Positions 1 through 32,000 of a DNA stretch of 32,000 bases are shown here, one piece after another. A program made the position numbers and the translations under genes. This DNA is from Dickeya solani IPO 2222 (GTDB taxonomy: Bacteria > Pseudomonadota > Gammaproteobacteria > Enterobacterales > Enterobacteriaceae). How positions within the stretch are numbered: the first letter of the stretch is position 1; the number at the start of each line of letters is the position of its first letter. The stretch is from assembly GCF_001644705.1 (NCBI RefSeq), contig NZ_CP015137.1:4887834-4919833 (forward strand), read 5' to 3'. Under the pieces are notes generated by a model, which saw nothing but the letters and a program-made list of their open reading frames with translations, made no database searches and had not been told where the DNA came from.

Positions 1-49
1 CCAGATCCGCCACATCCACAAACACCTGCATCGCGATAAGACGATCCAT
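1..49 (-). CDS. LysR-family transcriptional regulator, N-terminal fragment running off the window
   Basis: The reverse strand reads AGGAG, a spacer, ATG (49..47), then MDRLIAMQVFVDVADL. This is the stereotyped start of LysR-type wHTH regulators. It is divergent from the adjacent MBL gene. Confidence 0.45.
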   Translation of the reverse strand, partial: MDRLIAMQVFVDVADL

Positions 50-153
50 AGCGCTCCTATTGACCGATATATGCAACAAACTATGGCCTATTTTAGGGTT
101 TATTCGCTCACGTCAGGAAGCAATAATAATTCTCTGTCTGTAGACATGCTGCT

Positions 154-1176
154 ATGAGATTGATTATGTTTAAAAAATACCTCTTGTTGTATCTTACTGC
201 CGGACTGCTGGCGGCGCCGGGCACCTCCGCGCTGGCGCAAACACCGCCGTCCCCCACCCACACCGCCGCGCCGCAGCCATTAGACGGTTGCCCGTCGGAT
301 GCCATCAACGCGCGGTTTACTGAATTTGGCCGTACCGGCCGCATGCCGCCAGACCTGAACCAGTGGCTGAATGATCCGAAGGCGCAGGCTATCCCACCCT
401 ATCAGGCGTTCGACAATGTCTACTTCGTCGGGGTTTGCTGGGTTTCCGCCTGGCTGATTAAAACCAGCGGCGGTCCGGTGCTGATTGATACGCTGCATGA
501 ACCGTATGTCGATCAGTTGATCGCCAATATCCGGCAGGTCGGCATTGACCCGGCGGAGATCAAACTGGTGTTGATGACCCACGGTCATTTCGACCATGTG
601 GGCGGCGCTTATAAGATCAAAGCGTTGAGTCAGGCGCGATTTGTCATGACCCAGGCCGGCTGGGACGAAGCGCGGGAAGACGCCAGACAATCGCAACATT
701 CGCCCCACCCCTGGAAAATGCTGGATAACGCCGACATCGTGGCGCAGGACGGCCAGACCTTCACCGTCGGCGATACCACCTTTTACGCTTACGCCACCCC
801 CGGTCATACCTGGGGAACCACGTCCTACGCCTTTGATGTCAAAGACGGCGACAACACCTATCGGGCCATCACCATCGGAGGAATGGGGTTGAATGCCATC
901 GAAAATGCCCGTCAGGTACAGGCCTATATCGCCAGCATCGACCGCCTGAAACGGCTGAACACCGATCCGCAACATCCGATCGCGGTTCACCTGACCGCGC
1001 ACCCGTTCAATACCGGATTAACGGAAGCGAAAGAACGCCTGAAAACGCGCCAGCCGGGAGAACCGCACCCGCTGGTCGACCAGGCCGCCTTGATTAAACA
1101 ACTGGATAGCGCCCGCGACGCGGCCGAACAACGCCTGAACGCCGAGCAGAAAAAAGAACGGGAAAACACGCGGTAA
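154..1176 (+). CDS. Secreted metallo-beta-lactamase-fold hydrolase, subclass B3-like
   Basis: 340 aa with an N-terminal signal peptide (LLAAPGTSALA). It has the HxHxDH zinc motif (THGHFDHVGG), and the downstream PGHTWG and LTAHP histidine motifs resemble subclass B3 enzymes (L1, FEZ-1, CAR-1). Confidence 0.75.
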   Translation: MRLIMFKKYLLLYLTAGLLAAPGTSALAQTPPSPTHTAAPQPLDGCPSDAINARFTEFGRTGRMPPDLNQWLNDPKAQAIPPYQAFDNVYFVGVCWVSAWLIKTSGGPVLIDTLHEPYVDQLIANIRQVGIDPAEIKLVLMTHGHFDHVGGAYKIKALSQARFVMTQAGWDEAREDARQSQHSPHPWKMLDNADIVAQDGQTFTVGDTTFYAYATPGHTWGTTSYAFDVKDGDNTYRAITIGGMGLNAIENARQVQAYIASIDRLKRLNTDPQHPIAVHLTAHPFNTGLTEAKERLKTRQPGEPHPLVDQAALIKQLDSARDAAEQRLNAEQKKERENTR

Positions 1177-1285
1177 GCGCCATAAGTTCAGATGCTATCT
1201 GCAGTTCAGATGCGGCCCGCAGCAATGGCGTTGGAAGGTATCGTGCCGGGGCTCGTCGCCTCGGCACGATACGATGAGATAAGCA

Positions 1286-2677
1286 TCAGGAACGGGTTTT
1301 ACGTCCGTAACACAGCCAGGTGATAACCACACAGGCAATGTAGAACACCACGAAGATCTTCATCGCGCCGGCCGGCGAGCCGGTCATCGCCAGCGATGTG
1401 CCGAACGCTTTCGGGATGAAAAAGCCGCCGATAGCGCCGATGGCGGAGATGAATCCCAATGCCGCGGCGGTATCGGTCACCGCGCTGCGCTGCGCTTCGT
1501 CTTCGCCGCCGCCCTCTGAGGTCACCCTCTCTACCGTCAGCCCGCGGAAAATCACCGCGATCATCTGGAAGGTCGACCCGCTCCCCAGTCCGGCCGTCAA
1601 AAACAACAGCATGAAGATACCAAAAAACAGCAGGAAGGAGCCGGGCTGATTGTCACCCGGCAACGCGGTGAACAACAACACTGACAAGATCGCCATGAAC
1701 ACAAAATTGATCAGCGTCACCCGCACGCCGCCAAAGCGGTCCGACAGCATGCCGCCCACCGGGCGCGCCAGCGCCCCTAACAGCGGACCGCAAAAGGCGT
1801 AATGCAGGATAATCACATCCGGGAACTGGGTTTTCGATAGCATGGCGAAACCGGCGGAAAAACCGATAAAAGAGCCGAACGCCGACAGATACAGTACGCT
1901 GAGGATCCACAGGTGCGCCCGCTTGAGCACCGGCAACTGCTGACGTAGCGACGCTTTGGCGGTGGACAGATCGTTCATACCGAACCAGGCCGCCGCCGCC
2001 GCGATAAGCAGTAGCGGCACCCACACCCAGGGCGCATTCTGCAACCAGACCTGACCGCCGTCCGGCTGCGCCACGCCATTGCCGGTAAAACTCAGCACCG
2101 GCAGAAAAATCACTACCGGCACCAGCAACTGCATCACGCTGACGCCGAGATTACCGAAACCGCCATTCAGGCCCAGCGCGCTGCCCTGCTGCGCCTTCGG
2201 GAAAAAGAAGCTGATGTTGGCCATGCTGGAAGCGAAATTGGCGCCGGCGAACCCGCACAGCAACGAGATAATAATGAATACGTTGTAGGGCGTTTGCGGA
2301 TCCTGCACCACGAACCCCAGCCACACGCACGGGATGATCAGAATCAGCGTACTGAAGGTGGTCCAGCGGCGTCCGCCCGCCAGCGGAATAATAAACGAAT
2401 ACGGCACCCGCAGCAGCGCGCCGGATACCGACGGCAAGGCGGTCAACATAAACAGCTGATCGGTGGTGAAATGGAACCCAACTTTGTTCAGATTGACGGC
2501 CACGGTGCTGAACAACATCCAGACACAGAAAGCCAGCAACAGACAAGGAATTGAAATCCACAGGTTGCGCTGGGCAATGCCCCGCCCCTGTTTTTGCCAG
2601 AACTGAACGTCTTCCGGGCGCCAATCCCGGATAACAGTCTGTCGTGAATCGCCTGGCGTAATGGTTGACTGCGTCAT
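1286..2677 (-). CDS. narK: Nitrate/nitrite antiporter NarK (MFS)
   Basis: 463 aa polytopic MFS protein. The N-terminus (WRPEDVQFWQKQGRGIAQRNLWISIPCLLLAF) matches my recollection of NarK. It is divergent from narXL with an FNR box upstream. Confidence 0.9.
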   Translation of the reverse strand: MTQSTITPGDSRQTVIRDWRPEDVQFWQKQGRGIAQRNLWISIPCLLLAFCVWMLFSTVAVNLNKVGFHFTTDQLFMLTALPSVSGALLRVPYSFIIPLAGGRRWTTFSTLILIIPCVWLGFVVQDPQTPYNVFIIISLLCGFAGANFASSMANISFFFPKAQQGSALGLNGGFGNLGVSVMQLLVPVVIFLPVLSFTGNGVAQPDGGQVWLQNAPWVWVPLLLIAAAAAWFGMNDLSTAKASLRQQLPVLKRAHLWILSVLYLSAFGSFIGFSAGFAMLSKTQFPDVIILHYAFCGPLLGALARPVGGMLSDRFGGVRVTLINFVFMAILSVLLFTALPGDNQPGSFLLFFGIFMLLFLTAGLGSGSTFQMIAVIFRGLTVERVTSEGGGEDEAQRSAVTDTAAALGFISAIGAIGGFFIPKAFGTSLAMTGSPAGAMKIFVVFYIACVVITWLCYGRKTRS

Positions 2678-2746
2678 AAAAAGCCTCGGTCAGTAAAAAT
2701 ACCTCTATCACTACGCGCCACATTAGAAGGTATGTCCGGGGCAAAG

Positions 2747-2760
2747 TTGATATACATCAA
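2747..2760. promoter_or_regulatory. FNR box, perfect TTGAT-N4-ATCAA
   Basis: TTGATATACATCAA is read directly, about 76 bp upstream of the narK ATG. A TCTAAT -10-like hexamer on the narK strand (2722-2727) puts the box near -41.5, the class II position. Confidence 0.8.
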
Positions 2761-2903
2761 CAGGTTGTTGGGTAAAAAAATGCGCCTCTTTCGCTACCAC
2801 TCCCAAGGGGGTAAGCGATAGTGACAAGTTAATGTCGTAGTTTCATACTGTTATAGTCATTTGCTTTGTCACTGTACTCACTACCACCCCCTTATTGAAA
2901 TTA

Positions 2904-2937
2904 AGGGGTACTTCTTTAGGGGTATAGGGTTACCCCT
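2904..2937. promoter_or_regulatory. Cluster of NarL/NarP heptamers (TACCCCT = TACYYMT)
   Basis: There are three perfect heptamers: AGGGGTA at 2904-2910 and 2918-2924 (reverse orientation) and TACCCCT at 2931-2937. A weaker pair is TACCACT at 2795-2801 and GGGGGTA at 2807-2813. All lie in the narK-narX intergenic region. Confidence 0.65.
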
Positions 2938-3097
2938 GAAAATAAGAAAAAATGACCTTGTGATGCGTGAGGCCGTTTCTCACAACAGGCAGTTGGACTC
3001 AAGCTTCTGTCGATCGCCATCAAAGCGTAGCACCATATCCGCGATATAGTTTTTATCACACAAACGCGTTTCCACTTTCGTTACAGGCGGTTTCCCG

Positions 3098-4909
3098 ATG
3101 TTCAGACGCTTTCGGCTTCCACTCTCGCTGGTCAATCAGGTGGCGTTGCTGATGTTGCTGCTGGGCCTGTTGGGGATTGCGGGCATGGCGGTTTCCAGCT
3201 GGATGTCGCAAAGCATTCAGGGCAATGCGCACGCCATCAATACCGCCGGCTCTCTGCGTATGCAAAGCTACCGGTTGCTGTCGATGGTGCCGCTCAACGC
3301 CGACAGTGAACGCTATTTGCAGGAACTGGAACGAGATGAAAACGACGACGACCTGCGTCAGGCGGTGATGCGCGAGGGACTGAGCGAACAATTCAGCATC
3401 TTACGCCATTACTGGGCGGAACAGCTTAAACCACGCCTGCGCCAGGCTGAACGCCCGACCGATGCCGCCGCCACGGTAGCAGACTTCGTCCACCATCTGG
3501 ATACGCTGGTGCTGGCCATCGACCAGAAAACCGAGGCGCACCTGCGGCTGGTGACGCTGGTACAACGCATTTTTATCGGCATCATGCTGTCGCTATTGCT
3601 GATCACCTTTTTCTATTTGCGCCACCGCTTGCTGGCACCCTGGCGTAAGCTGGTGTCGATGGCGCAGGCCATCGGTCAGGGCGAATTCCATCAGCGTGTA
3701 ACGCTACGCGGTCAGGATGAAATGAGCACGCTGGCGCAGGCGCTGAACAATATGTCGGATGAGCTGTCGGCAATGTACCGCGATCTGGAACGACGGGTGA
3801 CGGACAAGACCGCTGACCTACAGCAAAAGAACGACACGCTGGAGTTTCTCTACCGCGCCAGCCGCCGGCTGCATACCAGTGCGCCGCTATGCAGCCGACT
3901 GCTGCCGGTGCTGGATGAGCTGAGCGCGCTGATGCCGCTGTCCGATATCCGATTACAGCTTTATGAAGACAATCATCAGGCACATGTCACCCCCTCCAGC
4001 CTGACGCACATTCCCGACCCCGACGCCTGCCCGGACAGTCACTGCCAACGCTGCTATCACCTTTCGCCGCCCCACATGCCGACCGAAGGCAAACCGGTAA
4101 GCTGGAATCTGCACGACAAGCTCGGCCATTACGGCGTGGTGCTGGCGCGGCTGCCCGAAAATCAGCACCTGACGCCCGACCAGCAACAGTTGCTCAATAC
4201 CTTGCTGGAACAACTGACCAGCACGCTGGCGCTGGAGCGGCAATCCAGCCATCAGCAGCAGTTGATGCTAATGGAAGAACGCGCCACCATCGCCCGCGAA
4301 CTGCATGACTCCATCGCCCAATCGCTTTCCTGTCTGAAGATTCAGATCAGTTGCCTGCAGATGCAGCACACCGCGCTAACGCCGGAGATACAACAGCAAC
4401 TGGACGCCATGCGCGATGAAACCAATACCGCCTACCGGCAGCTACGCGAGTTACTGACCACCTTCCGGCTCAAACTGTCGGAATCCGGCCTGCTGGCGGC
4501 ATTGCGGGCCACGGCGGACGAATTCAGCCAGCGCCTCGGCTACGATATCGCGCTGGACTACCAGCTACCGCTACAGGCGGTTTCCGCCCATCAGGGCATT
4601 CATCTGCTGCAAATAGTGCGTGAAGCGCTGAGCAATATTTACAAACATGCGCAGGCTACGGCCGTCAACATCACCCTGCGTCAGCAGCAGCGGTATATTG
4701 AGCTGCGCGTGCGCGATAACGGCATCGGCATCAGCGATGACGTCGGCCGTGCCAATCATTACGGTCTGATCATCATGCGCGACCGCGCCCGAAGTCTGCA
4801 CGGCGACTGTACCATTCAACGTCTTGCGTCCGGCGGCACAGAAGTCTGCGTCAGCTTTCTGGCAGACTACCGCCAGCCACCCGTATTATCAGGAGAAAAC
4901 CATGACTAA
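3098..4909 (+). CDS. narX: Nitrate/nitrite sensor histidine kinase NarX
   Basis: 603 aa. The N-terminus ([15 protein letters not shown]...[17 protein letters not shown], the P-box region) is followed by HAMP, the H-box [13 protein letters not shown] and an HATPase C-terminus. It overlaps narL by 8 nt. Confidence 0.92.
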
Positions 4910-5549
4910 CGACGCCGCCACCGTGCTGCTGATTGACGACCATCCGATGCTGCGTAACGGCGTCAAGCAGCTGCTTAGCATGGCGCCCGACCTGCGCGTA
5001 GTCGGCGAAGCCAGCCACGGCGAGCAAGGCGTTACGCTGGCGGAACAGCTGGATCCGGATTTGATTCTGCTGGATCTGAACATGCCCGGCATGAACGGGC
5101 TGGAAACGCTGGCCCGGTTGCGTGAAACCCCACTGTCCGGACGTATCGTGGTATTCACCGTTTCCAACCACGAAGAAGATGTGATCAGCGCGTTTAAAAG
5201 CGGCGCCGATGGTTATCTGCTCAAGGACATGGAGCCGGAAGATCTGCTGGTGGCCCTGCATCAGGCCGCCGCCGGCAAAATGGTGCTCAGCGACGCCCTG
5301 ACGCCGGTTCTGGCGGCCAGCCTGCGGGAAACGCGCAGCAGCGACACGCGGGATATCCAGCAACTGACCCCGCGGGAAAAGGATATCCTGAAGCTGATCG
5401 CCCAGGGCCTGCCCAACAAGGTCATCGCCCGTAAGCTGACGATTACCGAAAGCACGGTAAAAGTACACGTCAAACATCTGCTGAAAAAAATGAAATTGCG
5501 CTCCCGGGTGGAAGCTGCGGTCTGGGTGGTGCAGGAGAAGATTTTTTAA
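4902..5549 (+). CDS. narL: Nitrate/nitrite response regulator NarL (REC + LuxR HTH)
   Basis: I chose the internal ATG at 4902 ([20 protein letters not shown]), which is preceded by AGGAG at 4891-4895. This gives 215 aa, close to E. coli NarL. The 4824 start in the track lies inside narX. Confidence 0.92.
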
Positions 5550-5807
5550 CCGGTGGCGGCCGGACGCCGCCAGCCAGCACAGCCCGCCGATATCATCCTT
5601 ACCTTTTGATGTCGAAAATTACAGTAAAATACACCTACCTACACTTCTATACGTTTATTTGCATTACGGCTGATAAAGTAACGTCTGCTCATGGTTTTTA
5701 GTACTTTATCGCCATTTTCCTAGATATTTCCCCATATTCCTTTCCTAGACTCACCTTGTTCGGCGTTTCATTGCGCTTTCGCCAGGCTTAACCGGAGGAA
5801 AAAGAGA

Positions 5808-7076
5808 ATGAAAGTCAGAGAACGATTTATTGGACTGGAATGGCTCCGGTTTCTGCTTGGGTGCTATGTCATGGTTTACCATACCGTACATGTCTATCCG
5901 CAGCGTGAAAAGATCCTCTTTCTGAACGAACTGACCAGCATGGGATTCTTCGCCACCAGTACTTTTTTTGTGTTATCCGGCTTTCTGCTGACGCACGTTT
6001 ATCTGCGTGACGGCCAGTTGCGGGAACCCGCCCGGCACTTTTTGGCCAAACGGTTGTTTAACCTCTACCCGATTCATATCATTGGTCTGGTGTCATCCAT
6101 CGTAGTGGTCAGCCTGATGCACTGGCTGGCGATTCCGCCGGAAGGCCAGGTCGCCAGCGCCCGCTTCGTCATTTACGACAGCAACGACCCCAGCATCGCG
6201 CCAGAGACATTACGCCACTACATGGACAACATTGAACTGGCTTTTAACGGCTTGTTGCAATTACTGATGCTGCAAGCGTGGAACCCCTATTTTCTGACCT
6301 TCAACGCGCCGTTGTGGTCGGTATCGACACTGTTCTTCTTCTATTTGCTATTCCCATTGCTGGCGCCGCGGCTGTTAGGCAGTCGTCACCCGCGCCTGTG
6401 GCTGATGGCGATGTTTGTGCTGTATCTACTGCCGCCGATATGGGTTGTCTGGCATCAATTATATGGCGCGCCATACACCGGCCTGCTGCAACGCAACCCG
6501 TTACTGCGCCTGCCGGAATTTCTGGCTGGGGTGCTGGGCTACGCCATTTTCCGTCAATACCGCGACGGTACGCTGCCGGCGCTGACCCGTATGCAGCGTA
6601 AAGCGCTGGGCGTCTTTATCAGCCTGAGTTTTATCGTCGCTACCTGGCTGTTTACGCATGGTGAACGCTACTGGTATTTCCTGCTGCACAACGGCCTGTT
6701 GTTGCCGGCGCAGGTGGCGCTAGTGTGCCTGTGCGCCCACTTCCGCGAGCCGGACAGCGAAACGCTGAAAATCTGGGCAACCCGGCTGGGCGCGGCATCG
6801 CTGTCGATCTTCGCCCTGCATGTGCCGCTGTTTAATCTGTTCCGTACGCTGGAACAGCTGTTGCGCGGCGACCCGCTGCAGTGTTTCACCGACTGGACGG
6901 CCTGTATCGACGCAGCCGGAAGAGTCGAGCTGTCCATGACCGGCTATGGCGTGTTCCTGCTGACCACTGTCGCACTGTGCGTGGTACTCCAGGAACAGGT
7001 GGTCATCCGCATGAAACAGGCATTGACCGAACGCTTCCTGGGCCGTCGTTTCCAACCCTCACGCAGCGCAGCCTGA
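5808..7076 (+). CDS. Membrane acyltransferase, family 3 (OafA/YrhL-like)
   Basis: 422 aa polytopic protein. The N-terminal motif LEWLRFLLGCYVMVYH is typical of acyltransferase_3. The RBS is GGAGG. The upstream region 5590-5800 is visibly AT-rich. Confidence 0.75.
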   Translation: MKVRERFIGLEWLRFLLGCYVMVYHTVHVYPQREKILFLNELTSMGFFATSTFFVLSGFLLTHVYLRDGQLREPARHFLAKRLFNLYPIHIIGLVSSIVVVSLMHWLAIPPEGQVASARFVIYDSNDPSIAPETLRHYMDNIELAFNGLLQLLMLQAWNPYFLTFNAPLWSVSTLFFFYLLFPLLAPRLLGSRHPRLWLMAMFVLYLLPPIWVVWHQLYGAPYTGLLQRNPLLRLPEFLAGVLGYAIFRQYRDGTLPALTRMQRKALGVFISLSFIVATWLFTHGERYWYFLLHNGLLLPAQVALVCLCAHFREPDSETLKIWATRLGAASLSIFALHVPLFNLFRTLEQLLRGDPLQCFTDWTACIDAAGRVELSMTGYGVFLLTTVALCVVLQEQVVIRMKQALTERFLGRRFQPSRSAA

Positions 7077-7081
7077 TGATA

Positions 7082-7124
7082 ACGGCTATAACGGTGATGT
7101 GATCGTCATCACCGTTATAGCCGT
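7082..7124. terminator. Perfect 18-bp-stem hairpin downstream of the acyltransferase gene
   Basis: ACGGCTATAACGGTGATG, a 7-nt loop, then CATCACCGTTATAGCCGT. There is no clean U-tract, so a terminator function is uncertain. Confidence 0.4.
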
Positions 7125-7297
7125 AAATCATTAATCACACGGTTTATAACAATTTCCATTCTAATTATGGGACACTTATACCTAGAGGCGCAGCACGATT
7201 CCTGTTACTGTTTGCCTCGCCGGAAAAAACCGGTACATCGATGCATCGTCTGAACGGCGTCTTTCACTTTTAGTCACCCACTGTTTTATCTGACATC

Positions 7298-8353
7298 ATG
7301 ACACATTCCAAATACGCACTTTCGTCGCTGAGTCTGTTTATCGCCCTCAGCGCCGCAGGCATTTCTACCAGCCATGCGGACACCGTCTGGTTAACCAACG
7401 GTGACAAGATCAGCGGCCAGATTACGCTGCTGGACAGCGGTAAATTGTTTATCAAAACCGACTATGCCGACACCCTGTCGGTCACCTGGGACAAAGTCAA
7501 AACCTTCCAGACCGACCACGGGATGGTGATTCAGGGACAACGCTACGAGAAAGGCGTGCTCTACCCGTCCATCAAGGCCTCCGACAGTTCACGCGCCATC
7601 GTTGCCCAGCCGGCAAGCGTAGATGGTCAGCAGGTCAGCGCCGGTCAGGAAACCCTGCCGCTGTCTGATATCAACTCGATGGTGGTGCCGCGCCGCTGGG
7701 TGGAAGATTTCTCCTGGAAAGGCAATGTCGACGTTAGCCTGGCTCACAAGAAAAGCTCCACCGAAACCGACAACCGCGATGTCACGCTGAGCACCCGCCT
7801 GCGTCACGGCACCTGGCGCCACAATCTGGATGCCAGCTACCACATGACCAAAGAAGATAATGTGGAGAGCACCAAAAACGCCGCCGGCGAATACGCGTTG
7901 GATAAATTCATCGACGAGCACTGGTTCTGGCAGGGTCGTTATGAATACAAACGCGACTGGGTGGAAAACATCAAGATTAACCGCTCCGTCGGTACCGGTC
8001 CGGGTTACCAGTTCTGGGATAACGATCTGGGTTCCTTCTCCGTCACCACGTTGGTGAACTCCCAGACCTTTACTTATCAGAACAACAGCGAAGATAACTT
8101 CTACTCCGGCGGCCTGAAGTGGAACTACGATCGTTTCCTGTTCAGCAAGCGTACCGAATTGTTCACCGATGGCGAAGTGGGCCGTTCGTTTGACAGCACC
8201 ACCCCGCTCTACTTCAAAGCTGGCGCCGGTCTGCGCTTCAAAGTCACTGACTGGTCATCCGTCAGCATGAAGGTATCCCGCAACCGCACCGAAAGTGTTC
8301 AGGGCAACGTCAACGATACCCTGTACTCACTGGGTCTGGGCGTCGGCTGGTAA
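7298..8353 (+). CDS. DUF481-family outer-membrane beta-barrel protein (YdiY-like) with an N-terminal extension
   Basis: 351 aa with a signal peptide ending STSHA/DT. The C-terminal half shows an alternating beta-strand pattern and ends in aromatic LGLGVGW. It resembles E. coli YdiY as I recall it. Confidence 0.65.
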   Translation: MTHSKYALSSLSLFIALSAAGISTSHADTVWLTNGDKISGQITLLDSGKLFIKTDYADTLSVTWDKVKTFQTDHGMVIQGQRYEKGVLYPSIKASDSSRAIVAQPASVDGQQVSAGQETLPLSDINSMVVPRRWVEDFSWKGNVDVSLAHKKSSTETDNRDVTLSTRLRHGTWRHNLDASYHMTKEDNVESTKNAAGEYALDKFIDEHWFWQGRYEYKRDWVENIKINRSVGTGPGYQFWDNDLGSFSVTTLVNSQTFTYQNNSEDNFYSGGLKWNYDRFLFSKRTELFTDGEVGRSFDSTTPLYFKAGAGLRFKVTDWSSVSMKVSRNRTESVQGNVNDTLYSLGLGVGW

Positions 8354-8450
8354 TGTGCTGACCGGTTCCTGTGGTTGCCGCAGGAACCGTTTCCCACTAT
8401 CACCGTGCGTTTCATCCATAAACGCGCTACACATAAAAAGTTCCGCCCAT

Positions 8451-8485
8451 AAAAAAGCCCGGTTTTCTCACCGGGCTTTTTCTTT
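8451..8485. terminator. Bidirectional rho-independent terminator between the DUF481 gene and prc
   Basis: AAAAAA, GCCCGGT, loop tttctc, ACCGGGC, TTTTT. The stem is flanked by an A-run and a T-run. Confidence 0.8.
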
Positions 8486-8506
8486 ATTGCTTGCTATTGC
8501 TGGCCT

Positions 8507-10528
8507 TTACTGCGGCTTCGGTTCCTGTTTAGACAGGTCTTCCGCAATCTGGACGGTTTCATTCAGATAGGCGTCAGGATCCTGATAATCCTTCGGCAAA
8601 TCATCCAGCGTTTTCAACGGCGGTTTGCCCTGACGCTTCAATCGATCGTTGATGCGCTGCAGGCGCGTAGCCTCGTCTTCGTTGTTTTCTTTCTGGCGCT
8701 GGGCCAGATTCAGCGATACATGATTACGCTTCTCTTTCATCTCCTGATACCGGGCCACATCCTGCTGGATGTACTGGAACTCCGGATCCTTGGCGATGCG
8801 TGCGTTATGCTGCTCGCTCAGTCCTGGCAACAGCGGTTTCATGTCGCCCATCAGCGTATAGCTGGCCGGCTTGATGCTGTCCCACGGCAAGGCGTTGTCT
8901 TCAAACTTCTCGCCGGTATCGACCATCTCGTTGCCGGTCGGCATCACGATATCAGGTGTGACACCTTTACGCTGGGTGCTGCCGCCGTTGATACGATAGA
9001 ACTTCTGGATGGTGTATTGCACCGAACCCAGCGCCGGCCAATCCGGGCGCAGCATCTGATCGTAAATACGGTTGAGAGAACGGTATTGTTGCACGGTACC
9101 TTTGCCGAAGGTCGGCTCACCGACAATCAGCGCACGGCCGTAATCCTGCATCGCCGCGGCGAAAATCTCCGACGCCGAGGCGCTAAAGCGATCAACCAGC
9201 ACCACCAACGGACCTTTGTAATAGATAGTGTCGTCGGTGTCGCTGTCTTCACGCACTTTGCCGTTGTTGTCGCGCACCTGCACTACCGGCCCGGTGGGAA
9301 TGAACAGCCCCGACAGGCTGACCGCTTCCGTCAGCGCGCCGCCGCCGTTGCCGCGCAGGTCAATGATGATGCTGCTGACATGTTCTTTCTCCAGCTTCTG
9401 CAACTGCACTTTCACATCATCCGTCAACCCAACGTAGAAACCGGGGATATCCAGCACGCCGACCTTGTCTTTGCCCGCGTCCTTGATCGACATTTTCACC
9501 GCGCGATCTTCCAGCCGGATACGTTCACGGGTCAAAGTCATGGTTTGCGTTTTGGTACCTTTACCTGCCGGCAGCACTTCCAGACGCACCTTGCTGCCTT
9601 TCGGTCCCTTGATCAACGCCACCACGTCATCCAGACGCCAGCCGATCACATCCACCATCGGCTTGCCGGCCTGACCGACGCCCACGATGCGATCGCCAAC
9701 GCTGATGCGTTTGCTTTTCGCCGCCGGACCGCCCGGCACCATGGAGTTGATCACGGTGTAATCTTCATCCATTTGCAGCACCGCGCCGATACCTTCCAGC
9801 GACAGGCTCATCTCGGTATTGAACTGCTCGGTATTGCGCGGCGACAGATAACTGGTGTGCGGATCGATTTCCCGCGCGAAGGCGTTCATGGTCAACTGAA
9901 ACACGTCTTCGCTGTTGCTCTGCACCAGACGGCGAATCGCAAACTGATAACGTTTGGTCAGCGTTTCCTTGATTTCCGCATCGGTCTTGCCGGTCAGTTT
10001 CAGGCTCAGCCAGTCGTATTTGACTTTGGCATCCCACAACGCGTTGAGCTCATCCACGTTTTGCGGCCAGGGTGCCTTGGCGCGATCGAGATCGATAGCA
10101 TCGTTGCCGTTCAGGCTGACCGGTTTTTCCAGCAGCGTCAGCGCGTACTGGTAACGTTCGAAACGGCGTTTCTGAGCCAGGTTGTACATTGCGTACGGCA
10201 GGCTGAGTTTGCCGTTTTTCAGATCGTCGCCCAACTCGCCTTTCTGACCGGAAAACTGCGCTACATCGGAAGCCAGCAGCACGTTATGGCTGTAATCCAG
10301 CATGTTGAGGTAACGATCAAAAATCTTGCCGGAAAACTGCGCATCCAGCATGAACTGGCGATAGTGGGAACGCAGAAACCGCGACGCGACGCGTTCGCTA
10401 ACGGTGGAATGCTGCGCTTCCGGCTGTAATTGGGGGATTTGATCCGCGCGGGTGATATTCTCACTGGCAAAACTGCATCCAGACAGCAAAAGCCAGATTA
10501 AAGCCGCTGCTTTGACAAATTTGTTCAT
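8507..10528 (-). CDS. prc: Tail-specific (C-terminal processing) periplasmic protease Prc
   Basis: 673 aa with a lipoprotein-like signal (LLSGCSFA). The body is PDZ plus S41 peptidase. The RBS is GGAGG. It lies immediately downstream of proQ, as in E. coli. Confidence 0.93.
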   Translation of the reverse strand: MNKFVKAAALIWLLLSGCSFASENITRADQIPQLQPEAQHSTVSERVASRFLRSHYRQFMLDAQFSGKIFDRYLNMLDYSHNVLLASDVAQFSGQKGELGDDLKNGKLSLPYAMYNLAQKRRFERYQYALTLLEKPVSLNGNDAIDLDRAKAPWPQNVDELNALWDAKVKYDWLSLKLTGKTDAEIKETLTKRYQFAIRRLVQSNSEDVFQLTMNAFAREIDPHTSYLSPRNTEQFNTEMSLSLEGIGAVLQMDEDYTVINSMVPGGPAAKSKRISVGDRIVGVGQAGKPMVDVIGWRLDDVVALIKGPKGSKVRLEVLPAGKGTKTQTMTLTRERIRLEDRAVKMSIKDAGKDKVGVLDIPGFYVGLTDDVKVQLQKLEKEHVSSIIIDLRGNGGGALTEAVSLSGLFIPTGPVVQVRDNNGKVREDSDTDDTIYYKGPLVVLVDRFSASASEIFAAAMQDYGRALIVGEPTFGKGTVQQYRSLNRIYDQMLRPDWPALGSVQYTIQKFYRINGGSTQRKGVTPDIVMPTGNEMVDTGEKFEDNALPWDSIKPASYTLMGDMKPLLPGLSEQHNARIAKDPEFQYIQQDVARYQEMKEKRNHVSLNLAQRQKENNEDEATRLQRINDRLKRQGKPPLKTLDDLPKDYQDPDAYLNETVQIAEDLSKQEPKPQ

Positions 10529-10547
10529 GCCCAGGTTGGCCTCCGTA

Positions 10548-11279
10548 TCAGAACTGCAAATGTTCTGCGCGTACGATCATCGCCAGACCGGAAGCCAGTT
10601 GTACCCTGACTCCATCTTTGGCGATCTCAAGCACAGTGGCATCCATGGCGCTTTTGCCAGCCCTGACTTTGATTTCCTGGCCGATTTGCAGGCTGGAAAT
10701 ATCTGTCACCGCTTGCCGTTCCGGTTGCACCGCTCGGGCCACTTTGGGCTGACGGGGTTGGGATTTTTCGGATGACGGAGACGCGGCATGTGCGGAACGG
10801 GAAGAAGCAGGACGCGGCTTGCGCGGCGCGGCACCGGCGGCATCACGCTCACGACGCGGGGCATTTCTGCCGGCAGTCGGACGCGGACGGGACGGTTCGG
10901 CTTCGCCGGACTCGCGTTTCTTCGCCTGTTGCTCCGCCCGCTGGGCCTGAACACGGGCTTTGGCTTCTTCCAGCTGCTTGCGCGCATGTTCTACATGCTG
11001 CTGCTCAAGTTCGCCGCACGAATTGCCATCAAGATCGACACGCTGGGCGCCCAGTTTGACGCCATACAGATAGCGCCAGCTTGAAGTGTAAAGACGGAGT
11101 GCGGAACGCAGCTGCGTCTTGCTGACGTGTTCGGAGTCGGACACGCGTTCGACCAGATCCTGAAAAATACCAATCTTTAACGGACGCGCTTCGCCTTCAA
11201 GTGTGAAACAGAGCGGAAAACGCTCTGCCAGATAGGCGATCACTTCTTTACTACTGTTCAACTTAGGTTGATTTTCCAT
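10548..11279 (-). CDS. proQ: RNA chaperone ProQ
   Basis: 243 aa. The N-terminal FinO-like domain is [25 protein letters not shown], followed by a basic Arg/Pro/Ala-rich linker and a Tudor-like C-terminus. Confidence 0.93.
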
Positions 11280-11363
11280 GAAATTTCCTGATTACAACGG
11301 GTTTGCCAACCAGCGCAGGCATGAACAGGCGTCATTATAATGACGCCATCGGCAATTGCTACG

Positions 11364-11870
11364 TTATCCTTGTCGCAACGTAAGAGAATTGATGAAAGTC
11401 AGCACGTCGCTCTGTGACAACTGACGGCATAGCGCGGCCGTCACAGCATTCAGCCCGTCTTCGTCCACGGCATCAAAACGGTGATGAATAGTGCTGTCGA
11501 TATCCAGTACGCCAATCAGCCGCCCGTCGACCGTCAGCGGTAATACAATTTCGGCATTGCTGGCGGCGTCGCAGGCGATATGACCGGGAAATTCATGCAC
11601 ATCGCCGACCCGCTGCACGCGGTTTTCCGCGACCGCCCGACCACAGACCCCTTTTCCCGCCGGAATACGCACGCAGGCCGGGCGCCCCTGAAACGGCCCC
11701 AGAAACAACGTATCGTCGTCCAGCAGGTAAAAGCCGGCCCAATTCACACCATCCAGTCGTTCAAACAGTAACGCGCTGCTGTTTGATAATATCGTGATGA
11801 AGCGATCTTCACCGGCAATCAGCGCCGTCAGATCACGCACCAGCTCATCGTAGAATTGTTCTTTTTTCAT
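11364..11870 (-). CDS. msrC: Free methionine-(R)-sulfoxide reductase, GAF domain (MsrC/YebR)
   Basis: I chose the ATG at 11870 (MKKEQFYDEL), which aligns with E. coli YebR (MNKTEFYADL). Conserved segments include NWAGFYLL, CVRIP.GKGVCG and GHIACDAASN.EIVLPL. Confidence 0.88.
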   Translation of the reverse strand: MKKEQFYDELVRDLTALIAGEDRFITILSNSSALLFERLDGVNWAGFYLLDDDTLFLGPFQGRPACVRIPAGKGVCGRAVAENRVQRVGDVHEFPGHIACDAASNAEIVLPLTVDGRLIGVLDIDSTIHHRFDAVDEDGLNAVTAALCRQLSQSDVLTFINSLTLRQG

Positions 11871-12185
11871 AGCTTGCAATAGGCAGAATTGTCTTTACGG
11901 ACCGCCTGACGGCTGACGCCCGCAGCACATTAATAAATTTTCGGATCAGGATGCTACAGGATTTCTCTTGTTAGCCCAACCTTCACCGCACAGCGCTGTC
12001 ACAGGACAGCGGTTTATACCTTTTCGCCTGGCATCCTGTCGTTGCCGTGCGGGCTACCGCCTGGTGACGCCATCAATGTCGACTGACCATCAATGTCAAC
12101 GGACAAGGTTAGCAGTGATTTTGTGTCGTTCATCATTCAGTTACACTATGATAATACCTGTCCTGTTAACCTGCCCGCAGGAAAT

Positions 12186-13424
12186 ATGAAAATTTATAAC
12201 GCCGCACCGTCCGCCGAGCCGGCTGATTCGCCGCTTGCCGTGCCGCGGCGTCTTCAACGTTGCCCACAATGCGACCTGCTGTTCACGCTGCCCCGGCTCA
12301 AACGCCATCAGCACGGCCACTGTCCGCGCTGCGCGGCGCATATTGGCAGCGGCCGCGACTGGCCGATTGCCCGACTGGTGGCGATGGCGCTCGCCATGCT
12401 GGTGCTGATGCCCTTCGCCTATACCGAACCGCTGATCAATATTCGGCTGCTGGGGGTGTCTATCAACGCCAGCCTGCTGGAAGGCATCTGGCAAATGACC
12501 CGTCAGGGTCACCCGGTCACCGCCAGCATAGTGGCGTTTTGTATCATCGGCGCACCCGTGACGCTGGTATTCGCCCTGCTATACCTGTTTTTCGCCCCCC
12601 GGGTCGGCATGAACCTGCGCCCGGTGCTGTTGCTGTTTGAGCGTCTGAAAGAGTGGGTCATGCTGGATGTGTATCTGGTCGGTCTGGCGGTCGCCTCGAT
12701 TAAGGTCCGCGAGTTTTCCGAGGTGCTGCCCGGCAACGGGCTGCTGGCGTTTCTGGCGCTGATGTTGCTCAGTCTGCTGACCCTGATTCACCTTAATCCC
12801 GAACAGCTCTGGCAACGCTTCTATCCGCAACGCGCCTGCCCGGCCTCGCCGCAGGCGCTGGTCTGTCTGTCCTGCCGTTTTACCGGCGCGCCGGACGACC
12901 CGGGCCGCTGTCGTCGCTGTCACGTACCGCTGACGCTGCGCCGCGCTTATAGTCTGCAGAAATCCTGGGCCGCGCTGATTGCCTCCGTAATCCTGCTGTT
13001 CCCCGCCAATCTGCTGCCGATATCGGTGATTTACGTCAACGGCGTTCGTCGGGAAGACACGATTTTTTCAGGAATTATGTCGCTGGCCGCCGGAAATGTC
13101 CCCGTGGCACTGGTGGTTTTTGTCGCCAGTATTCTGGTGCCGTTCAGCAAGGTGTTAATCACCTCAACCTTGCTGCTCAGTATTCATTTTCGGGTCAGGC
13201 ACAGTCTGATAACGCGCATGCGGTTGCTGCGCCTCATGACCTGGATCGGGCGCTGGTCGATGCTCGATCTGTTCGTGATCGCCCTGACCATGTCGCTGGT
13301 TAACCGCGACCAATTGCTGGCTTTTACCATGGGACCGGCAGCGTTCTATTTTGGCGCCGCCGTTATTCTGACAATATTGTCTGTCGAGTGGCTGGATAGC
13401 CGACTGATGTGGGATAACGATTAA
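12186..13424 (+). CDS. letA: PqiA-family inner-membrane protein LetA (YebS)
   Basis: Start chosen at the ATG at 12186 with AGGA upstream. It has two CxxC-containing PqiA repeats (CPQCD...CPRC and CLSC...CRRC) and multiple TM segments. letB follows directly. Confidence 0.85.
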
Positions 13425-13440
13425 TAGTCGTAGGATAACA

Positions 13441-16071
13441 ATGCATAACCAAACGCCGATGACACCAACTGAAGCCAACGTCAAAACCCGGCGACGCCTG
13501 TCGCCATTCTGGCTGCTTCCTTTTATCGCCCTGCTGATCGCCGGCTGGCTGCTCTACACCAACCAGCAGGAACGCGGCGCGACGGTGACCATCGATTTCG
13601 TGTCGGCGGACGGTATCGTCCCCGGCCGCACGCCGGTGCGCTATCAGGGCGTCGAGATCGGCACCGTGCGCAACATTAAACTCAGCGATGATTTGCGCAC
13701 CATTCAGGTTATCGCCAGCATTCGCAACGACATGAAAGAGGCGCTGCGCAGCGGCACCCAGTTCTGGCTGGTCACCCCCAAAGCGTCGCTGGCAGGCGTA
13801 TCCGGTCTGGATGCGCTGGTCGGCGGCAACTACATCGGCATGCTGCCCGGCGGCGGCGACCCCGTCAGTCACTTCACCGCCCAGGACACGCAGCCCAAAT
13901 ACCGCGTTAACAGCGGCGAATTGATGATACATCTGCGCGCCGACGATCTGGGCTCGCTGAACGCCGGTTCGCTGGTCTATTTTCGTAAAATGCCGGTAGG
14001 GAAAGTCTACGATTACAGCATCAACCCCGATCACAACGGTGTGATGATCGATGTGTTGATCGACCGCCGTTTTACCGGGCTGGTGAAAAAGAACAGTCGT
14101 TTCTGGAACGTGTCCGGGCTAAAAGCCGACGTCAGCCTCAGCGGCGCGACCGTCGAAATGCAGAACCTGTCCACGCTGGTCAACGGCGCCATCGCGTTCG
14201 ACTCACCTGAGCAGGGGGAAGCGGCCGCCGCCGACCAGAATTACGCCCTGTACCCGGACCTGGCGAGCAGCCAGCGCGGCGTACAGATCACGCTGGATCT
14301 GCCTTCCGGCGATAAACTGCGGGCCGGGCATACGCCGCTGCTGTATCAGGGGCTGGAAGTGGGCACGCTGCAACGTATCGCGCTGGAGGCGGATCAGCGC
14401 GTCACCGGAGAGTTGATTGTCGACCCGTCGGTGGTGCCGCTGATGCGGGAAAACACCCGCATCGAACTGGCCGCGCCGCGTCTGTCGCTGAGCGACCTCA
14501 ACCTGCCTAGTCTGCTGGGCGGCACCACCCTGACGCTGATCCCCGGCGATGGCGAGCCGAAGCAGCATTTCACCGTGCCTGACGCCACCCAACAGCAGTT
14601 GCAGCAGCCCGGCGCGCTCACCGTTGAACTGACCGCCAGCCAGAGTTACGGCATCGACAGCGGCCAGCCGGTTATCCTGCACGGCGTGCAAATCGGCCGG
14701 ATTGTTCAGCGCGCGTTAACCGATAACGGCGTCAGTTTTACCGCCGTTATCGATCGTCAGTACCGTCATCTGTTGCATAAAGACAGTCAGTTCATCGCCA
14801 GCAGCCGGGTCAACGTCAAACTGGGACTGGACGGCGTTCAGGTTCTGGGCGCCAGCGCCCAGGAGTGGCTGAGCGGCGGCGTGACGGTGCTGCCGGGACG
14901 TACCGGCGACGCCCAACCGCGTTATCCGCTCTACAGCGATCGGGAAAAGGCCGGCGCCGGGATTCAGGGCGTTACCCCGCCCACCACCCTGACGCTGCTG
15001 ACCGACAGCCTGCCGGACATTCAGGAAGGCTCGGTGGTGCTGTACCGCAAGTTTCAGGTGGGTGAAATCACCCGTATTCGCCCGAAAGCCGATGCCTTCG
15101 AAATCGATGTGTATGTCCGGCCGGAATACCGCAACCTATTGACTGACAACAGTGTGTTCTGGGCGGAAGGCGGTGCGCGCGTGCAACTCAGCGGCGCCGG
15201 GCTGACCGTACAGGCCTCCCCGCTCAGCCGGGCGCTGAAAGGCGCCATCAGTTTCGATAATGTGGACGGCGCCGCCGACGTACAGGGCGGCAAACGTCCG
15301 TTATACAGCAATGAAACCGCCGCACGGGCAATTGGCAGTCGGATCACGTTGCGTACCTACGACGCCAGCAAACTCTCCGCCGGGATGCCGATTCGTTATC
15401 TCGGCATCGATATCGGTCAACTGGAATCGCTGAAACTGGCGGAACAGCGGGATGAAGTCTTGGTGCAGGCGGTACTGTACCCGGAATATGTCCGCAACTT
15501 CGCCCGCGCCGGCACCCGCTTCTCGGTAGTAACGCCCGAGATTTCCGCCGCCGGGGTCAACCATCTGGAGACCCTGATCCAGCCCTATATCAATGTCGAG
15601 GCGGGCAGTGGCGTGTTTACCCGCAGCTTTGAACTGCAAAAAGCCACCATTTCCGACTCCCGCTATCAGGATGGGCTGAATATCAGCGTTGATACCGCCG
15701 AAGCCGGGTCGTTACAGGTTGGCACCCCGGTGCTGTTCCGCGGGATTGAGGTCGGCACGGTGACAGGCCTGTCGCTTGGGTCCTTGTCCGACCGGGTATC
15801 GGTGGCGCTACGCATCAGCAAACGCCACGCCCATCTGGTGCGCGACAATTCGGTGTTCTGGCTGGCCTCCGGCTATAACCTGCAGTTTGGCCTGACCGGC
15901 GGCGTGATCAAAAGCGGAACCTTCCAGCAATTTATCCGCGGCGGCATCGCTTTCGCCACGCCGCCGGCTACCCCGCTTTCGCCCGCGGCGCAGGCCGGCA
16001 AACATTTCCTGCTGCACGGCGAAGAGCCTGGCGGCTGGCGCGACTGGGGAACCGCGCTGCCGGAACGATAG
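13441..16071 (+). CDS. letB: Multi-MCE-domain envelope-spanning lipid tunnel protein LetB (YebT)
   Basis: 876 aa with an N-terminal TM and repeated MCE-like modules. The size matches E. coli YebT. Synteny is yebS-yebT-yebU. Confidence 0.88.
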   Translation: MHNQTPMTPTEANVKTRRRLSPFWLLPFIALLIAGWLLYTNQQERGATVTIDFVSADGIVPGRTPVRYQGVEIGTVRNIKLSDDLRTIQVIASIRNDMKEALRSGTQFWLVTPKASLAGVSGLDALVGGNYIGMLPGGGDPVSHFTAQDTQPKYRVNSGELMIHLRADDLGSLNAGSLVYFRKMPVGKVYDYSINPDHNGVMIDVLIDRRFTGLVKKNSRFWNVSGLKADVSLSGATVEMQNLSTLVNGAIAFDSPEQGEAAAADQNYALYPDLASSQRGVQITLDLPSGDKLRAGHTPLLYQGLEVGTLQRIALEADQRVTGELIVDPSVVPLMRENTRIELAAPRLSLSDLNLPSLLGGTTLTLIPGDGEPKQHFTVPDATQQQLQQPGALTVELTASQSYGIDSGQPVILHGVQIGRIVQRALTDNGVSFTAVIDRQYRHLLHKDSQFIASSRVNVKLGLDGVQVLGASAQEWLSGGVTVLPGRTGDAQPRYPLYSDREKAGAGIQGVTPPTTLTLLTDSLPDIQEGSVVLYRKFQVGEITRIRPKADAFEIDVYVRPEYRNLLTDNSVFWAEGGARVQLSGAGLTVQASPLSRALKGAISFDNVDGAADVQGGKRPLYSNETAARAIGSRITLRTYDASKLSAGMPIRYLGIDIGQLESLKLAEQRDEVLVQAVLYPEYVRNFARAGTRFSVVTPEISAAGVNHLETLIQPYINVEAGSGVFTRSFELQKATISDSRYQDGLNISVDTAEAGSLQVGTPVLFRGIEVGTVTGLSLGSLSDRVSVALRISKRHAHLVRDNSVFWLASGYNLQFGLTGGVIKSGTFQQFIRGGIAFATPPATPLSPAAQAGKHFLLHGEEPGGWRDWGTALPER

Positions 16072-16083
16072 GCGTCATACCAG

Positions 16084-16111
16084 CGACTCACCGGCCGATA
16101 CCGGTGAGTCG
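16084..16111 (+). terminator. Hairpin after letB
   Basis: CGACTCACCGG, loop ccgata, CCGGTGAGTCG (11-bp stem). The T-tract is weak. Confidence 0.4.
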
Positions 16112-16180
16112 TCATCCCTTCCGGCGGTCGAGATATGGTAAGATTCGCGTCCTGATTGTAGCTGTAACGGAACCGTTTCT

Positions 16181-17629
16181 GTGGCCAAACCTATTCCCGC
16201 CTCTCTCACCTCTGATTTTCTGACCGCCATGCAAGCCATCATGCCCGCGCACCTGAGCATGGACGCATTCATCGACGCCTGCCAGCGGCCGCTGCGACGC
16301 AGCATCCGCGTTAACACCCTGAAAATCAGCGTGTCCGACTTTCTCGCGCTGGTCGCGCCCTACGGCTGGGAGCTGGAAGCCGTGCCCTGGTGCGATGAAG
16401 GATTCTGGCTGCTGAACGCGGATGAGGAAGCCATGCGGCTGGGCAACGCGCTGGAGCATCTGGCCGGCCTGTTCTACATTCAGGAAGCCAGTTCGATGTT
16501 GCCGGTCAGCGCGCTGTTCATGGGGGATGACGCCCCAGAGCGGGTGCTGGACATGGCGGCCGCCCCCGGTTCCAAAACCACCCAGATCGCCGCCCGGCTC
16601 AACAATCAGGGATTGATTGTCGCCAACGAATATTCCGCCAGCCGGGTCAAGGTACTACACGCCAACCTGCACCGTTGCGGGGTCAGCAATACCGCCCTGA
16701 CGCATTTTGACGGCCGGGTATTCGGCAACGCCCTGCCGGAAACGTTTGACGCCATCCTGCTGGACGCGCCCTGCTCCGGGGAAGGCGTGGTCAGAAAAGA
16801 TCCCGCCGCCATGAGTCACTGGTCGCTGGAGAGCATCGCCGATATCGCGGCGACCCAGCGCGAGCTGATCCTGAGCGCTTTTCATGCACTAAAACCGGGC
16901 GGCGTGCTGATTTATTCCACCTGCACCCTGAATCATCAGGAGAACCAGCATGTTTGCCGCTGGCTGATGCAGCAGTTCCCCGACGCCTGCGAGATCGAAT
17001 CGCTGCAGGATTTGTTCCCGCAAGCACAGCGCGCCATCACCGAAGACGGTTTTTTGCACGTCTTCCCGCAGATTTACGACAGCGAAGGCTTTTTTGTGGC
17101 GCGCCTGCGTAAAACCGCCAGCGTACCGCCGCTGGCGGCGCCGGATTACAAACTCGGCAAGCTGCCGTTTACCCCCCTCAGCCACAAGGATGCGCAGCTG
17201 ATTCGACAAAGCGCGCAGCGGCTGGGCCTGCAGTGGTCGGAACAACAGTTACAGTTATGGCAGCGGGACGATGAAGTCTGGTTATTTCCGGCGGCCTTGC
17301 AGCCGATGCTGGGCAAAATGCGCTTCTCCCGTATGGGCGTCAAACTGGCGGAGCGCTTTGCCAAAGGGTATCGCTGGCAGCATGAAGCCGTTGTGGCGCT
17401 GGGCAATCCTGACAACCCAAACACCTACCCGCTCAGTGCGGAGCAGGTCGTCGACTGGTTTCGCGGCAAAGACATTTATCCGCCTTCGCCCGTCAATCAC
17501 GACGAAGTTCTGCTGACCTGGCAACAGACCACGCTGGGATTGACCAAGCGTGTCGGTCAGCGTCTGAAAAACACCCTGCCTCGCGATCTGGTTCGCGATG
17601 GCGCCAACCTTATTCCCTCTATCGGATAA
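16181..17629 (+). CDS. rsmF: 16S rRNA m5C1407 methyltransferase RsmF (YebU)
   Basis: 482 aa with a GTG start. The start is supported by alignment with E. coli RsmF (…[10 protein letters not shown]...[16 protein letters not shown]). SAM-binding motifs are [10 protein letters not shown] and DAPCSGEG. Confidence 0.9.
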
Positions 17630-17633
17630 TCTT

Positions 17634-17673
17634 TGACCGGGTCGTCGCACAGGGCGTTCCCGGTCCGTTTTTT
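17634..17673 (+). terminator. Rho-independent terminator after rsmF
   Basis: GACCGGG ... CCCGGTC, followed by CGTTTTTTT. Confidence 0.6.
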
Positions 17674-17728
17674 TCATCTACACTCACAATCAAGGCGTGG
17701 CATCAACATTCAACCTGTTGAGGAATCT

Positions 17729-17920
17729 ATGTTCGCACTGGTGATCTTTGTCTGTTACCTGGGAGGTAACTGCGAGAGTCTGGTCGCGGGAACCTATATC
17801 AACGAACCACAGTGTCTGGGTGCCATGGAGGAACAGCAAATCCGTAACGGCGGCTGTTTTCCGGTTGACGATTTTCGCAGCGGGTACTGGAAACCGGCTC
17901 GCGAGTATCGTGACCGCTAA
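17729..17920 (+). CDS. yebW: YebW-like small protein (DUF1482)
   Basis: I chose the internal ATG at 17729 with GAGGAA upstream. The 63 aa MFALVIFVCYLGGNCE...GGCFPVDDF resemble E. coli YebW (MFALVLFVCYLDGGCE...). Confidence 0.75.
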   Translation: MFALVIFVCYLGGNCESLVAGTYINEPQCLGAMEEQQIRNGGCFPVDDFRSGYWKPAREYRDR

Positions 17921-18054
17921 TCGCTGCGGTCATTCTTTCCATTTACAACCGTCACCATCTTTACAACCACAACCTTTATAACGATAACCGTTGCAACCAA
18001 TGGCAGGCAACGCCATTACAGCGACGTTGCCCAAGCAAGGTGACGGCGCTATGG

Positions 18055-20046
18055 CTAGAATCTCATCCATTCCCCTTCAGCGGGAGGATGGCGTGCGGAG
18101 TCAGTCGGTTTGTCGCCCACGCCTTTTCTGAACGTCGGTTTCTTGCCGTGATGACCCGGTTTACCCAGCAACAACGCCGGGCTGACGGACGTTCCCCCCG
18201 ACGCGTGAGCATCGTCGCCTAAATGAAACGCCGATACCGCCTGCGCCAGTATCCGCGACTGTTCCTCAAGCGAATTGGCCGCCGATGACGACTCTTCCAC
18301 CAGCGCCGCGTTTTGCTGGGTCGTGGTGTCCAACTCCGACACCGCCTGAGCAATCTGGGATATTCCCCGGCTTTGCTCATCCGAAGCCGAGGCGATTTCC
18401 CCCATGATGTCAAATACATGGGCTACCGAGCTGACAATATCCTGCATGGTTTTTCCCGCCTCCCCCACCAGCGCTGAACCGGTATCGACCCGTGACACCG
18501 ACTCATGAATCAACCCTTCGATTTCCCGTGCGGCCTGGGCGCTGCGCTGCGCCAGATTGCGCACCTCGCTGGCGACTACCGCGAATCCACGGCCTTGTTC
18601 GCCGGCTCTCGCCGCTTCAACCGCCGCATTCAGCGCCAAGATATTGGTCTGAAAAGCGATACTGTTGATAACCGTCGTAATATCAGAAATGCGTTTGGAA
18701 CTGCTGGAAATGTCGTCCATGGTCTTCACCACGTTATTGACGATTTCACCGCCCTTGACCGCATTCTGCGACGCTTCCGACGCCAGTTGCGACGCATGGT
18801 GGGCGTTTTCGGAGTTCTGTTTCACCGTCGAGGTCAACTGCTCCATGCTGGCGGCCGTTTCCACCACCGCCGCCGATTGCTGTTCGGTACGGGACGAGAG
18901 GTCGGTATTACCCGCCGCGATTTCCGCCGATGCGGACTCGACATGGCTCACCCCTTCGCGGATATCCCGGATCATGGTGCGCAGCTTGTCATTCATGTTG
19001 CCCATCGCGGTGAGCAACTGCCCCAGCTCGTCGCGACGCGTCGTACTGACCACAGATGAAAGATCGCCACTGGCAATCCGCTCCGCCACCGACAGGCTTA
19101 GTTTTAGCGGGACAATCAATTGCACCGAAATACGCCACGCCATGATGATACCCAGCAGGATCACGGACAGACCGGTCGCCACCATGTTGAATTCCGATGA
19201 CTGGGTAGTTTGATTGGAATTAGCCAGTTGTTGATTGAACAGACTGCCGACATCCGTATTCAGTTTTTCCGCCGCCTCGGTCATTGCCTGACTGGCGCGG
19301 GTTTCATCCTTAAAGGCGGCCAGATAGGCCGGCGCAGAACGGCGGTAGCCTGCGAAATAATCCCAGGCGGTATTCAGCCATGCCTGCTGTTCCGCCGACA
19401 ACCGCCCGGCTTTTTCCCTGATGGCGGCTTCGGTAGCATCAATGTTTTTAAGGGTCACGCCCAGCGTATTATCCGAGGGTCCCAGCAGCAGATCATGCGC
19501 TACGTCGCGAATATCCGCCATGTTCTCGCCCAATTGATACAACAGCACCTGAATATCCGACGACACGCCCGCGACCTGCTGCCATTTATTATGGAACGCT
19601 TCCAGCGCGCTGCCGCTTTCATCCTGACCAATAGCCAAACCGGCAGCATCCCGCTTTTTACTGGCGGCGATGAATGCCTCCCGCGTGACCCGATACGATT
19701 TCAGGTCCTCCTCAATTTGGTTCACATCGTTAATCGCCTCCTTATCCCAATGTAGCGTCTTAGCCTGCCTGAGAATGTCGTCCATCTTATTAATCAGCTC
19801 GCCGTTTTTATCGATCAAGCGGTAATCATGCGTGAGCTGAAATTGCGTGCGCAGGAGACGGGCCTGCGCCAATGTGGCGTTGAGTTGATTGCTCGCCAGC
19901 GCCTTATCGTTATTATCCGCCACACTGCGGAATCCAATAACCCCGGAAATCAACACCACCAACGACAATAACAAAACCGAACCAAAACCTAATGACAGTT
20001 TGGTTCCCAGTTTAAGGTTTTCGTATTTTCCACCCAGAATATTCAT
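18055..20046 (-). CDS. Methyl-accepting chemotaxis protein with a large periplasmic sensor and a C-terminal xWxxF pentapeptide
   Basis: Start chosen at M9 ([14 protein letters not shown]). The order is TM1, a periplasmic region of roughly 250-270 aa, TM2, HAMP and the conserved signalling hairpin ([32 protein letters not shown]). A long flexible tail ends in EWMRF. Confidence 0.9.
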
Positions 20047-20550
20047 AGAATCACCATTTATGGCTCTCATAGAGTGAACGTCATTCCATGTATATCAATG
20101 ACATATCATGATAAATTACATATCGCTATTTAATAATTGCAAAGGTAATCAACATCCTTTTTTTATTGCTATCCTGCCGCCAAAAACCTATCGATGCGTT
20201 AAAAAAATCTATTGATGCGTATAAAACTCAATTCAGCAAAAAGTAGAAATAATGAATATCCGGATGCTTGATACCGTCTCGCACGATTAAAAGAACAAAT
20301 AAATCATGTGATTATGAATCAATTGAAACACCATTAAGAATGGTGAGAGAAAAACGATTTACGCTGATTATCAGGATTTTAGTTAACCGTTTTAATCCCT
20401 CATAATCTATATATCATCCTTCCAATAATAGAAAGATATATAATGCAAGGGTATAAGAACCCCCGCTGATCTATCATGACTGGATATTTCGATGAAAATA
20501 AATAGGTCGTTATCAATGACGGGAAGACAGAATAAACATCGGGATAATAT

Positions 20551-20635
20551 GCCGTTGCGAGCAGCCTTAATCGCAACGGCTACGCTTTACCTGCGGATGG
20601 GAACACCCGGCGCAGCCTGCGCGCACCGGGTGTTC
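20551..20635 (-). terminator. Two GC-rich hairpins immediately 3' of the cI-like gene
   Basis: GAACACCCGG...CCGGGTGTTC (20601-20635) and GCCGTTGCG...CGCAACGGC (20551-20580). On the minus strand the second hairpin is followed by a T-rich stretch. Confidence 0.45.
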
Positions 20636-20640
20636 GGATA

Positions 20641-21510
20641 TCAGAAGCTGGGGGTTAGCGTCAGCACCACCACACCGCGCGGCGTGACCTCATCCACCCC
20701 ACACTGGAATTGCGAACCGCCGCCTTCGACCTGCATTTTACGCCCCGGCAACAGCGCCACATCGTAGATATCGCTCTTGCCGTCGATATCCAGCAACCAG
20801 CGACCATTGCTGATACTGGTAATGCCGGTATCCACCAGCCAGGAAGACGAACTCCCTTCAACCAGCAAAGGCGCATGTAATCCCGCAGGGATAAACTGCG
20901 GATCCGCCTTCCACTCCCCCGCATCCTGCAGCTTTCCGGTTTTCAACAGATTACGCGGGATCAGGCATATGCCGCTGTCATCATGACGACTGACGGGCAC
21001 GTCATTCTGCTGCGGCGAACCTTTACCGGTTGCCAGCCACGCCAGCGACACGCCGGTATCCAGCGCGCAGGTGACCACCACATCCCCGGGAAAGAAATCA
21101 CGACGAATCCAGGTGCTGATCGTACCGGGCGCGATGCCCAGCAGATCGCCCAACTCTTTTTGCGTGCTGAAGCCATAGGCATCAAGCATGCGGCGCAGCA
21201 CAGCCTTGCCGCCCGATGACAGAATCTGCTCATAAAGCGCTTTGCCTTTCAGCGGCGATTTATGCGTAAAAACATTCGCATTTGCGAACTCTCCGGTGAC
21301 CAGCCATCCGGCATCTGCTCCGGTATCAAGCGCGCACTTCAAAATAATATTACCCGGCACGTTCCCTCGCTGAACCCAGTTACTGATTGTGTTGGTAGGT
21401 ATCTCAGTGACCTCGCTCAGTTCCTTCTGAGTCTTTACTCCGTAGCTTGACATGATGCGCTCAAGCACGAAGGCCGCAGACACGGCATTACTATTTGTAT
21501 TCAAAAACAC
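20641..21510 (-). CDS. cI: Phage 186-type CI repressor with a tandemly duplicated N-terminal HTH domain
   Basis: 289 aa with a GTG start. Residues ~15-75 and ~104-164 are paralogous. Segment 1 is VLERIMSSYGVKTQKEL...ISNW...CALDTGADAGWLVTG. Segment 2 is VLRRMLDAYGFSTQKEL...ISTW...CALDTGVSLAWLATG. Both resemble the 186 CI N-terminal domain as I recall it, and a ~115 aa C-terminal domain follows. Confidence 0.8.
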   Translation of the reverse strand: MFLNTNSNAVSAAFVLERIMSSYGVKTQKELSEVTEIPTNTISNWVQRGNVPGNIILKCALDTGADAGWLVTGEFANANVFTHKSPLKGKALYEQILSSGGKAVLRRMLDAYGFSTQKELGDLLGIAPGTISTWIRRDFFPGDVVVTCALDTGVSLAWLATGKGSPQQNDVPVSRHDDSGICLIPRNLLKTGKLQDAGEWKADPQFIPAGLHAPLLVEGSSSSWLVDTGITSISNGRWLLDIDGKSDIYDVALLPGRKMQVEGGGSQFQCGVDEVTPRGVVVLTLTPSF

Positions 21511-21520
21511 CTCACGAGTA

Positions 21521-21584
21521 TTTACATATACACGTTACGTGTCTTATAGTGTCTACACAGCACATGTAACACCATAGAACACCC
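21521..21584. promoter_or_regulatory. Lysis/lysogeny switch region: candidate promoters and operator repeats
   Basis: The rightward candidate is TTTACA (21521-26), N18, TATAGT (21545-50). The leftward candidate is GTTACA (complement of 21565-70), N16, TATAAG (complement of 21543-48). The palindrome ACACGT-T-ACGTGT sits at 21530-42. GTGTCT occurs twice (21539, 21549) and AACACC twice (21568, 21578), each pair 10 bp apart. Confidence 0.4.
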
Positions 21585-21607
21585 TGGCCTGGGGGAGATA
21601 TTGCTTT

Positions 21608-22078
21608 ATGTCGGACGAGATTTCAATTCTATCGCGCATTTCTGAGGAAAATCCTACATCAACGAGTCCATCCGTTGAGACAGAAACCGGCTTTTCGGCC
21701 GTCAATCGACGGCCTCATGCTATACCTGACCAAGCGTCGGTTTCTTTCACCGGCTTGCGCAACACGGTCTACGCCGCTGCGCCGGCATCCGAGGTGCGGC
21801 GTGCGGCATGCCACATAAGGAAACAGCATGTCCGGCTTGCCTGTATCACGCCTCAACGCGATTTTGCAAATGCAAAAACGGTCTTCGCCACCGTAACGAC
21901 AACAGCCCGGTTTTCCCACCTCATCGCTGTCTATACGCTACCGGAGCGGCACAGTCGTTCTACCGTTGTGAATGGCGACAATGATTTTAACGCAAAATTC
22001 GGAAAATCGAATTCTGGTTATATTCTGCTCGGGTTTCCGCAGGCTGCCGGCCACGATGGCAAACGAGCGTTATCATGA
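21608..22078 (+). CDS. Hypothetical protein, first ORF of the early rightward operon (occupies the Cox/Apl position but is not recognisably related)
   Basis: 156 aa. GGGGGAG lies upstream of the ATG, and an ATGA overlap couples it to the next ORF. Codon usage is mixed and I recognise no motif. Confidence 0.4.
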   Translation: MSDEISILSRISEENPTSTSPSVETETGFSAVNRRPHAIPDQASVSFTGLRNTVYAAAPASEVRRAACHIRKQHVRLACITPQRDFANAKTVFATVTTTARFSHLIAVYTLPERHSRSTVVNGDNDFNAKFGKSNSGYILLGFPQAAGHDGKRALS

Positions 22079-22605
22079 AGCCCCATTATGCCTTTACCGC
22101 CGACCATCTGCAGACCCTGCCGCCCAATTTGCGGGCGCTGATCGGAAAACACTTCGCGGATTCGCGCTGGGCGCAGACCTGCGTTTTTTACCGGCGGCTC
22201 TCCGAACGCTATCGCCGCACGCTGTGTTTTCATGCTGCACTGCACCATCGCTGGTGCGTCTATCAACTGGAAGAGATGGATGAAATGGCGCGTGAAAGAA
22301 TTGTCAGCGCACTGAATGAACTGCGTAGCGCATTCGGCTTGCCGGAAAAACAGGCGCAGAGCCAGTTGCTGCTCTCGGTTCGGGTCCTCACCCTCAGCGA
22401 GCGCCGCACGCTGTTTTTCCATGCCGGGCTCTCGACCCAGGAATTCGATCAACCCTTGCGACGCATTGACGAGTCGGATTGCCAGTGGGCGAAAGCGCTT
22501 AACCGCGCCCTCGGTGAGCTGCACCACCTGTTTGCCGAGGCGCCCGACATTCTGACCAGTATCAGACCCGAGCACTATTTCAGACCCGAACCCTATTCTC
22601 GTTGA
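22075..22605 (+). CDS. Hypothetical early protein with two internal LSER-R-TL-FHA-L repeats (possible tandem sigma70-r4/LuxR-like HTH)
   Basis: 176 aa. Its position corresponds to P2 B or 186 cII/fil/dhr. The repeats are RRLSERYRRTLCFHAAL and LTLSERRTLFFHAGLSTQEF. Confidence 0.6.
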   Translation: MKPHYAFTADHLQTLPPNLRALIGKHFADSRWAQTCVFYRRLSERYRRTLCFHAALHHRWCVYQLEEMDEMARERIVSALNELRSAFGLPEKQAQSQLLLSVRVLTLSERRTLFFHAGLSTQEFDQPLRRIDESDCQWAKALNRALGELHHLFAEAPDILTSIRPEHYFRPEPYSR

Positions 22606-22721
22606 CCGTTTCGCTGACGACGGATCTCGCCAGAAAAAACGACATCGTTAACTCAACCGCCAGCACACAGGCCGCCGCTCAGGCTGGTCCACATTGTTGC
22701 TGCTTAACATCAGGAAATTGT

Positions 22722-22937
22722 ATGAAAAAAACACAGCCGAACCACAAGGTGCCGTCTCTCGCCAGGCAGCACATCCCAAATGACGTCTGGCGTACAGACT
22801 TCGCCCATCGCTATAGCGAGCATCTGGACCAGTTGGCGCAACACGCCCGACAGGAACAGTTATCCGCTCAGGAACTGGTGGCGTTGCTGCAACAGGAAGC
22901 CGAAAACATCCGACATCAGATTTGGGAGGCGCACTAA
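22722..22937 (+). CDS. Small P2-family early protein, DUF2732-like
   Basis: 71 aa from the ATG at 22722, with AGGAAA upstream. The C-terminal helix (LSAQELVALLQQEAENIRHQIWEAH) resembles DUF2732 proteins of P2-like prophages as I recall them. A TAATG overlap links it to the next gene. Confidence 0.55.
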   Translation: MKKTQPNHKVPSLARQHIPNDVWRTDFAHRYSEHLDQLAQHARQEQLSAQELVALLQQEAENIRHQIWEAH

Positions 22938-23161
22938 TGGCAGACAGTATGGACATTTCCCAGGAGCAGCAAGCCATGCTGCTGGATGCGCAAATCGCCC
23001 ATGCCCGCAAAGCCCCTACGGCTCACGCCGCCCATGTCTGTGAGGACTGTGATGCGCCGATTCCCGAGGCCCGCCGTCAGGCGATCCCTGGCGTGACGTG
23101 CTGCGTGGCATGTCAGGAAATTCGCGAACAGAAGCAACGTCACTACCGTCCGCCGTCCTGA
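22937..23161 (+). CDS. TraR/DksA-family C4 zinc-finger protein (P2 orf82-like)
   Basis: 74 aa from the ATG at 22937, with GGGAGG upstream. It carries CEDC-N17-CVAC. Confidence 0.8.
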   Translation: MADSMDISQEQQAMLLDAQIAHARKAPTAHAAHVCEDCDAPIPEARRQAIPGVTCCVACQEIREQKQRHYRPPS

Positions 23162-23257
23162 GCGAGCTTTCACTGACTAACAAGCCAGGGTCAATCTGCG
23201 GCTATTCCCGCCGGGAATCTGGCAAACACTCATCGGGTAGGTAAACGCTGGTTAGTT

Positions 23258-25384
23258 ATGACGTCCGACAACGCTGAAAAAAACGCCGACAACCGTGGCA
23301 ACCGCTGGGTATACCCGTGGAATGCGCCCCGCCCCGCCATTCTGCCCGAATCCAGCGTATTGTCTTCGGATACCTTGCAGCAGGGTCAGGCGGTACTGTA
23401 TCGGCTGGCGTTGCTGCCGCGTTTTCTGGCCGGTCATTTCCGCCGCCGCTTCGACTATCTGAAGCAGCAGCAGGGGCTGGGCGCCGCGTTCAGCTATCTG
23501 TTATCGGTGGTTCAGCGGCGGCTCTGGCCGCGAATCGACGCCGTCAACGCCCGCTACCGAATGAATACGGCCTTATCTTCCCACTTCATCAGCGAAGCGG
23601 AACAGTATCACCAGTTGCCGGATATGCCGGACAAGGTTCTGCGCGCGTTTGCGAGCCGCATCGCCGCCCACATGAACGATGCCTACCATGCCCACTGCGA
23701 ACGCTATCTGCAGGAATGCCCCGGCGATCATCAGGCGGAGCTATTCAGTGATGAAACACAAGCGCGTATCTACGGTCAGCTAGCCACACTGGCACAAGCC
23801 GTGAACGTGACGCCCGCCCACTGGCATCGCCATCAAAACGGGACACTCACGCTGGAACAGGCATGTGCCGGCATTATGCGGCTGGTCACCCCCCGATGGT
23901 GGGAGCGTCAGTTGAAAATTCAGCGAACCCGCTGGCGTGAGGCATTGTGGATTGCCAGCGGCGAGGTAAGCCGGGCCGCATCTCCCTTTCTCAGCCGCCA
24001 GGCGCTGCAGGATATCCGCTACCGCCGTCTGGCGACGCTGGATTTTCTGAAAAGTCGCGAGCTGGAAAATACCCGTAACGGCGAGCGGGTCGATTTGATC
24101 GATAAAGTCATGGGCAGTATCGCTAATCCGGATATTCGCCGTATGGAACTGATGACCATGTTGGCGGGTATTGAGCGTTACGCTACCGCACACCAGCACA
24201 TCGGTATGCTGGTGACGTTCACTGCCCCCGGCCACTATCATCCCACCCGTACCCGCGGCCATGACCGGGTATTGGTCAACACCGGATGGATGCCGGATTG
24301 CCCTTCGCCCAAAATGACCCAGCATTATCTGGTCAAGTTATGGGGAAAAATCCGCACCGCGCTCAAAGACCGTAAACTGCAAATCTACGGGTTACGAGTC
24401 GTTGAACCCCATCACGACGGCACGCCGCACTGGCACATGATGCTGTATTGCGAACGCGCACAGCGTCAGGCGATCGTCGACATCCTGCGCCGCTATGCCC
24501 AGCCAAATGAAAGCGACCGTGCCGCGGCGCATAACCGCCGGTTTGACTGCAAGCACATCAATAAAGGCGGCGCGGCGGCATACGTCGCCAAATACATCGC
24601 CAAAAATATCGATGGCTATGCGCTGGATGGCGAAGCAGACCACGAAACCGGAAAACCGCTGAAAGACATGGCCGCCTCCGCCTCGGCCTGGGCCTCGATC
24701 TGGCGCATTCCTCAATTCCATTTCATCGGGTTGCCCACGGTTGGCGCGTACCGCGAATGTCGACGCATTCGCAGCCGCTCATTACAGGATGCGCTGGGCG
24801 AACAGGCCGAAACGGTGAGATTCGCCGCGGATCGCGGTGACTTCGCGGCGTATATCGAGGCGCAGGGCGGCGCGAATGTCGCCCGGCAACACCAGTCGGT
24901 TCGTGTCGCCAGAGCCGCCAGCGAACGGCTGAACGCCTACGATGAAACGATTGTGCGTACCGTCGGTATTTTTTCCGCCCAGCGCGGCCGCGAGCGAGTA
25001 TTCACCACCCGACCGGATGAATGGCAAATCGTGGCCAAAAACCATGCCGGCGGCGATGTCGCCGATCGCCATCGTTCTGCTCTGCCTTGGAGTTCTGTCA
25101 ATAACTGTGGGGGCGTGCTTTCACCCGACGCACTCCCTTATCCATTTCGCGATATTCCCCGCGTTCCTTCAGCGCGGCTAACCTATTTTCAGCGAGATCG
25201 ACTGGCGTCGTTGCGCCCCCGCCTCAGTCAGCAAGGTATTGATACCTCACGCTGGGAACGGGAGGCACTGGTGCGCGGCGCCAAAGTGAAGATTGACGGC
25301 CAACTGATTGATGAATTTAAGAATAAAGCTATATCCGCCGTTGATGAAAAGCGCATCATGAGCACACAGGTGCTGCACTTATGA
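23258..25384 (+). CDS. A: P2 gpA-type replication initiation endonuclease (rolling circle, HUH)
   Basis: 708 aa. It has LRVVEPHHDGTPHWHMML (the HUH region) and AAYVAKYIAKNIDGYALDG (catalytic Tyr pair). It appears collinear with P2 gpA along its length, as I recall that sequence. Confidence 0.92.
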   Translation: MTSDNAEKNADNRGNRWVYPWNAPRPAILPESSVLSSDTLQQGQAVLYRLALLPRFLAGHFRRRFDYLKQQQGLGAAFSYLLSVVQRRLWPRIDAVNARYRMNTALSSHFISEAEQYHQLPDMPDKVLRAFASRIAAHMNDAYHAHCERYLQECPGDHQAELFSDETQARIYGQLATLAQAVNVTPAHWHRHQNGTLTLEQACAGIMRLVTPRWWERQLKIQRTRWREALWIASGEVSRAASPFLSRQALQDIRYRRLATLDFLKSRELENTRNGERVDLIDKVMGSIANPDIRRMELMTMLAGIERYATAHQHIGMLVTFTAPGHYHPTRTRGHDRVLVNTGWMPDCPSPKMTQHYLVKLWGKIRTALKDRKLQIYGLRVVEPHHDGTPHWHMMLYCERAQRQAIVDILRRYAQPNESDRAAAHNRRFDCKHINKGGAAAYVAKYIAKNIDGYALDGEADHETGKPLKDMAASASAWASIWRIPQFHFIGLPTVGAYRECRRIRSRSLQDALGEQAETVRFAADRGDFAAYIEAQGGANVARQHQSVRVARAASERLNAYDETIVRTVGIFSAQRGRERVFTTRPDEWQIVAKNHAGGDVADRHRSALPWSSVNNCGGVLSPDALPYPFRDIPRVPSARLTYFQRDRLASLRPRLSQQGIDTSRWEREALVRGAKVKIDGQLIDEFKNKAISAVDEKRIMSTQVLHL

Positions 25385-25385
25385 G

Positions 25386-25428
25386 TTGACGAATACTACT
25401 GAATAAAGTACTGTATATAAATACAGTC
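25386..25428 (+). promoter_or_regulatory. SOS-regulated promoter: TTGACG-N17-TACTGT overlapped by a LexA box
   Basis: TACTGTATATAAATACAGTC at 25409-25428 is an exact CTGT-N8-ACAG and matches the 20-bp E. coli consensus at 18 of 20 positions. The -35 hexamer is at 25386-91 and the -10 hexamer lies inside the box. Confidence 0.8.
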
Positions 25429-25447
25429 TCACAATGGAAGAGGTACC

Positions 25448-25669
25448 GTGGAACAGACTGAAAACCGAGAGCTGACCTTATCAAGGATTCGATTAATTGC
25501 CGATATGTCATTGATATCACAATGTGATCCTGAAGAAATGAAAATCGCCATGTCGTTGATCGCCGACTTATCTCACGGCGAACTCCCGGATAGTGATTAT
25601 CAACAGTTTCTGAAGAACAGCAGTGATGGACAGCAGCTTAAAGCATGGTTCGAACAACAAATGTTGTAA
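25448..25669 (+). CDS. Small acidic protein under the LexA box, a candidate Tum-like antirepressor
   Basis: 73 aa with a GTG start and GGAAGAGG upstream. It starts 20 bp downstream of the LexA box and occupies the same post-A position as 186 tum. I recognise no sequence similarity. Confidence 0.55.
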   Translation: MEQTENRELTLSRIRLIADMSLISQCDPEEMKIAMSLIADLSHGELPDSDYQQFLKNSSDGQQLKAWFEQQML

Positions 25670-25987
25670 GGGATTTCGATGGATAATAATGATCGACGTG
25701 AAATTCCCTGGCCGATCGCCAGAGGCACGTGCAAATTAATGGATTTTCTCTGTGGCTAACACGCCAGACTAATACGCAGCAAAACTTTTTCGTATCCAGA
25801 CCGCTCAATAAAAGGTCTGACCGGCCAAAGCCGGTATATACATTTTGGCATGAATTTTAATTCTGACTCAGTGCAAACCTGTTCGTTGGTCATGTTTTTC
25901 TCTTTAACACAGTGGTACGGAATTAGGGTACGCCCATGTAAAAACATCTGTGAGTAACATGCCCCGGTCTTCCCGGTACCTTTAATA

Positions 25988-26110
25988 CACAATATCCCCT
26001 GCCAGCAAGGATTGGCAGGGGTCACAATAATCTAGGATCACAATAAATAGGTGCCACAATAAGTCGGCGCCATGATAAGTCGTCGGCACAATAAGCAAGG
26101 GGCACCATAA
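25988..26110 (+). repeat. Left iteron array: seven copies of CACAATAA-like octamers
   Basis: Copies start at 25988 (CACAATAT), 26023, 26039, 26055, 26071 (CATGATAA), 26087 and 26103 (CACCATAA). The last six have an exact 16-bp period. A 9-bp-stem hairpin (25996-26021) separates copies 1 and 2. Confidence 0.9.
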
Positions 26111-26139
26111 ATAAACACCCTGACATCATTTTCCACCGG

Positions 26140-26238
26140 TTGTTGTGCTTCCTGTTGTTGTATTTCCTGTTGTTGTATTTCCAGTTGTTGTATTTCCAGT
26201 TGTTGTACTTCCTATATGTTGTGCCTCCTATTGTTGTG
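26140..26238 (+). repeat. Right iteron array: seven copies of TTGTTGTR, in inverted orientation relative to the left array
   Basis: Copies start at 26140, 26155, 26170, 26185, 26200, 26216 and 26231, a 15-bp period with one 16-bp step. The four central units are near-identical: TTGTTGTATTTCC(T/A)G. Confidence 0.9.
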
Positions 26239-26252
26239 CCATCCGTCCGACA
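26235..26252 (+). promoter_or_regulatory. TGT-N12-ACA dyad (P2 late-promoter activator-site pattern) upstream of gpX
   Basis: TGT is at 26235-37 and ACA at 26250-52. GATAAA at 26290-95 is a possible -10, which puts the dyad near -55 to -58. Confidence 0.35.
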
Positions 26253-26317
26253 CCTTCCCCGTATTGCGACCGCCATCGTTCCTCTGGAGGATAAAGGACC
26301 CGAGATAACCCGTTTTA

Positions 26318-26359
26318 CTCGATCTTTTTTATCTGAATCTCTCGATCTTTTTATCTGAA
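26318..26359 (+). repeat. Tandem ~20-bp direct repeat just upstream of gpX
   Basis: CTCGATCTTTTTTATCTGAA (26318-37) and CTCGATCTTTTTATCTGAA (26341-59). The second ends 14 bp before the X start codon. Confidence 0.85.
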
Positions 26360-26373
26360 CCTAAAGGTATCAT

Positions 26374-26577
26374 ATGAAAGTTTACGCCCATCAGGACGAC
26401 ACCCTGGACGCGCTCTGTTACCGCTATTACGGCCGCACGCAAGGCGTGGTGGAAACGGTTATGCTGTCCAATCAGGGGCTTGCGGATCTTGGCCCCATTC
26501 TGCCACACGGCACCGCCGTCACTTTGCCCGACATGAATGTTTCCGGCTCACAGGAAAGCGTCAATCTCTGGGAATAA
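26374..26577 (+). CDS. X: P2 gpX-like tail protein (LysM-like)
   Basis: 67 aa. MKVYAHQDDTLDALCYRYYGRTQGVVETVMLSNQGLADLG..LPHGTAVTLPD...VNLWE is nearly collinear with P2 gpX as I recall it. Confidence 0.88.
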   Translation: MKVYAHQDDTLDALCYRYYGRTQGVVETVMLSNQGLADLGPILPHGTAVTLPDMNVSGSQESVNLWE

Positions 26578-26652
26578 CTCCGGACTATCAGGCTCCATGC
26601 TCGCCTTCGGCCGATAATACATGGAGATCGCCGCCACACCAGGAACCTTATC

Positions 26653-27114
26653 ATGCAAAAACCACAAAGCCTCAAACTTGCACTGACCACCGCACTACCC
26701 GCGCTGGGCAATGCGTTACAGTTTCGGATCCAGGAGGGGGAAATCGCCGCGTTGCAGGAGCCGTCCCTGTCGTTTGAATACCGCTATCAGCTGCTGCTGA
26801 CGCTGAATAATTTCGCTGACAATCCCGACACCCTTTTTGTCACCCTGCTGCTATGGGTGCGCCAGAACCAGCCGGACTTGTTAACGCGTGAAAGCATCCG
26901 CAACAAAGGCATCAGCTTTACGATCGACAACAATGCGGACAACACCAGCACGCTGTCCGTTCGGCTCAACCTGACAGAGCGCAACCGAGTCAACGAACAG
27001 AATCAAACCCTGCAGGTACAGTATGAACCGGAGCCAACGCCGCCCGAACCGGTTAGCCGCCCTACGGCGCTGTATATCGCCGGCGAACTGGTCAGCCAGT
27101 GGAAAGGGAACTGA
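26653..27114 (+). CDS. R: P2 gpR-like tail completion protein
   Basis: 153 aa. Motifs shared with my recollection of P2 gpR are KP.SL..ALT, W(V/L)R.NQPD, LTER, PPEPV.RP and LYI.GELVS.W. Confidence 0.75.
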   Translation: MQKPQSLKLALTTALPALGNALQFRIQEGEIAALQEPSLSFEYRYQLLLTLNNFADNPDTLFVTLLLWVRQNQPDLLTRESIRNKGISFTIDNNADNTSTLSVRLNLTERNRVNEQNQTLQVQYEPEPTPPEPVSRPTALYIAGELVSQWKGN

Positions 27115-27142
27115 TCCCTTCAACTATCATTTCCTCCATGAT

Positions 27143-27168
27143 GGCCGTTGCGAATACGGCCTGTTTTT
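27143..27168 (+). terminator. Rho-independent terminator after gpR
   Basis: GGCCGT, loop tgcgaat, ACGGCC, then TGTTTTT. Confidence 0.65.
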
Positions 27169-27448
27169 CCTGAGAAACGATAAGCAATGAGTATTTTATG
27201 ATTTAAATATTCATCCCATTTATTTCTAGTTCGTAATTTTCATAATAAACTTTATCTACGCGGTCTGTCTGATGCACCTTCCTTCATTTTCTTCATCGCA
27301 AATTATTTCAGAAATCGCTTTCTACTGTTATCGCCTGGGATTAATCAGTAATACCCTATGACCTTCCATGTTTAATCAGCAAAAAAAACTGCTGATGTTA
27401 TTACCTCACCCCCTCTATTTTGGATTGAATAACTGACGGGAAACACAA

Positions 27449-28213
27449 TTGGATAAAAGCCGAAGTTTGCCACGTAATATGCGAAAGGAATTATTCGATT
27501 TTAAACATTTCGGCAACAATGAGGGATTCCTTTATTACCCGAAAATCATGGAAGATATCCGTCCTTTTCTGCCTGAAAACACCATCGCCCATTACAGCGG
27601 TAATCGTGAAAAATCCAGAAAATTGCTTACTCTGTTCGGTGGTCATTTGGGTGACCCGTATTGCAGCCAGACTGCCGCTCCCAGCGCGTCACCGCAGCTC
27701 ACCAACATGTTCTCTTCCTACGGACAGCTGACGGCCAGAGCGGATTCGCCAACGCCGGTGTTTACCCAGCCCGATTTTCTGCTGCTGTATTGCCTGTGTG
27801 AAACGTCCGTCTTCAAGGTGCTGGTTGGCATTGCCAGTCTTCGCCATGTCATTCAACATCTGGACCGGCAAACCCGCACCGAATTATGCCTGCCGCAGTA
27901 TGCGCTGCGCCCCGGCGTCATCAGCCAGGAACACACACCGTTCAGTCTCCTCAGCGCTGACCACGACCCCTTTCTGACCTGTACGCCTGACCTGGCGTAT
28001 CCCCTGACCTCGCCCGCCAGATATGCGTTGCTGAAGCTCGACCCGCTGCTGAAAAACAGCATGCGATGGCTCAATCTGAAACGGGGCGATCTGCTCATTA
28101 TCGACAACCGCCGCAGTACCCACAACTGCGTGCCATTCACCCCGTTTTTCCGACAGGATTCACCTTACCTGATGCACATGTTCGTCAATAAACCGGACCC
28201 GACACGATACTGA
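27449..28213 (+). CDS. Clavaminate-synthase/TauD-like (Fe(II)/2OG dioxygenase fold) protein, possibly lacking the proximal metal ligands. It is inserted where gpS is expected.
   Basis: 254 aa with a TTG start and GGGAAA upstream. The C-terminal GDLLIIDNRRSTH...PF.P.F resembles the GDxxxxDNxRxxHGR signature of VioC/AsnO/TauD-type enzymes. PDFLLLYCLC resembles their PDxxxLxCL motif. I could not find a clear HxD/E upstream. About 330 bp of AT-rich DNA precedes it. Confidence 0.55.
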   Translation: MDKSRSLPRNMRKELFDFKHFGNNEGFLYYPKIMEDIRPFLPENTIAHYSGNREKSRKLLTLFGGHLGDPYCSQTAAPSASPQLTNMFSSYGQLTARADSPTPVFTQPDFLLLYCLCETSVFKVLVGIASLRHVIQHLDRQTRTELCLPQYALRPGVISQEHTPFSLLSADHDPFLTCTPDLAYPLTSPARYALLKLDPLLKNSMRWLNLKRGDLLIIDNRRSTHNCVPFTPFFRQDSPYLMHMFVNKPDPTRY

Positions 28214-28362
28214 TTCCTTACCCAGGCCAGGCAACGCCACTGCGCTTTATCTTGATGCAAAGGTCGTAATGAATAAGGTCGGGGCGCAAAGATCGGTGGG
28301 ACCATCCGCCACACAACCACGGCGAATTGTCTCATCCTGCGGGAAGACGCATGCTTCCCACC

Positions 28363-29004
28363 ATGAATACATACGAATATCTCTCCGAAATCCAGCGCGC
28401 ACTGCGTAACCTGATTCGTATCGGCGTCATCACCGAGGTCGATACCCAACAGGCACGCTGCCGCGTGCAGACCGGTGGCATGGTCACCGGGTGGCTCCAC
28501 TGGCTGTCCCGTCGTGCGGGGAGTTCCCGCGAATGGTGGGCACCGTCGGTGGGTGAACAGGTGTTACTGCTTGCAATAGGAGGCGAACTCAATACGGCAT
28601 TTGTCTTACCGGGTATTTACAGCGAACACCATCCGGCCCCATCGGCCTCTGCGGATGCCTGCCACATCCGCTTCCCTGATGGTGCGGTGATGGAATACGA
28701 ACCGGCCAACGGCGCGCTGACCGTCACCGGTATCAAGAGCGCGGCAGTCGTCGCATCGGAATCGGTGACCGTCACCACGAAAAACGTCACCATCAACGCC
28801 AGCCAGCGCATCACGCTGGACACCCCGGAAGTCGTCTGTACGCACAAATTAATCACCCAGACCATCGACGTTCAGCAAGGCGGCAACATCACCGGTAGCG
28901 TCACCCACTCGGGGGGAAGTTTCTCCTCCAATGGCGTGGTGGTGCATACCCATCAGCACAGCGGCGTACAAAGTGGCGGCGGCACAACAGGAGGACCTCT
29001 ATGA
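28363..29004 (+). CDS. V: P2 gpV baseplate spike
   Basis: I chose the ATG at 28363 (MNTYEYLSEIQRALRNLIRIG), which aligns with the P2 gpV N-terminus. Shared segments include RCRVQTGGM, WWAPSVGEQVL, HIRFPDGAV.EYEP and LDTPEVVCT. Confidence 0.92.
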   Translation: MNTYEYLSEIQRALRNLIRIGVITEVDTQQARCRVQTGGMVTGWLHWLSRRAGSSREWWAPSVGEQVLLLAIGGELNTAFVLPGIYSEHHPAPSASADACHIRFPDGAVMEYEPANGALTVTGIKSAAVVASESVTVTTKNVTINASQRITLDTPEVVCTHKLITQTIDVQQGGNITGSVTHSGGSFSSNGVVVHTHQHSGVQSGGGTTGGPL

Positions 29005-29351
29005 CCAGCACGTCATACACCGGCATGAATCGCAGCACCGGCGGCAGCCTCAGCGATCTGGAACATTTGCGTCAAAGCGTGCGCGATATTCTGACCACCC
29101 CGCAAGGCAGCCGTGTCATGCGGCGCAATTACGGTTCGCTGCTTTCCACCCTGATCGACCAGCCGCAAACGCCCGCGCTGAAACTACAGGTGCAGGCGGC
29201 CTGCTATGTCGCGTTGCTGAAGTGGGAACCGCGGCTGACGCTGACGTCCATCTCAATGGAAAGCCACTACGACGGCCAGTTGATTGTGGATATTTCCGGC
29301 ACCCTGGCCGGCAACGGCACATCCCTTTCGTTAACCATTCCCGTGAGCTGA
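29001..29351 (+). CDS. W: P2 gpW baseplate wedge protein (GPW/gp25 family)
   Basis: 116 aa with an ATGA overlap with V. The motif is L.QSVRDILTTP.GSRVMRR.YGS.L. Confidence 0.9.
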   Translation: MTSTSYTGMNRSTGGSLSDLEHLRQSVRDILTTPQGSRVMRRNYGSLLSTLIDQPQTPALKLQVQAACYVALLKWEPRLTLTSISMESHYDGQLIVDISGTLAGNGTSLSLTIPVS

Positions 29352-29355
29352 GATC

Positions 29356-30264
29356 ATGCCTCTTATCGACTTAAGTCAGTTACCCGCCCCTAGCGTGGTC
29401 GAAACGCTGGATTATGAAACCCTGTACGCCACACGCAAAGAAACCCTGCTGTCGCTCTACAGCGCCGATGAGCGTGAAGCCATTGCGCGCGCCCTGACGC
29501 TGGAGTCGGAACCGCTGGTGAAACTGCTGCAGGAAAACGCCTACCGCGAGCTGCTGCTGCGCCAGCGCATCAATGAAGCCGCTCAGGCCGGGATGCTGGC
29601 GTTTGCCCAGGGCAACGATCTGGACCAGTTGGGCGCCAACGTCAACGTCTCCCGACTGGTGATCACCCCGGCTGACAATACCACCGTTCCCCCGACCGCC
29701 GCCGTGATGGAATCCGATACCGATTTCCGTCTGCGCATTCAGCAGGCTTATGAAGGTCTGAGCGTGGCAGGCTCCATCGGCGCCTACCAGTTCCACGGGC
29801 GCAGCGCCAGCGGCCAGGTGGCGGATATTTCGGTCATCAGCCCTGGTCCCGCTCAGGTGCTGGTGTCGGTCCTGTCGCGGGAAAATGACGGCACGGCCAG
29901 CGATACGCTGCTTGCCACCGTCAATGCGGCGCTGAACGCCGAAGACGTCAGGCCGGTGGCTGACCGGGTTACCGTCAAATCGGCGGTGATTGTTCCTTAC
30001 GATATCAATGCCGTGCTTTACCTGTATCCCGGCCCGGAAGTCGAGCCGATCCGCGCCGCCGCCGAGAAGAAACTGCAGAGTTACGTCAGCACCCAGCACC
30101 GGCTGGGTCGCGATATCCGCCGTTCCGCCATCTACGCCGCACTGCATGTGGAAGGGGTTCAGCGGGTAGAGCTGGCTCGCCCGGCGGAGGATATCGTGCT
30201 GGACGATACCCAGGCGTCGCACTGCACCGGTTATACCCTGACGCTGGGGGGAACGGATGAATAA
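29356..30264 (+). CDS. J: P2 gpJ baseplate assembly protein
   Basis: 302 aa Baseplate_J-like protein (IDLSQLPAP.VVE.LDYE). It overlaps gene I by 8 nt. Confidence 0.9.
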   Translation: MPLIDLSQLPAPSVVETLDYETLYATRKETLLSLYSADEREAIARALTLESEPLVKLLQENAYRELLLRQRINEAAQAGMLAFAQGNDLDQLGANVNVSRLVITPADNTTVPPTAAVMESDTDFRLRIQQAYEGLSVAGSIGAYQFHGRSASGQVADISVISPGPAQVLVSVLSRENDGTASDTLLATVNAALNAEDVRPVADRVTVKSAVIVPYDINAVLYLYPGPEVEPIRAAAEKKLQSYVSTQHRLGRDIRRSAIYAALHVEGVQRVELARPAEDIVLDDTQASHCTGYTLTLGGTDE

Positions 30265-30868
30265 AAGCCCCCTGCTGCCCCCCGGTTCATCGCCGCTGGA
30301 GCATGCCGTTGCCGTCACCGGCGCCAAACTGGAAGCCGTGCCGATTCCTCTGCGCCAACTCTGGAATCCGGAGACCTGTCCGGTCGAGCTGCTGCCTTAT
30401 CTGGCCTGGACGCTATCGGTTGACCGCTGGGATGAAAGCTGGACGGAAACCGTCAAACGCAAAGTCATCAGGGACGCATTCTTTATCCACCGCCACAAGG
30501 GCACTATCGGCGCGCTGCGCCGGGTCGTTGAGCCGCTGGGATACCTGATTCGCATCAAGGAGTGGTGGCAAACCGGCGACGCCCCCGGCACCTTCCGGCT
30601 GGATATCGGTATTCAGGAATCAGGGATCACCGAAGAGTCCTTTCAGGAGCTGGAGCGCCTGATTGCCGACGCCAAACCGGTTAGCCGCCAGATGCTGGGG
30701 TTAAACATCAATCTGGACAGTTCGGGTACGCTGTTAATGGGTGCCGGCTCCTATAGCGGCGACGAACTCACCATCTACCCCTACTTCCCTGAAACCATCA
30801 GCGTTTTTGGCGAAGAGATCAATGGGGCGGCCATTCACCTGATTGATGATATCTACGTCGGTGGCTGA
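30257..30868 (+). CDS. I: P2 gpI tail/baseplate protein
   Basis: 203 aa. Segments LLP.GSSPLE, LWNP.TCP..LLP.LAW..SVDRWDE.W and HKGTIGA.RRVVEPLGYLI match my recollection of P2 gpI. Confidence 0.9.
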   Translation: MNKSPLLPPGSSPLEHAVAVTGAKLEAVPIPLRQLWNPETCPVELLPYLAWTLSVDRWDESWTETVKRKVIRDAFFIHRHKGTIGALRRVVEPLGYLIRIKEWWQTGDAPGTFRLDIGIQESGITEESFQELERLIADAKPVSRQMLGLNINLDSSGTLLMGAGSYSGDELTIYPYFPETISVFGEEINGAAIHLIDDIYVGG

Positions 30869-30885
30869 TTTTCCCCCTCGTTCCA

Positions 30886-30909
30886 AGCCAGCCTGCGCTG
30901 GCTTTTTTT
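30886..30909 (+). terminator. Rho-independent terminator between I and H
   Basis: AGCCAGC, loop ctgc, GCTGGCT, running into a run of seven T. Confidence 0.75.
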
Positions 30910-30932
30910 ATGGAGGAATCGCCGCCGGATGT

Positions 30933-30950
30933 TGTCTCCCCACGCTAACA
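30933..30950 (+). promoter_or_regulatory. GTTGT-N12-ACAAC dyad (P2 late-promoter pattern) upstream of H
   Basis: TGT is at 30933-35 and ACA at 30948-50, extendable to a 5-bp dyad. CATACT at 30985-90 as the -10 puts the dyad centre near -55. Confidence 0.4.
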
Positions 30951-31225
30951 ACGCCCGCCGGATGCGCCAACGGCGCCGACTTCGCATACTACCTCCACCC
31001 AGGCTGTGTCCCCGGGTAACGCATTTCACGACCAACACGGACGCGCACCTACCCCGGCGCATCACCCAACCTGATAACGCCTTTGGAGTCTGCGCCCGCG
31101 ACACGAACCGGGACACAGCCTACCCACAGCCGGGCATACCGGCTGGTCATCGCCCGTCGGCCAGCCCGGCTTCTCCGATGCCGCCCTGCGGCATCCTATC
31201 CTGTCAACCGTAATGAGTAATCTGC

Positions 31226-32000
31226 ATGAGTACAAAATACTTTGCTTTACTGACGAACACTGGCGCGGCGAAGCTGGCTAACGCCACCGCGCTGGGTAGC
31301 CATCTGGCTATCACGCAAATGGCGGTGGGCGATGGCGGCGGCAGCCTGCCGACCCCGACCCCCGCTCAAACCAAACTGGTCAATGAGAAACGCCGCGCCG
31401 CCCTCAACGCGTTAAGCATCGACCCGCAAAACACCAACCAGATCATGGCCGAGCAGGTGATTCCTGAGAATGAAGGCGGCTGGTGGATCCGCGAAATCGG
31501 TCTGTACGACAGCGACGGCGATCTGATCGCTGTCGCAAACTGCGCCGAGACTTATAAACCGCAGTTGCAGGAAGGATCAGGCCGGGTGCAAACCGTGCGT
31601 ATGATCCTGATTGTCAGCACGACCGAAACCATTACCCTGAAGATTGACCCGGCGGTGGTGCTGGCCACTCGTCAATACGTCGATGATAGCGCCATTGAGG
31701 TCAAGGCCTACGCCGACACCCAACTCAACGCTCATGTTGCAGCCGCCAACCCTCATCCGCAGTACGCACCGCTCAATAGTCCGGCATTGACCGGCGCGCC
31801 CACCGCGCCAACGGCGGAGAAAAGCGTGAACTCCACGCAGCTGGCCACCACCGCGTTTGTCAAAAACGTCGCCCTGCTCAAAGCGCAGAACGGCGCCGAC
31901 ATCGCCGACAAATCGGCTTTTCTCGCAAACCTGGGTTTAAGCGACGTGCTGAAAACCACCGACCTGGCGGGCATACCGCTGCCCTGGCCGCAGGCGACGC
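31226..32000 (+). CDS. H: P2 gpH tail fibre, N-terminal part (open at the window end)
   Basis: Read directly: MSTKYFALLTNTGAAKLANATALGS...MAVGDGGG...GGWWIREIGLYD...IAVANCAETYKP..EGSGR...PLNSPALTGAPTAPTA..NSTQLATTAFV. There is no stop codon before base 32000. Confidence 0.9.
   Translation, partial: MSTKYFALLTNTGAAKLANATALGSHLAITQMAVGDGGGSLPTPTPAQTKLVNEKRRAALNALSIDPQNTNQIMAEQVIPENEGGWWIREIGLYDSDGDLIAVANCAETYKPQLQEGSGRVQTVRMILIVSTTETITLKIDPAVVLATRQYVDDSAIEVKAYADTQLNAHVAAANPHPQYAPLNSPALTGAPTAPTAEKSVNSTQLATTAFVKNVALLKAQNGADIADKSAFLANLGLSDVLKTTDLAGIPLPWPQAT

What the first reader, a model, noticed from the sequence alone, without database searches (positions are those of the whole stretch)
20641..32000. 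Head-less, integrase-less P2/186-type element: the switch and replication module is joined directly to baseplate and tail genes
The canonical P2 prophage order is int-C-cox-B-A-(tin/old)-cos-Q-P-O-N-M-L-X-Y-K-lysA-lysB-R-S-V-W-J-I-H. The order here is cI, two unknown ORFs, DUF2732-like, traR-like, A, an accessory kilobase, X, R, an accessory kilobase, V-W-J-I, a spacer, then H. I find no int 3' of cI; hairpins and AT-rich DNA sit there instead. There is no recognisable Cox/Apl, no Q-P-O-N-M-L, no holin/endolysin/spanin block between X and R, and no gpS. The retained genes nevertheless look intact: A is a 708-aa open frame, and V/W and J/I keep their coupled overlaps. That pattern fits selective retention better than random decay. 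Phage-tail bacteriocins of P2 ancestry are known in soft-rot Enterobacterales. However, a tailocin that retains a complete gpA initiator and a CI/LexA switch while lacking lysis genes and gpS is not the textbook layout.
Basis: partly seen in the sequence, partly recalled or inferred. Interest (0 to 1): 0.72.

Follow-up and report, generated by a model that had tools for sequence, protein, structure and literature searches.

The report
Dickeya tailocin locus keeping replication genes
This is the Dickeya solani copy of the already published P2D1 "dickeyocin" locus, a P2/186-type prophage reduced to a factory for killer phage tails, and it has kept an SOS-controlled switch and an intact replication origin and initiator that nobody has yet explained.

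Summary
Window 20641-32000 holds cI, orf156, gpB, DUF2732, TraR, gpA, orf73, X, R, orf244, V, W, J, I and H. It holds no integrase, Cox/Apl, head, lysis or gpS gene.

The window is 100% identical to D. solani IFB0311. Downstream lie an invertible fibre segment, then G, FI, FII, E, T, U, D and ogr, then host genes. The missing genes are therefore not just outside the window.

This is the genus-wide P2D1-type dickeyocin locus. Particles and killing are published for D. dadantii 3937 and for D. solani, so the object is already known.

New here:
- The same head-less, lysis-less, S-less order occurs in 16 Dickeya-type loci.
- gpA is always one intact ORF with its catalytic motifs. Its dN/dS is 0.08-0.12, like a flanking host gene.
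- The P2/186 ori nick core inside gpA is the most codon-invariant spot in the gene.
- The repressor is 186-CI type, not LexA-like.
- The window's only LexA box overlaps the -10 of a promoter just after gpA. It drives orf73, a probable Tum-like antirepressor.
- Ogr-type late-promoter boxes sit before X, V and FI.

The release mechanism and the role of replication remain open.

The parts
20641..21510 (-). cI: 186-type immunity repressor with a duplicated N-terminal HTH domain (289 aa by ORF, 287 aa as called)
   Evidence: Pfam Phage_CI_repr x2 (6e-47) plus Phage_CI_C (3e-20), no peptidase S24. 34% identity to 186 CI residues 13-185. dN/dS 0.02-0.06.
21521..21550 (+). pR-like early promoter TTTACA-18-TATAGT in the cI/early-operon switch region
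   Evidence: Best sigma-70 match in 20000-32000, 10 of 12. The switch region is almost invariant in three Dickeya species. Function is inferred.
21608..22078 (+). orf156: fast-evolving unknown gene in the cox/apl position, translationally coupled to gpB (ATGA overlap)
   Evidence: No Pfam, PHROG, NCBIfam or PADLOC hit. Open in three species at 154-160 aa with an in-frame 12-nt indel. dN/dS 0.59-0.67.
22075..22605 (+). gpB homologue (P2 replication protein B)
   Evidence: PF26815 Phage_RepB. phrog_235, 1e-78. 46% identity to P2 B residues 3-165. dN/dS 0.12-0.18.
22722..22937 (+). DUF2732 protein (P2 orf80 / 186 gp34 equivalent)
   Evidence: PF10809. dN/dS 0.09-0.15.
22937..23161 (+). TraR/DksA-type C4 zinc-finger protein (P2 orf82 equivalent)
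   Evidence: PF01258, 2e-11. 55% identity to P2 orf82.
23258..25384 (+). gpA: HUH rolling-circle replication initiator, 708 aa, intact
   Evidence: PF05840, 4e-88; phrog_91, 2e-252. HUH PHWHMM and YVAKY tyrosines align with P2 and 186. Intact in 16 of 16 loci. dN/dS 0.08-0.12.
25089..25108 (+). ori nick-site core GGAGTTCTGTCAATAACTGT inside gpA (codons about 611-617)
   Evidence: Aligns with the annotated nick sites of P2 (29892) and 186 (28576). Present in 15 of 16 loci. Codon-invariant at 6 of 7 invariant degenerate residues, against 7.8% gene-wide; this is the top window in the gene.
25386..25428 (+). p95-like SOS promoter: -35 TTGACG, and -10 TACTGT that is the first 6 nt of the LexA box TACTGTATATAAATACAGTC (25409-25428)
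   Evidence: Only CTGT-N8-ACAG match in 32 kb, 0.28 expected by chance. PWM score 27.6, identical in D. undicola and D. oryzae. Same geometry as 186 p95. A LexA box follows gpA in nearly all P2-like proviruses with 186-type CI and in none with a P2-C-type repressor.
25448..25669 (+). orf73: probable Tum-like antirepressor (N-terminal-domain-only form)
   Evidence: phrog_1993. The Yersinia phage homologue also carries a LexA box. Profile-profile match to the 186 Tum N-terminus, P = 1.3e-4 over 37 columns. dN/dS 0.05-0.13. Pairwise BLAST to Tum is negative.
26139..26237 (.). 15-nt tandem array (6.5 copies of GTTGTTGTACTTCCT) running into the X late-promoter box; seen only in D. solani
   Evidence: TRF. 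Absent from the other species in the alignment. Meaning unknown.
26235..26252 (+). Ogr-type activator box TGTGCCATCCGTCCGACA (TGT-N12-ACA), 139 nt upstream of X; a pO-like late promoter fused to X
   Evidence: TGT and ACA are conserved while the centre varies in 10 Dickeya-type loci. Resembles the P2 pO, pV and pF sites.
26374..26577 (+). gpX (LysM-like baseplate/tail protein X)
   Evidence: PF05489, 1e-27. 66% identity to P2 X.
26653..27114 (+). gpR (tail terminator/completion). It follows X after only 75 bp, where P2 carries Y-K-lysA-lysB-lysC
   Evidence: PF06891, 6e-34; phrog_65. 44% identity to P2 R.
27143..27161 (+). terminator-like hairpin plus T-run after R
   Evidence: It sits where P2 has the O-operon terminator after S.
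27479..28213 (+). orf244: accessory gene at the P2 orf30 site, distantly Fe(II)/2-oxoglutarate-dioxygenase-like; not gpS
   Evidence: NCBIfam clavaminate-synthase-like, 1.3e-12, far below the curated cut-off. phrog_18172. Absent in D. oryzae and several other loci. No phage match.
28295..28318 (+). pV-like activator box GGTGGGACCATCCGCCACACAACC, centred about 57 nt before the V start
   Evidence: The outer halves are conserved in 10 loci. The geometry matches P2 pV, whose box is 56 nt before the V start.
28351..29004 (+). gpV baseplate spike
   Evidence: PF04717, PF18715. 66% identity to P2 V.
29001..29351 (+). gpW baseplate wedge (gp25-like)
   Evidence: PF04965. 60% identity to P2 W.
29356..30264 (+). 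gpJ baseplate protein
   Evidence: Baseplate_J N, M and C domains. 74% identity to P2 J.
30257..30868 (+). gpI baseplate protein
   Evidence: PF09684. 65% identity to P2 I.
30885..30904 (+). terminator-like hairpin plus T-run directly after I, at the start of the I-H spacer
30933..30950 (+). candidate activator box TGTCTCCCCACGCTAACA in the I-H spacer (possible separate promoter for H)
   Evidence: TGTCTC...CA motifs recur upstream of H in most Dickeya-type loci. Weak evidence.
31226..32000 (+). gpH tail fibre, N-terminal part (401 aa in this orientation; continues beyond the window)
   Evidence: 57% identity to P2 H residues 1-159. PF12571 plus Collar.
31913..32000 (.). left arm of the 241-nt inverted repeat of the invertible fibre segment (continues to 32153; the partner lies at window-equivalent 36557-36797)
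   Evidence: Inverted repeat 96% complementary, with a serine invertase just outside the right arm. Both orientations occur among D. solani assemblies.

Best explanation
The region is the left half of the Dickeya solani (strain IFB0311) P2D1-type dickeyocin locus. The locus is about 23.6 kb, runs from cI to ogr, and sits fixed between host genes. It descends from a 186/P2-like prophage that lost int, cox/apl, the whole head and packaging block (Q-L), the lysis cassette and gpS. It now makes contractile phage tails used as a bacteriocin.

Proposed working order:
1. DNA damage removes LexA from the box that overlaps the -10 of the promoter just downstream of gpA. The box and promoter are shown; the response is inferred.
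2. The 73-aa Tum-like protein is made and inactivates the 186-type CI (inferred from homology, position and co-occurrence).
3. pR fires and expresses orf156, B, DUF2732, TraR and A (inferred).
4. gpA nicks its own ori inside the gene and, with gpB, starts replication in situ on the chromosome, because no excision machinery exists. Intactness and selection on A, B and ori are shown; activity is inferred. This raises template dosage and/or satisfies the known replication requirement for P2 late transcription.
5. Ogr, encoded at the right end, activates the late promoters before X-R, V-W-J-I and FI-D. The boxes are shown.
6. Tails assemble with R alone as terminator. A Gin/Hin-type invertase switches the C-terminus of fibre H.
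7. Release must rely on lysis functions encoded elsewhere or on another route, because the locus has none.
For: Identity:
- The window is 100% identical to D. solani IFB0311.
- The full P2 tail gene set is present, and head, int, lysis and S genes are absent.
- Published P2D1 particles contain V, J, H, the side fibre, FI and FII from the orthologous D. dadantii cluster. Highly similar clusters are reported in D. solani, whose tailocins were imaged and kill (PMC10719855; PMC11974492).

Domestication:
- The order is the same in 16 loci, and the host flanks are the same where they could be seen.
- dN/dS is low for all genes except orf156.

Switch:
- CI is 186-type.
- There is a single perfect LexA box, conserved across species, with the geometry of 186 p95.
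- A LexA box after gpA co-occurs with 186-type CI across 63 P2-like proviruses and is absent from those with a P2-C-type repressor.
- orf73 aligns to the Tum N-terminus, P = 1.3e-4.
- P2D1 is induced by mitomycin C, ciprofloxacin and norfloxacin, and its regulators are stated to be unknown (PMC12297226).

Replication:
- HUH and Tyr motifs are present and the ORF is intact in 16 of 16 loci.
- The ori core is present in 15 of 16 and shows a synonymous-site conservation peak exactly at the nick site.
- gpB is retained.

Late control:
- ogr is present.
- Conserved boxes lie before X, V and FI.
- Terminators follow R and I.
Against: - No experiment or expression data were available here for this strain.
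- The link from orf73 to Tum is weak at the sequence level: pairwise BLAST is negative and the hhalign probability is only 54%.
- CI operators were not defined.
- It is not shown that gpA fires in situ or that replication is needed for tail production. P4 delta can drive P2 late genes without replication (PMC12239096).
- The direction of fork movement was not established.
- No lysis gene was found in the locus, so the release step is unexplained.
- Direct alignment to the D. dadantii 3937 sequence was not possible with these collections.
Confidence: 0.85

Rival explanations
1. It is a plain decaying P2/186-like prophage remnant with no current function. The retained genes are simply those that have not yet been hit.
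For: Large deletions have occurred: the head block, the lysis cassette, S and int. One gene, orf156, evolves almost neutrally. Some assemblies show broken genes: IFB0487 has a split gpA, and IFB0223 has a split R.
Against: The same gene set and order occur in 16 loci across species that differ by dS 0.3-1.6. dN/dS is 0.02-0.18 for all genes except orf156 and the accessory orf244, at 0.25. The IFB0487 assembly also splits the host gene rsmF, which points to sequencing indels. Particles from the orthologous locus have been purified and are active (PMC10719855, PMC11974492).
Confidence: 0.03
2. It is a rearranged but complete prophage whose head, lysis and int genes lie just outside the window.
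Against: About 12 kb further right hold only the invertible fibre segment, G, FI, FII, E, T, U, D and ogr, then host amidohydrolase, GGDEF and MCP genes. Left of cI are host genes. No P2 head, lysis or int homologue was found anywhere in 40.9 kb.
Confidence: 0.01
3. The locus is the tailocin, but gpA, gpB and ori are kept for a job other than amplifying or activating the tail genes. Candidates are killing the committed producer through runaway nicking and replication, interfering with incoming P2/186-like phages, or a role that needs only the protein and not the origin.
For: Purifying selection on A and B says they are used but not what for. The locus lacks lysis genes, so some other route to producer death or release is needed. 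P2 late genes can be expressed without replication when activated by P4 delta (PMC12239096).
Against: The ori DNA is itself under selection at synonymous sites. That argues for the A-ori reaction in cis rather than a protein-only role. The ancestral P2 logic, late transcription dependent on replication, is established knowledge recalled from memory and gives a simpler reason for retention.
Confidence: 0.15
4. SOS induction does not go through orf73. Instead CI is inactivated directly (RecA-dependent) or by another host factor, and orf73 is an unrelated SOS-controlled gene.
For: orf73 has no annotated function, and its similarity to Tum is marginal.
Against: CI has no S24 autocleavage domain and belongs to the family of 186 CI, which is not RecA-cleaved (the latter point is established knowledge). 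The position, the LexA box geometry and the co-occurrence with 186-type CI all match the Tum system.
Confidence: 0.15

Closest known systems
Dickeyocin P2D1 of Dickeya dadantii 3937 and the P2D1-like clusters of other Dickeya and Musicola (Borowicz et al. 2023, PMC10719855; Mol Ecol 2025, PMC11974492)
   Same: Same genus and the same P2-derived tail gene set. The head genes are missing in both. Phytase-like and transporter genes lie inside the cluster, in varying orientation. Size is similar: 22.5-26.6 kb reported, about 23.6 kb here. D. solani is explicitly reported to carry a highly similar cluster and to make active particles.
   Different: Nothing structural; this is the D. solani orthologue. 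The held papers do not describe the repressor, the LexA box and orf73, gpA/gpB/ori, ogr and the late promoters, the invertase, or the lack of lysis genes and gpS. They state that the tape-measure gene is missing, whereas a short T of 366-388 aa is present.
Coliphage 186 (Eganvirus), early region and SOS operon
   Same: Both have a CI of the same family. Both carry DUF2732 and TraR genes before A, with ori inside A. Both have a LexA box overlapping the -10 of a promoter directly after A that drives a small protein whose N-terminus resembles Tum.
   Different: No int, apl, cII, fil, dhr or orf97, and no head or lysis genes. CI has a duplicated HTH domain. orf73 lacks the DinI-like C-terminal half of Tum. 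gpB is P2-like.
Phage P2 (Peduovirus P2)
   Same: B, orf80, orf82, A, X, R, V, W, J, I, H, G, FI, FII, E, T, U, D and ogr are 44-79% identical and in the same order. Ogr-type late-promoter boxes are in equivalent places. Accessory genes are inserted at the same hot spot between the R/S tail-completion genes and V (P2 orf30); P2's other accessory-gene site, G to FI, is not the one used here (the inserted block lies between H and G).
   Different: The repressor type differs (P2 C versus 186 CI). No cox, int, Q-L, Y-K-lysABC, S, old, tin or fun. T is less than half as long. An invertible fibre segment with host-type cargo has been inserted.
R-type pyocins of Pseudomonas aeruginosa (textbook P2-derived tailocin)
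   Same: Both are head-less contractile tails of P2 ancestry at a fixed chromosomal site, are SOS-inducible and are used for killing.
   Different: From memory, pyocin clusters carry their own holin and lytic enzyme, are controlled by PrtR/PrtN, and have no replication initiator or origin. The Dickeya locus has no lysis genes, a 186-type CI with a Tum-like circuit, and a conserved gpA, gpB and ori.
Carotovoricin Er of Pectobacterium; Mu G and P1 C invertible segments
   Same: A serine invertase next to inverted repeats inside the tail-fibre gene switches the fibre C-terminus.
   Different: Here the 4.4-kb invertible segment also carries three host-type genes: phytase-like, an MFS transporter and SmrA. 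It carries no alternative chaperone genes. Carotovoricin is reported to be phylogenetically distinct from P2D1 (PMC10719855).

Membership tests
P2-derived R-type tailocin (dickeyocin P2D1 type) | Complete contractile-tail gene set: sheath, tube, E/E', tape measure, U, D, X, R, V, W, J, I, fibre and chaperone | tested here: met
   Pfam and tblastn hits for all of them in the window plus L001 and L026. T is short, at 366 aa.
P2-derived R-type tailocin (dickeyocin P2D1 type) | No capsid, portal or terminase genes | tested here: met
   No Q, P, O, N, M or L hit in 40.9 kb, nor in the 12 other Dickeya-type loci mapped with P2 proteins (L105, L106, L109-L117).
P2-derived R-type tailocin (dickeyocin P2D1 type) | Fixed chromosomal locus without an integrase, vertically inherited | tested here: met
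   Host genes lie on both sides and no int remnant exists. The same left flank occurs in D. oryzae. The order is the same in 16 loci.
P2-derived R-type tailocin (dickeyocin P2D1 type) | Orthology to the experimentally characterised cluster of D. dadantii 3937 (NC_014500 2,730,482-2,757,061) | not testable with these tools
   NC_014500 is in none of the collections. It is supported indirectly: the papers report highly similar clusters in D. solani, and the gene list, size and phytase/transporter insert match.
P2-derived R-type tailocin (dickeyocin P2D1 type) | Particles produced on induction that kill related strains | not testable with these tools
   Published for D. dadantii 3937 and D. solani A623-S20-A17 (PMC10719855, PMC11974492). 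Not shown for strain IFB0311.
P2-derived R-type tailocin (textbook layout, e.g. R-pyocin) | Own lysis cassette (holin and endolysin, with or without spanins) in the cluster | tested here: not met
   Only 75 bp separate X and R. There is no Y, K or lysABC homologue. A relative, L117, keeps holin-endolysin-Rz/Rz1 at that site.
Complete P2/186-like temperate prophage (Peduoviridae) | Integrase and att, head and packaging module, lysis module, gpS | tested here: not met
   All are absent. By contrast 40 or more full P2-like proviruses show Q, N and int within the same flanks.
186-type SOS-inducible switch | Repressor of the 186 CI family (Phage_CI_repr plus Phage_CI_C), not self-cleaving | tested here: met
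186-type SOS-inducible switch | LexA-repressed promoter downstream of gene A, with the box overlapping the -10 | tested here: met
   Conserved in all 16 Dickeya-type loci.
186-type SOS-inducible switch | Tum antirepressor encoded behind that promoter | tested here: inconclusive
   BLASTP is negative. Profile-profile comparison gives P = 1.3e-4 and 54% probability over the N-terminal 37 columns. The DinI-like half is missing.
186-type SOS-inducible switch | Apl and CII on the lytic transcript | tested here: not met
   No hits. The unrelated orf156 occupies the position.
P2 gpA-type HUH rolling-circle initiator with internal ori | PF05840 domain, HUH motif, paired catalytic tyrosines, and the nick-site sequence within its own gene | tested here: met
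   Nicking activity itself is not testable here.
Gin/Hin/Cin-type invertible tail-fibre switch | Serine invertase adjacent to inverted repeats that lie within the fibre gene, with both orientations observed | tested here: met
   Resolvase plus HTH_7 protein; 241-nt inverted repeats, 96% complementary. Opposite orientations occur in IFB0231, CP017453 and IFB0223.

The most novel reading that the evidence does not exclude
The dickeyocin is a 'replicative tailocin'. After SOS induction, gpA nicks the origin inside its own gene and, with gpB, over-replicates the tail-gene cluster in situ on the chromosome. This amplification, or replication-coupled late activation, is a selected and necessary step of tailocin production that has been kept for the whole history of the genus. 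The locus has also outsourced lysis. If so, domesticated phage-tail weapons can retain and depend on a phage replication origin, which has not been described for tailocins in the literature I could search.
Probability: 0.4. Interest if true: 0.65.

Novelty: already known. Interest (0 to 1): 0.4.

Why it matters
The object is a published tailocin locus, so finding it is not news. The anatomy worked out here does give testable answers to a question the P2D1 papers leave open, namely how production is regulated.

- It proposes a concrete regulatory chain: LexA box, Tum-like orf73, 186-type CI, early operon, then Ogr and the late promoters.
- It raises a question nobody seems to have asked. Why has a domesticated tail weapon kept an intact rolling-circle initiator, helicase loader and origin under purifying selection across a genus?
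- It raises a second question. How are particles released without any lysis gene in the locus?

These points matter for engineering dickeyocins as crop-protection agents (yield, induction, host range through fibre inversion). They also matter for understanding how prophages are domesticated.

Tried and rejected
- Megablast and blastn of the region against 50,697 phage genomes gave only a 310-bp gpA match to Yersinia phages. The post-A spacer (25660-26380) and orf244 gave nothing.
- No tRNA and no Rfam family was found in the window.
- orf244 is not 186 Orf97, despite similar size and neighbourhood. It is not gpS either; it is weakly Fe/2OG-dioxygenase-like and absent in several species.
- orf73 versus Tum by BLASTP was negative. 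The link appeared only after collecting the proteins that follow LexA boxes in 40 or more P2-like proviruses.
- No defence-system (PADLOC) hits were found for orf156, orf73, orf244 or the cargo genes.
- PDB sequence searches with gpR and P2 gpS found no solved relatives, so I could not test whether R alone can cap both tube and sheath.
- A search for shared operator words between the cI switch and the ogr promoter found none.
- The genome-contig scan with gpA returned only D. undicola and D. oryzae among Dickeya. The other species had to be taken from unnamed IMG/VR proviruses, so species names for L105-L117 are unknown.
- The Christie and Calendar P2 review is not in the library. The replication requirement for P2 late genes therefore rests on my own knowledge plus an indirect statement in PMC12239096.

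Full report
**1. Observation**

- cI, 20641-21510 on the minus strand.
- Then on the plus strand: orf156, a 176-aa ORF, a DUF2732 protein, a TraR/DksA zinc-finger protein and gpA (708 aa, PF05840, E = 4e-88).
- About 1 kb of accessory DNA, then X and R.
- About 1.2 kb of accessory DNA, then V/W (4-nt overlap) and J/I (8-nt overlap).
- A 357-bp spacer, then H from 31226.

tblastn with every P2 protein and the 186 early proteins found no Q, P, O, N, M, L, Y, K, lysA/B/C, S, orf30, int, C, cox, apl, cII or tum. This covered the window plus 8.9 kb downstream. Ten different P2-like integrases gave no remnant. No tRNA or Rfam family is present.

Three corrections apply:
- The 176-aa ORF is gpB. It matches PF26815 and is 46% identical to P2 B.
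- The repressor is 186-CI type with a duplicated HTH domain and no LexA-like peptidase.
- The DNA after gpA carries conserved functional elements, described in section 5.

**2. Provenance and the rest of the element**

The window is 100% identical to contig JABAOO010000002.1 of Dickeya solani IFB0311.

Left of cI are host genes: MCP, DUF1482, rsmF, pqiAB, a GAF protein, proQ and prc.

Right of the window, in order:
- H, 401 aa.
- A block holding a phytase-like gene, an MFS transporter and SmrA.
- A reversed fibre fragment.
- A serine invertase.
- A 192-aa fibre-like protein.
- G, FI, FII and E.

A 99%-identical IMG/VR provirus continues with T, U, D and ogr. After that come a host amidohydrolase, a GGDEF protein and an MCP.

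The element therefore runs about 23.6 kb from cI to ogr.

**3. It is a known thing**

The literature tools show that Dickeya dadantii 3937 makes the tailocin 'dickeyocin P2D1'.
- It comes from a 22-kb P2-like cluster lacking head genes.
- V, J, H, a side fibre, sheath and tube were identified in the particles.
- 'Highly similar regions' are reported in D. solani (PMC10719855).

A later paper compares the clusters across Dickeya and Musicola. It images D. solani tailocins and shows that they kill. It also notes that phytase-family and transporter genes inside the cluster differ in orientation between strains (PMC11974492).

The window holds the left half of that locus in D. solani. None of the four P2D1 papers I read mentions a repressor, LexA, replication genes, an invertase or lysis genes. 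One states that the regulators 'remain to be elucidated'. A wider search found no tailocin paper combining these terms.

**4. Retention versus decay**

The same order recurs widely: cI, orf156, B, DUF2732, TraR, A, orf73, X, R, (orf244), V, W, J, I, H.
- It occurs in D. undicola and D. oryzae.
- It occurs in further Dickeya-type proviruses whose gpA is 94% down to 62% identical.

| Gene(s) | Pairwise dN/dS (Nei-Gojobori) |
|---|---|
| gpA | 0.08-0.12 |
| gpB | 0.12-0.18 |
| cI | 0.02-0.06 |
| orf73 | 0.05-0.13 |
| X, R, V, W, J, I | 0.02-0.09 |
| flanking host MCP | 0.11 |
| orf244 | 0.25 |
| orf156 | 0.59-0.67 |

These values were obtained at dS of 0.3-1.6.

In 16 loci gpA is always one open frame of 705-754 aa with the HUH motif (PHWH[MLI]M) and the Y-x-A-K-Y tyrosines. 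The one D. solani assembly with a split gpA (IFB0487) also has a split host rsmF, so sequencing indels are the likely cause.

Selective retention is therefore well supported.

**5. The switch**

A strong sigma-70-like promoter, TTTACA-18-TATAGT at 21521-21550, faces the early genes in a nearly invariant switch region.

The only CTGT-N8-ACAG match in the 32-kb window is TACTGTATATAAATACAGTC at 25409-25428, with 0.28 expected by chance. It lies 24 nt after the gpA stop.
- Its first six bases form the -10 of a promoter whose -35 is TTGACG.
- This is exactly the geometry annotated for p95 of phage 186, which lies after gene A and drives tum.
- The box is identical in D. undicola and D. oryzae. It is present in all Dickeya-type loci (identical in all but L116, whose box scores 26.0 instead of 27.6) and in front of the orf73 homologue of a Yersinia P2-like phage.

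Across 63 P2-like proviruses, a LexA box sits 36-40 nt past gpA in nearly all elements that have a 186-type CI. It sits in none that has a P2-C-type repressor.

The proteins behind those boxes share an N-terminal motif with 186 Tum. A profile-profile comparison of the orf73 family with the Tum family gives P = 1.3e-4 over 37 columns, at 54% probability. Plain BLAST sees nothing.

I therefore read orf73 as a Tum-like antirepressor that lacks the DinI-like half. That would explain the published induction by mitomycin C and fluoroquinolones. This step is inferred, not shown.

**6. Replication module**

The nick-site core of P2 and 186 is annotated in their records. It is present inside Dickeya gpA as GGAGTTCTGTCAATAACTGT at 25089-25108.
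- It occurs in 15 of 16 loci.
- Among 255 alignment columns with an invariant degenerate amino acid, only 7.8% keep the same codon in all 15 distinct sequences.
- At residues 610-617, six of seven do. This is the highest-scoring window in the gene.

The DNA sequence of the origin is thus under selection in its own right. With no integrase and no excisionase, a nick here can only start replication in situ.

From established knowledge of P2 (my own recollection; the main review is not in the library), gpA acts in cis and normal late transcription needs both Ogr and phage DNA replication. PMC12239096 notes that only P4 delta bypasses the replication requirement. The simplest reason to keep A, B and ori is therefore template amplification and/or replication-coupled late activation.

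I could not establish the direction of fork movement. By analogy with other HUH initiators it would run from A toward the tail genes.

**7. Late expression**

ogr (63 aa, PF04606) sits at the right end behind a TTGCAA-17-TATCAT promoter that is overlapped by the palindrome GAATTTGCAAATTC.

Ogr-type boxes are conserved at three places, with fixed TGT and ACA flanks and variable centres:
- 118-139 nt before X. This appears to be a pO-like promoter fused to X after loss of O-L.
- About 57 nt before V, the same geometry as P2 pV.
- 89 nt before FI.

Terminator-like hairpins follow R and I. H may have its own promoter in the spacer, but the evidence is weak.

**8. What is missing and what that implies**

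X and R are 75 bp apart where P2 carries its five lysis genes. A more distant relative (L117, gpA 56% identical, host unknown) is also head-less and S-less but still has holin, endolysin and Rz/Rz1 between X and R. The likely history is:
1. Loss of the head block and S came first.
2. Loss of the lysis cassette came later, in the Dickeya/Musicola lineage.
3. The invertase and cargo block were gained.

Loss of gpS together with the heads fits a head-joining role for S, with R sufficing to terminate the tail. I could not test this.

How particles leave the cell is unexplained by the locus. D. solani strains carry 2-3 other prophages (PMC7325237), which could supply lysis functions.

**9. Verdict**

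The entity is the already published P2D1-type dickeyocin locus, so I rate novelty as 'already known' and interest as moderate.

What this analysis adds:
- A specific, testable regulatory circuit.
- Evidence that the replication origin and its proteins are maintained by selection in a domesticated tailocin.
- The clean absence of lysis genes and gpS across the genus.

The most novel reading not excluded is a 'replicative tailocin' that depends on in situ amplification. I give it about 0.4.

Noticed in passing
window 31913-32000, continuing to window-equivalent 36797 (L001 11657-16541); invertase at L001 16578-17174: The tail-fibre gene H is split by a 241-nt inverted repeat (96% complementary) that bounds a 4.4-kb invertible segment, with a serine invertase just outside it. 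Besides the two alternative H C-termini, the segment carries three host-type genes: phytase-like (451 aa), an MFS transporter (448 aa) and SmrA endonuclease (188 aa). Both orientations occur among D. solani assemblies. Flipping also changes which cargo genes lie downstream of H. The literature noted the variable orientation but not the invertase.
   Followed up: partly
L026 4469-5569 (T); compare L022-L033 and L173: The tape-measure gene T is only 366-388 aa in the D. solani-type clade. It is 672-741 aa in other Dickeya-type loci and 814-815 aa in P2. Published tail lengths are nevertheless 166 nm (P2D1) and 153 +/- 20 nm across Dickeya/Musicola. This does not fit the usual ruler relation between tape-measure length and tail length. 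T also diverges fast: 67% identity between strains whose tube proteins are identical.
   Followed up: partly
L173 / L004 (D. solani IFB0223, CP024710.1, about 2,758,170-2,786,100): This strain has a partial tandem duplication of the tailocin locus. A first copy ends in a truncated D (215 aa) fused to a truncated DUF2732 gene (62 aa) of a second copy, and the chromosome is about 17.7 kb longer than its relatives. It could be a real local amplification or an assembly artefact. R is split in the second copy.
   Followed up: no
window 21608-22078 (orf156), especially about 21861-21879 and about 21995-22015; ogr promoter at L026 7250-7300: orf156 evolves almost neutrally (34-53% amino-acid identity between species) yet stays open and coupled to gpB. 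It contains islands of invariant DNA (TTTTGCAAATGCAAAA and AAATTCGGAAAATCGAATTC). These resemble the palindrome GAATTTGCAAATTC that overlaps the -35 of the ogr promoter. They may be shared operator sites for an unidentified regulator, perhaps the second HTH of CI.
   Followed up: partly
window 26039-26095 and 26139-26237: Two tandem arrays lie in the spacer between orf73 and X: 16 nt x 3.6 copies and 15 nt x 6.5 copies. The second repeats the left half of the Ogr box (TGTTGTTGT) and runs into the real box at 26235. It is seen only in D. solani among the aligned species.
   Followed up: no
L117 (IMGVR_UViG_2808606816_000003) 6522-8415: A more distant relative of the locus (gpA 56%, cI 78%, orf73 66% identical) is also head-less and lacks gpS. 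It still has holin, endolysin and Rz/Rz1 between X and R, and an H-G junction without the cargo block. It looks like an earlier stage of the same domestication. Its host organism is not identified.
   Followed up: partly
window 20641-21510: The CI repressor carries two tandem copies of the 186-type N-terminal HTH domain (residues about 15-75 and 104-164) before the C-terminal domain. 186 CI has one.
   Followed up: no
window 27479-28213: orf244 sits in the same slot as the nonessential orf30 of P2. It is distantly similar to Fe(II)/2-oxoglutarate dioxygenases of the clavaminate-synthase type (E = 1.3e-12, well below the family cut-off). It is present in some Dickeya species only.
   Followed up: partly
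L002 / L009 / L171 (D. solani IFB0487, JABAOP010000001.1): This assembly shows frameshifts in gpA, cI, J and also the host gene rsmF. Apparent pseudogenes in it are probably sequencing indels, not biology.
   Followed up: partly

Follow-up and report, generated by a model that had tools for sequence, protein, structure and literature searches.

How does DNA damage reach the repressor of a Dickeya tailocin cluster? Members of Dickeya are important soft-rot crop pathogens, and their dickeyocin P2D1 is studied as an inter-strain weapon and a possible biocontrol agent. P2D1 is inducible by mitomycin C, ciprofloxacin and H2O2, and the 2025 paper describing this states that its regulators remain to be elucidated (PMC12297226). 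A 2026 Tn-seq paper identified CI alone as the repressor and gave no account of how DNA damage might act on CI (PMC13566846). We analysed a 32,000-nucleotide stretch of the Dickeya solani IPO 2222 genome, referred to here as the window and numbered from its first letter, in which a LexA box precedes an ORF of 73 codons. Neither feature, nor a mechanism of induction, is mentioned in the published P2D1 and Tn-seq papers (PMC12297226, PMC13566846). Together they give a concrete candidate route, from LexA box to Tum-type antirepressor to CI, that is absent from the published accounts of P2D1.

Rather than a complete prophage, the element carrying these features is a tailocin cluster of the Dickeya dickeyocin P2D1 type. 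Integrase and capsid genes are missing from it; none of Q, P, O, N, M and L is found after gene A, where X and R follow, and lysis genes are absent between X and R. The gene order in the window (MCP, cI, early genes, A, the 73-aa ORF, then X, R, V, W, J and I) is that of D. dadantii 3937 (CP002038), with only the left portion of the cluster, as far as gene I, lying inside the window. In strain 3937 the homologous ORF lies at 2,737,902–2,738,123, within the published P2D1 cluster (2,734,508–2,757,061), and its product (ADM98762.1) falls into the same 90%-identity cluster as the protein from the window. The tail genes X (26374) and R (26653) point the same way as the ORF, with no opposing gene between. 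The initial annotation had pointed to the segment after gene A as a hotspot for accessory cargo, an idea that does not apply here, as the tail genes X and R come directly. It also overlooked that the element, lacking capsid genes and an integrase, is a P2D1-type tailocin.

The presumed target of the antirepressor is CI, encoded on the reverse strand at 20641–21510 and assigned by Pfam, by the 186 CI structure and by identity to PSP3 CI. The protein has two Phage_CI_repr HTH domains (PF07022) followed by Phage_CI_C (PF16452), and Pfam found no Peptidase_S24 self-cleavage domain in it; CI is thus unable to sense RecA itself. Residues 102–281 match the 186 CI structure 2FJR (E 5.5e-23), and the protein as a whole is 51–56% identical to the CIs of PSP3, SEN1 and SW9 over 94–97% of its length, with 56% identity to PSP3 CI. 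The two-HTH CI is therefore a PSP3-type member of the 186 family; it is not unusual, as had been suggested, and the seven phages that have it coincide with those carrying tumA. In D. dadantii 3937 the counterpart, Dda3937_03777, is identical at 287 of 288 positions (99%), and within the dickeyocin region Tn-seq reported this gene alone as essential (PMC13566846).

A LexA (SOS) box, TACTGTATATAAATACAGTC, is present on the forward strand at 25409–25428, recognised by motif match and conservation, and agrees at 18 of 20 positions with the LexA consensus of E. coli, TACTGTATATATATACAGTA. No LexA-like site with three or fewer mismatches arose in 100 shuffles, and the core CTGT-N8-ACAG occurs once in the window, at this box (0.28 expected by chance). 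The box overlaps a promoter on the same strand that can be read directly from the sequence: the −35 hexamer TTGACG (25386–25391) begins one base past the stop codon of gpA (TGA, 25382–25384), and the −10 hexamer TACTGT (25409–25414), 17 nt away, forms the first six bases, or 5′ arm, of the box. About 19 nt separate the box from the GTG start of the 73-aa ORF, which is preceded at a distance of 4 nt by a Shine-Dalgarno sequence, GAGG (25440–25443, forward strand, read directly). A generic sigma-70 promoter scan called no promoter at TTGACG-17-TACTGT, because TACTGT agrees with TATAAT at only three of six positions; as a −10 element it is weak. An alternative start at ATG 25435 opens a frame of 13 codons that is unconserved in Lonsdalea, and it was rejected.

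The arrangement is conserved well beyond D. solani. Each of 17 homologue loci, which include PSP3, phage 186, Yersinia phage vB_YenM_31.17, Dickeya, Lonsdalea, Serratia sp. ATCC 39006 and two complete prophages, has exactly one CTGT-N8-ACAG, always about 20–40 nt upstream of the start codon. The −35 hexamer is unchanged in Dickeya, Lonsdalea, Serratia 39006 and the complete prophages (L013 and L014), and a comparison of Dickeya with Lonsdalea shows diverged flanks around an unchanged box, −35 and GTG start. The promoter spacer is 19 nt in several homologous loci, compared with 17 nt in the window. The initial annotation had located this near-consensus box over the −10 of a promoter just past the gpA stop, a 73-aa ORF, a 26-codon ORF and two hairpins, and all of these are present where it placed them. 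It had also seen in this a LexA-controlled small gene in the position of 186 tum, which agrees with the location downstream of gpA and with a layout like that of the 186 promoter p95.

The 73-aa ORF runs on the forward strand from GTG 25448 to TAA 25669, downstream of gpA on the same strand (23258–25384; Pfam Phage_GPA, E 4e-88). Behind the gpA stop it takes the same position as the tum-family gene of 186, PSP3 and 613R3. By its sequence it encodes a TumA-type protein, which corresponds to Tum's antirepressor half and lacks the DinI half. Residues 1–63 match PHROG 1993 (E 1.8e-27), a family also matched by residues 1–61 of 186 Tum (E 1e-22) and by PSP3 TumA (E 2.7e-32). Aligned with hhalign, the family profile places residues 6–60 on residues 6–60 of 186 Tum (92.9% probability, E 3.6e-7). 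A tblastn search with the ORF reaches PSP3 tumA directly, at 39.5% identity over 43 aligned residues (about 30% in the whole multiple alignment), and PSP3-TumA-like proteins of 60–61 aa come up when 1.8 billion proteins are searched with a profile. Pairwise BLASTP of the ORF against 186 Tum gave no significant alignment, so the case for homology depends on profiles and on intermediates. The antirepressor half of Tum forms a widespread family of 57–79-aa proteins, whose genes are annotated as hypothetical because no Pfam or NCBIfam model covers it. With the 73-aa ORF as query, these two libraries returned nothing except a sub-threshold EH-domain match.

Membership of the DinI family was considered and ruled out, since there is no Pfam DinI match. 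The DinI domain (PF06183) was found in neither the 73-aa ORF nor the neighbouring 26-aa and 89-aa reverse ORFs. A weak match to phrog_189 (E 0.27) covers only profile positions 6–46, which are the Tum N-terminal part of this mixed PHROG.

The 73-aa ORF is a real gene, as its dN/dS of 0.04–0.13 across Dickeya and Serratia 39006 indicates strong purifying selection. The full-length protein is kept in Dickeya, Musicola, Lonsdalea and Serratia 39006, and its C-terminal 18 residues, including an invariant W67, are confined to the Pectobacteriaceae clade. An AlphaFold2 model (pLDDT 77) consists of helices throughout, and residues 2–42 form a helical hairpin predicted with high confidence. A Foldseek comparison of this model with the PDB gave no match with E below 1, which for a small helical protein is uninformative, and a PDB sequence search with the family profile gave chance matches only. 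At the DNA level, 25300–26100 matched none of 50,697 phage records. The scan of genome contigs yielded only four loci, and the gene contexts described here come mostly from exact-protein look-ups.

The closest parallels to this arrangement are found in coliphage 186 and Salmonella phage PSP3. In 186, the TACTGT −10 of the annotated promoter p95 coincides with the start of the LexA site, the same layout as in the window; tum likewise follows gene A on the same strand, and its start, GGAGG-TTGT-GTG, has the same Shine-Dalgarno spacing (4 nt) and the same GTG. As in the window, the partner CI belongs to the 186 family and has no self-cleavage domain, although 186 CI has one HTH domain and the window CI two. 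The two proteins are homologous over Tum residues 1–61, but 186 Tum (146 aa) continues into a C-terminal DinI domain (Pfam, residues 87–145) and gives internal-start products, neither of which the window protein has; it ends instead in the 18-residue clade-specific tail. The 186 genome, moreover, is that of a complete phage, in which orf97 follows tum.

Lemire et al. 2011 (PMC3121763) describe Tum as an antirepressor fused to DinI, and report that in PSP3 the upstream gene of the split pair holds the antirepressor activity; by the same account the DinI part is dispensable for antirepression (PMC3121763). PSP3 TumA (60 aa) is, like the window gene, a stand-alone protein encoded behind a LexA box, TACTGTATAAATATACAGTA, and the 286-aa PSP3 CI has two HTH domains like the CI in the window. 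Unlike the window, PSP3 has a DinI-like gene, tumB, immediately downstream of tumA, and it is a complete integrating phage. The same group contains SEN1, SW9, SI22, Midge, RCIP0057 and vB_EcoM-613R3, with Fels-2 added by literature. The best phage match to the window protein is gp14 of Yersinia phage vB_YenM_31.17, a 64-aa protein annotated as hypothetical (43.6% over residues 8–62). This too is a stand-alone gene with no DinI gene after it and a LexA box, TACTGTACATAAATACAGTA, upstream. In contrast to the window gene it is split from gene A by a regulator gene; the CI of this complete phage appears to be single-HTH (match in two pieces over 471 nt).

A Tum-type action on CI or a role in SOS induction has been reported for 186 (PMC7708051), PSP3 (PMC3121763) and DuoHS (PMC12055606), and induction of the P2-like prophage of E. 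coli HS is blocked by deletion of tum or by lexA(Ind−) (PMC12055606). We consider it probable that a 186/PSP3-like element has been domesticated here, with the 73-aa ORF as its tumA-type gene and as the SOS switch of the P2D1-type cluster, and hence likely that this gene is the missing link between DNA damage and dickeyocin production. In undamaged cells, host LexA would sit on the box over the −10 and keep tumA off. On DNA damage, activated RecA would promote LexA self-cleavage and the promoter would fire. We infer that the small helical TumA protein then binds CI and keeps it from binding its operators. The early operon would thus be derepressed, and a P2-type late cascade would presumably lead to expression of the tail genes and to tailocin particles. 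The proposal of the initial annotation, that the gene encodes an antirepressor triggered by SOS, most likely holds, with a CI of the 186 type as the target. Were the route correct, deleting the ORF or introducing a point mutation into the box should give strains that are non-inducible or that overproduce the tailocin.

Where the LexA-controlled transcript would end bears on how the promoter acts. Two adjacent hairpins on the forward strand, CAGACC...GGTCTG (25797–25819) and ACCGGC-caaa-GCCGGT (25820–25835), are followed by ATATACATTTT, the whole spanning 25797–25848 and assigned by folding and conservation. The minimum-free-energy and centroid folds each include both hairpins, which are also conserved in Dickeya; in D. 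undicola the second one precedes a run of T. A terminator scan did not call the hairpins at 25797–25835 and found no terminator on the forward strand. Hairpins and ATATACATTTT together may form a leaky terminator. They lie in a 700-bp spacer with variable repeats between the 73-aa ORF and X, and about 120 nt upstream of X is a P2-late-promoter-like TGT-N12-ACA that D. undicola and Serratia 39006 also match exactly.

Because tumA lies on the same strand as the tail genes and directly upstream of them, its promoter could also, or instead, act by read-through: capsid loss would have brought the LexA promoter directly upstream of X, R, V, W, J and I, the tail genes would be transcribed on SOS, and the ORF would be secondary. 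This would fit with the shared strand of tumA, X and R with nothing opposing between them, with hairpins that are non-canonical and the scan result above, and with the annotation of the first terminator after 186 tum as only partial. We nevertheless regard it as unlikely, given that the spacer with its hairpins and repeats and the late-promoter-like element both intervene before X, and that the ORF itself is under strong purifying selection. The ORF moreover keeps its LexA box in complete prophages, whose next genes are capsid genes on the opposing strand, and likewise in Lonsdalea, which has no tail genes behind it. The essentiality of CI shows in addition that CI repression governs the cluster (PMC13566846). 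The same essentiality (PMC13566846) argues against the tum-like gene and its box being left over from an ancestral prophage, with no control of the tailocin and the dickeyocin induced in some other way. The element is indeed decayed, without an integrase, capsid genes or lysis genes between X and R. Decay has not extended to this gene and its promoter, however: dN/dS is low across Dickeya and Serratia 39006, and the box and −35 are invariant where the flanks diverge. A CI without S24 would also need another SOS input if tumA did not supply it, and none is evident. A mere remnant is therefore decidedly unlikely.

The initial annotation had seen no sequence resemblance to Tum and suggested a different antirepressor family, evolved for the unusual two-HTH CI. 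The failure of direct BLASTP against 186 Tum and the lack of a Pfam or NCBIfam match would suit such a protein. Shared membership of PHROG 1993 with the N-terminal half of 186 Tum (residues 1–61) and PSP3 TumA contradicts both statements, as do the tblastn match to PSP3 tumA and the in-register hhalign alignment of residues 6–60. The two-HTH CI, being of PSP3 type, co-occurs with tumA in all seven phages that carry it, and we find an unrelated family hardly credible.

PrtR, the repressor in R-type pyocins, is inactivated by RecA-stimulated cleavage and not by a LexA-controlled antirepressor, and the antirepressor of the Listeria monocin is not known to be related. The tumA reading shares with these two systems, PrtR/PrtN and the monocin, the SOS-linked release of a tail-bacteriocin cluster from a CI-like repressor (PMC12297226, PMC9043618). 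A more far-reaching version is possible, though doubtful: the TumA-type protein would be the single SOS input of dickeyocin, making this the first LexA/antirepressor-controlled R-type tailocin described in Gram-negatives, and the CI-TumA(-Ogr) set of Lonsdalea, kept at the same chromosomal site after loss of all structural and replication genes, would have been co-opted as a host DNA-damage-responsive module. In Lonsdalea, CI and tumA remain side by side, with everything between them lost and no tail genes following.

Two further small ORFs lie near tumA. An 89-aa reverse ORF (25756–26025) has no family matches and a terminator-like hairpin over its start, and was rejected as a gene; an Rfam search over 25300–26450 found nothing. 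The 26-codon ORF (25679–25759, forward strand), of uncertain status, begins 9 nt past the tumA stop and contains a hairpin, CTGGC-cgatc-GCCAG (25708–25722). Family searches with it gave no matches. It is absent from Lonsdalea and from prophage L013 and intact in most Dickeya loci, with pN/pS of 0.13 and 0.44 over very few sites, compared with about 1 in other frames, which weakly suggests that it is a gene, in Dickeya only. In D. oryzae its stop is lost and its middle rewritten, and the hairpin is retained as CTGGTT-attt-AACCAG.

The stretch downstream of gene A has the layout of the SOS-controlled p95-tum unit of phage 186. The gene A ORF (23258-25384, forward strand; Pfam Phage_GPA, E = 4e-88, and PHROG 91) ends in a TGA stop codon at 25382-25384, and one base past it begins a −35 element, TTGACG (25386-25391), separated by a 17-nt spacer from a −10 element, TACTGT (25409-25414). 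This −10 is also the first arm of TACTGTATATAAATACAGTC (25409-25428, forward), a motif match to the LexA box with two mismatches to the E. coli consensus over the 20-mer. CTGT-N8-ACAG occurs once in the 32-kb window (0.28 expected by chance), and none of 100 dinucleotide-preserving shuffles contained a site with three or fewer mismatches to the LexA consensus. A generic sigma-70 scan called no promoter at TTGACG-17-TACTGT, the reason being its poor −10. A 73-codon ORF (25448-25669, forward), its GTG start preceded by GAGG, begins nineteen bases past the box. In the GenBank annotation of 186, the −10 of p95 lies on the same TACTGT, coinciding with the start of the LexA site, and tum also starts with GTG, four bases past its Shine-Dalgarno sequence and 18 nt past the box; the −35 is better in the window. 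The matching arrangement of −10, box and GTG therefore gives the window a p95-tum architecture, and reading the sequence confirmed the LexA-type box on a promoter and the small ORF after gpA reported in the initial annotation.

Aligned as DNA, the Dickeya and Lonsdalea loci show no variation in the −35, the entire LexA box or the GTG start, and have diverged in the gene A 3′ end and in the leader after the box. A single CTGT-N8-ACAG per locus lies ~20-40 nt before the start codon in all 17 loci with a homologue (the window, phages 186, PSP3, vB_EcoM-613R3 and Yersinia phage vB_YenM_31.17, eight Dickeya/Lonsdalea loci, two of the Serratia-39006 type and two complete prophages). Database searches found homologues of the 73-aa ORF at 96-99% identity in D. 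solani, D. fangzhongdai and D. dianthicola; those in Musicola, Lonsdalea and Serratia sp. ATCC 39006 (CP025084), likewise 73 aa long, are more distant. Nei-Gojobori dN/dS values were 0.05 against D. undicola, 0.13 against D. oryzae, 0.04 against D. dadantii and 0.12 against Serratia 39006, demonstrating a protein-coding gene under purifying selection.

The ORF had been thought to bear no resemblance to Tum and possibly to represent a different antirepressor family. Although pairwise BLASTP against 186 Tum indeed returned no match, more sensitive comparisons contradict both statements. The ORF aligns along its full length with PHROG 1993 (E = 1.8e-27), a family that is also hit by 186 Tum over residues 1-61 (E = 1e-22), PSP3 TumA (E = 2.7e-32) and Yersinia phage gp14 (E = 5e-26), while tblastn against phage genomes retrieved PSP3 tumA, whose record reads "similar to 5' end 186 tum; UV induction of prophage", and orthologues in SEN1, SW9, SI22, Midge, RCIP0057 and 613R3. 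With a 31-sequence family profile, hhalign placed residues 6-60 in register with Tum 6-60 (92.9%, E = 3.6e-7). Searching 1.8 billion representative proteins exhaustively with a profile gave 27 matches, PSP3-TumA-like sequences among them, of which 26 are 46-109 aa long, mostly 57-79 aa. The family shares the core R(I/V)xxIAxxSxxxxCxxxExxxAxxLIxDL, which an AlphaFold2 model folds with confidence into a helical hairpin (residues 2-42, pLDDT ~90). In 186, the second half of Tum is a DinI domain (Pfam DinI, residues 87-145), and in PSP3 this half is encoded apart as tumB; Pfam and PHROG searches found neither a DinI domain in the window protein nor a DinI gene after it. Lemire et al. 2011 describe Tum as joining an antirepressor to a DinI sequence, and place the antirepressor activity of PSP3 in the upstream split gene (PMC3121763). 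By its homology to the N-terminal half of Tum, the window ORF therefore belongs with the active antirepressor half, as a DinI-less TumA-type gene and not a new family. Its homologues in Dickeya, Musicola, Lonsdalea and Serratia are all labelled hypothetical protein, because neither Pfam nor NCBIfam holds a model for this half.

The candidate partner is the repressor encoded by cI (20641-21510, reverse strand, 289 codons), in which Pfam detects two Phage_CI_repr HTH domains and Phage_CI_C, and no S24 peptidase domain. Residues 102-281 match the 186 CI crystal structure 2FJR (E = 5.5e-23). The two-HTH arrangement was initially considered unusual, but it is of the PSP3 type: the 286-aa PSP3 CI is 56% identical over 94% of the length, and SEN1, SW9, SI22, Midge, RCIP0057 and 613R3 carry two-HTH repressors too; tumA was detected in precisely these seven phages. 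A 287-aa CI is likewise paired with a 73-aa Tum-like protein, its gene preceded by a LexA box, in two complete P2-like prophages (L013 and L014).

The element itself is a tailocin cluster orthologous to dickeyocin P2D1, and not a prophage, a context that the initial annotation missed. A host chemoreceptor (MCP) gene (18055-20070) precedes cI with no integrase between them, and portal, terminase and capsid genes are absent from the element (20641-32000). Tail genes X (26374, forward), 700 bp after the 73-aa ORF, and R (26653, forward) are followed by a 254-aa gene and then by V, W, J and I. D. dadantii 3937 (CP002038) has the same layout, and its 73-aa ORF (2,737,902-2,738,123) falls inside the published P2D1 coordinates of 2,734,508-2,757,061 (PMC10719855). 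The window CI is identical at 287 of 288 positions to the 3937 protein, whose gene starts at 2,733,074, the coordinate from which a 2026 Tn-seq study counts its "dickeyocin" region; in that study the C1 repressor Dda3937_03777 was the only essential gene of that region (PMC13566846). P2D1 is induced by mitomycin C, fluoroquinolones and H2O2, and its regulatory proteins and mechanisms "remain to be elucidated" according to the authors (PMC12297226); we found no mention of LexA boxes, Tum or an antirepressor in the P2D1 papers searched.

Between tumA and X, a 26-codon ORF (25679-25759, forward) is intact in most Dickeya loci, rewritten and extended in D. oryzae, and absent from Lonsdalea and the complete prophage L013. 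Its pN/pS values of 0.13 and 0.44, against ~1 in the other two frames, come from a handful of substitutions only. The hairpin CTGGC-cgatc-GCCAG within it (25708-25722) becomes CTGGTT-attt-AACCAG in D. oryzae (L006); the stem thus survives a change in the peptide, which suggests that an RNA or DNA structure is conserved rather than, or besides, the peptide. The two hairpins noted earlier (25797-25848, forward) exist and are conserved within Dickeya. The proposed cargo hotspot after gene A does not fit the window cluster, but fits the complete prophages, in which unknown genes follow the tum-like gene. Further along are two tandem arrays, ~3.6 copies of a 16-bp unit containing CACAATAA (26039-26095) and ~6.5 copies of the 15-bp unit GTTGTTGTAyTTCCn (26139-26237). 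These repeats vary between strains, as the 15-bp array was not seen in the aligned spacers of other Dickeya loci and D. dadantii 3937 has a reduced set of CACAATAA units. Immediately ahead of the X start codon, 26318-26362 holds a direct repeat of a 22-23-bp unit, CTCGATCTTTTTTATCTGAA.

Lonsdalea retains what appears to be a remnant of the element. In L. britannica and L. populi (L008, 2731-4222; L018, 4727-9035), a two-HTH CI (70% identity) and a tumA homologue behind a perfect LexA box, both intact, lie ~400 bp apart, flanked by host rsmF/DUF1482 and an smr or MFS transporter gene. This is the chromosomal neighbourhood of the Dickeya cluster, after rsmF/DUF1482. A short gene A 3′-end remnant precedes the −35, L. 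populi also keeps an Ogr/Delta gene, and the early, replication and tail genes are all gone from both loci. The survival of precisely these regulators, with all else lost, is an argument for CI and TumA acting together, and the pair, with or without Ogr, may represent the element's regulatory skeleton, co-opted by the host.

In the mechanism we propose, LexA would repress the p95-like promoter, and its removal upon DNA damage would allow the TumA-type protein to accumulate and sequester CI, which itself would be unable to sense RecA. The early operon would then be de-repressed and the tail genes expressed via a P2-type late cascade. This mirrors 186 induction (PMC7708051), and in the P2-like prophage DuoHS induction is abolished by tum deletion or lexA(Ind-) (PMC12055606). 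We consider this route from LexA through TumA and CI to the tailocin likely. Architecture, conservation, homology, selection on the ORF, CI family and cluster location are observed, and antirepressor function in relatives, CI essentiality and tailocin induction by DNA damage come from the literature; from these we infer LexA binding at the window box, TumA-CI contact and causality for tailocin output. The function first assigned to the ORF, an SOS antirepressor, is probably right. For P2D1, the open question of how DNA damage is sensed becomes a one-mutant experiment.

Transcription from the LexA promoter could also contribute by reading through into X, R, V and the later tail genes, which share the orientation of the tumA-type ORF, and the intervening hairpins form no canonical terminator. 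X has, however, a candidate promoter of its own ~120 nt upstream, the motif match TGTGCCATCCGTCCGACA (26235-26252), with the TGT-N12-ACA pattern typical of Ogr/B-dependent P2 late promoters; D. undicola and Serratia 39006 have an exact match at the corresponding position, and D. dadantii 3937 does not. Selection on the 73-aa ORF as a protein also speaks against read-through, as does the persistence of the box-ORF unit where no tail genes follow. It is unlikely that box and ORF are a non-functional relic, given the dN/dS values and the invariant box.

Several features of the cluster are worth recording. Replication genes, RepB-like (22075-22605) and A, are kept, unusually for a tailocin; replication is said to be needed for P2 late transcription, which might explain their retention. 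The first gene of the early operon (21608-22078, rightward, 156 aa) has no Pfam or PHROG match and sits at the position of apl/orf30 and cII in 186 and PSP3; no gene resembling Apl/Cox or CII (Phage_CP76) was detected in the cluster. The 254-aa ORF between R and V (27449-28213) takes the place of P2 gene S, has no Pfam match, matches PHROG 18172 (function unknown) over residues 87-254 (E = 7e-120) and is conserved in D. dadantii at 220-253 aa. R directly follows X in Dickeya (window 26577-26653), whereas the related capsid-less cluster of Serratia sp. ATCC 39006 (L015, 9167-10421) has holin, lysozyme, LysB and LysC between them; no source of lysis functions for the Dickeya tailocin is evident in the window. 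In D. dadantii (L009-L012, about 15500-20222), phytase-like, MFS sugar transporter and smr genes interrupt the cluster after the first tail-fibre gene, and this host-like block is inverted in L012.

What the first reader, a model, noticed from the sequence alone, without database searches (positions are those of the whole stretch)
25988..26238. Two opposed arrays of 8-bp iterons (seven copies each, 16-bp and 15-bp periods) form a 250-bp imperfect inverted structure
The left arm carries CACAATAA-type octamers with an exact 16-bp period from 26023 to 26103. An extra copy at 25988 is set apart by a 9-bp-stem hairpin. The right arm carries TTGTTGTR octamers at a 15-bp period, and its reverse complement is CACAACAA. 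The outermost units also match in their spacers: TCTAGGAT and ATAGG on the left correspond to TAGGAGG and ATAGGAAG on the reverse-complemented right. The two arms therefore appear to derive from one duplicated and inverted array. Left spacers are purine-rich and right spacers are pyrimidine-rich. If the plus strand is transcribed, each CACAAUAA pairs with UUGUUGUG through a G-U wobble, whereas the minus-strand RNA would carry C-A mismatches. This gives a weak directional hint of an RNA-level structure. The architecture resembles protein-loading iteron sites such as plasmid or phage origins, parC-type centromeres and cooperative operator arrays. I know of no such array at this position in P2 or 186. 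The GTTGT core is also the half-site of the late-promoter-like dyads found nearby.
Basis: seen in the sequence. Interest (0 to 1): 0.78.

Follow-up and report, generated by a model that had tools for sequence, protein, structure and literature searches.

The report
Repeat arrays flanking a tailocin promoter
The two opposed repeat arrays are real, but they are fast-changing tandem copies of pieces of a phage-P2-type late promoter that drives tail gene X in the Dickeya solani tailocin cluster, not a replication origin or centromere.

Summary
Six CACAATAA-type octamers sit in exact 16-bp phase (26023-26110), with one outlier at 25988. Seven TTGTTGTR octamers follow at a 15/16-bp period (26140-26238).

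The window is Dickeya solani. The arrays lie between orf73, which follows replication gene A, and tail gene X of the head-less P2-like tailocin cluster (P2D1 type).

The outermost right unit is the left half of a dyad, GTTGT-N12-ACACC. This dyad is conserved in every Dickeya species examined. Each has a GATAAA-like -10 at +57 (+60 in D. aquatica). The same dyad type precedes H, V and the sheath gene. It matches the activator sites annotated in the phage P2 record. An Ogr/Delta zinc-finger gene follows gpD in a sister cluster.

The arrays themselves are not conserved. D. dianthicola has one unit on each side. D. dadantii and D. fangzhongdai have decayed left units and one right unit. D. solani strains carry 7/7, 8/5 or 8/4.

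I conclude these are tandem repeats of variable copy number (VNTR-type), seeded on promoter elements. They may act as auxiliary or decoy activator half-sites. Origin, centromere and structured-RNA readings are not supported. One point is unexplained: left octamers are much better conserved than their spacers.

The parts
25448..25669 (+). orf73, the last early-region gene after gpA; the left boundary of the intergenic region
   Evidence: It matches phrog_1993. It is conserved in Dickeya, Musicola, Lonsdalea and Prodigiosinella. In a Yersinia P2-like phage its homologue lies between gpA and the Q/P head genes.
25988..25995 (+). Outlier octamer CACAATAT. On the minus strand it forms the T-rich tail of the hairpin terminator.
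   Evidence: It is a 7/8 match, not significant on its own, and poorly conserved in sister species.
25996..26021 (-). Perfect 9-bp-stem hairpin, terminator-like on the minus strand
   Evidence: The stem is conserved in D. solani, D. dadantii, D. dianthicola and D. fangzhongdai. The zeae group has a different 12-bp-stem hairpin followed by a minus-strand T-run at the equivalent place (read directly).
26023..26110 (+). Left array: six phased 16-bp units, each a CACAATAA-type octamer plus an 8-nt spacer. The reverse complement TTATTGTG contains a -10-like TATTGT.
   Evidence: Octamer pairwise identity is 0.88 against 0.35 for spacers, Fisher p = 3e-5. Other species carry 1, about 3 or about 5 units.
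26111..26139 (+). Conserved single-copy core between the arrays (ATAAACACCCTGACATCATTTTCCACCGG)
   Evidence: It aligns in D. solani, D. dadantii and D. dianthicola, and partly in D. fangzhongdai and D. undicola. ACCGG plus the first right unit matches the P2 pF activator site at 14/15 positions.
26140..26238 (+). Right array: seven units of 15 or 16 bp, TTGTTGT(G/A) plus a pyrimidine-rich spacer. These are tandem copies of the activator left half-site.
   Evidence: D. solani alleles have 7, 5 or 4 units. All other species examined have a single unit.
26233..26254 (+). Dyad GTTGT-N12-ACACC, the predicted Ogr-type activator binding site of late promoter pX. Its left half is the last right-arm unit.
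   Evidence: It is conserved in all Dickeya species sampled and in Prodigiosinella. It has the same form as the activator sites annotated in P2 NC_001895.
26290..26295 (+). Predicted -10 hexamer GATAAA of pX, 57 bp from the start of GTTGT; predicted transcription start near 26300
   Evidence: GATAAA, GATAGT, GATAAC or GATAGC occurs at +57 in D. solani, D. fangzhongdai, D. dianthicola, the D. zeae group, D. oryzae and Prodigiosinella. After a 3-nt register correction it also sits at +57 in D. dadantii and D. undicola. In D. aquatica it is at +60. In P2, GTTGT lies at -66/-67 from the mapped starts. No transcription start was measured.
26318..26362 (+). Direct repeat CTCGATCTTTTT(T)ATCTGAAYCT, two copies, in the predicted X leader
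   Evidence: It is single-copy in D. dadantii and two-copy in D. dianthicola.
26374..26577 (+). Tail gene X (LysM-type baseplate protein), the first gene served by pX
   Evidence: phrog_46 and PF05489.
28296..28317 (+). pV-like dyad GTGGG-N12-ACAAC just upstream of V
   Evidence: Better dyads sit at the same place in D. aquatica and Musicola.
30931..30952 (+). pH-like perfect dyad GTTGT-N12-ACAAC between I and H
   Evidence: It is conserved in D. dianthicola, D. oryzae, the zeae group and D. aquatica.

Best explanation
**What the region is.** It is the upstream region of a phage-P2-type, activator-dependent late promoter, here called pX. This promoter drives the X-R tail genes of the head-less P2-like tailocin cluster of Dickeya solani.

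**Inferred ancestral state.** It is most simply seen in D. dianthicola and resembled the shared pP/pO control region of P2. The order was:
- a minus-strand terminator hairpin;
- a -10-like TATTGT on the minus strand, which reads CACAATAA on the plus strand;
- about 30 bp of core sequence;
- one activator dyad, GTTGT-N12-ACACC;
- a -10 GATAAA at +57;
- the leader and gene X.

**What happened in the lineage leading to D. solani.** Two short segments were amplified head-to-tail.
- A 16-bp unit carrying the CACAATAA element forms the left array. This amplification is older, and its units have partly decayed in D. dadantii and D. fangzhongdai.
- A 15-bp unit carrying the activator left half-site TTGTTGTG forms the right array. 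This amplification is specific to D. solani and is recent.

**Which units work.** Only the promoter-proximal right unit forms the complete dyad at the correct distance from the -10. It is the working activator site, bound by the Ogr/Delta-family zinc-finger protein encoded at the end of the cluster, which then recruits RNA polymerase.

**The extra units.** They are dispensable and variable in copy number. They are most probably weak extra or decoy half-sites for the same activator. At most they tune the level or threshold of pX firing.

**Shown versus inferred.**
- Shown: the anatomy, dyad conservation, geometry, species and strain distribution, and the presence of an Ogr gene in a sister cluster.
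- Inferred: activator binding, the transcription start, the direction of evolutionary change, and any tuning effect.
For: 1. **Context.** The cluster runs 186-type CI, B, DUF2732, zf-DksA, gpA, orf73, the arrays, then X, R, V, W, J, I, H. There are no head genes. The window is D. solani. The cluster is the published P2D1-type dickeyocin (PMC10719855).
2. **Dyad conservation.** GTTGT-N12-ACACC at 26233-26254 is conserved in D. solani, D. dadantii, D. fangzhongdai, D. dianthicola, D. undicola, D. oryzae, the zeae group and D. aquatica, and also in Prodigiosinella. A GATA(A/G)N hexamer sits at +57 (+60 in D. aquatica).
3. **Other late operons.** The same dyad type precedes H (30931), V (28296) and the sheath gene (L034, about 18646).
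4. **P2 reference.** Record NC_001895 annotates one activator binding site shared by divergent pO and pP, plus sites for pV and pF. In each, GTTGT lies 66-67 bp upstream of the mapped start. The TGT-N12-ACA/Ogr rule is stated in PMC3931495. ACCGG plus the first right unit is 14/15 identical to the P2 pF site.
5. **Activator gene.** An Ogr_Delta gene (PF04606, 76.6 bits) lies directly after gpD in the D. fangzhongdai cluster. One also lies in the Lonsdalea remnant.
6. **Arrays are lineage-specific.** Unit counts (left/right) are 1/1 in D. dianthicola, about 5 decayed/1 in D. dadantii 3937, and about 3 decayed/1 in D. fangzhongdai. The zeae, oryzae and undicola group has none. D. solani has 7/7, 8/5 and 8/4.
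7. **Promoter geometry is preserved.** All indels are whole internal units, so the last unit, the dyad and the -10 keep their spacing in every allele.
8. **Independent tandem duplications in the same intergenic region.** A 16-bp unit occurs 3-4 times over the -10 in D. dianthicola, a 22-bp unit in D. dadantii, a 22/23-bp unit in the leader, and 9- and 15-bp units in D. fangzhongdai.
9. **Within-species variation.** Among four D. dadantii alleles, 0 of 122 promoter/leader positions vary. In the array zone 6 of 95 vary.
10. **Left-element position.** In D. dianthicola the CACAATAA element places TATTGT on the minus strand at -34..-39. That is 55 bp from the dyad's other half, the same distance as the P2 -10 elements.
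11. **Arrays are not needed for production.** D. solani and D. dadantii 3937 both make tailocins (PMC11974492).
Against: - No transcription start, activator binding or expression data exist for this promoter. The literature says P2D1 regulation 'remains to be elucidated'.
- The Ogr gene was seen in D. fangzhongdai and Lonsdalea loci, not in D. solani itself. The cluster end lies beyond the window and beyond the fetched D. solani loci.
- My Ogr protein search listed no Dickeya-named protein.
- Left-array octamers are far better conserved than their spacers (0.88 against 0.35, p = 3e-5). Spacers of different species are unalignable although the flanks are more than 90% identical. Simple neutral decay of a duplication does not predict this. 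It leaves room for a dedicated binding function or for an unusual turnover mechanism.
- The single-copy state of D. dianthicola could be a collapse of arrays rather than the ancestral state.
- The relic leftward-promoter reading rests on geometry alone. It is only roughly conserved in the zeae group.
- Half-sites in direct repeat may not bind an activator that recognises a dyad.
Confidence: 0.62

Rival explanations
1. Dedicated protein-loading iterons. On this reading the arrays are a replication origin, a parC/parS-type centromere, or a cooperative operator array for CI or another cluster protein, which polymerises on phased octamers in two opposed blocks.
For: - The octamers are phased and better conserved than their spacers.
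- There are two opposed blocks, and the period of 15-16 bp is about 1.5 helical turns.
- The cluster keeps gpA, gpB and an unusual CI with two HTH domains.
Against: - The arrays are absent or single-copy in sister species with the same genes.
- Copy number and arm ratio vary within D. solani.
- No ParA/ParM/ParR/ParB or iteron-type Rep genes are nearby.
- The region has no DnaA box, IHF site or AT-rich unwinding element.
- The P2 gpA origin is a nick site inside gene A, and the homologous sequence lies inside the Dickeya A gene.
- Only a single one-mismatch copy of the octamer lies in the CI-pR control region, within the -10 of pR and no more than chance predicts.
- blastn found nothing similar in phages, plasmids or E. 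coli genomes.
Confidence: 0.1
2. Pure slippage junk in a relic region. On this reading the repeats have no sequence-specific role at all, and their similarity to promoter elements only reflects what happened to lie there.
For: - Several unrelated tandem duplications occur in the same intergenic region across lineages.
- SNP density is highest in the array zone of D. dadantii.
- Left units have decayed in D. dadantii and D. fangzhongdai.
- The arrays are dispensable for tailocin production.
Against: - Octamers are conserved over spacers with exact phase in D. solani.
- Right-unit cores keep the full TGTTGTG/TGTTGTA half-site.
- This rival differs from the best explanation only in denying any residual activator binding. 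Sequence alone cannot settle that point.
Confidence: 0.2
3. RNA-level element. On this reading a transcript through the arrays forms a long imperfect hairpin (plus strand, with G-U pairs). Alternatively it is a minus-strand sRNA carrying about six phased GGA motifs that ends at the 26021-25996 terminator, for example a CsrA/RsmA sponge.
For: - The plus-strand fold has z = -2.6.
- There is a terminator-like hairpin on the minus strand.
- The reverse complement of the right array reads (C/T)ACAACAA-(C/T)(A/T)GGAA(A/G), giving phased GGA motifs.
Against: - The minus-strand fold is no better than shuffles, z = -0.5.
- No promoter-like site was found on either strand in 25300-26700.
- There is no Rfam match.
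- The arrays are absent in sister species, so covariation cannot be assessed.
- Arm numbers change independently between strains (7/7, 8/5, 8/4), which would break a hairpin.
Confidence: 0.05
4. Coding repeat. On this reading the 15-bp array encodes a pentapeptide repeat in ORF 26140-26358 (+) or ORF 26022-26276 (-).
For: The 15-bp period is a multiple of three. The 30- and 45-bp indels keep the plus-strand ORF in frame.
Against: - Neither ORF has a Pfam match.
- The plus-strand ORF has a TTG start and I saw no ribosome-binding site upstream of it.
- 16-bp indels in the left array, and in the D. dianthicola repeat, shift the frame.
- The ORFs are not conserved in species with single units.
Confidence: 0.02

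Closest known systems
Phage P2 late promoters pP/pO, pV and pF, activated by Ogr (relatives: 186 B, P4 Delta)
   Same: - The dyad has the TGT-N12-ACA form (extended: GTTGT-N12-NCAAC).
- GTTGT lies about 66 bp upstream of the start, and the -10 lies about 55-57 bp from GTTGT. I saw no -35 hexamer at a workable distance.
- One site is shared by divergent promoters in P2.
- The same motif precedes each late operon.
- An Ogr/Delta gene follows D.
   Different: - The promoter sits in front of X, because genes O to L are deleted.
- The leftward partner has no genes left to transcribe.
- In D. solani the left half-site is amplified to 4-7 direct copies, and an inverted CACAATAA element to 6-8 copies.
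- I know of no such arrays at P2 or 186 late promoters, and P2 shows none.
P-box repeats upstream of Pseudomonas aeruginosa pyocin genes, bound by the activator PrtN
   Same: Short tandem repeats lie upstream of tailocin or bacteriocin genes and are recognised by a cluster-specific activator under SOS-linked control. The P-box details are from my own knowledge. PrtN and PrtR are mentioned in PMC12297226.
   Different: The sequence and the activator family differ. As far as I know, P-boxes are conserved and required. Here the extra copies are specific to one species and variable in number.
Plasmid and phage iterons and parC-type centromeres (for example R1 parC, with two blocks of direct repeats around a promoter)
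   Same: Phased short repeats lie in two blocks beside a promoter, and the core is conserved over the spacer.
   Different: There is no cognate Rep or Par gene and no conservation across related elements. The arm ratio is variable and origin hallmarks are absent. The blocks here are inverted relative to each other.
Variable-number tandem repeats in bacterial promoter regions (contingency-type loci)
   Same: Head-to-tail units change in whole-unit steps between strains of one species, close to a promoter.
   Different: The units are long (15-16 bp) and lie upstream of the activator site. They therefore do not alter the spacing of core promoter elements. No phenotypic switching is known.

Membership tests
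P2-type Ogr/Delta-dependent late promoter | Dyad TGT-N12-ACA (GTTGT-N12-ACAAC-like) upstream of the operon | tested here: met
   GTTGT-N12-ACACC lies at 26233-26254. It is conserved across Dickeya and in Prodigiosinella. The form matches the P2 annotated sites.
P2-type Ogr/Delta-dependent late promoter | Dyad centred about 55 bp upstream of the transcription start, with a -10 element and no usable -35 | tested here: inconclusive
   GATAAA at +57 from GTTGT fits the P2 geometry, where the -10 lies at +54/+55. TTGCGA lies 20 bp from the -10, too far to act as a -35. The consensus scan finds no sigma-70 promoter. No start has been measured.
P2-type Ogr/Delta-dependent late promoter | Ogr/Delta-family zinc-finger activator encoded by the same element | tested here: inconclusive
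   A PF04606 gene lies directly after gpD in the D. fangzhongdai cluster (L159 from 9266) and in the Lonsdalea remnant. The end of the D. solani cluster is outside the window and outside the fetched D. solani loci.
P2-type Ogr/Delta-dependent late promoter | The same motif precedes the other late operons of the element | tested here: met
   It occurs upstream of H at 30931-30952, V at 28296-28317 and the sheath gene at L034 about 18646.
P2-type Ogr/Delta-dependent late promoter | Transcription depends on the activator | not testable with these tools
   This needs reporter or deletion experiments.
Variable-number tandem repeat (minisatellite) | Head-to-tail copies whose number differs between strains in whole-unit steps | tested here: met
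   D. solani alleles differ by +1 left unit and by -2 or -3 right units.
Variable-number tandem repeat (minisatellite) | Single-copy or absent at the orthologous site in related species | tested here: met
   D. dianthicola has 1/1. D. dadantii and D. fangzhongdai have 1 right unit. The zeae, oryzae and undicola group has none.
Replication-origin iterons | Cognate iteron-binding initiator gene adjacent, with DnaA boxes or an AT-rich unwinding element | tested here: not met
   gpA is a nicking endonuclease whose origin lies inside its own gene. The region has no DnaA box, IHF site or AT-rich block.
Replication-origin iterons | Conservation of the iteron set among related replicons | tested here: not met
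parC/parS-type centromere | Adjacent partition genes (a ParA/ParM-type NTPase plus a centromere-binding protein) | tested here: not met
   No such families were found among the neighbouring genes in the window or in related loci.
Structured RNA | Fold clearly more stable than shuffles, with covariation or a known family | tested here: inconclusive
   z = -2.6 on the plus strand and -0.5 on the minus strand. There is no Rfam match. Covariation cannot be assessed because the arrays are lineage-specific. Arm numbers vary independently.

The most novel reading that the evidence does not exclude
The opposed arrays could be a copy-number-tunable bank of activator half-sites and -10-like elements. 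On this reading they titrate the Ogr-type activator or RNA polymerase, or recruit them cooperatively, at the first tail operon. That would set the induction threshold, or the fraction of cells that commit to lethal tailocin production. Strain-to-strain changes in unit number would then act as a heritable 'dial'. The selective conservation of the left octamers over their spacers would be the trace of that function.
Probability: 0.12. Interest if true: 0.6.

Novelty: new variant of a known kind. Interest (0 to 1): 0.38.

Why it matters
Published work on the Dickeya P2D1 tailocin states that its regulation is unknown (PMC12297226). It mentions intergenic variation only as 'data not shown' (PMC11974492).

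This analysis gives a concrete, testable regulatory map. It predicts four P2-type activator-dependent promoters (pX, pV, pH, pF) and an Ogr-family activator at the end of the cluster.

It also identifies the pX upstream region as a hotspot of tandem-repeat polymorphism. Examples are the D. solani half-site arrays and the D. dianthicola repeat over the -10. Such polymorphism could underlie strain differences in tailocin output. The arrays are also a potential typing marker for the otherwise highly clonal D. solani.

It removes the more exotic readings (origin, centromere, riboregulator).

Tried and rejected
- **blastn of the 421-bp region.** Searches against phages, plasmids and E. coli genomes gave no match. 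Megablast of 12 kb found only gpA fragments in Yersinia and Enterobacter phages.
- **Rfam.** An E-value search of 20000-32000 found nothing.
- **IMG/VR pattern scans.**
  - The 15-bp-period GTTGTTGT pattern hit more than 119 unrelated contigs, many of them giant-virus bins. I took these to be unrelated coding triplet repeats and did not open them.
  - The CACAATAA pattern hit 4 unrelated contigs, which I also did not inspect. Neither scan was informative.
- **Related loci.** The genome-contig scan with the orf73 alignment returned only 4 loci. I obtained the species sampling through exact-protein look-ups instead.
- **Ogr search.** It listed no Dickeya-named protein. The gene was found by reading the DNA after gpD in L159.
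- **CI operator idea.** Only a single one-mismatch copy of the octamer lies in the CI-pR control region. It sits inside the -10 of pR and is no more than chance predicts.
- **gpA origin idea.** The P2 nick region and its Dickeya counterpart share only CAATAA with the octamer. I judged this to be chance.
- **Coding idea.** The two ORFs across the arrays have no Pfam match and are not frame-conserved.
- **orf 27449-28213.** It co-occurs with the left array only because both are restricted to the solani/dadantii/fangzhongdai clade. From memory it looks enzyme-like rather than DNA-binding.
Full report
**1. Observation**

Six octamers start at 26023, 26039, 26055, 26071, 26087 and 26103, in exact 16-bp phase. 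Four read CACAATAA; the others are CATGATAA and CACCATAA. A 7/8 copy, CACAATAT, lies at 25988. It is separated from the array by a perfect 9-bp-stem hairpin at 25996-26021.

Seven octamers of the form TTGTTGT(G/A) start at 26140, 26155, 26170, 26185, 26200, 26216 and 26231. Tandem Repeats Finder scores the arrays 65 and 119.

The octamer is not over-represented in the window as a whole: 23 matches against 20 expected. Eight matches within 260 bp, however, exceeds every one of 300 simulated windows, where the maximum was 4. The purine/pyrimidine asymmetry of the spacers is also real.

**2. Context**

The window is Dickeya solani chromosome. Ordinary chromosomal genes fill the first 20 kb, including prc, proQ, pqiAB and a chemoreceptor gene.

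A P2-like cluster follows:
- a 186-type CI repressor;
- an unknown 156-aa gene;
- gpB, DUF2732 and a DksA/TraR zinc-finger gene;
- replication gene A;
- orf73;
- a 704-bp intergenic region that contains the arrays;
- tail genes X, R, an unknown 244-aa gene, then V, W, J, I and H.

Head genes are absent. This is the cluster type described as dickeyocin P2D1 (PMC10719855). In an intact Yersinia P2-like phage, the orf73 homologue is followed by accessory genes, then Q and P on the opposite strand, then the P/O promoter region, then O and N. The arrays therefore lie where the head module and its control region used to be.

**3. The promoter**

The last right-arm unit is the left half of a dyad, GTTGT-N12-ACACC (26233-26254). 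The dyad is present at the same place in D. solani, D. dadantii, D. fangzhongdai, D. dianthicola, D. undicola, D. oryzae, the zeae group and D. aquatica. A closely related dyad sits there in the more distant Prodigiosinella (Serratia sp. ATCC 39006).

In six of these lineages a GATA(A/G)N hexamer lies exactly 57 bp from the start of GTTGT. The same holds for D. dadantii and D. undicola after a 3-nt register correction. In D. aquatica GATAAA lies at +60.

The same dyad type precedes H (30931-30952, a perfect GTTGT-N12-ACAAC), V (28296-28317) and the sheath gene.

The GenBank record of phage P2 annotates one activator binding site shared by the divergent pP and pO promoters, plus sites for pV and pF. 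In all of them GTTGT lies 66-67 bp upstream of the mapped start. The rule that P2 late promoters carry TGT-N12-ACA and depend on Ogr is stated in PMC3931495. The first right-arm unit together with its left flank (ACCGGTTGTTGTGCT) matches the P2 pF site at 14 of 15 positions.

An Ogr/Delta zinc-finger gene (PF04606, 76.6 bits) lies directly after gpD in the D. fangzhongdai cluster. One also lies in a degraded Lonsdalea remnant. I could not reach the end of the D. solani cluster, so the activator gene is inferred for this strain.

**4. The arrays are not conserved**

| Lineage | Left units | Right units | Notes |
|---|---|---|---|
| D. dianthicola | 1 | 1 | CACAATAA and TTGTTGTG, 30 bp apart |
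| D. dadantii 3937 | about 5, partly decayed | 1 | for example CATAATAA, CCTAAAAG, CACGCTAA |
| D. fangzhongdai | about 3, decayed | 1 | |
| D. undicola, D. oryzae, zeae group | none | single conserved TTGTTGTG, no array | ERIC-like insertion, or a short AACAACAC-N6-GTGTTGTT palindrome, abuts the conserved TTGTTGTG |
| D. solani | 7 or 8 | 7, 5 or 4 | alleles 7/7, 8/5, 8/4 |

The D. solani alleles differ by whole units. One further D. solani allele differs only by 1-2-bp spacer indels.

Every indel is internal, so the geometry of last unit, dyad and -10 is untouched. The arm ratio is not held constant. This argues against any mechanism that needs matched arms, such as a hairpin, a cruciform or symmetric loading.

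D. solani and D. dadantii 3937 both produce tailocins (PMC11974492). The extra units are therefore neither required nor inhibitory.

**5. A hotspot of tandem duplication**

The same intergenic region carries other, unrelated tandem duplications in different lineages:
- a 16-bp unit, 3-4 copies, over the -10 in D. dianthicola;
- a 22-bp unit in D. dadantii;
- a 22/23-bp unit in the X leader of D. solani and D. dianthicola;
- 9- and 15-bp units in D. fangzhongdai.

Among four D. dadantii alleles, no position varies in the 122 bp from the dyad to the X start codon. Six of 95 positions vary in the decayed array zone. The promoter is constrained; the array zone is not.

**6. What the left element may be**

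In the single-copy state of D. dianthicola, CACAATAA occupies -40..-33 relative to GTTGT. Its reverse complement places TATTGT 55 bp from the other half of the dyad. That is the distance of the -10 elements from the P2 dyads, and P2 uses one dyad for two divergent promoters.

The hairpin immediately to the left is terminator-like on the minus strand only. The zeae group has a different hairpin with a minus-strand T-run at the equivalent place.

I therefore read the left element as the -10 of a relic leftward (pP-like) promoter that now fires into a terminator. This step rests on geometry alone and is only roughly conserved in the zeae group.

**7. Mechanism and confidence**

Most likely (0.62), the arrays are lineage-specific tandem amplifications seeded on two elements of a relic bidirectional P2-type late promoter. 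Only the promoter-proximal right unit works as part of the activator site of pX.

The extra units are dispensable. They may bind the activator weakly and tune pX, but that is inference.

One observation is left unexplained. In the left array the octamers are 88% identical pairwise and the spacers 35% (Fisher p = 3e-5). The spacers of different species cannot be aligned although the flanks are more than 90% identical. Possible causes are:
- selection on the octamer;
- unit turnover driven by octamer microhomology;
- template switching between the arms (12/14 complementary stretch).

**8. Rivals**

- **Origin or centromere iterons.** There is no cognate gene, no origin hallmark and no conservation. 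The gpA origin lies inside gene A.
- **CI operators.** Only a single one-mismatch copy of the octamer lies in the CI-pR control region, inside the -10 of pR and no more than chance predicts.
- **RNA.** The plus-strand fold has z = -2.6 and the minus strand -0.5. There is no Rfam family and no promoter-like site, and the arm numbers vary independently.
- **Coding.** The overlapping ORFs have no family match and are not frame-conserved.
- **Pure junk.** This remains a serious alternative (0.2). It differs from my reading only in denying residual binding.

**9. Novelty and verdict**

The promoter type is known. Finding it in the Dickeya tailocin, whose regulation the literature calls unresolved, adds a new member. 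Opposed half-site arrays of variable copy number at such a promoter are a new variant.

The finding is a real and tidy piece of anatomy with an ordinary core and one open question. Interest is 0.38.

Noticed in passing
window 20641-21510 (-): The CI-type repressor has two tandem PF07022 helix-turn-helix domains plus the 186 CI C-terminal domain, 270-289 aa in all. From memory, 186 CI has a single HTH domain and is about 190 aa.
   Followed up: partly
window 21521-21550: A good sigma-70 early promoter, TTTACA-N17-TATAGT, faces the early operon. An ACACG-TTA-CGTGT palindrome lies between its hexamers and is a likely CI operator.
   Followed up: no
L021-L024 (D. dianthicola), about 464-527 of the orf73-X intergenic region: A 16-bp tandem repeat, GTTCTTCTGGAGGATA, occurs 3-4 times and duplicates the predicted -10 of pX. 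A D. dianthicola strain with a complete cluster is reported not to make tailocins (PMC11974492). A link between the two is untested.
   Followed up: partly
window 26318-26362: A 22/23-bp direct repeat, CTCGATCTTTTT(T)ATCTGAAYCT, occurs twice in the predicted X leader, each copy with a GATC site. It is single-copy in D. dadantii.
   Followed up: partly
L017, L018, L025, L028 (D. undicola, D. oryzae, zeae group), directly upstream of the pX dyad: ERIC-like repetitive elements are inserted between the dyad and the upstream inverted half-site. In L026 and L027 the uninterrupted site is the palindrome AACAACAC-N6-GTGTTGTT.
   Followed up: partly
L005/L013 (D. solani CP024710) 2463-3302; L166/L167 (CP110362): In one D. 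solani genome a truncated gpD (215 aa) is joined to the DUF2732 gene. This suggests a rearranged or tandem second copy of the cluster. In one D. dadantii record, two copies sit at the two ends of the record, probably an untrimmed circular overlap.
   Followed up: no
L034 12383-17174: Cargo genes (phytase-like, MFS transporter, Smr) and a resolvase-type invertase with flanking tail-fibre C-terminal segments interrupt the tail cluster between H and the sheath gene.
   Followed up: no
window 27449-28213 (+): An unknown 244-254-aa gene (phrog_18172) is inserted between R and V. It is present only in D. solani, D. dadantii and D. fangzhongdai. From memory its C-terminus resembles TauD-type dioxygenases. 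It has no Pfam match.
   Followed up: partly
L161-L163 (Serratia sp. ATCC 39006 lineage) 6167-7421: This relative keeps holin, lysozyme and LysB/LysC genes between X and R. The Dickeya clusters have lost them, so Dickeya tailocin release must depend on lysis genes elsewhere.
   Followed up: no
window 25988-25994 and 26023-26029: CACAATA flanks the 26-bp hairpin on both sides, like a target-site duplication around a small palindromic insertion.
   Followed up: no
window 17940-18000: A short run of TTTACAACC-type repeats (15-18 bp period) lies downstream of the chemoreceptor gene. It superficially resembles the reverse complement of the right arm but is probably unrelated.
   Followed up: no

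Follow-up and report, generated by a model that had tools for sequence, protein, structure and literature searches.

A probable pseudoenzyme with a clavaminate-synthase-like fold carried as cargo in the R–V junction of the Dickeya solani tailocin cluster

The window analysed here, 32,000 nucleotides of the genome of the potato pathogen Dickeya solani IPO 2222, carries this species' version of the dickeyocin P2D1 tailocin cluster and not a P2 prophage. In this cluster gpA is directly followed by X; the tail and baseplate genes of P2 are present and the head genes are absent, and we could not find homologues of Q to L, Y, K, lysA, lysB or S in the window. A 671-aa ORF (18055–20070, minus strand) occupies the position of the chemotaxis-protein gene in two syntenic loci and is identified by that position. 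Tail and baseplate genes without a head, at a locus that Dickeya conserves beside the gene for a methyl-accepting chemotaxis protein, agree with the published description of the P2D1-type tailocin. The gene order CI, B, A, a 73-aa ORF, X, R, the ORF studied here (ORF254), V, W, J, I and H is the same as that of the P2D1 cluster of D. dadantii 3937 (PMC10719855), and an orthologous 253-aa ORF (WP_033111902.1; from the order of the tags, its locus tag would be DDA3937_RS12045) lies between R and V in that strain. The published description mapped the P2 genes and recorded S and orf30 as absent; the gene in the R–V gap is not described there (PMC10719855). The D. dadantii cluster also includes an Ogr homologue. 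The coordinates of the features are listed in Table 1; for gpV, several genomes are annotated with a 217-aa form, which starts at another in-frame ATG, at 28351.

Table 1. Features of the R–V junction and its surroundings (positions within the window)
Feature	Position	Strand	Evidence or remark
gpX, tail protein X, first gene of the X–R late unit	26374..26577	+	Pfam Phage_tail_X 1.2e-27; tblastn with P2 gpX 66% identity
gpR, tail completion / terminator protein	26653..27114	+	Pfam P2_Phage_GpR 5.5e-34; 44% identity to P2 gpR
Intrinsic-terminator-like hairpin and T-run 3' of gpR; positional equivalent of the P2 O-operon terminator	27143..27170	+	Terminator scan, RNA fold
AT-rich, putatively ancestral R–V spacer	27171..27325	.	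GC ~0.34–0.38; aligns with D. oryzae and D. zeae spacers to about GCAAATTATTTCAG
Conserved non-coding block 85–150 bp upstream of the ORF; candidate promoter/operator	27300..27365	+	85–95% identity between species
Inserted cargo segment, ~0.94 kb: upstream leader, ORF and ~50 bp downstream	27326..28262 (approximate)	+	Gap in the D. oryzae alignment
ORF254, predicted catalytically dead clavaminate-synthase-like protein	27449..28213	+	254 aa, TTG start; profile homology, predicted fold, dN/dS
Codons 94–104 (LTARADSPTPV), variable loop replacing the strand L-x-x-H-T-E-x-x-F-HP with two of three iron ligands	27728..27760	+	Alignment; pLDDT <50
His225 codon, distal His, the only metal ligand kept; 'HGR' motif reads HNC	28121..28123	+	Alignment
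Pro239 codon, in place of Arg ('DRW' motif, 14 residues after the distal His)	28163..28165	+	Arg invariant in 38/38 relatives
V-proximal conserved block, likely V-operon control region	28266..28362	+	Conserved in 9/9 Dickeya species with or without the ORF
gpV baseplate spike	28363..29004	+	Pfam Phage_base_V, Phage_spike, Apex; 66% identity to P2 gpV from residue 1
gpW, gpJ, gpI baseplate genes, remainder of the V operon in the window	29001..30868	+	Pfam hits

The terminator behind gpR, the AT-rich DNA and the 254-aa ORF all lie where the initial annotation had placed them. The terminator (GGCCGT-TGCGAAT-ACGGCC plus TGTTTTTCC) has an invariant stem and a variable loop in all of the Dickeya species aligned, and P2 has an annotated terminator in the equivalent place, after S. 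The GC content is 0.335–0.375 across about 27100–27500 versus 0.55–0.60 in the flanks, and the AT-rich stretch extends for ~290 bp. This DNA had been taken as a single insertion together with the ORF. A segment of ~0.94 kb has indeed been inserted, with limits accurate to about 10 bp on either side, but the first ~160 bp of the AT-rich DNA, by alignment, appears to be the ancestral R–V spacer that is common to the ORF-less species. Neither flanking repeats nor mobile-element signatures were found around the insertion; the pair AGTTCGTAAT / AGGTCGTAAT was rejected as a target-site duplication because it is also found in the ORF-less D. oryzae. No Rfam family matched in 25300–28500.

The frame of ORF254 opens just 4 codons upstream of the TTG in 4/4 species, and codons 1–33 show a dN/dS of about 0.1 (0.08–0.27 across six species pairs); the TTG start is therefore favoured over the later ATGs of the public annotations. 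Over the whole gene, each of the six species pairs has a dN/dS of 0.19–0.27 (Fisher p between 1e-7 and 7e-17), and no sub-region tested reaches 1. Four species separated by a dS of 0.25–0.5 have kept one frame, start and length. ORF254 is a real protein-coding gene under purifying selection. A '196-aa' form had been considered as a truncation and was rejected, the frame being intact in the one whose DNA was checked, so that the short form is a start-call artefact. ORF254 matches PHROG phrog_18172, a family of unknown function.

Taken as a single sequence, ORF254 matches Pfam TauD (PF02668) only weakly (E = 0.021; 15.1 bits versus a cut-off of 27), whereas a profile of five sequences found clavaminate synthase 1 (1drt; 1.5e-8), CAS3 (3.4e-6) and AsnO (1.7e-4) among the PDB sequences. 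The NCBIfam model ClavSyn_CS1 was matched at 5e-15 over residues 4–248 (55.8 bits versus a cut-off of 450). By the profile comparisons ORF254 is clearly a TauD/CAS homologue, yet one that stays under the curated family thresholds. A scan of 1.84 billion representatives gave intact 330-aa TauD-family proteins as the nearest relatives (best E 1.7e-18), the closest of them with ~30% identity. This nearest intact relative is encoded on a metagenome contig, where it adjoins a HalD-like gene, and it does not indicate a donor. With the five Dickeya sequences alone, AF2 gave an unusable model (pLDDT 30), and a 42-sequence alignment was used instead; the resulting model has a pLDDT of 80 and a pTM of 0.81, in an alignment dominated by intact enzymes and with low confidence in the former active-site loop (residues 75–104). 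The top Foldseek matches of this model were CAS, AsnO, KDO1, OrfP, VioC and NapI (1drt: E = 3.4e-14, TMq 0.69), and CAS-like hydroxylases lead the 255 PDB matches at E<=1e-3. A double-stranded beta-helix of the CAS-like type is thus predicted for ORF254, and the clavaminate-synthase-like / TauD similarity, which the initial annotation had recognised from family signatures, is borne out by both the profile and the predicted structure. ORF254 descends from a clavaminate-synthase-like Fe(II)/2-oxoglutarate (2OG) amino-acid hydroxylase of the TauD/TfdA superfamily. It lacks ~48 N-terminal residues of its relatives, of which we found no convincing remnants in the AT-rich leader.

The active site of this family has been dismantled in ORF254. 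The proximal His is present in 37 of the 38 relatives, and the carboxylate position is Glu in 34 of the 38 and Asp in several others. At the HxD/E strand the Dickeya proteins have a gap of 9–12 residues and no His, and the residue nearest to the carboxylate position varies among the Dickeya species (D, S or G). Of the 2-His-1-carboxylate facial triad (HxD/E...H), His225 alone is left. The Arg replaced by Pro239 is taken to bind the 2OG C5 carboxylate, as in CAS, AsnO and VioC; the second 2OG contact, a conserved Thr, is Val126, and neither this Arg nor this Thr is present in ORF254. The Arg replaced by His243 is presumably the binder of the substrate carboxylate. The differences from the relatives include the loss of L-x-x-H-T-E and the substitutions R117C, T126V, R227C, D238S, R239P, W240Y and R243H, and every replacement residue at the lost sites is invariant in 4/4 Dickeya species. 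Forty-eight columns are conserved at >=80% in the 38 relatives, and 16 of these are identical in all four aligned Dickeya sequences, a count that is too low by a few because one of the four is an N-terminally truncated annotation. The fold keeps its core of hydrophobic, Gly and Pro residues, as well as the GDLLIIDNRR strand. The loss of the HxD/E ligands and of the 2OG Arg, suspected from the outset, is thus confirmed by the alignment, and because the HxD/E strand and this Arg are absent, the term 'pseudoenzyme' fits.

Non-coding DNA on both sides of ORF254 is conserved as well. The identity in the upstream block (27300–27365) exceeds that of the neighbouring non-coding DNA (65–78% and 53–67%), and the block contains the inverted repeat TACTG-N18-CAGTA. 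Upstream of ORF254 we found no strong sigma-70 consensus, no LexA box and no TGT-N11/12-ACA site. The terminator scan detected no terminator downstream of ORF254, and therefore read-through into V is possible. The absence of a late promoter before V, which had been suggested, is doubtful: ~100 bp upstream of V are conserved and contain an imperfect dyad of the TGT-N-ACA type (TGG-N11-ACA at 28297–28313; D. lacustris has a perfect TGT-N12-ACA). The centre of this dyad is 56–58 bp from the ATG of V, and the annotated PV activator site of P2 is at 57 bp. Since the PV region of P2 is unalignable with the Dickeya V-upstream block beyond short motifs, the V promoter is assigned by position and conservation only.

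The distribution of ORF254 in Dickeya was surveyed by means of protein clusters and contig look-ups; a gpR scan of the genome collection gave two loci. This survey of the R–V junction found the ORF intact in D. solani, D. dadantii, D. fangzhongdai and D. undicola, whereas it is disrupted in D. dianthicola (by a 13-bp insertion and deletions of about 100 and 480 bp) and in one D. fangzhongdai genome (frameshifted into 180-aa and 60-aa fragments). One D. solani record has a double frameshift. Given the disruptions in D. dianthicola and D. fangzhongdai, whatever role ORF254 has is dispensable. Neither the ORF nor gpS is found at the R–V junction of D. oryzae, D. zeae Ech586, D. chrysanthemi and D. 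lacustris, which have spacers of 190–410 bp there (~330 bp in D. zeae, ~410 bp in D. chrysanthemi and ~190 bp in D. lacustris).

The initial annotation had held that the ORF replaces gpS. A tblastn search with P2 gpS against the whole window gave no match at E<=1, and by BLASTP the authors of the P2D1 study found the S homologue to be absent from the D. dadantii 3937 genome (PMC10719855). The gene gpS is absent from every Dickeya P2D1-type cluster examined, ORF-bearing or ORF-less; since it is absent even in the four ORF-less species, the ORF did not replace it, and since it is missing from all of the clusters examined, the loss of gpS is older than the insertion and independent of it. The headless Dickeya tailocin has been reported to make active particles without gpS (PMC10719855, PMC11974492), and killing tailocins have been reported for strains of D. 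zeae, D. oryzae and D. chrysanthemi (PMC11974492), tailocin-producing species whose representatives examined here lack the ORF. We infer that the insertion followed the loss of gpS and occurred in the ancestor shared by D. solani, D. dadantii, D. dianthicola, D. fangzhongdai and D. undicola. Its polarity, a gain and not repeated clean losses, is based on parsimony and on the early branching of D. lacustris in Dickeya, which we assume.

In the P2 annotation, the order is the terminator, orf30, the PV activator site and V. The orf30, TO and Z regions are the three foreign-gene loci of P2-like phages (PMC3091744, PMC6823313), so the earlier view that the ORF is not at a classical P2 cargo hotspot must be corrected: the slot is the orf30 locus, which is documented as variable. 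ORF254 follows the terminator that closes the preceding late operon and comes before the V-operon control region, and its presence varies among otherwise syntenic Dickeya relatives. These observations support the view, already present in the initial annotation, that it behaves as horizontally acquired cargo (a moron). It is not a homologue of P2 orf30 itself, a candidate that was rejected on the BLASTP value given below.

We favour, with a probability of roughly 60%, the reading that ORF254 is a selected, non-catalytic pseudoenzyme carried as accessory cargo in the inter-operon slot. To judge by the residues it has lost, the protein would lack canonical Fe(II) and 2OG binding, and its function is most likely that of a binding or scaffold protein with no oxygenase chemistry; where the active site used to be, the remodelled pocket carries the lineage-invariant replacements Cys117, Cys227, Pro239, Tyr240 and His243. 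Expression of ORF254 is probably driven by the conserved region upstream of it, the candidate promoter, while the gpR terminator would insulate it from the X–R transcript and V would keep its own predicted promoter downstream of it. ORF254 would then be an accessory gene, outside the tailocin machine and no substitute for gpS. A more specific proposal is doubtful: in it the lineage-invariant C115, C117, C227, H225 and H243 could form a new metal or ligand site, and the dead oxygenase might have been re-used for sensing or regulation in connection with tailocin production, or as a single-gene exclusion factor of a kind not recognised before. If this were true, ORF254 would be the first bacterial CAS-like pseudoenzyme to be characterised and given a defined role other than catalysis.

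The same losses could mark a decaying, functionless relic, a fragment of an acquired oxygenase gene heading for loss. The N-terminal truncation, the missing catalytic residues, the pseudogene of D. dianthicola, the frameshifts in one D. fangzhongdai genome and one D. solani record, and the half of the Dickeya species that lack ORF254 with reported tailocin production unaffected all point that way. However, a relic would not be expected to show dN/dS values of 0.19–0.27 (p down to 7e-17), below 1 over the whole length including the first 33 codons, nor the same frame, start and length in four species, invariant replacements in the active site and a conserved upstream block, and we consider this reading unlikely. 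Purifying selection is also compatible with catalysis, that is, with an oxygenase that uses a non-canonical metal site or with a different activity in the old pocket; the distal His225 and the GDLLIIDNRR strand are retained, and the new invariant C117, C227, H243 and H66 could form another metal site. Against this, the proximal His is missing together with the whole HxD/E strand, the position near the carboxylate varies (D, S or G), the 2OG contacts are gone (Arg to Pro239, Thr to Val126), and the putative substrate Arg is His243. No 2OG oxygenase is known to us that works with a single facial-triad residue and without the 2OG-binding Arg, and an active enzyme is decidedly unlikely.

P2-like cargo loci often hold exclusion genes, and the position of ORF254 in one of the three variable loci of such elements, with an AT-rich leader and a patchy distribution, would suit a moron for anti-phage defence or superinfection exclusion like old, tin and fun(Z) of P2. 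The defence or counter-defence function proposed in the initial annotation nevertheless gained no support: none of 5027 PADLOC models matched (PADLOC-DB v2, E<=0.01), tblastn found no relative in 50,697 phage genomes, and this single gene has no nuclease, ATPase or membrane features and belongs to a family confined to one tailocin lineage, so that such a role seems quite improbable. A part in tailocin biology, whether in place of gpS, in assembly or in control of the V operon, is suggested by the confinement of ORF254 to the tailocin cluster, where it immediately precedes V in the same orientation and no terminator was detected between the two, and D. dianthicola, the only species with a decayed copy, includes a cluster-bearing strain reported to be tailocin-less (PMC11974492). 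But in one D. dianthicola genome V is not intact either, another possible reason for non-production. ORF254 has no similarity to gpS, species reported as active producers lack it in the representatives examined, and MS of excised gel bands identified six proteins of the P2D1 particle, none of which is ORF254, a point of little weight. We regard a tailocin role as very improbable.

Studies of Dickeya tailocins concern their role in deciding competition between soft-rot pathogens and their possible use in biocontrol. The gene in their R–V gap can now be assigned to a fold family and appears, on sequence grounds, to be selected yet non-catalytic, as well as dispensable. That gpS was lost before the insertion bears on the question of which P2 tail-completion proteins a headless tail needs. 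In the favoured reading, that of a non-catalytic accessory protein, ORF254 would show, in a clean natural case, how a domesticated phage remnant retains a pseudoenzyme as cargo. Without a phenotype the biological payoff is limited. A literature search for the locus tags, and for tailocins together with TauD, returned nothing relevant, and to our knowledge no bacterial CAS-like pseudoenzyme has been characterised.

Three kinds of known systems can be compared with ORF254. With the CAS-like Fe(II)/2OG hydroxylases (CAS1/CAS3, AsnO, VioC, OrfP, KDO1, NapI and GntD) it shares homology over residues 4–248, the predicted fold, the motifs FGNxEG, PDFLLLYCL and GDLLIIDNRR and the distal His, but it is without their HxD/E strand, 2OG Arg and Thr, 'HGR' Arg and ~48 N-terminal residues. 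With P2 orf30 and other cargo of the S–V junction, such as the 741-bp ORF16 of phage R18C, it has in common the genomic slot and the non-essential, AT-rich and variable character. The situation is different from that of P2 orf30 in that the protein is unrelated (BLASTP E = 4.3) and falls in another PHROG, orf30 is on the opposite strand, and the host element here is a headless tailocin from which gpS is also missing. Pseudoenzymes of the 2OG-oxygenase and cupin superfamily retain the fold, have lost catalytic residues and remain under purifying selection, and it is this general concept that ORF254 resembles in all three respects.

The DNA around ORF254, the 254-aa ORF between gpR and gpV, is the locus of the dickeyocin tailocin P2D1. 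Its genes are arranged in the order chemotaxis-protein gene, 186-type CI, B, DksA/TraR-like gene, A, 73-aa ORF, X, R, ORF254, V, W, J, I and tail fibre, and this order is identical in D. dadantii, D. fangzhongdai and D. undicola. P2D1 of D. dadantii 3937 is P2-tail-like, lacks head genes and is bounded by a chemotaxis-protein gene on one side and guaD on the other (PMC10719855, PMC11974492). When P2 proteins were used as tblastn queries, X, R, V and W were found in the window, and S, Y, K, lysA, lysB and orf30 gave no match there. In the P2-to-3937 gene table of the P2D1 authors, S and orf30 are absent, Y, K and lysC are placed at a distant locus of strain 3937, and an Ogr homologue lies at the cluster end. 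The R-V gap of strain 3937 (1.2 kb) contains a 253-aa orthologue of ORF254, a gene not discussed in the published P2D1 description.

All of the sequence features listed in the initial annotation (gpR, the hairpin, AT-rich DNA, ORF254 and gpV) are present at the locus. GC content is 0.335–0.375 over about 27100–27500, compared with 0.55–0.60 in both flanks; the ORF254 leader and the first 60 codons are AT-rich, and GC3 of codons 61–254 (0.69) is similar to that of the neighbouring genes. The frame opens only four codons before the TTG start, which is preceded by GGGA 7 nt upstream, in four species alike. The product matches, at 100% identity, a D. solani protein called 'Clavaminate synthase' in one source.

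Features of the tailocin cluster (window positions, unless a locus of the cluster in another Dickeya genome is named)
Feature	Position	Strand	Remarks
186-type CI repressor	20641-21510	(-)	
CI, gpB, gpA	20641-25384		gpA, 708-aa replication initiator
LexA/SOS box	25411-25426		perfect, CTGTATATAAATACAG; 22 bp upstream of 73-aa ORF
73-aa ORF	25448-25669		conserved, just 3' of gpA; phrog_1993 (no assigned function)
AT-rich short tandem repeats	26022-26300		between 73-aa ORF and gpX
TGT-N12-ACA, Ogr-type	26235-26252		about 130 bp upstream of gpX
gpR	26653-27114		Pfam P2_Phage_GpR, 5.5e-34
Terminator-type hairpin	27143-27170		GGCCGT/ACGGCC, then TGTTTTTCC; stem invariant in every Dickeya species aligned
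Conserved 66-bp block	27300-27365		upstream of ORF254
Extra segment versus D. oryzae	about 27326-28262		
ORF254	27449-28213		254 codons, TTG start
TGG-N11-ACA	28297-28313		upstream of V
Hairpin GGGAAG-ACGCATG-CTTCCC	28340-28362		conserved, directly upstream of gpV start; alternative in-frame ATG at 28351
TGT-N12-ACA, Ogr-type	30933-30950		just 3' of gpI, 5' of tail-fibre gene
Invertible segment	L001/L002, about 13700-20700; L006/L007, about 13700-20700		phytase-like, MFS transporter and Smr genes
ORF254 remnant, D. dianthicola	L017-L019, about 4460-5100		

The initial annotation proposed that ORF254 had replaced gpS. In D. oryzae, D. zeae Ech586, D. chrysanthemi and D. lacustris, however, R and V are only 190–410 bp apart and neither gpS nor ORF254 was found between them, so that gpS is missing also where there is no ORF254. 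An alignment of D. solani with D. oryzae showed three parts common to both: the terminator, the first ~160 bp of the AT-rich spacer and the ~100 bp immediately preceding V. No terminal repeats were found flanking the extra segment. ORF254 itself has no similarity to gpS (tblastn with P2 gpS). If D. lacustris is an early branch of Dickeya, parsimony favours loss of gpS in the ancestral tailocin, followed by a single gain of ORF254 in the dadantii/solani/dianthicola/fangzhongdai/undicola lineage and its decay in D. dianthicola.

The clavaminate-synthase-like fold recognized in the initial annotation was borne out by both profile and structure searches. As a single sequence, ORF254 matched Pfam TauD at its C-terminus only (E-value = 0.021, below the cut-off). 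Four other searches were more telling. NCBIfam ClavSyn_CS1 matched over residues 4–248 (5e-15), far under the equivalog cut-off. A profile of the Dickeya orthologues recovered clavaminate synthase (CAS) 1 (1.5e-8), CAS3 (3.4e-6) and AsnO (1.7e-4) from PDB sequences. The AlphaFold2 model (pLDDT 80, pTM 0.81), which leans on intact relatives in its alignment and is of low confidence at residues 75–104, retrieved CAS, AsnO, KDO1, OrfP, VioC and NapI with Foldseek (E-values down to 3e-14, TMq about 0.7). When 1.84 billion representatives were scanned exhaustively with an HMM, the family proved to be a singleton at 50% identity, confined to Dickeya. Intact TauD-family proteins of about 330 aa come closest to it (best E-value 1.7e-18, about 30% identity); the Dickeya protein lacks an equivalent of about 48 of their N-terminal residues.

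Residues were compared in an alignment of 42 sequences (38 relatives and four Dickeya proteins). In 37 of the 38 relatives the L-x-x-H-T-E-x-x-F-HP strand carries the proximal His; 36 have the distal His, and all have the Arg and Trp of the DRW motif that follows it. The Dickeya proteins keep the distal His (His225), but a gap of 9–12 residues replaces the HxE strand in every one, the residues left there differing by species (LTARADSP, LTSSASSS or LKSAAGSP); HNC, HTC or HIC stands for the HGR of the relatives, and SPY for DRW. Only 16 of the 48 columns conserved at 80% or more in relatives are identical across the four Dickeya sequences, a count slightly low because the public annotation of one of these omits the first 33 residues. 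The lost columns are almost all polar (R117C, D119T, T126V, D179T, R227C, D235R, G236Q, D238S, R239P, W240Y and R243H), and the kept ones are mostly hydrophobic, Gly or Pro, together with D214, D219, R222 and the distal His. The substituted residues are themselves invariant in the four species. Judged from sequence, these losses form the pattern expected for a pseudoenzyme, an option already raised with the missing HxD/E ligands and the HNC, and canonical Fe(II)/2-oxoglutarate chemistry is very unlikely.

Among D. solani, a D. dadantii-type genome, D. fangzhongdai and D. undicola, dN/dS of ORF254 was 0.19–0.27 (Nei-Gojobori; dS 0.25–0.5; Fisher p 1e-7 to 7e-17) and no sub-region reached 1, not even codons 1–33, which lie upstream of the publicly annotated ATGs. 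The values for gpJ, gpI and gpV were mostly 0.04–0.13, and up to 0.2 in a few of the closest pairs. The one '196-aa' form whose DNA was checked proved to be a start-call artefact. A frameshift in one D. fangzhongdai genome leaves fragments of 180 and 60 aa, and a double frameshift in one D. solani record may be an assembly error. In D. dianthicola the gene has decayed to a remnant in each of the three loci recovered; it carries a 13-bp insertion and has lost segments of about 100 and 480 bp. Given the low dN/dS and the shared intact frame, together with the real disruptions, ORF254 is under selection in four species, yet dispensable. In one D. dianthicola genome (L019) intact gpV is also missing; a D. 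dianthicola strain has been reported to carry the cluster and make no tailocins (PMC11974492).

The initial annotation had seen no late promoter before V. This was not upheld: about 100 bp upstream of V show conservation across the nine species, with or without ORF254, and include a dyad (perfect TGT-N12-ACA in D. lacustris) centred 56–58 bp before the V ATG; the PV activator site of P2 lies at 57 bp. We infer that V probably retains its own late promoter downstream of ORF254. The half-sites upstream of gpX are kept in six of eight species with a variable interior; one mismatch occurs in D. dadantii, and the site was not seen in D. lacustris. The hairpin at the gpV start holds the sole Shine-Dalgarno-like sequence and may affect V translation. 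Searches upstream of ORF254 gave no good match to a sigma-70 promoter and no LexA box, Ogr-type site or Rfam element; the 66-bp block there stands out by its conservation (85–95%, versus 53–78% in other non-coding DNA) and thus suggests a dedicated control region.

Elsewhere in the cluster, the arrangement of LexA box, 73-aa ORF and CI resembles that in phage 186, whose Tum antirepressor is SOS-controlled, and could explain induction of the tailocin by mitomycin C. CI, gpB and gpA look intact though the cluster is headless, and are kept in all Dickeya species sampled, gpA being split in a few assemblies (L002 and L012). The repeats before gpX, with YNNWK and LLYF peptides in two frames, are probably non-coding DNA remaining at the site of head-gene deletion. 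In the tail-fibre region, an invertible segment lies between alternative Collar-domain fibre ends and adjoins a resolvase/invertase gene; its orientation varies between genomes, as also reported in PMC11974492. CP110362.1 carries the cluster at both record ends (L001, 4945088–4965849; L002, 1–19903), with this segment oppositely oriented and split genes in the L002 copy; the duplicate looks like an unresolved circularisation overlap.

ORF254 probably does not belong to the tailocin machinery, because active tailocins are reported from species whose representatives here have no ORF254 (PMC11974492), because its product is not among the six particle proteins identified by mass spectrometry of excised gel bands (weak evidence), and because it does not resemble gpS. 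It matched no PADLOC model and only a tiny PHROG of uncharacterised function, and no relatives were found in phage genomes. The identity and evolutionary history of ORF254 are well supported; as for its mode of action, we infer, as the best-supported reading, that this accessory cargo gene encodes a protein kept by selection that would act in binding or as a scaffold, without catalysis.

The initial annotation had placed ORF254 outside the classical cargo hotspots, which needs correction. In P2 the O-operon terminator is followed by orf30, the annotated PV activator site and V, and orf30, non-essential and on the opposite strand, occupies the slot equivalent to that of ORF254. The orf30 region is, with the TO and Z regions, one of three loci commonly holding foreign genes in P2-like phages (PMC3091744), and phage R18C has another ORF, of 741 bp, at this site. 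ORF254 was rejected as an orf30 homologue, the two being unrelated. In short, ORF254 appears to be a divergent, inactive member of a known enzyme family, situated at a known cargo locus of P2-like phages within a described tailocin cluster.
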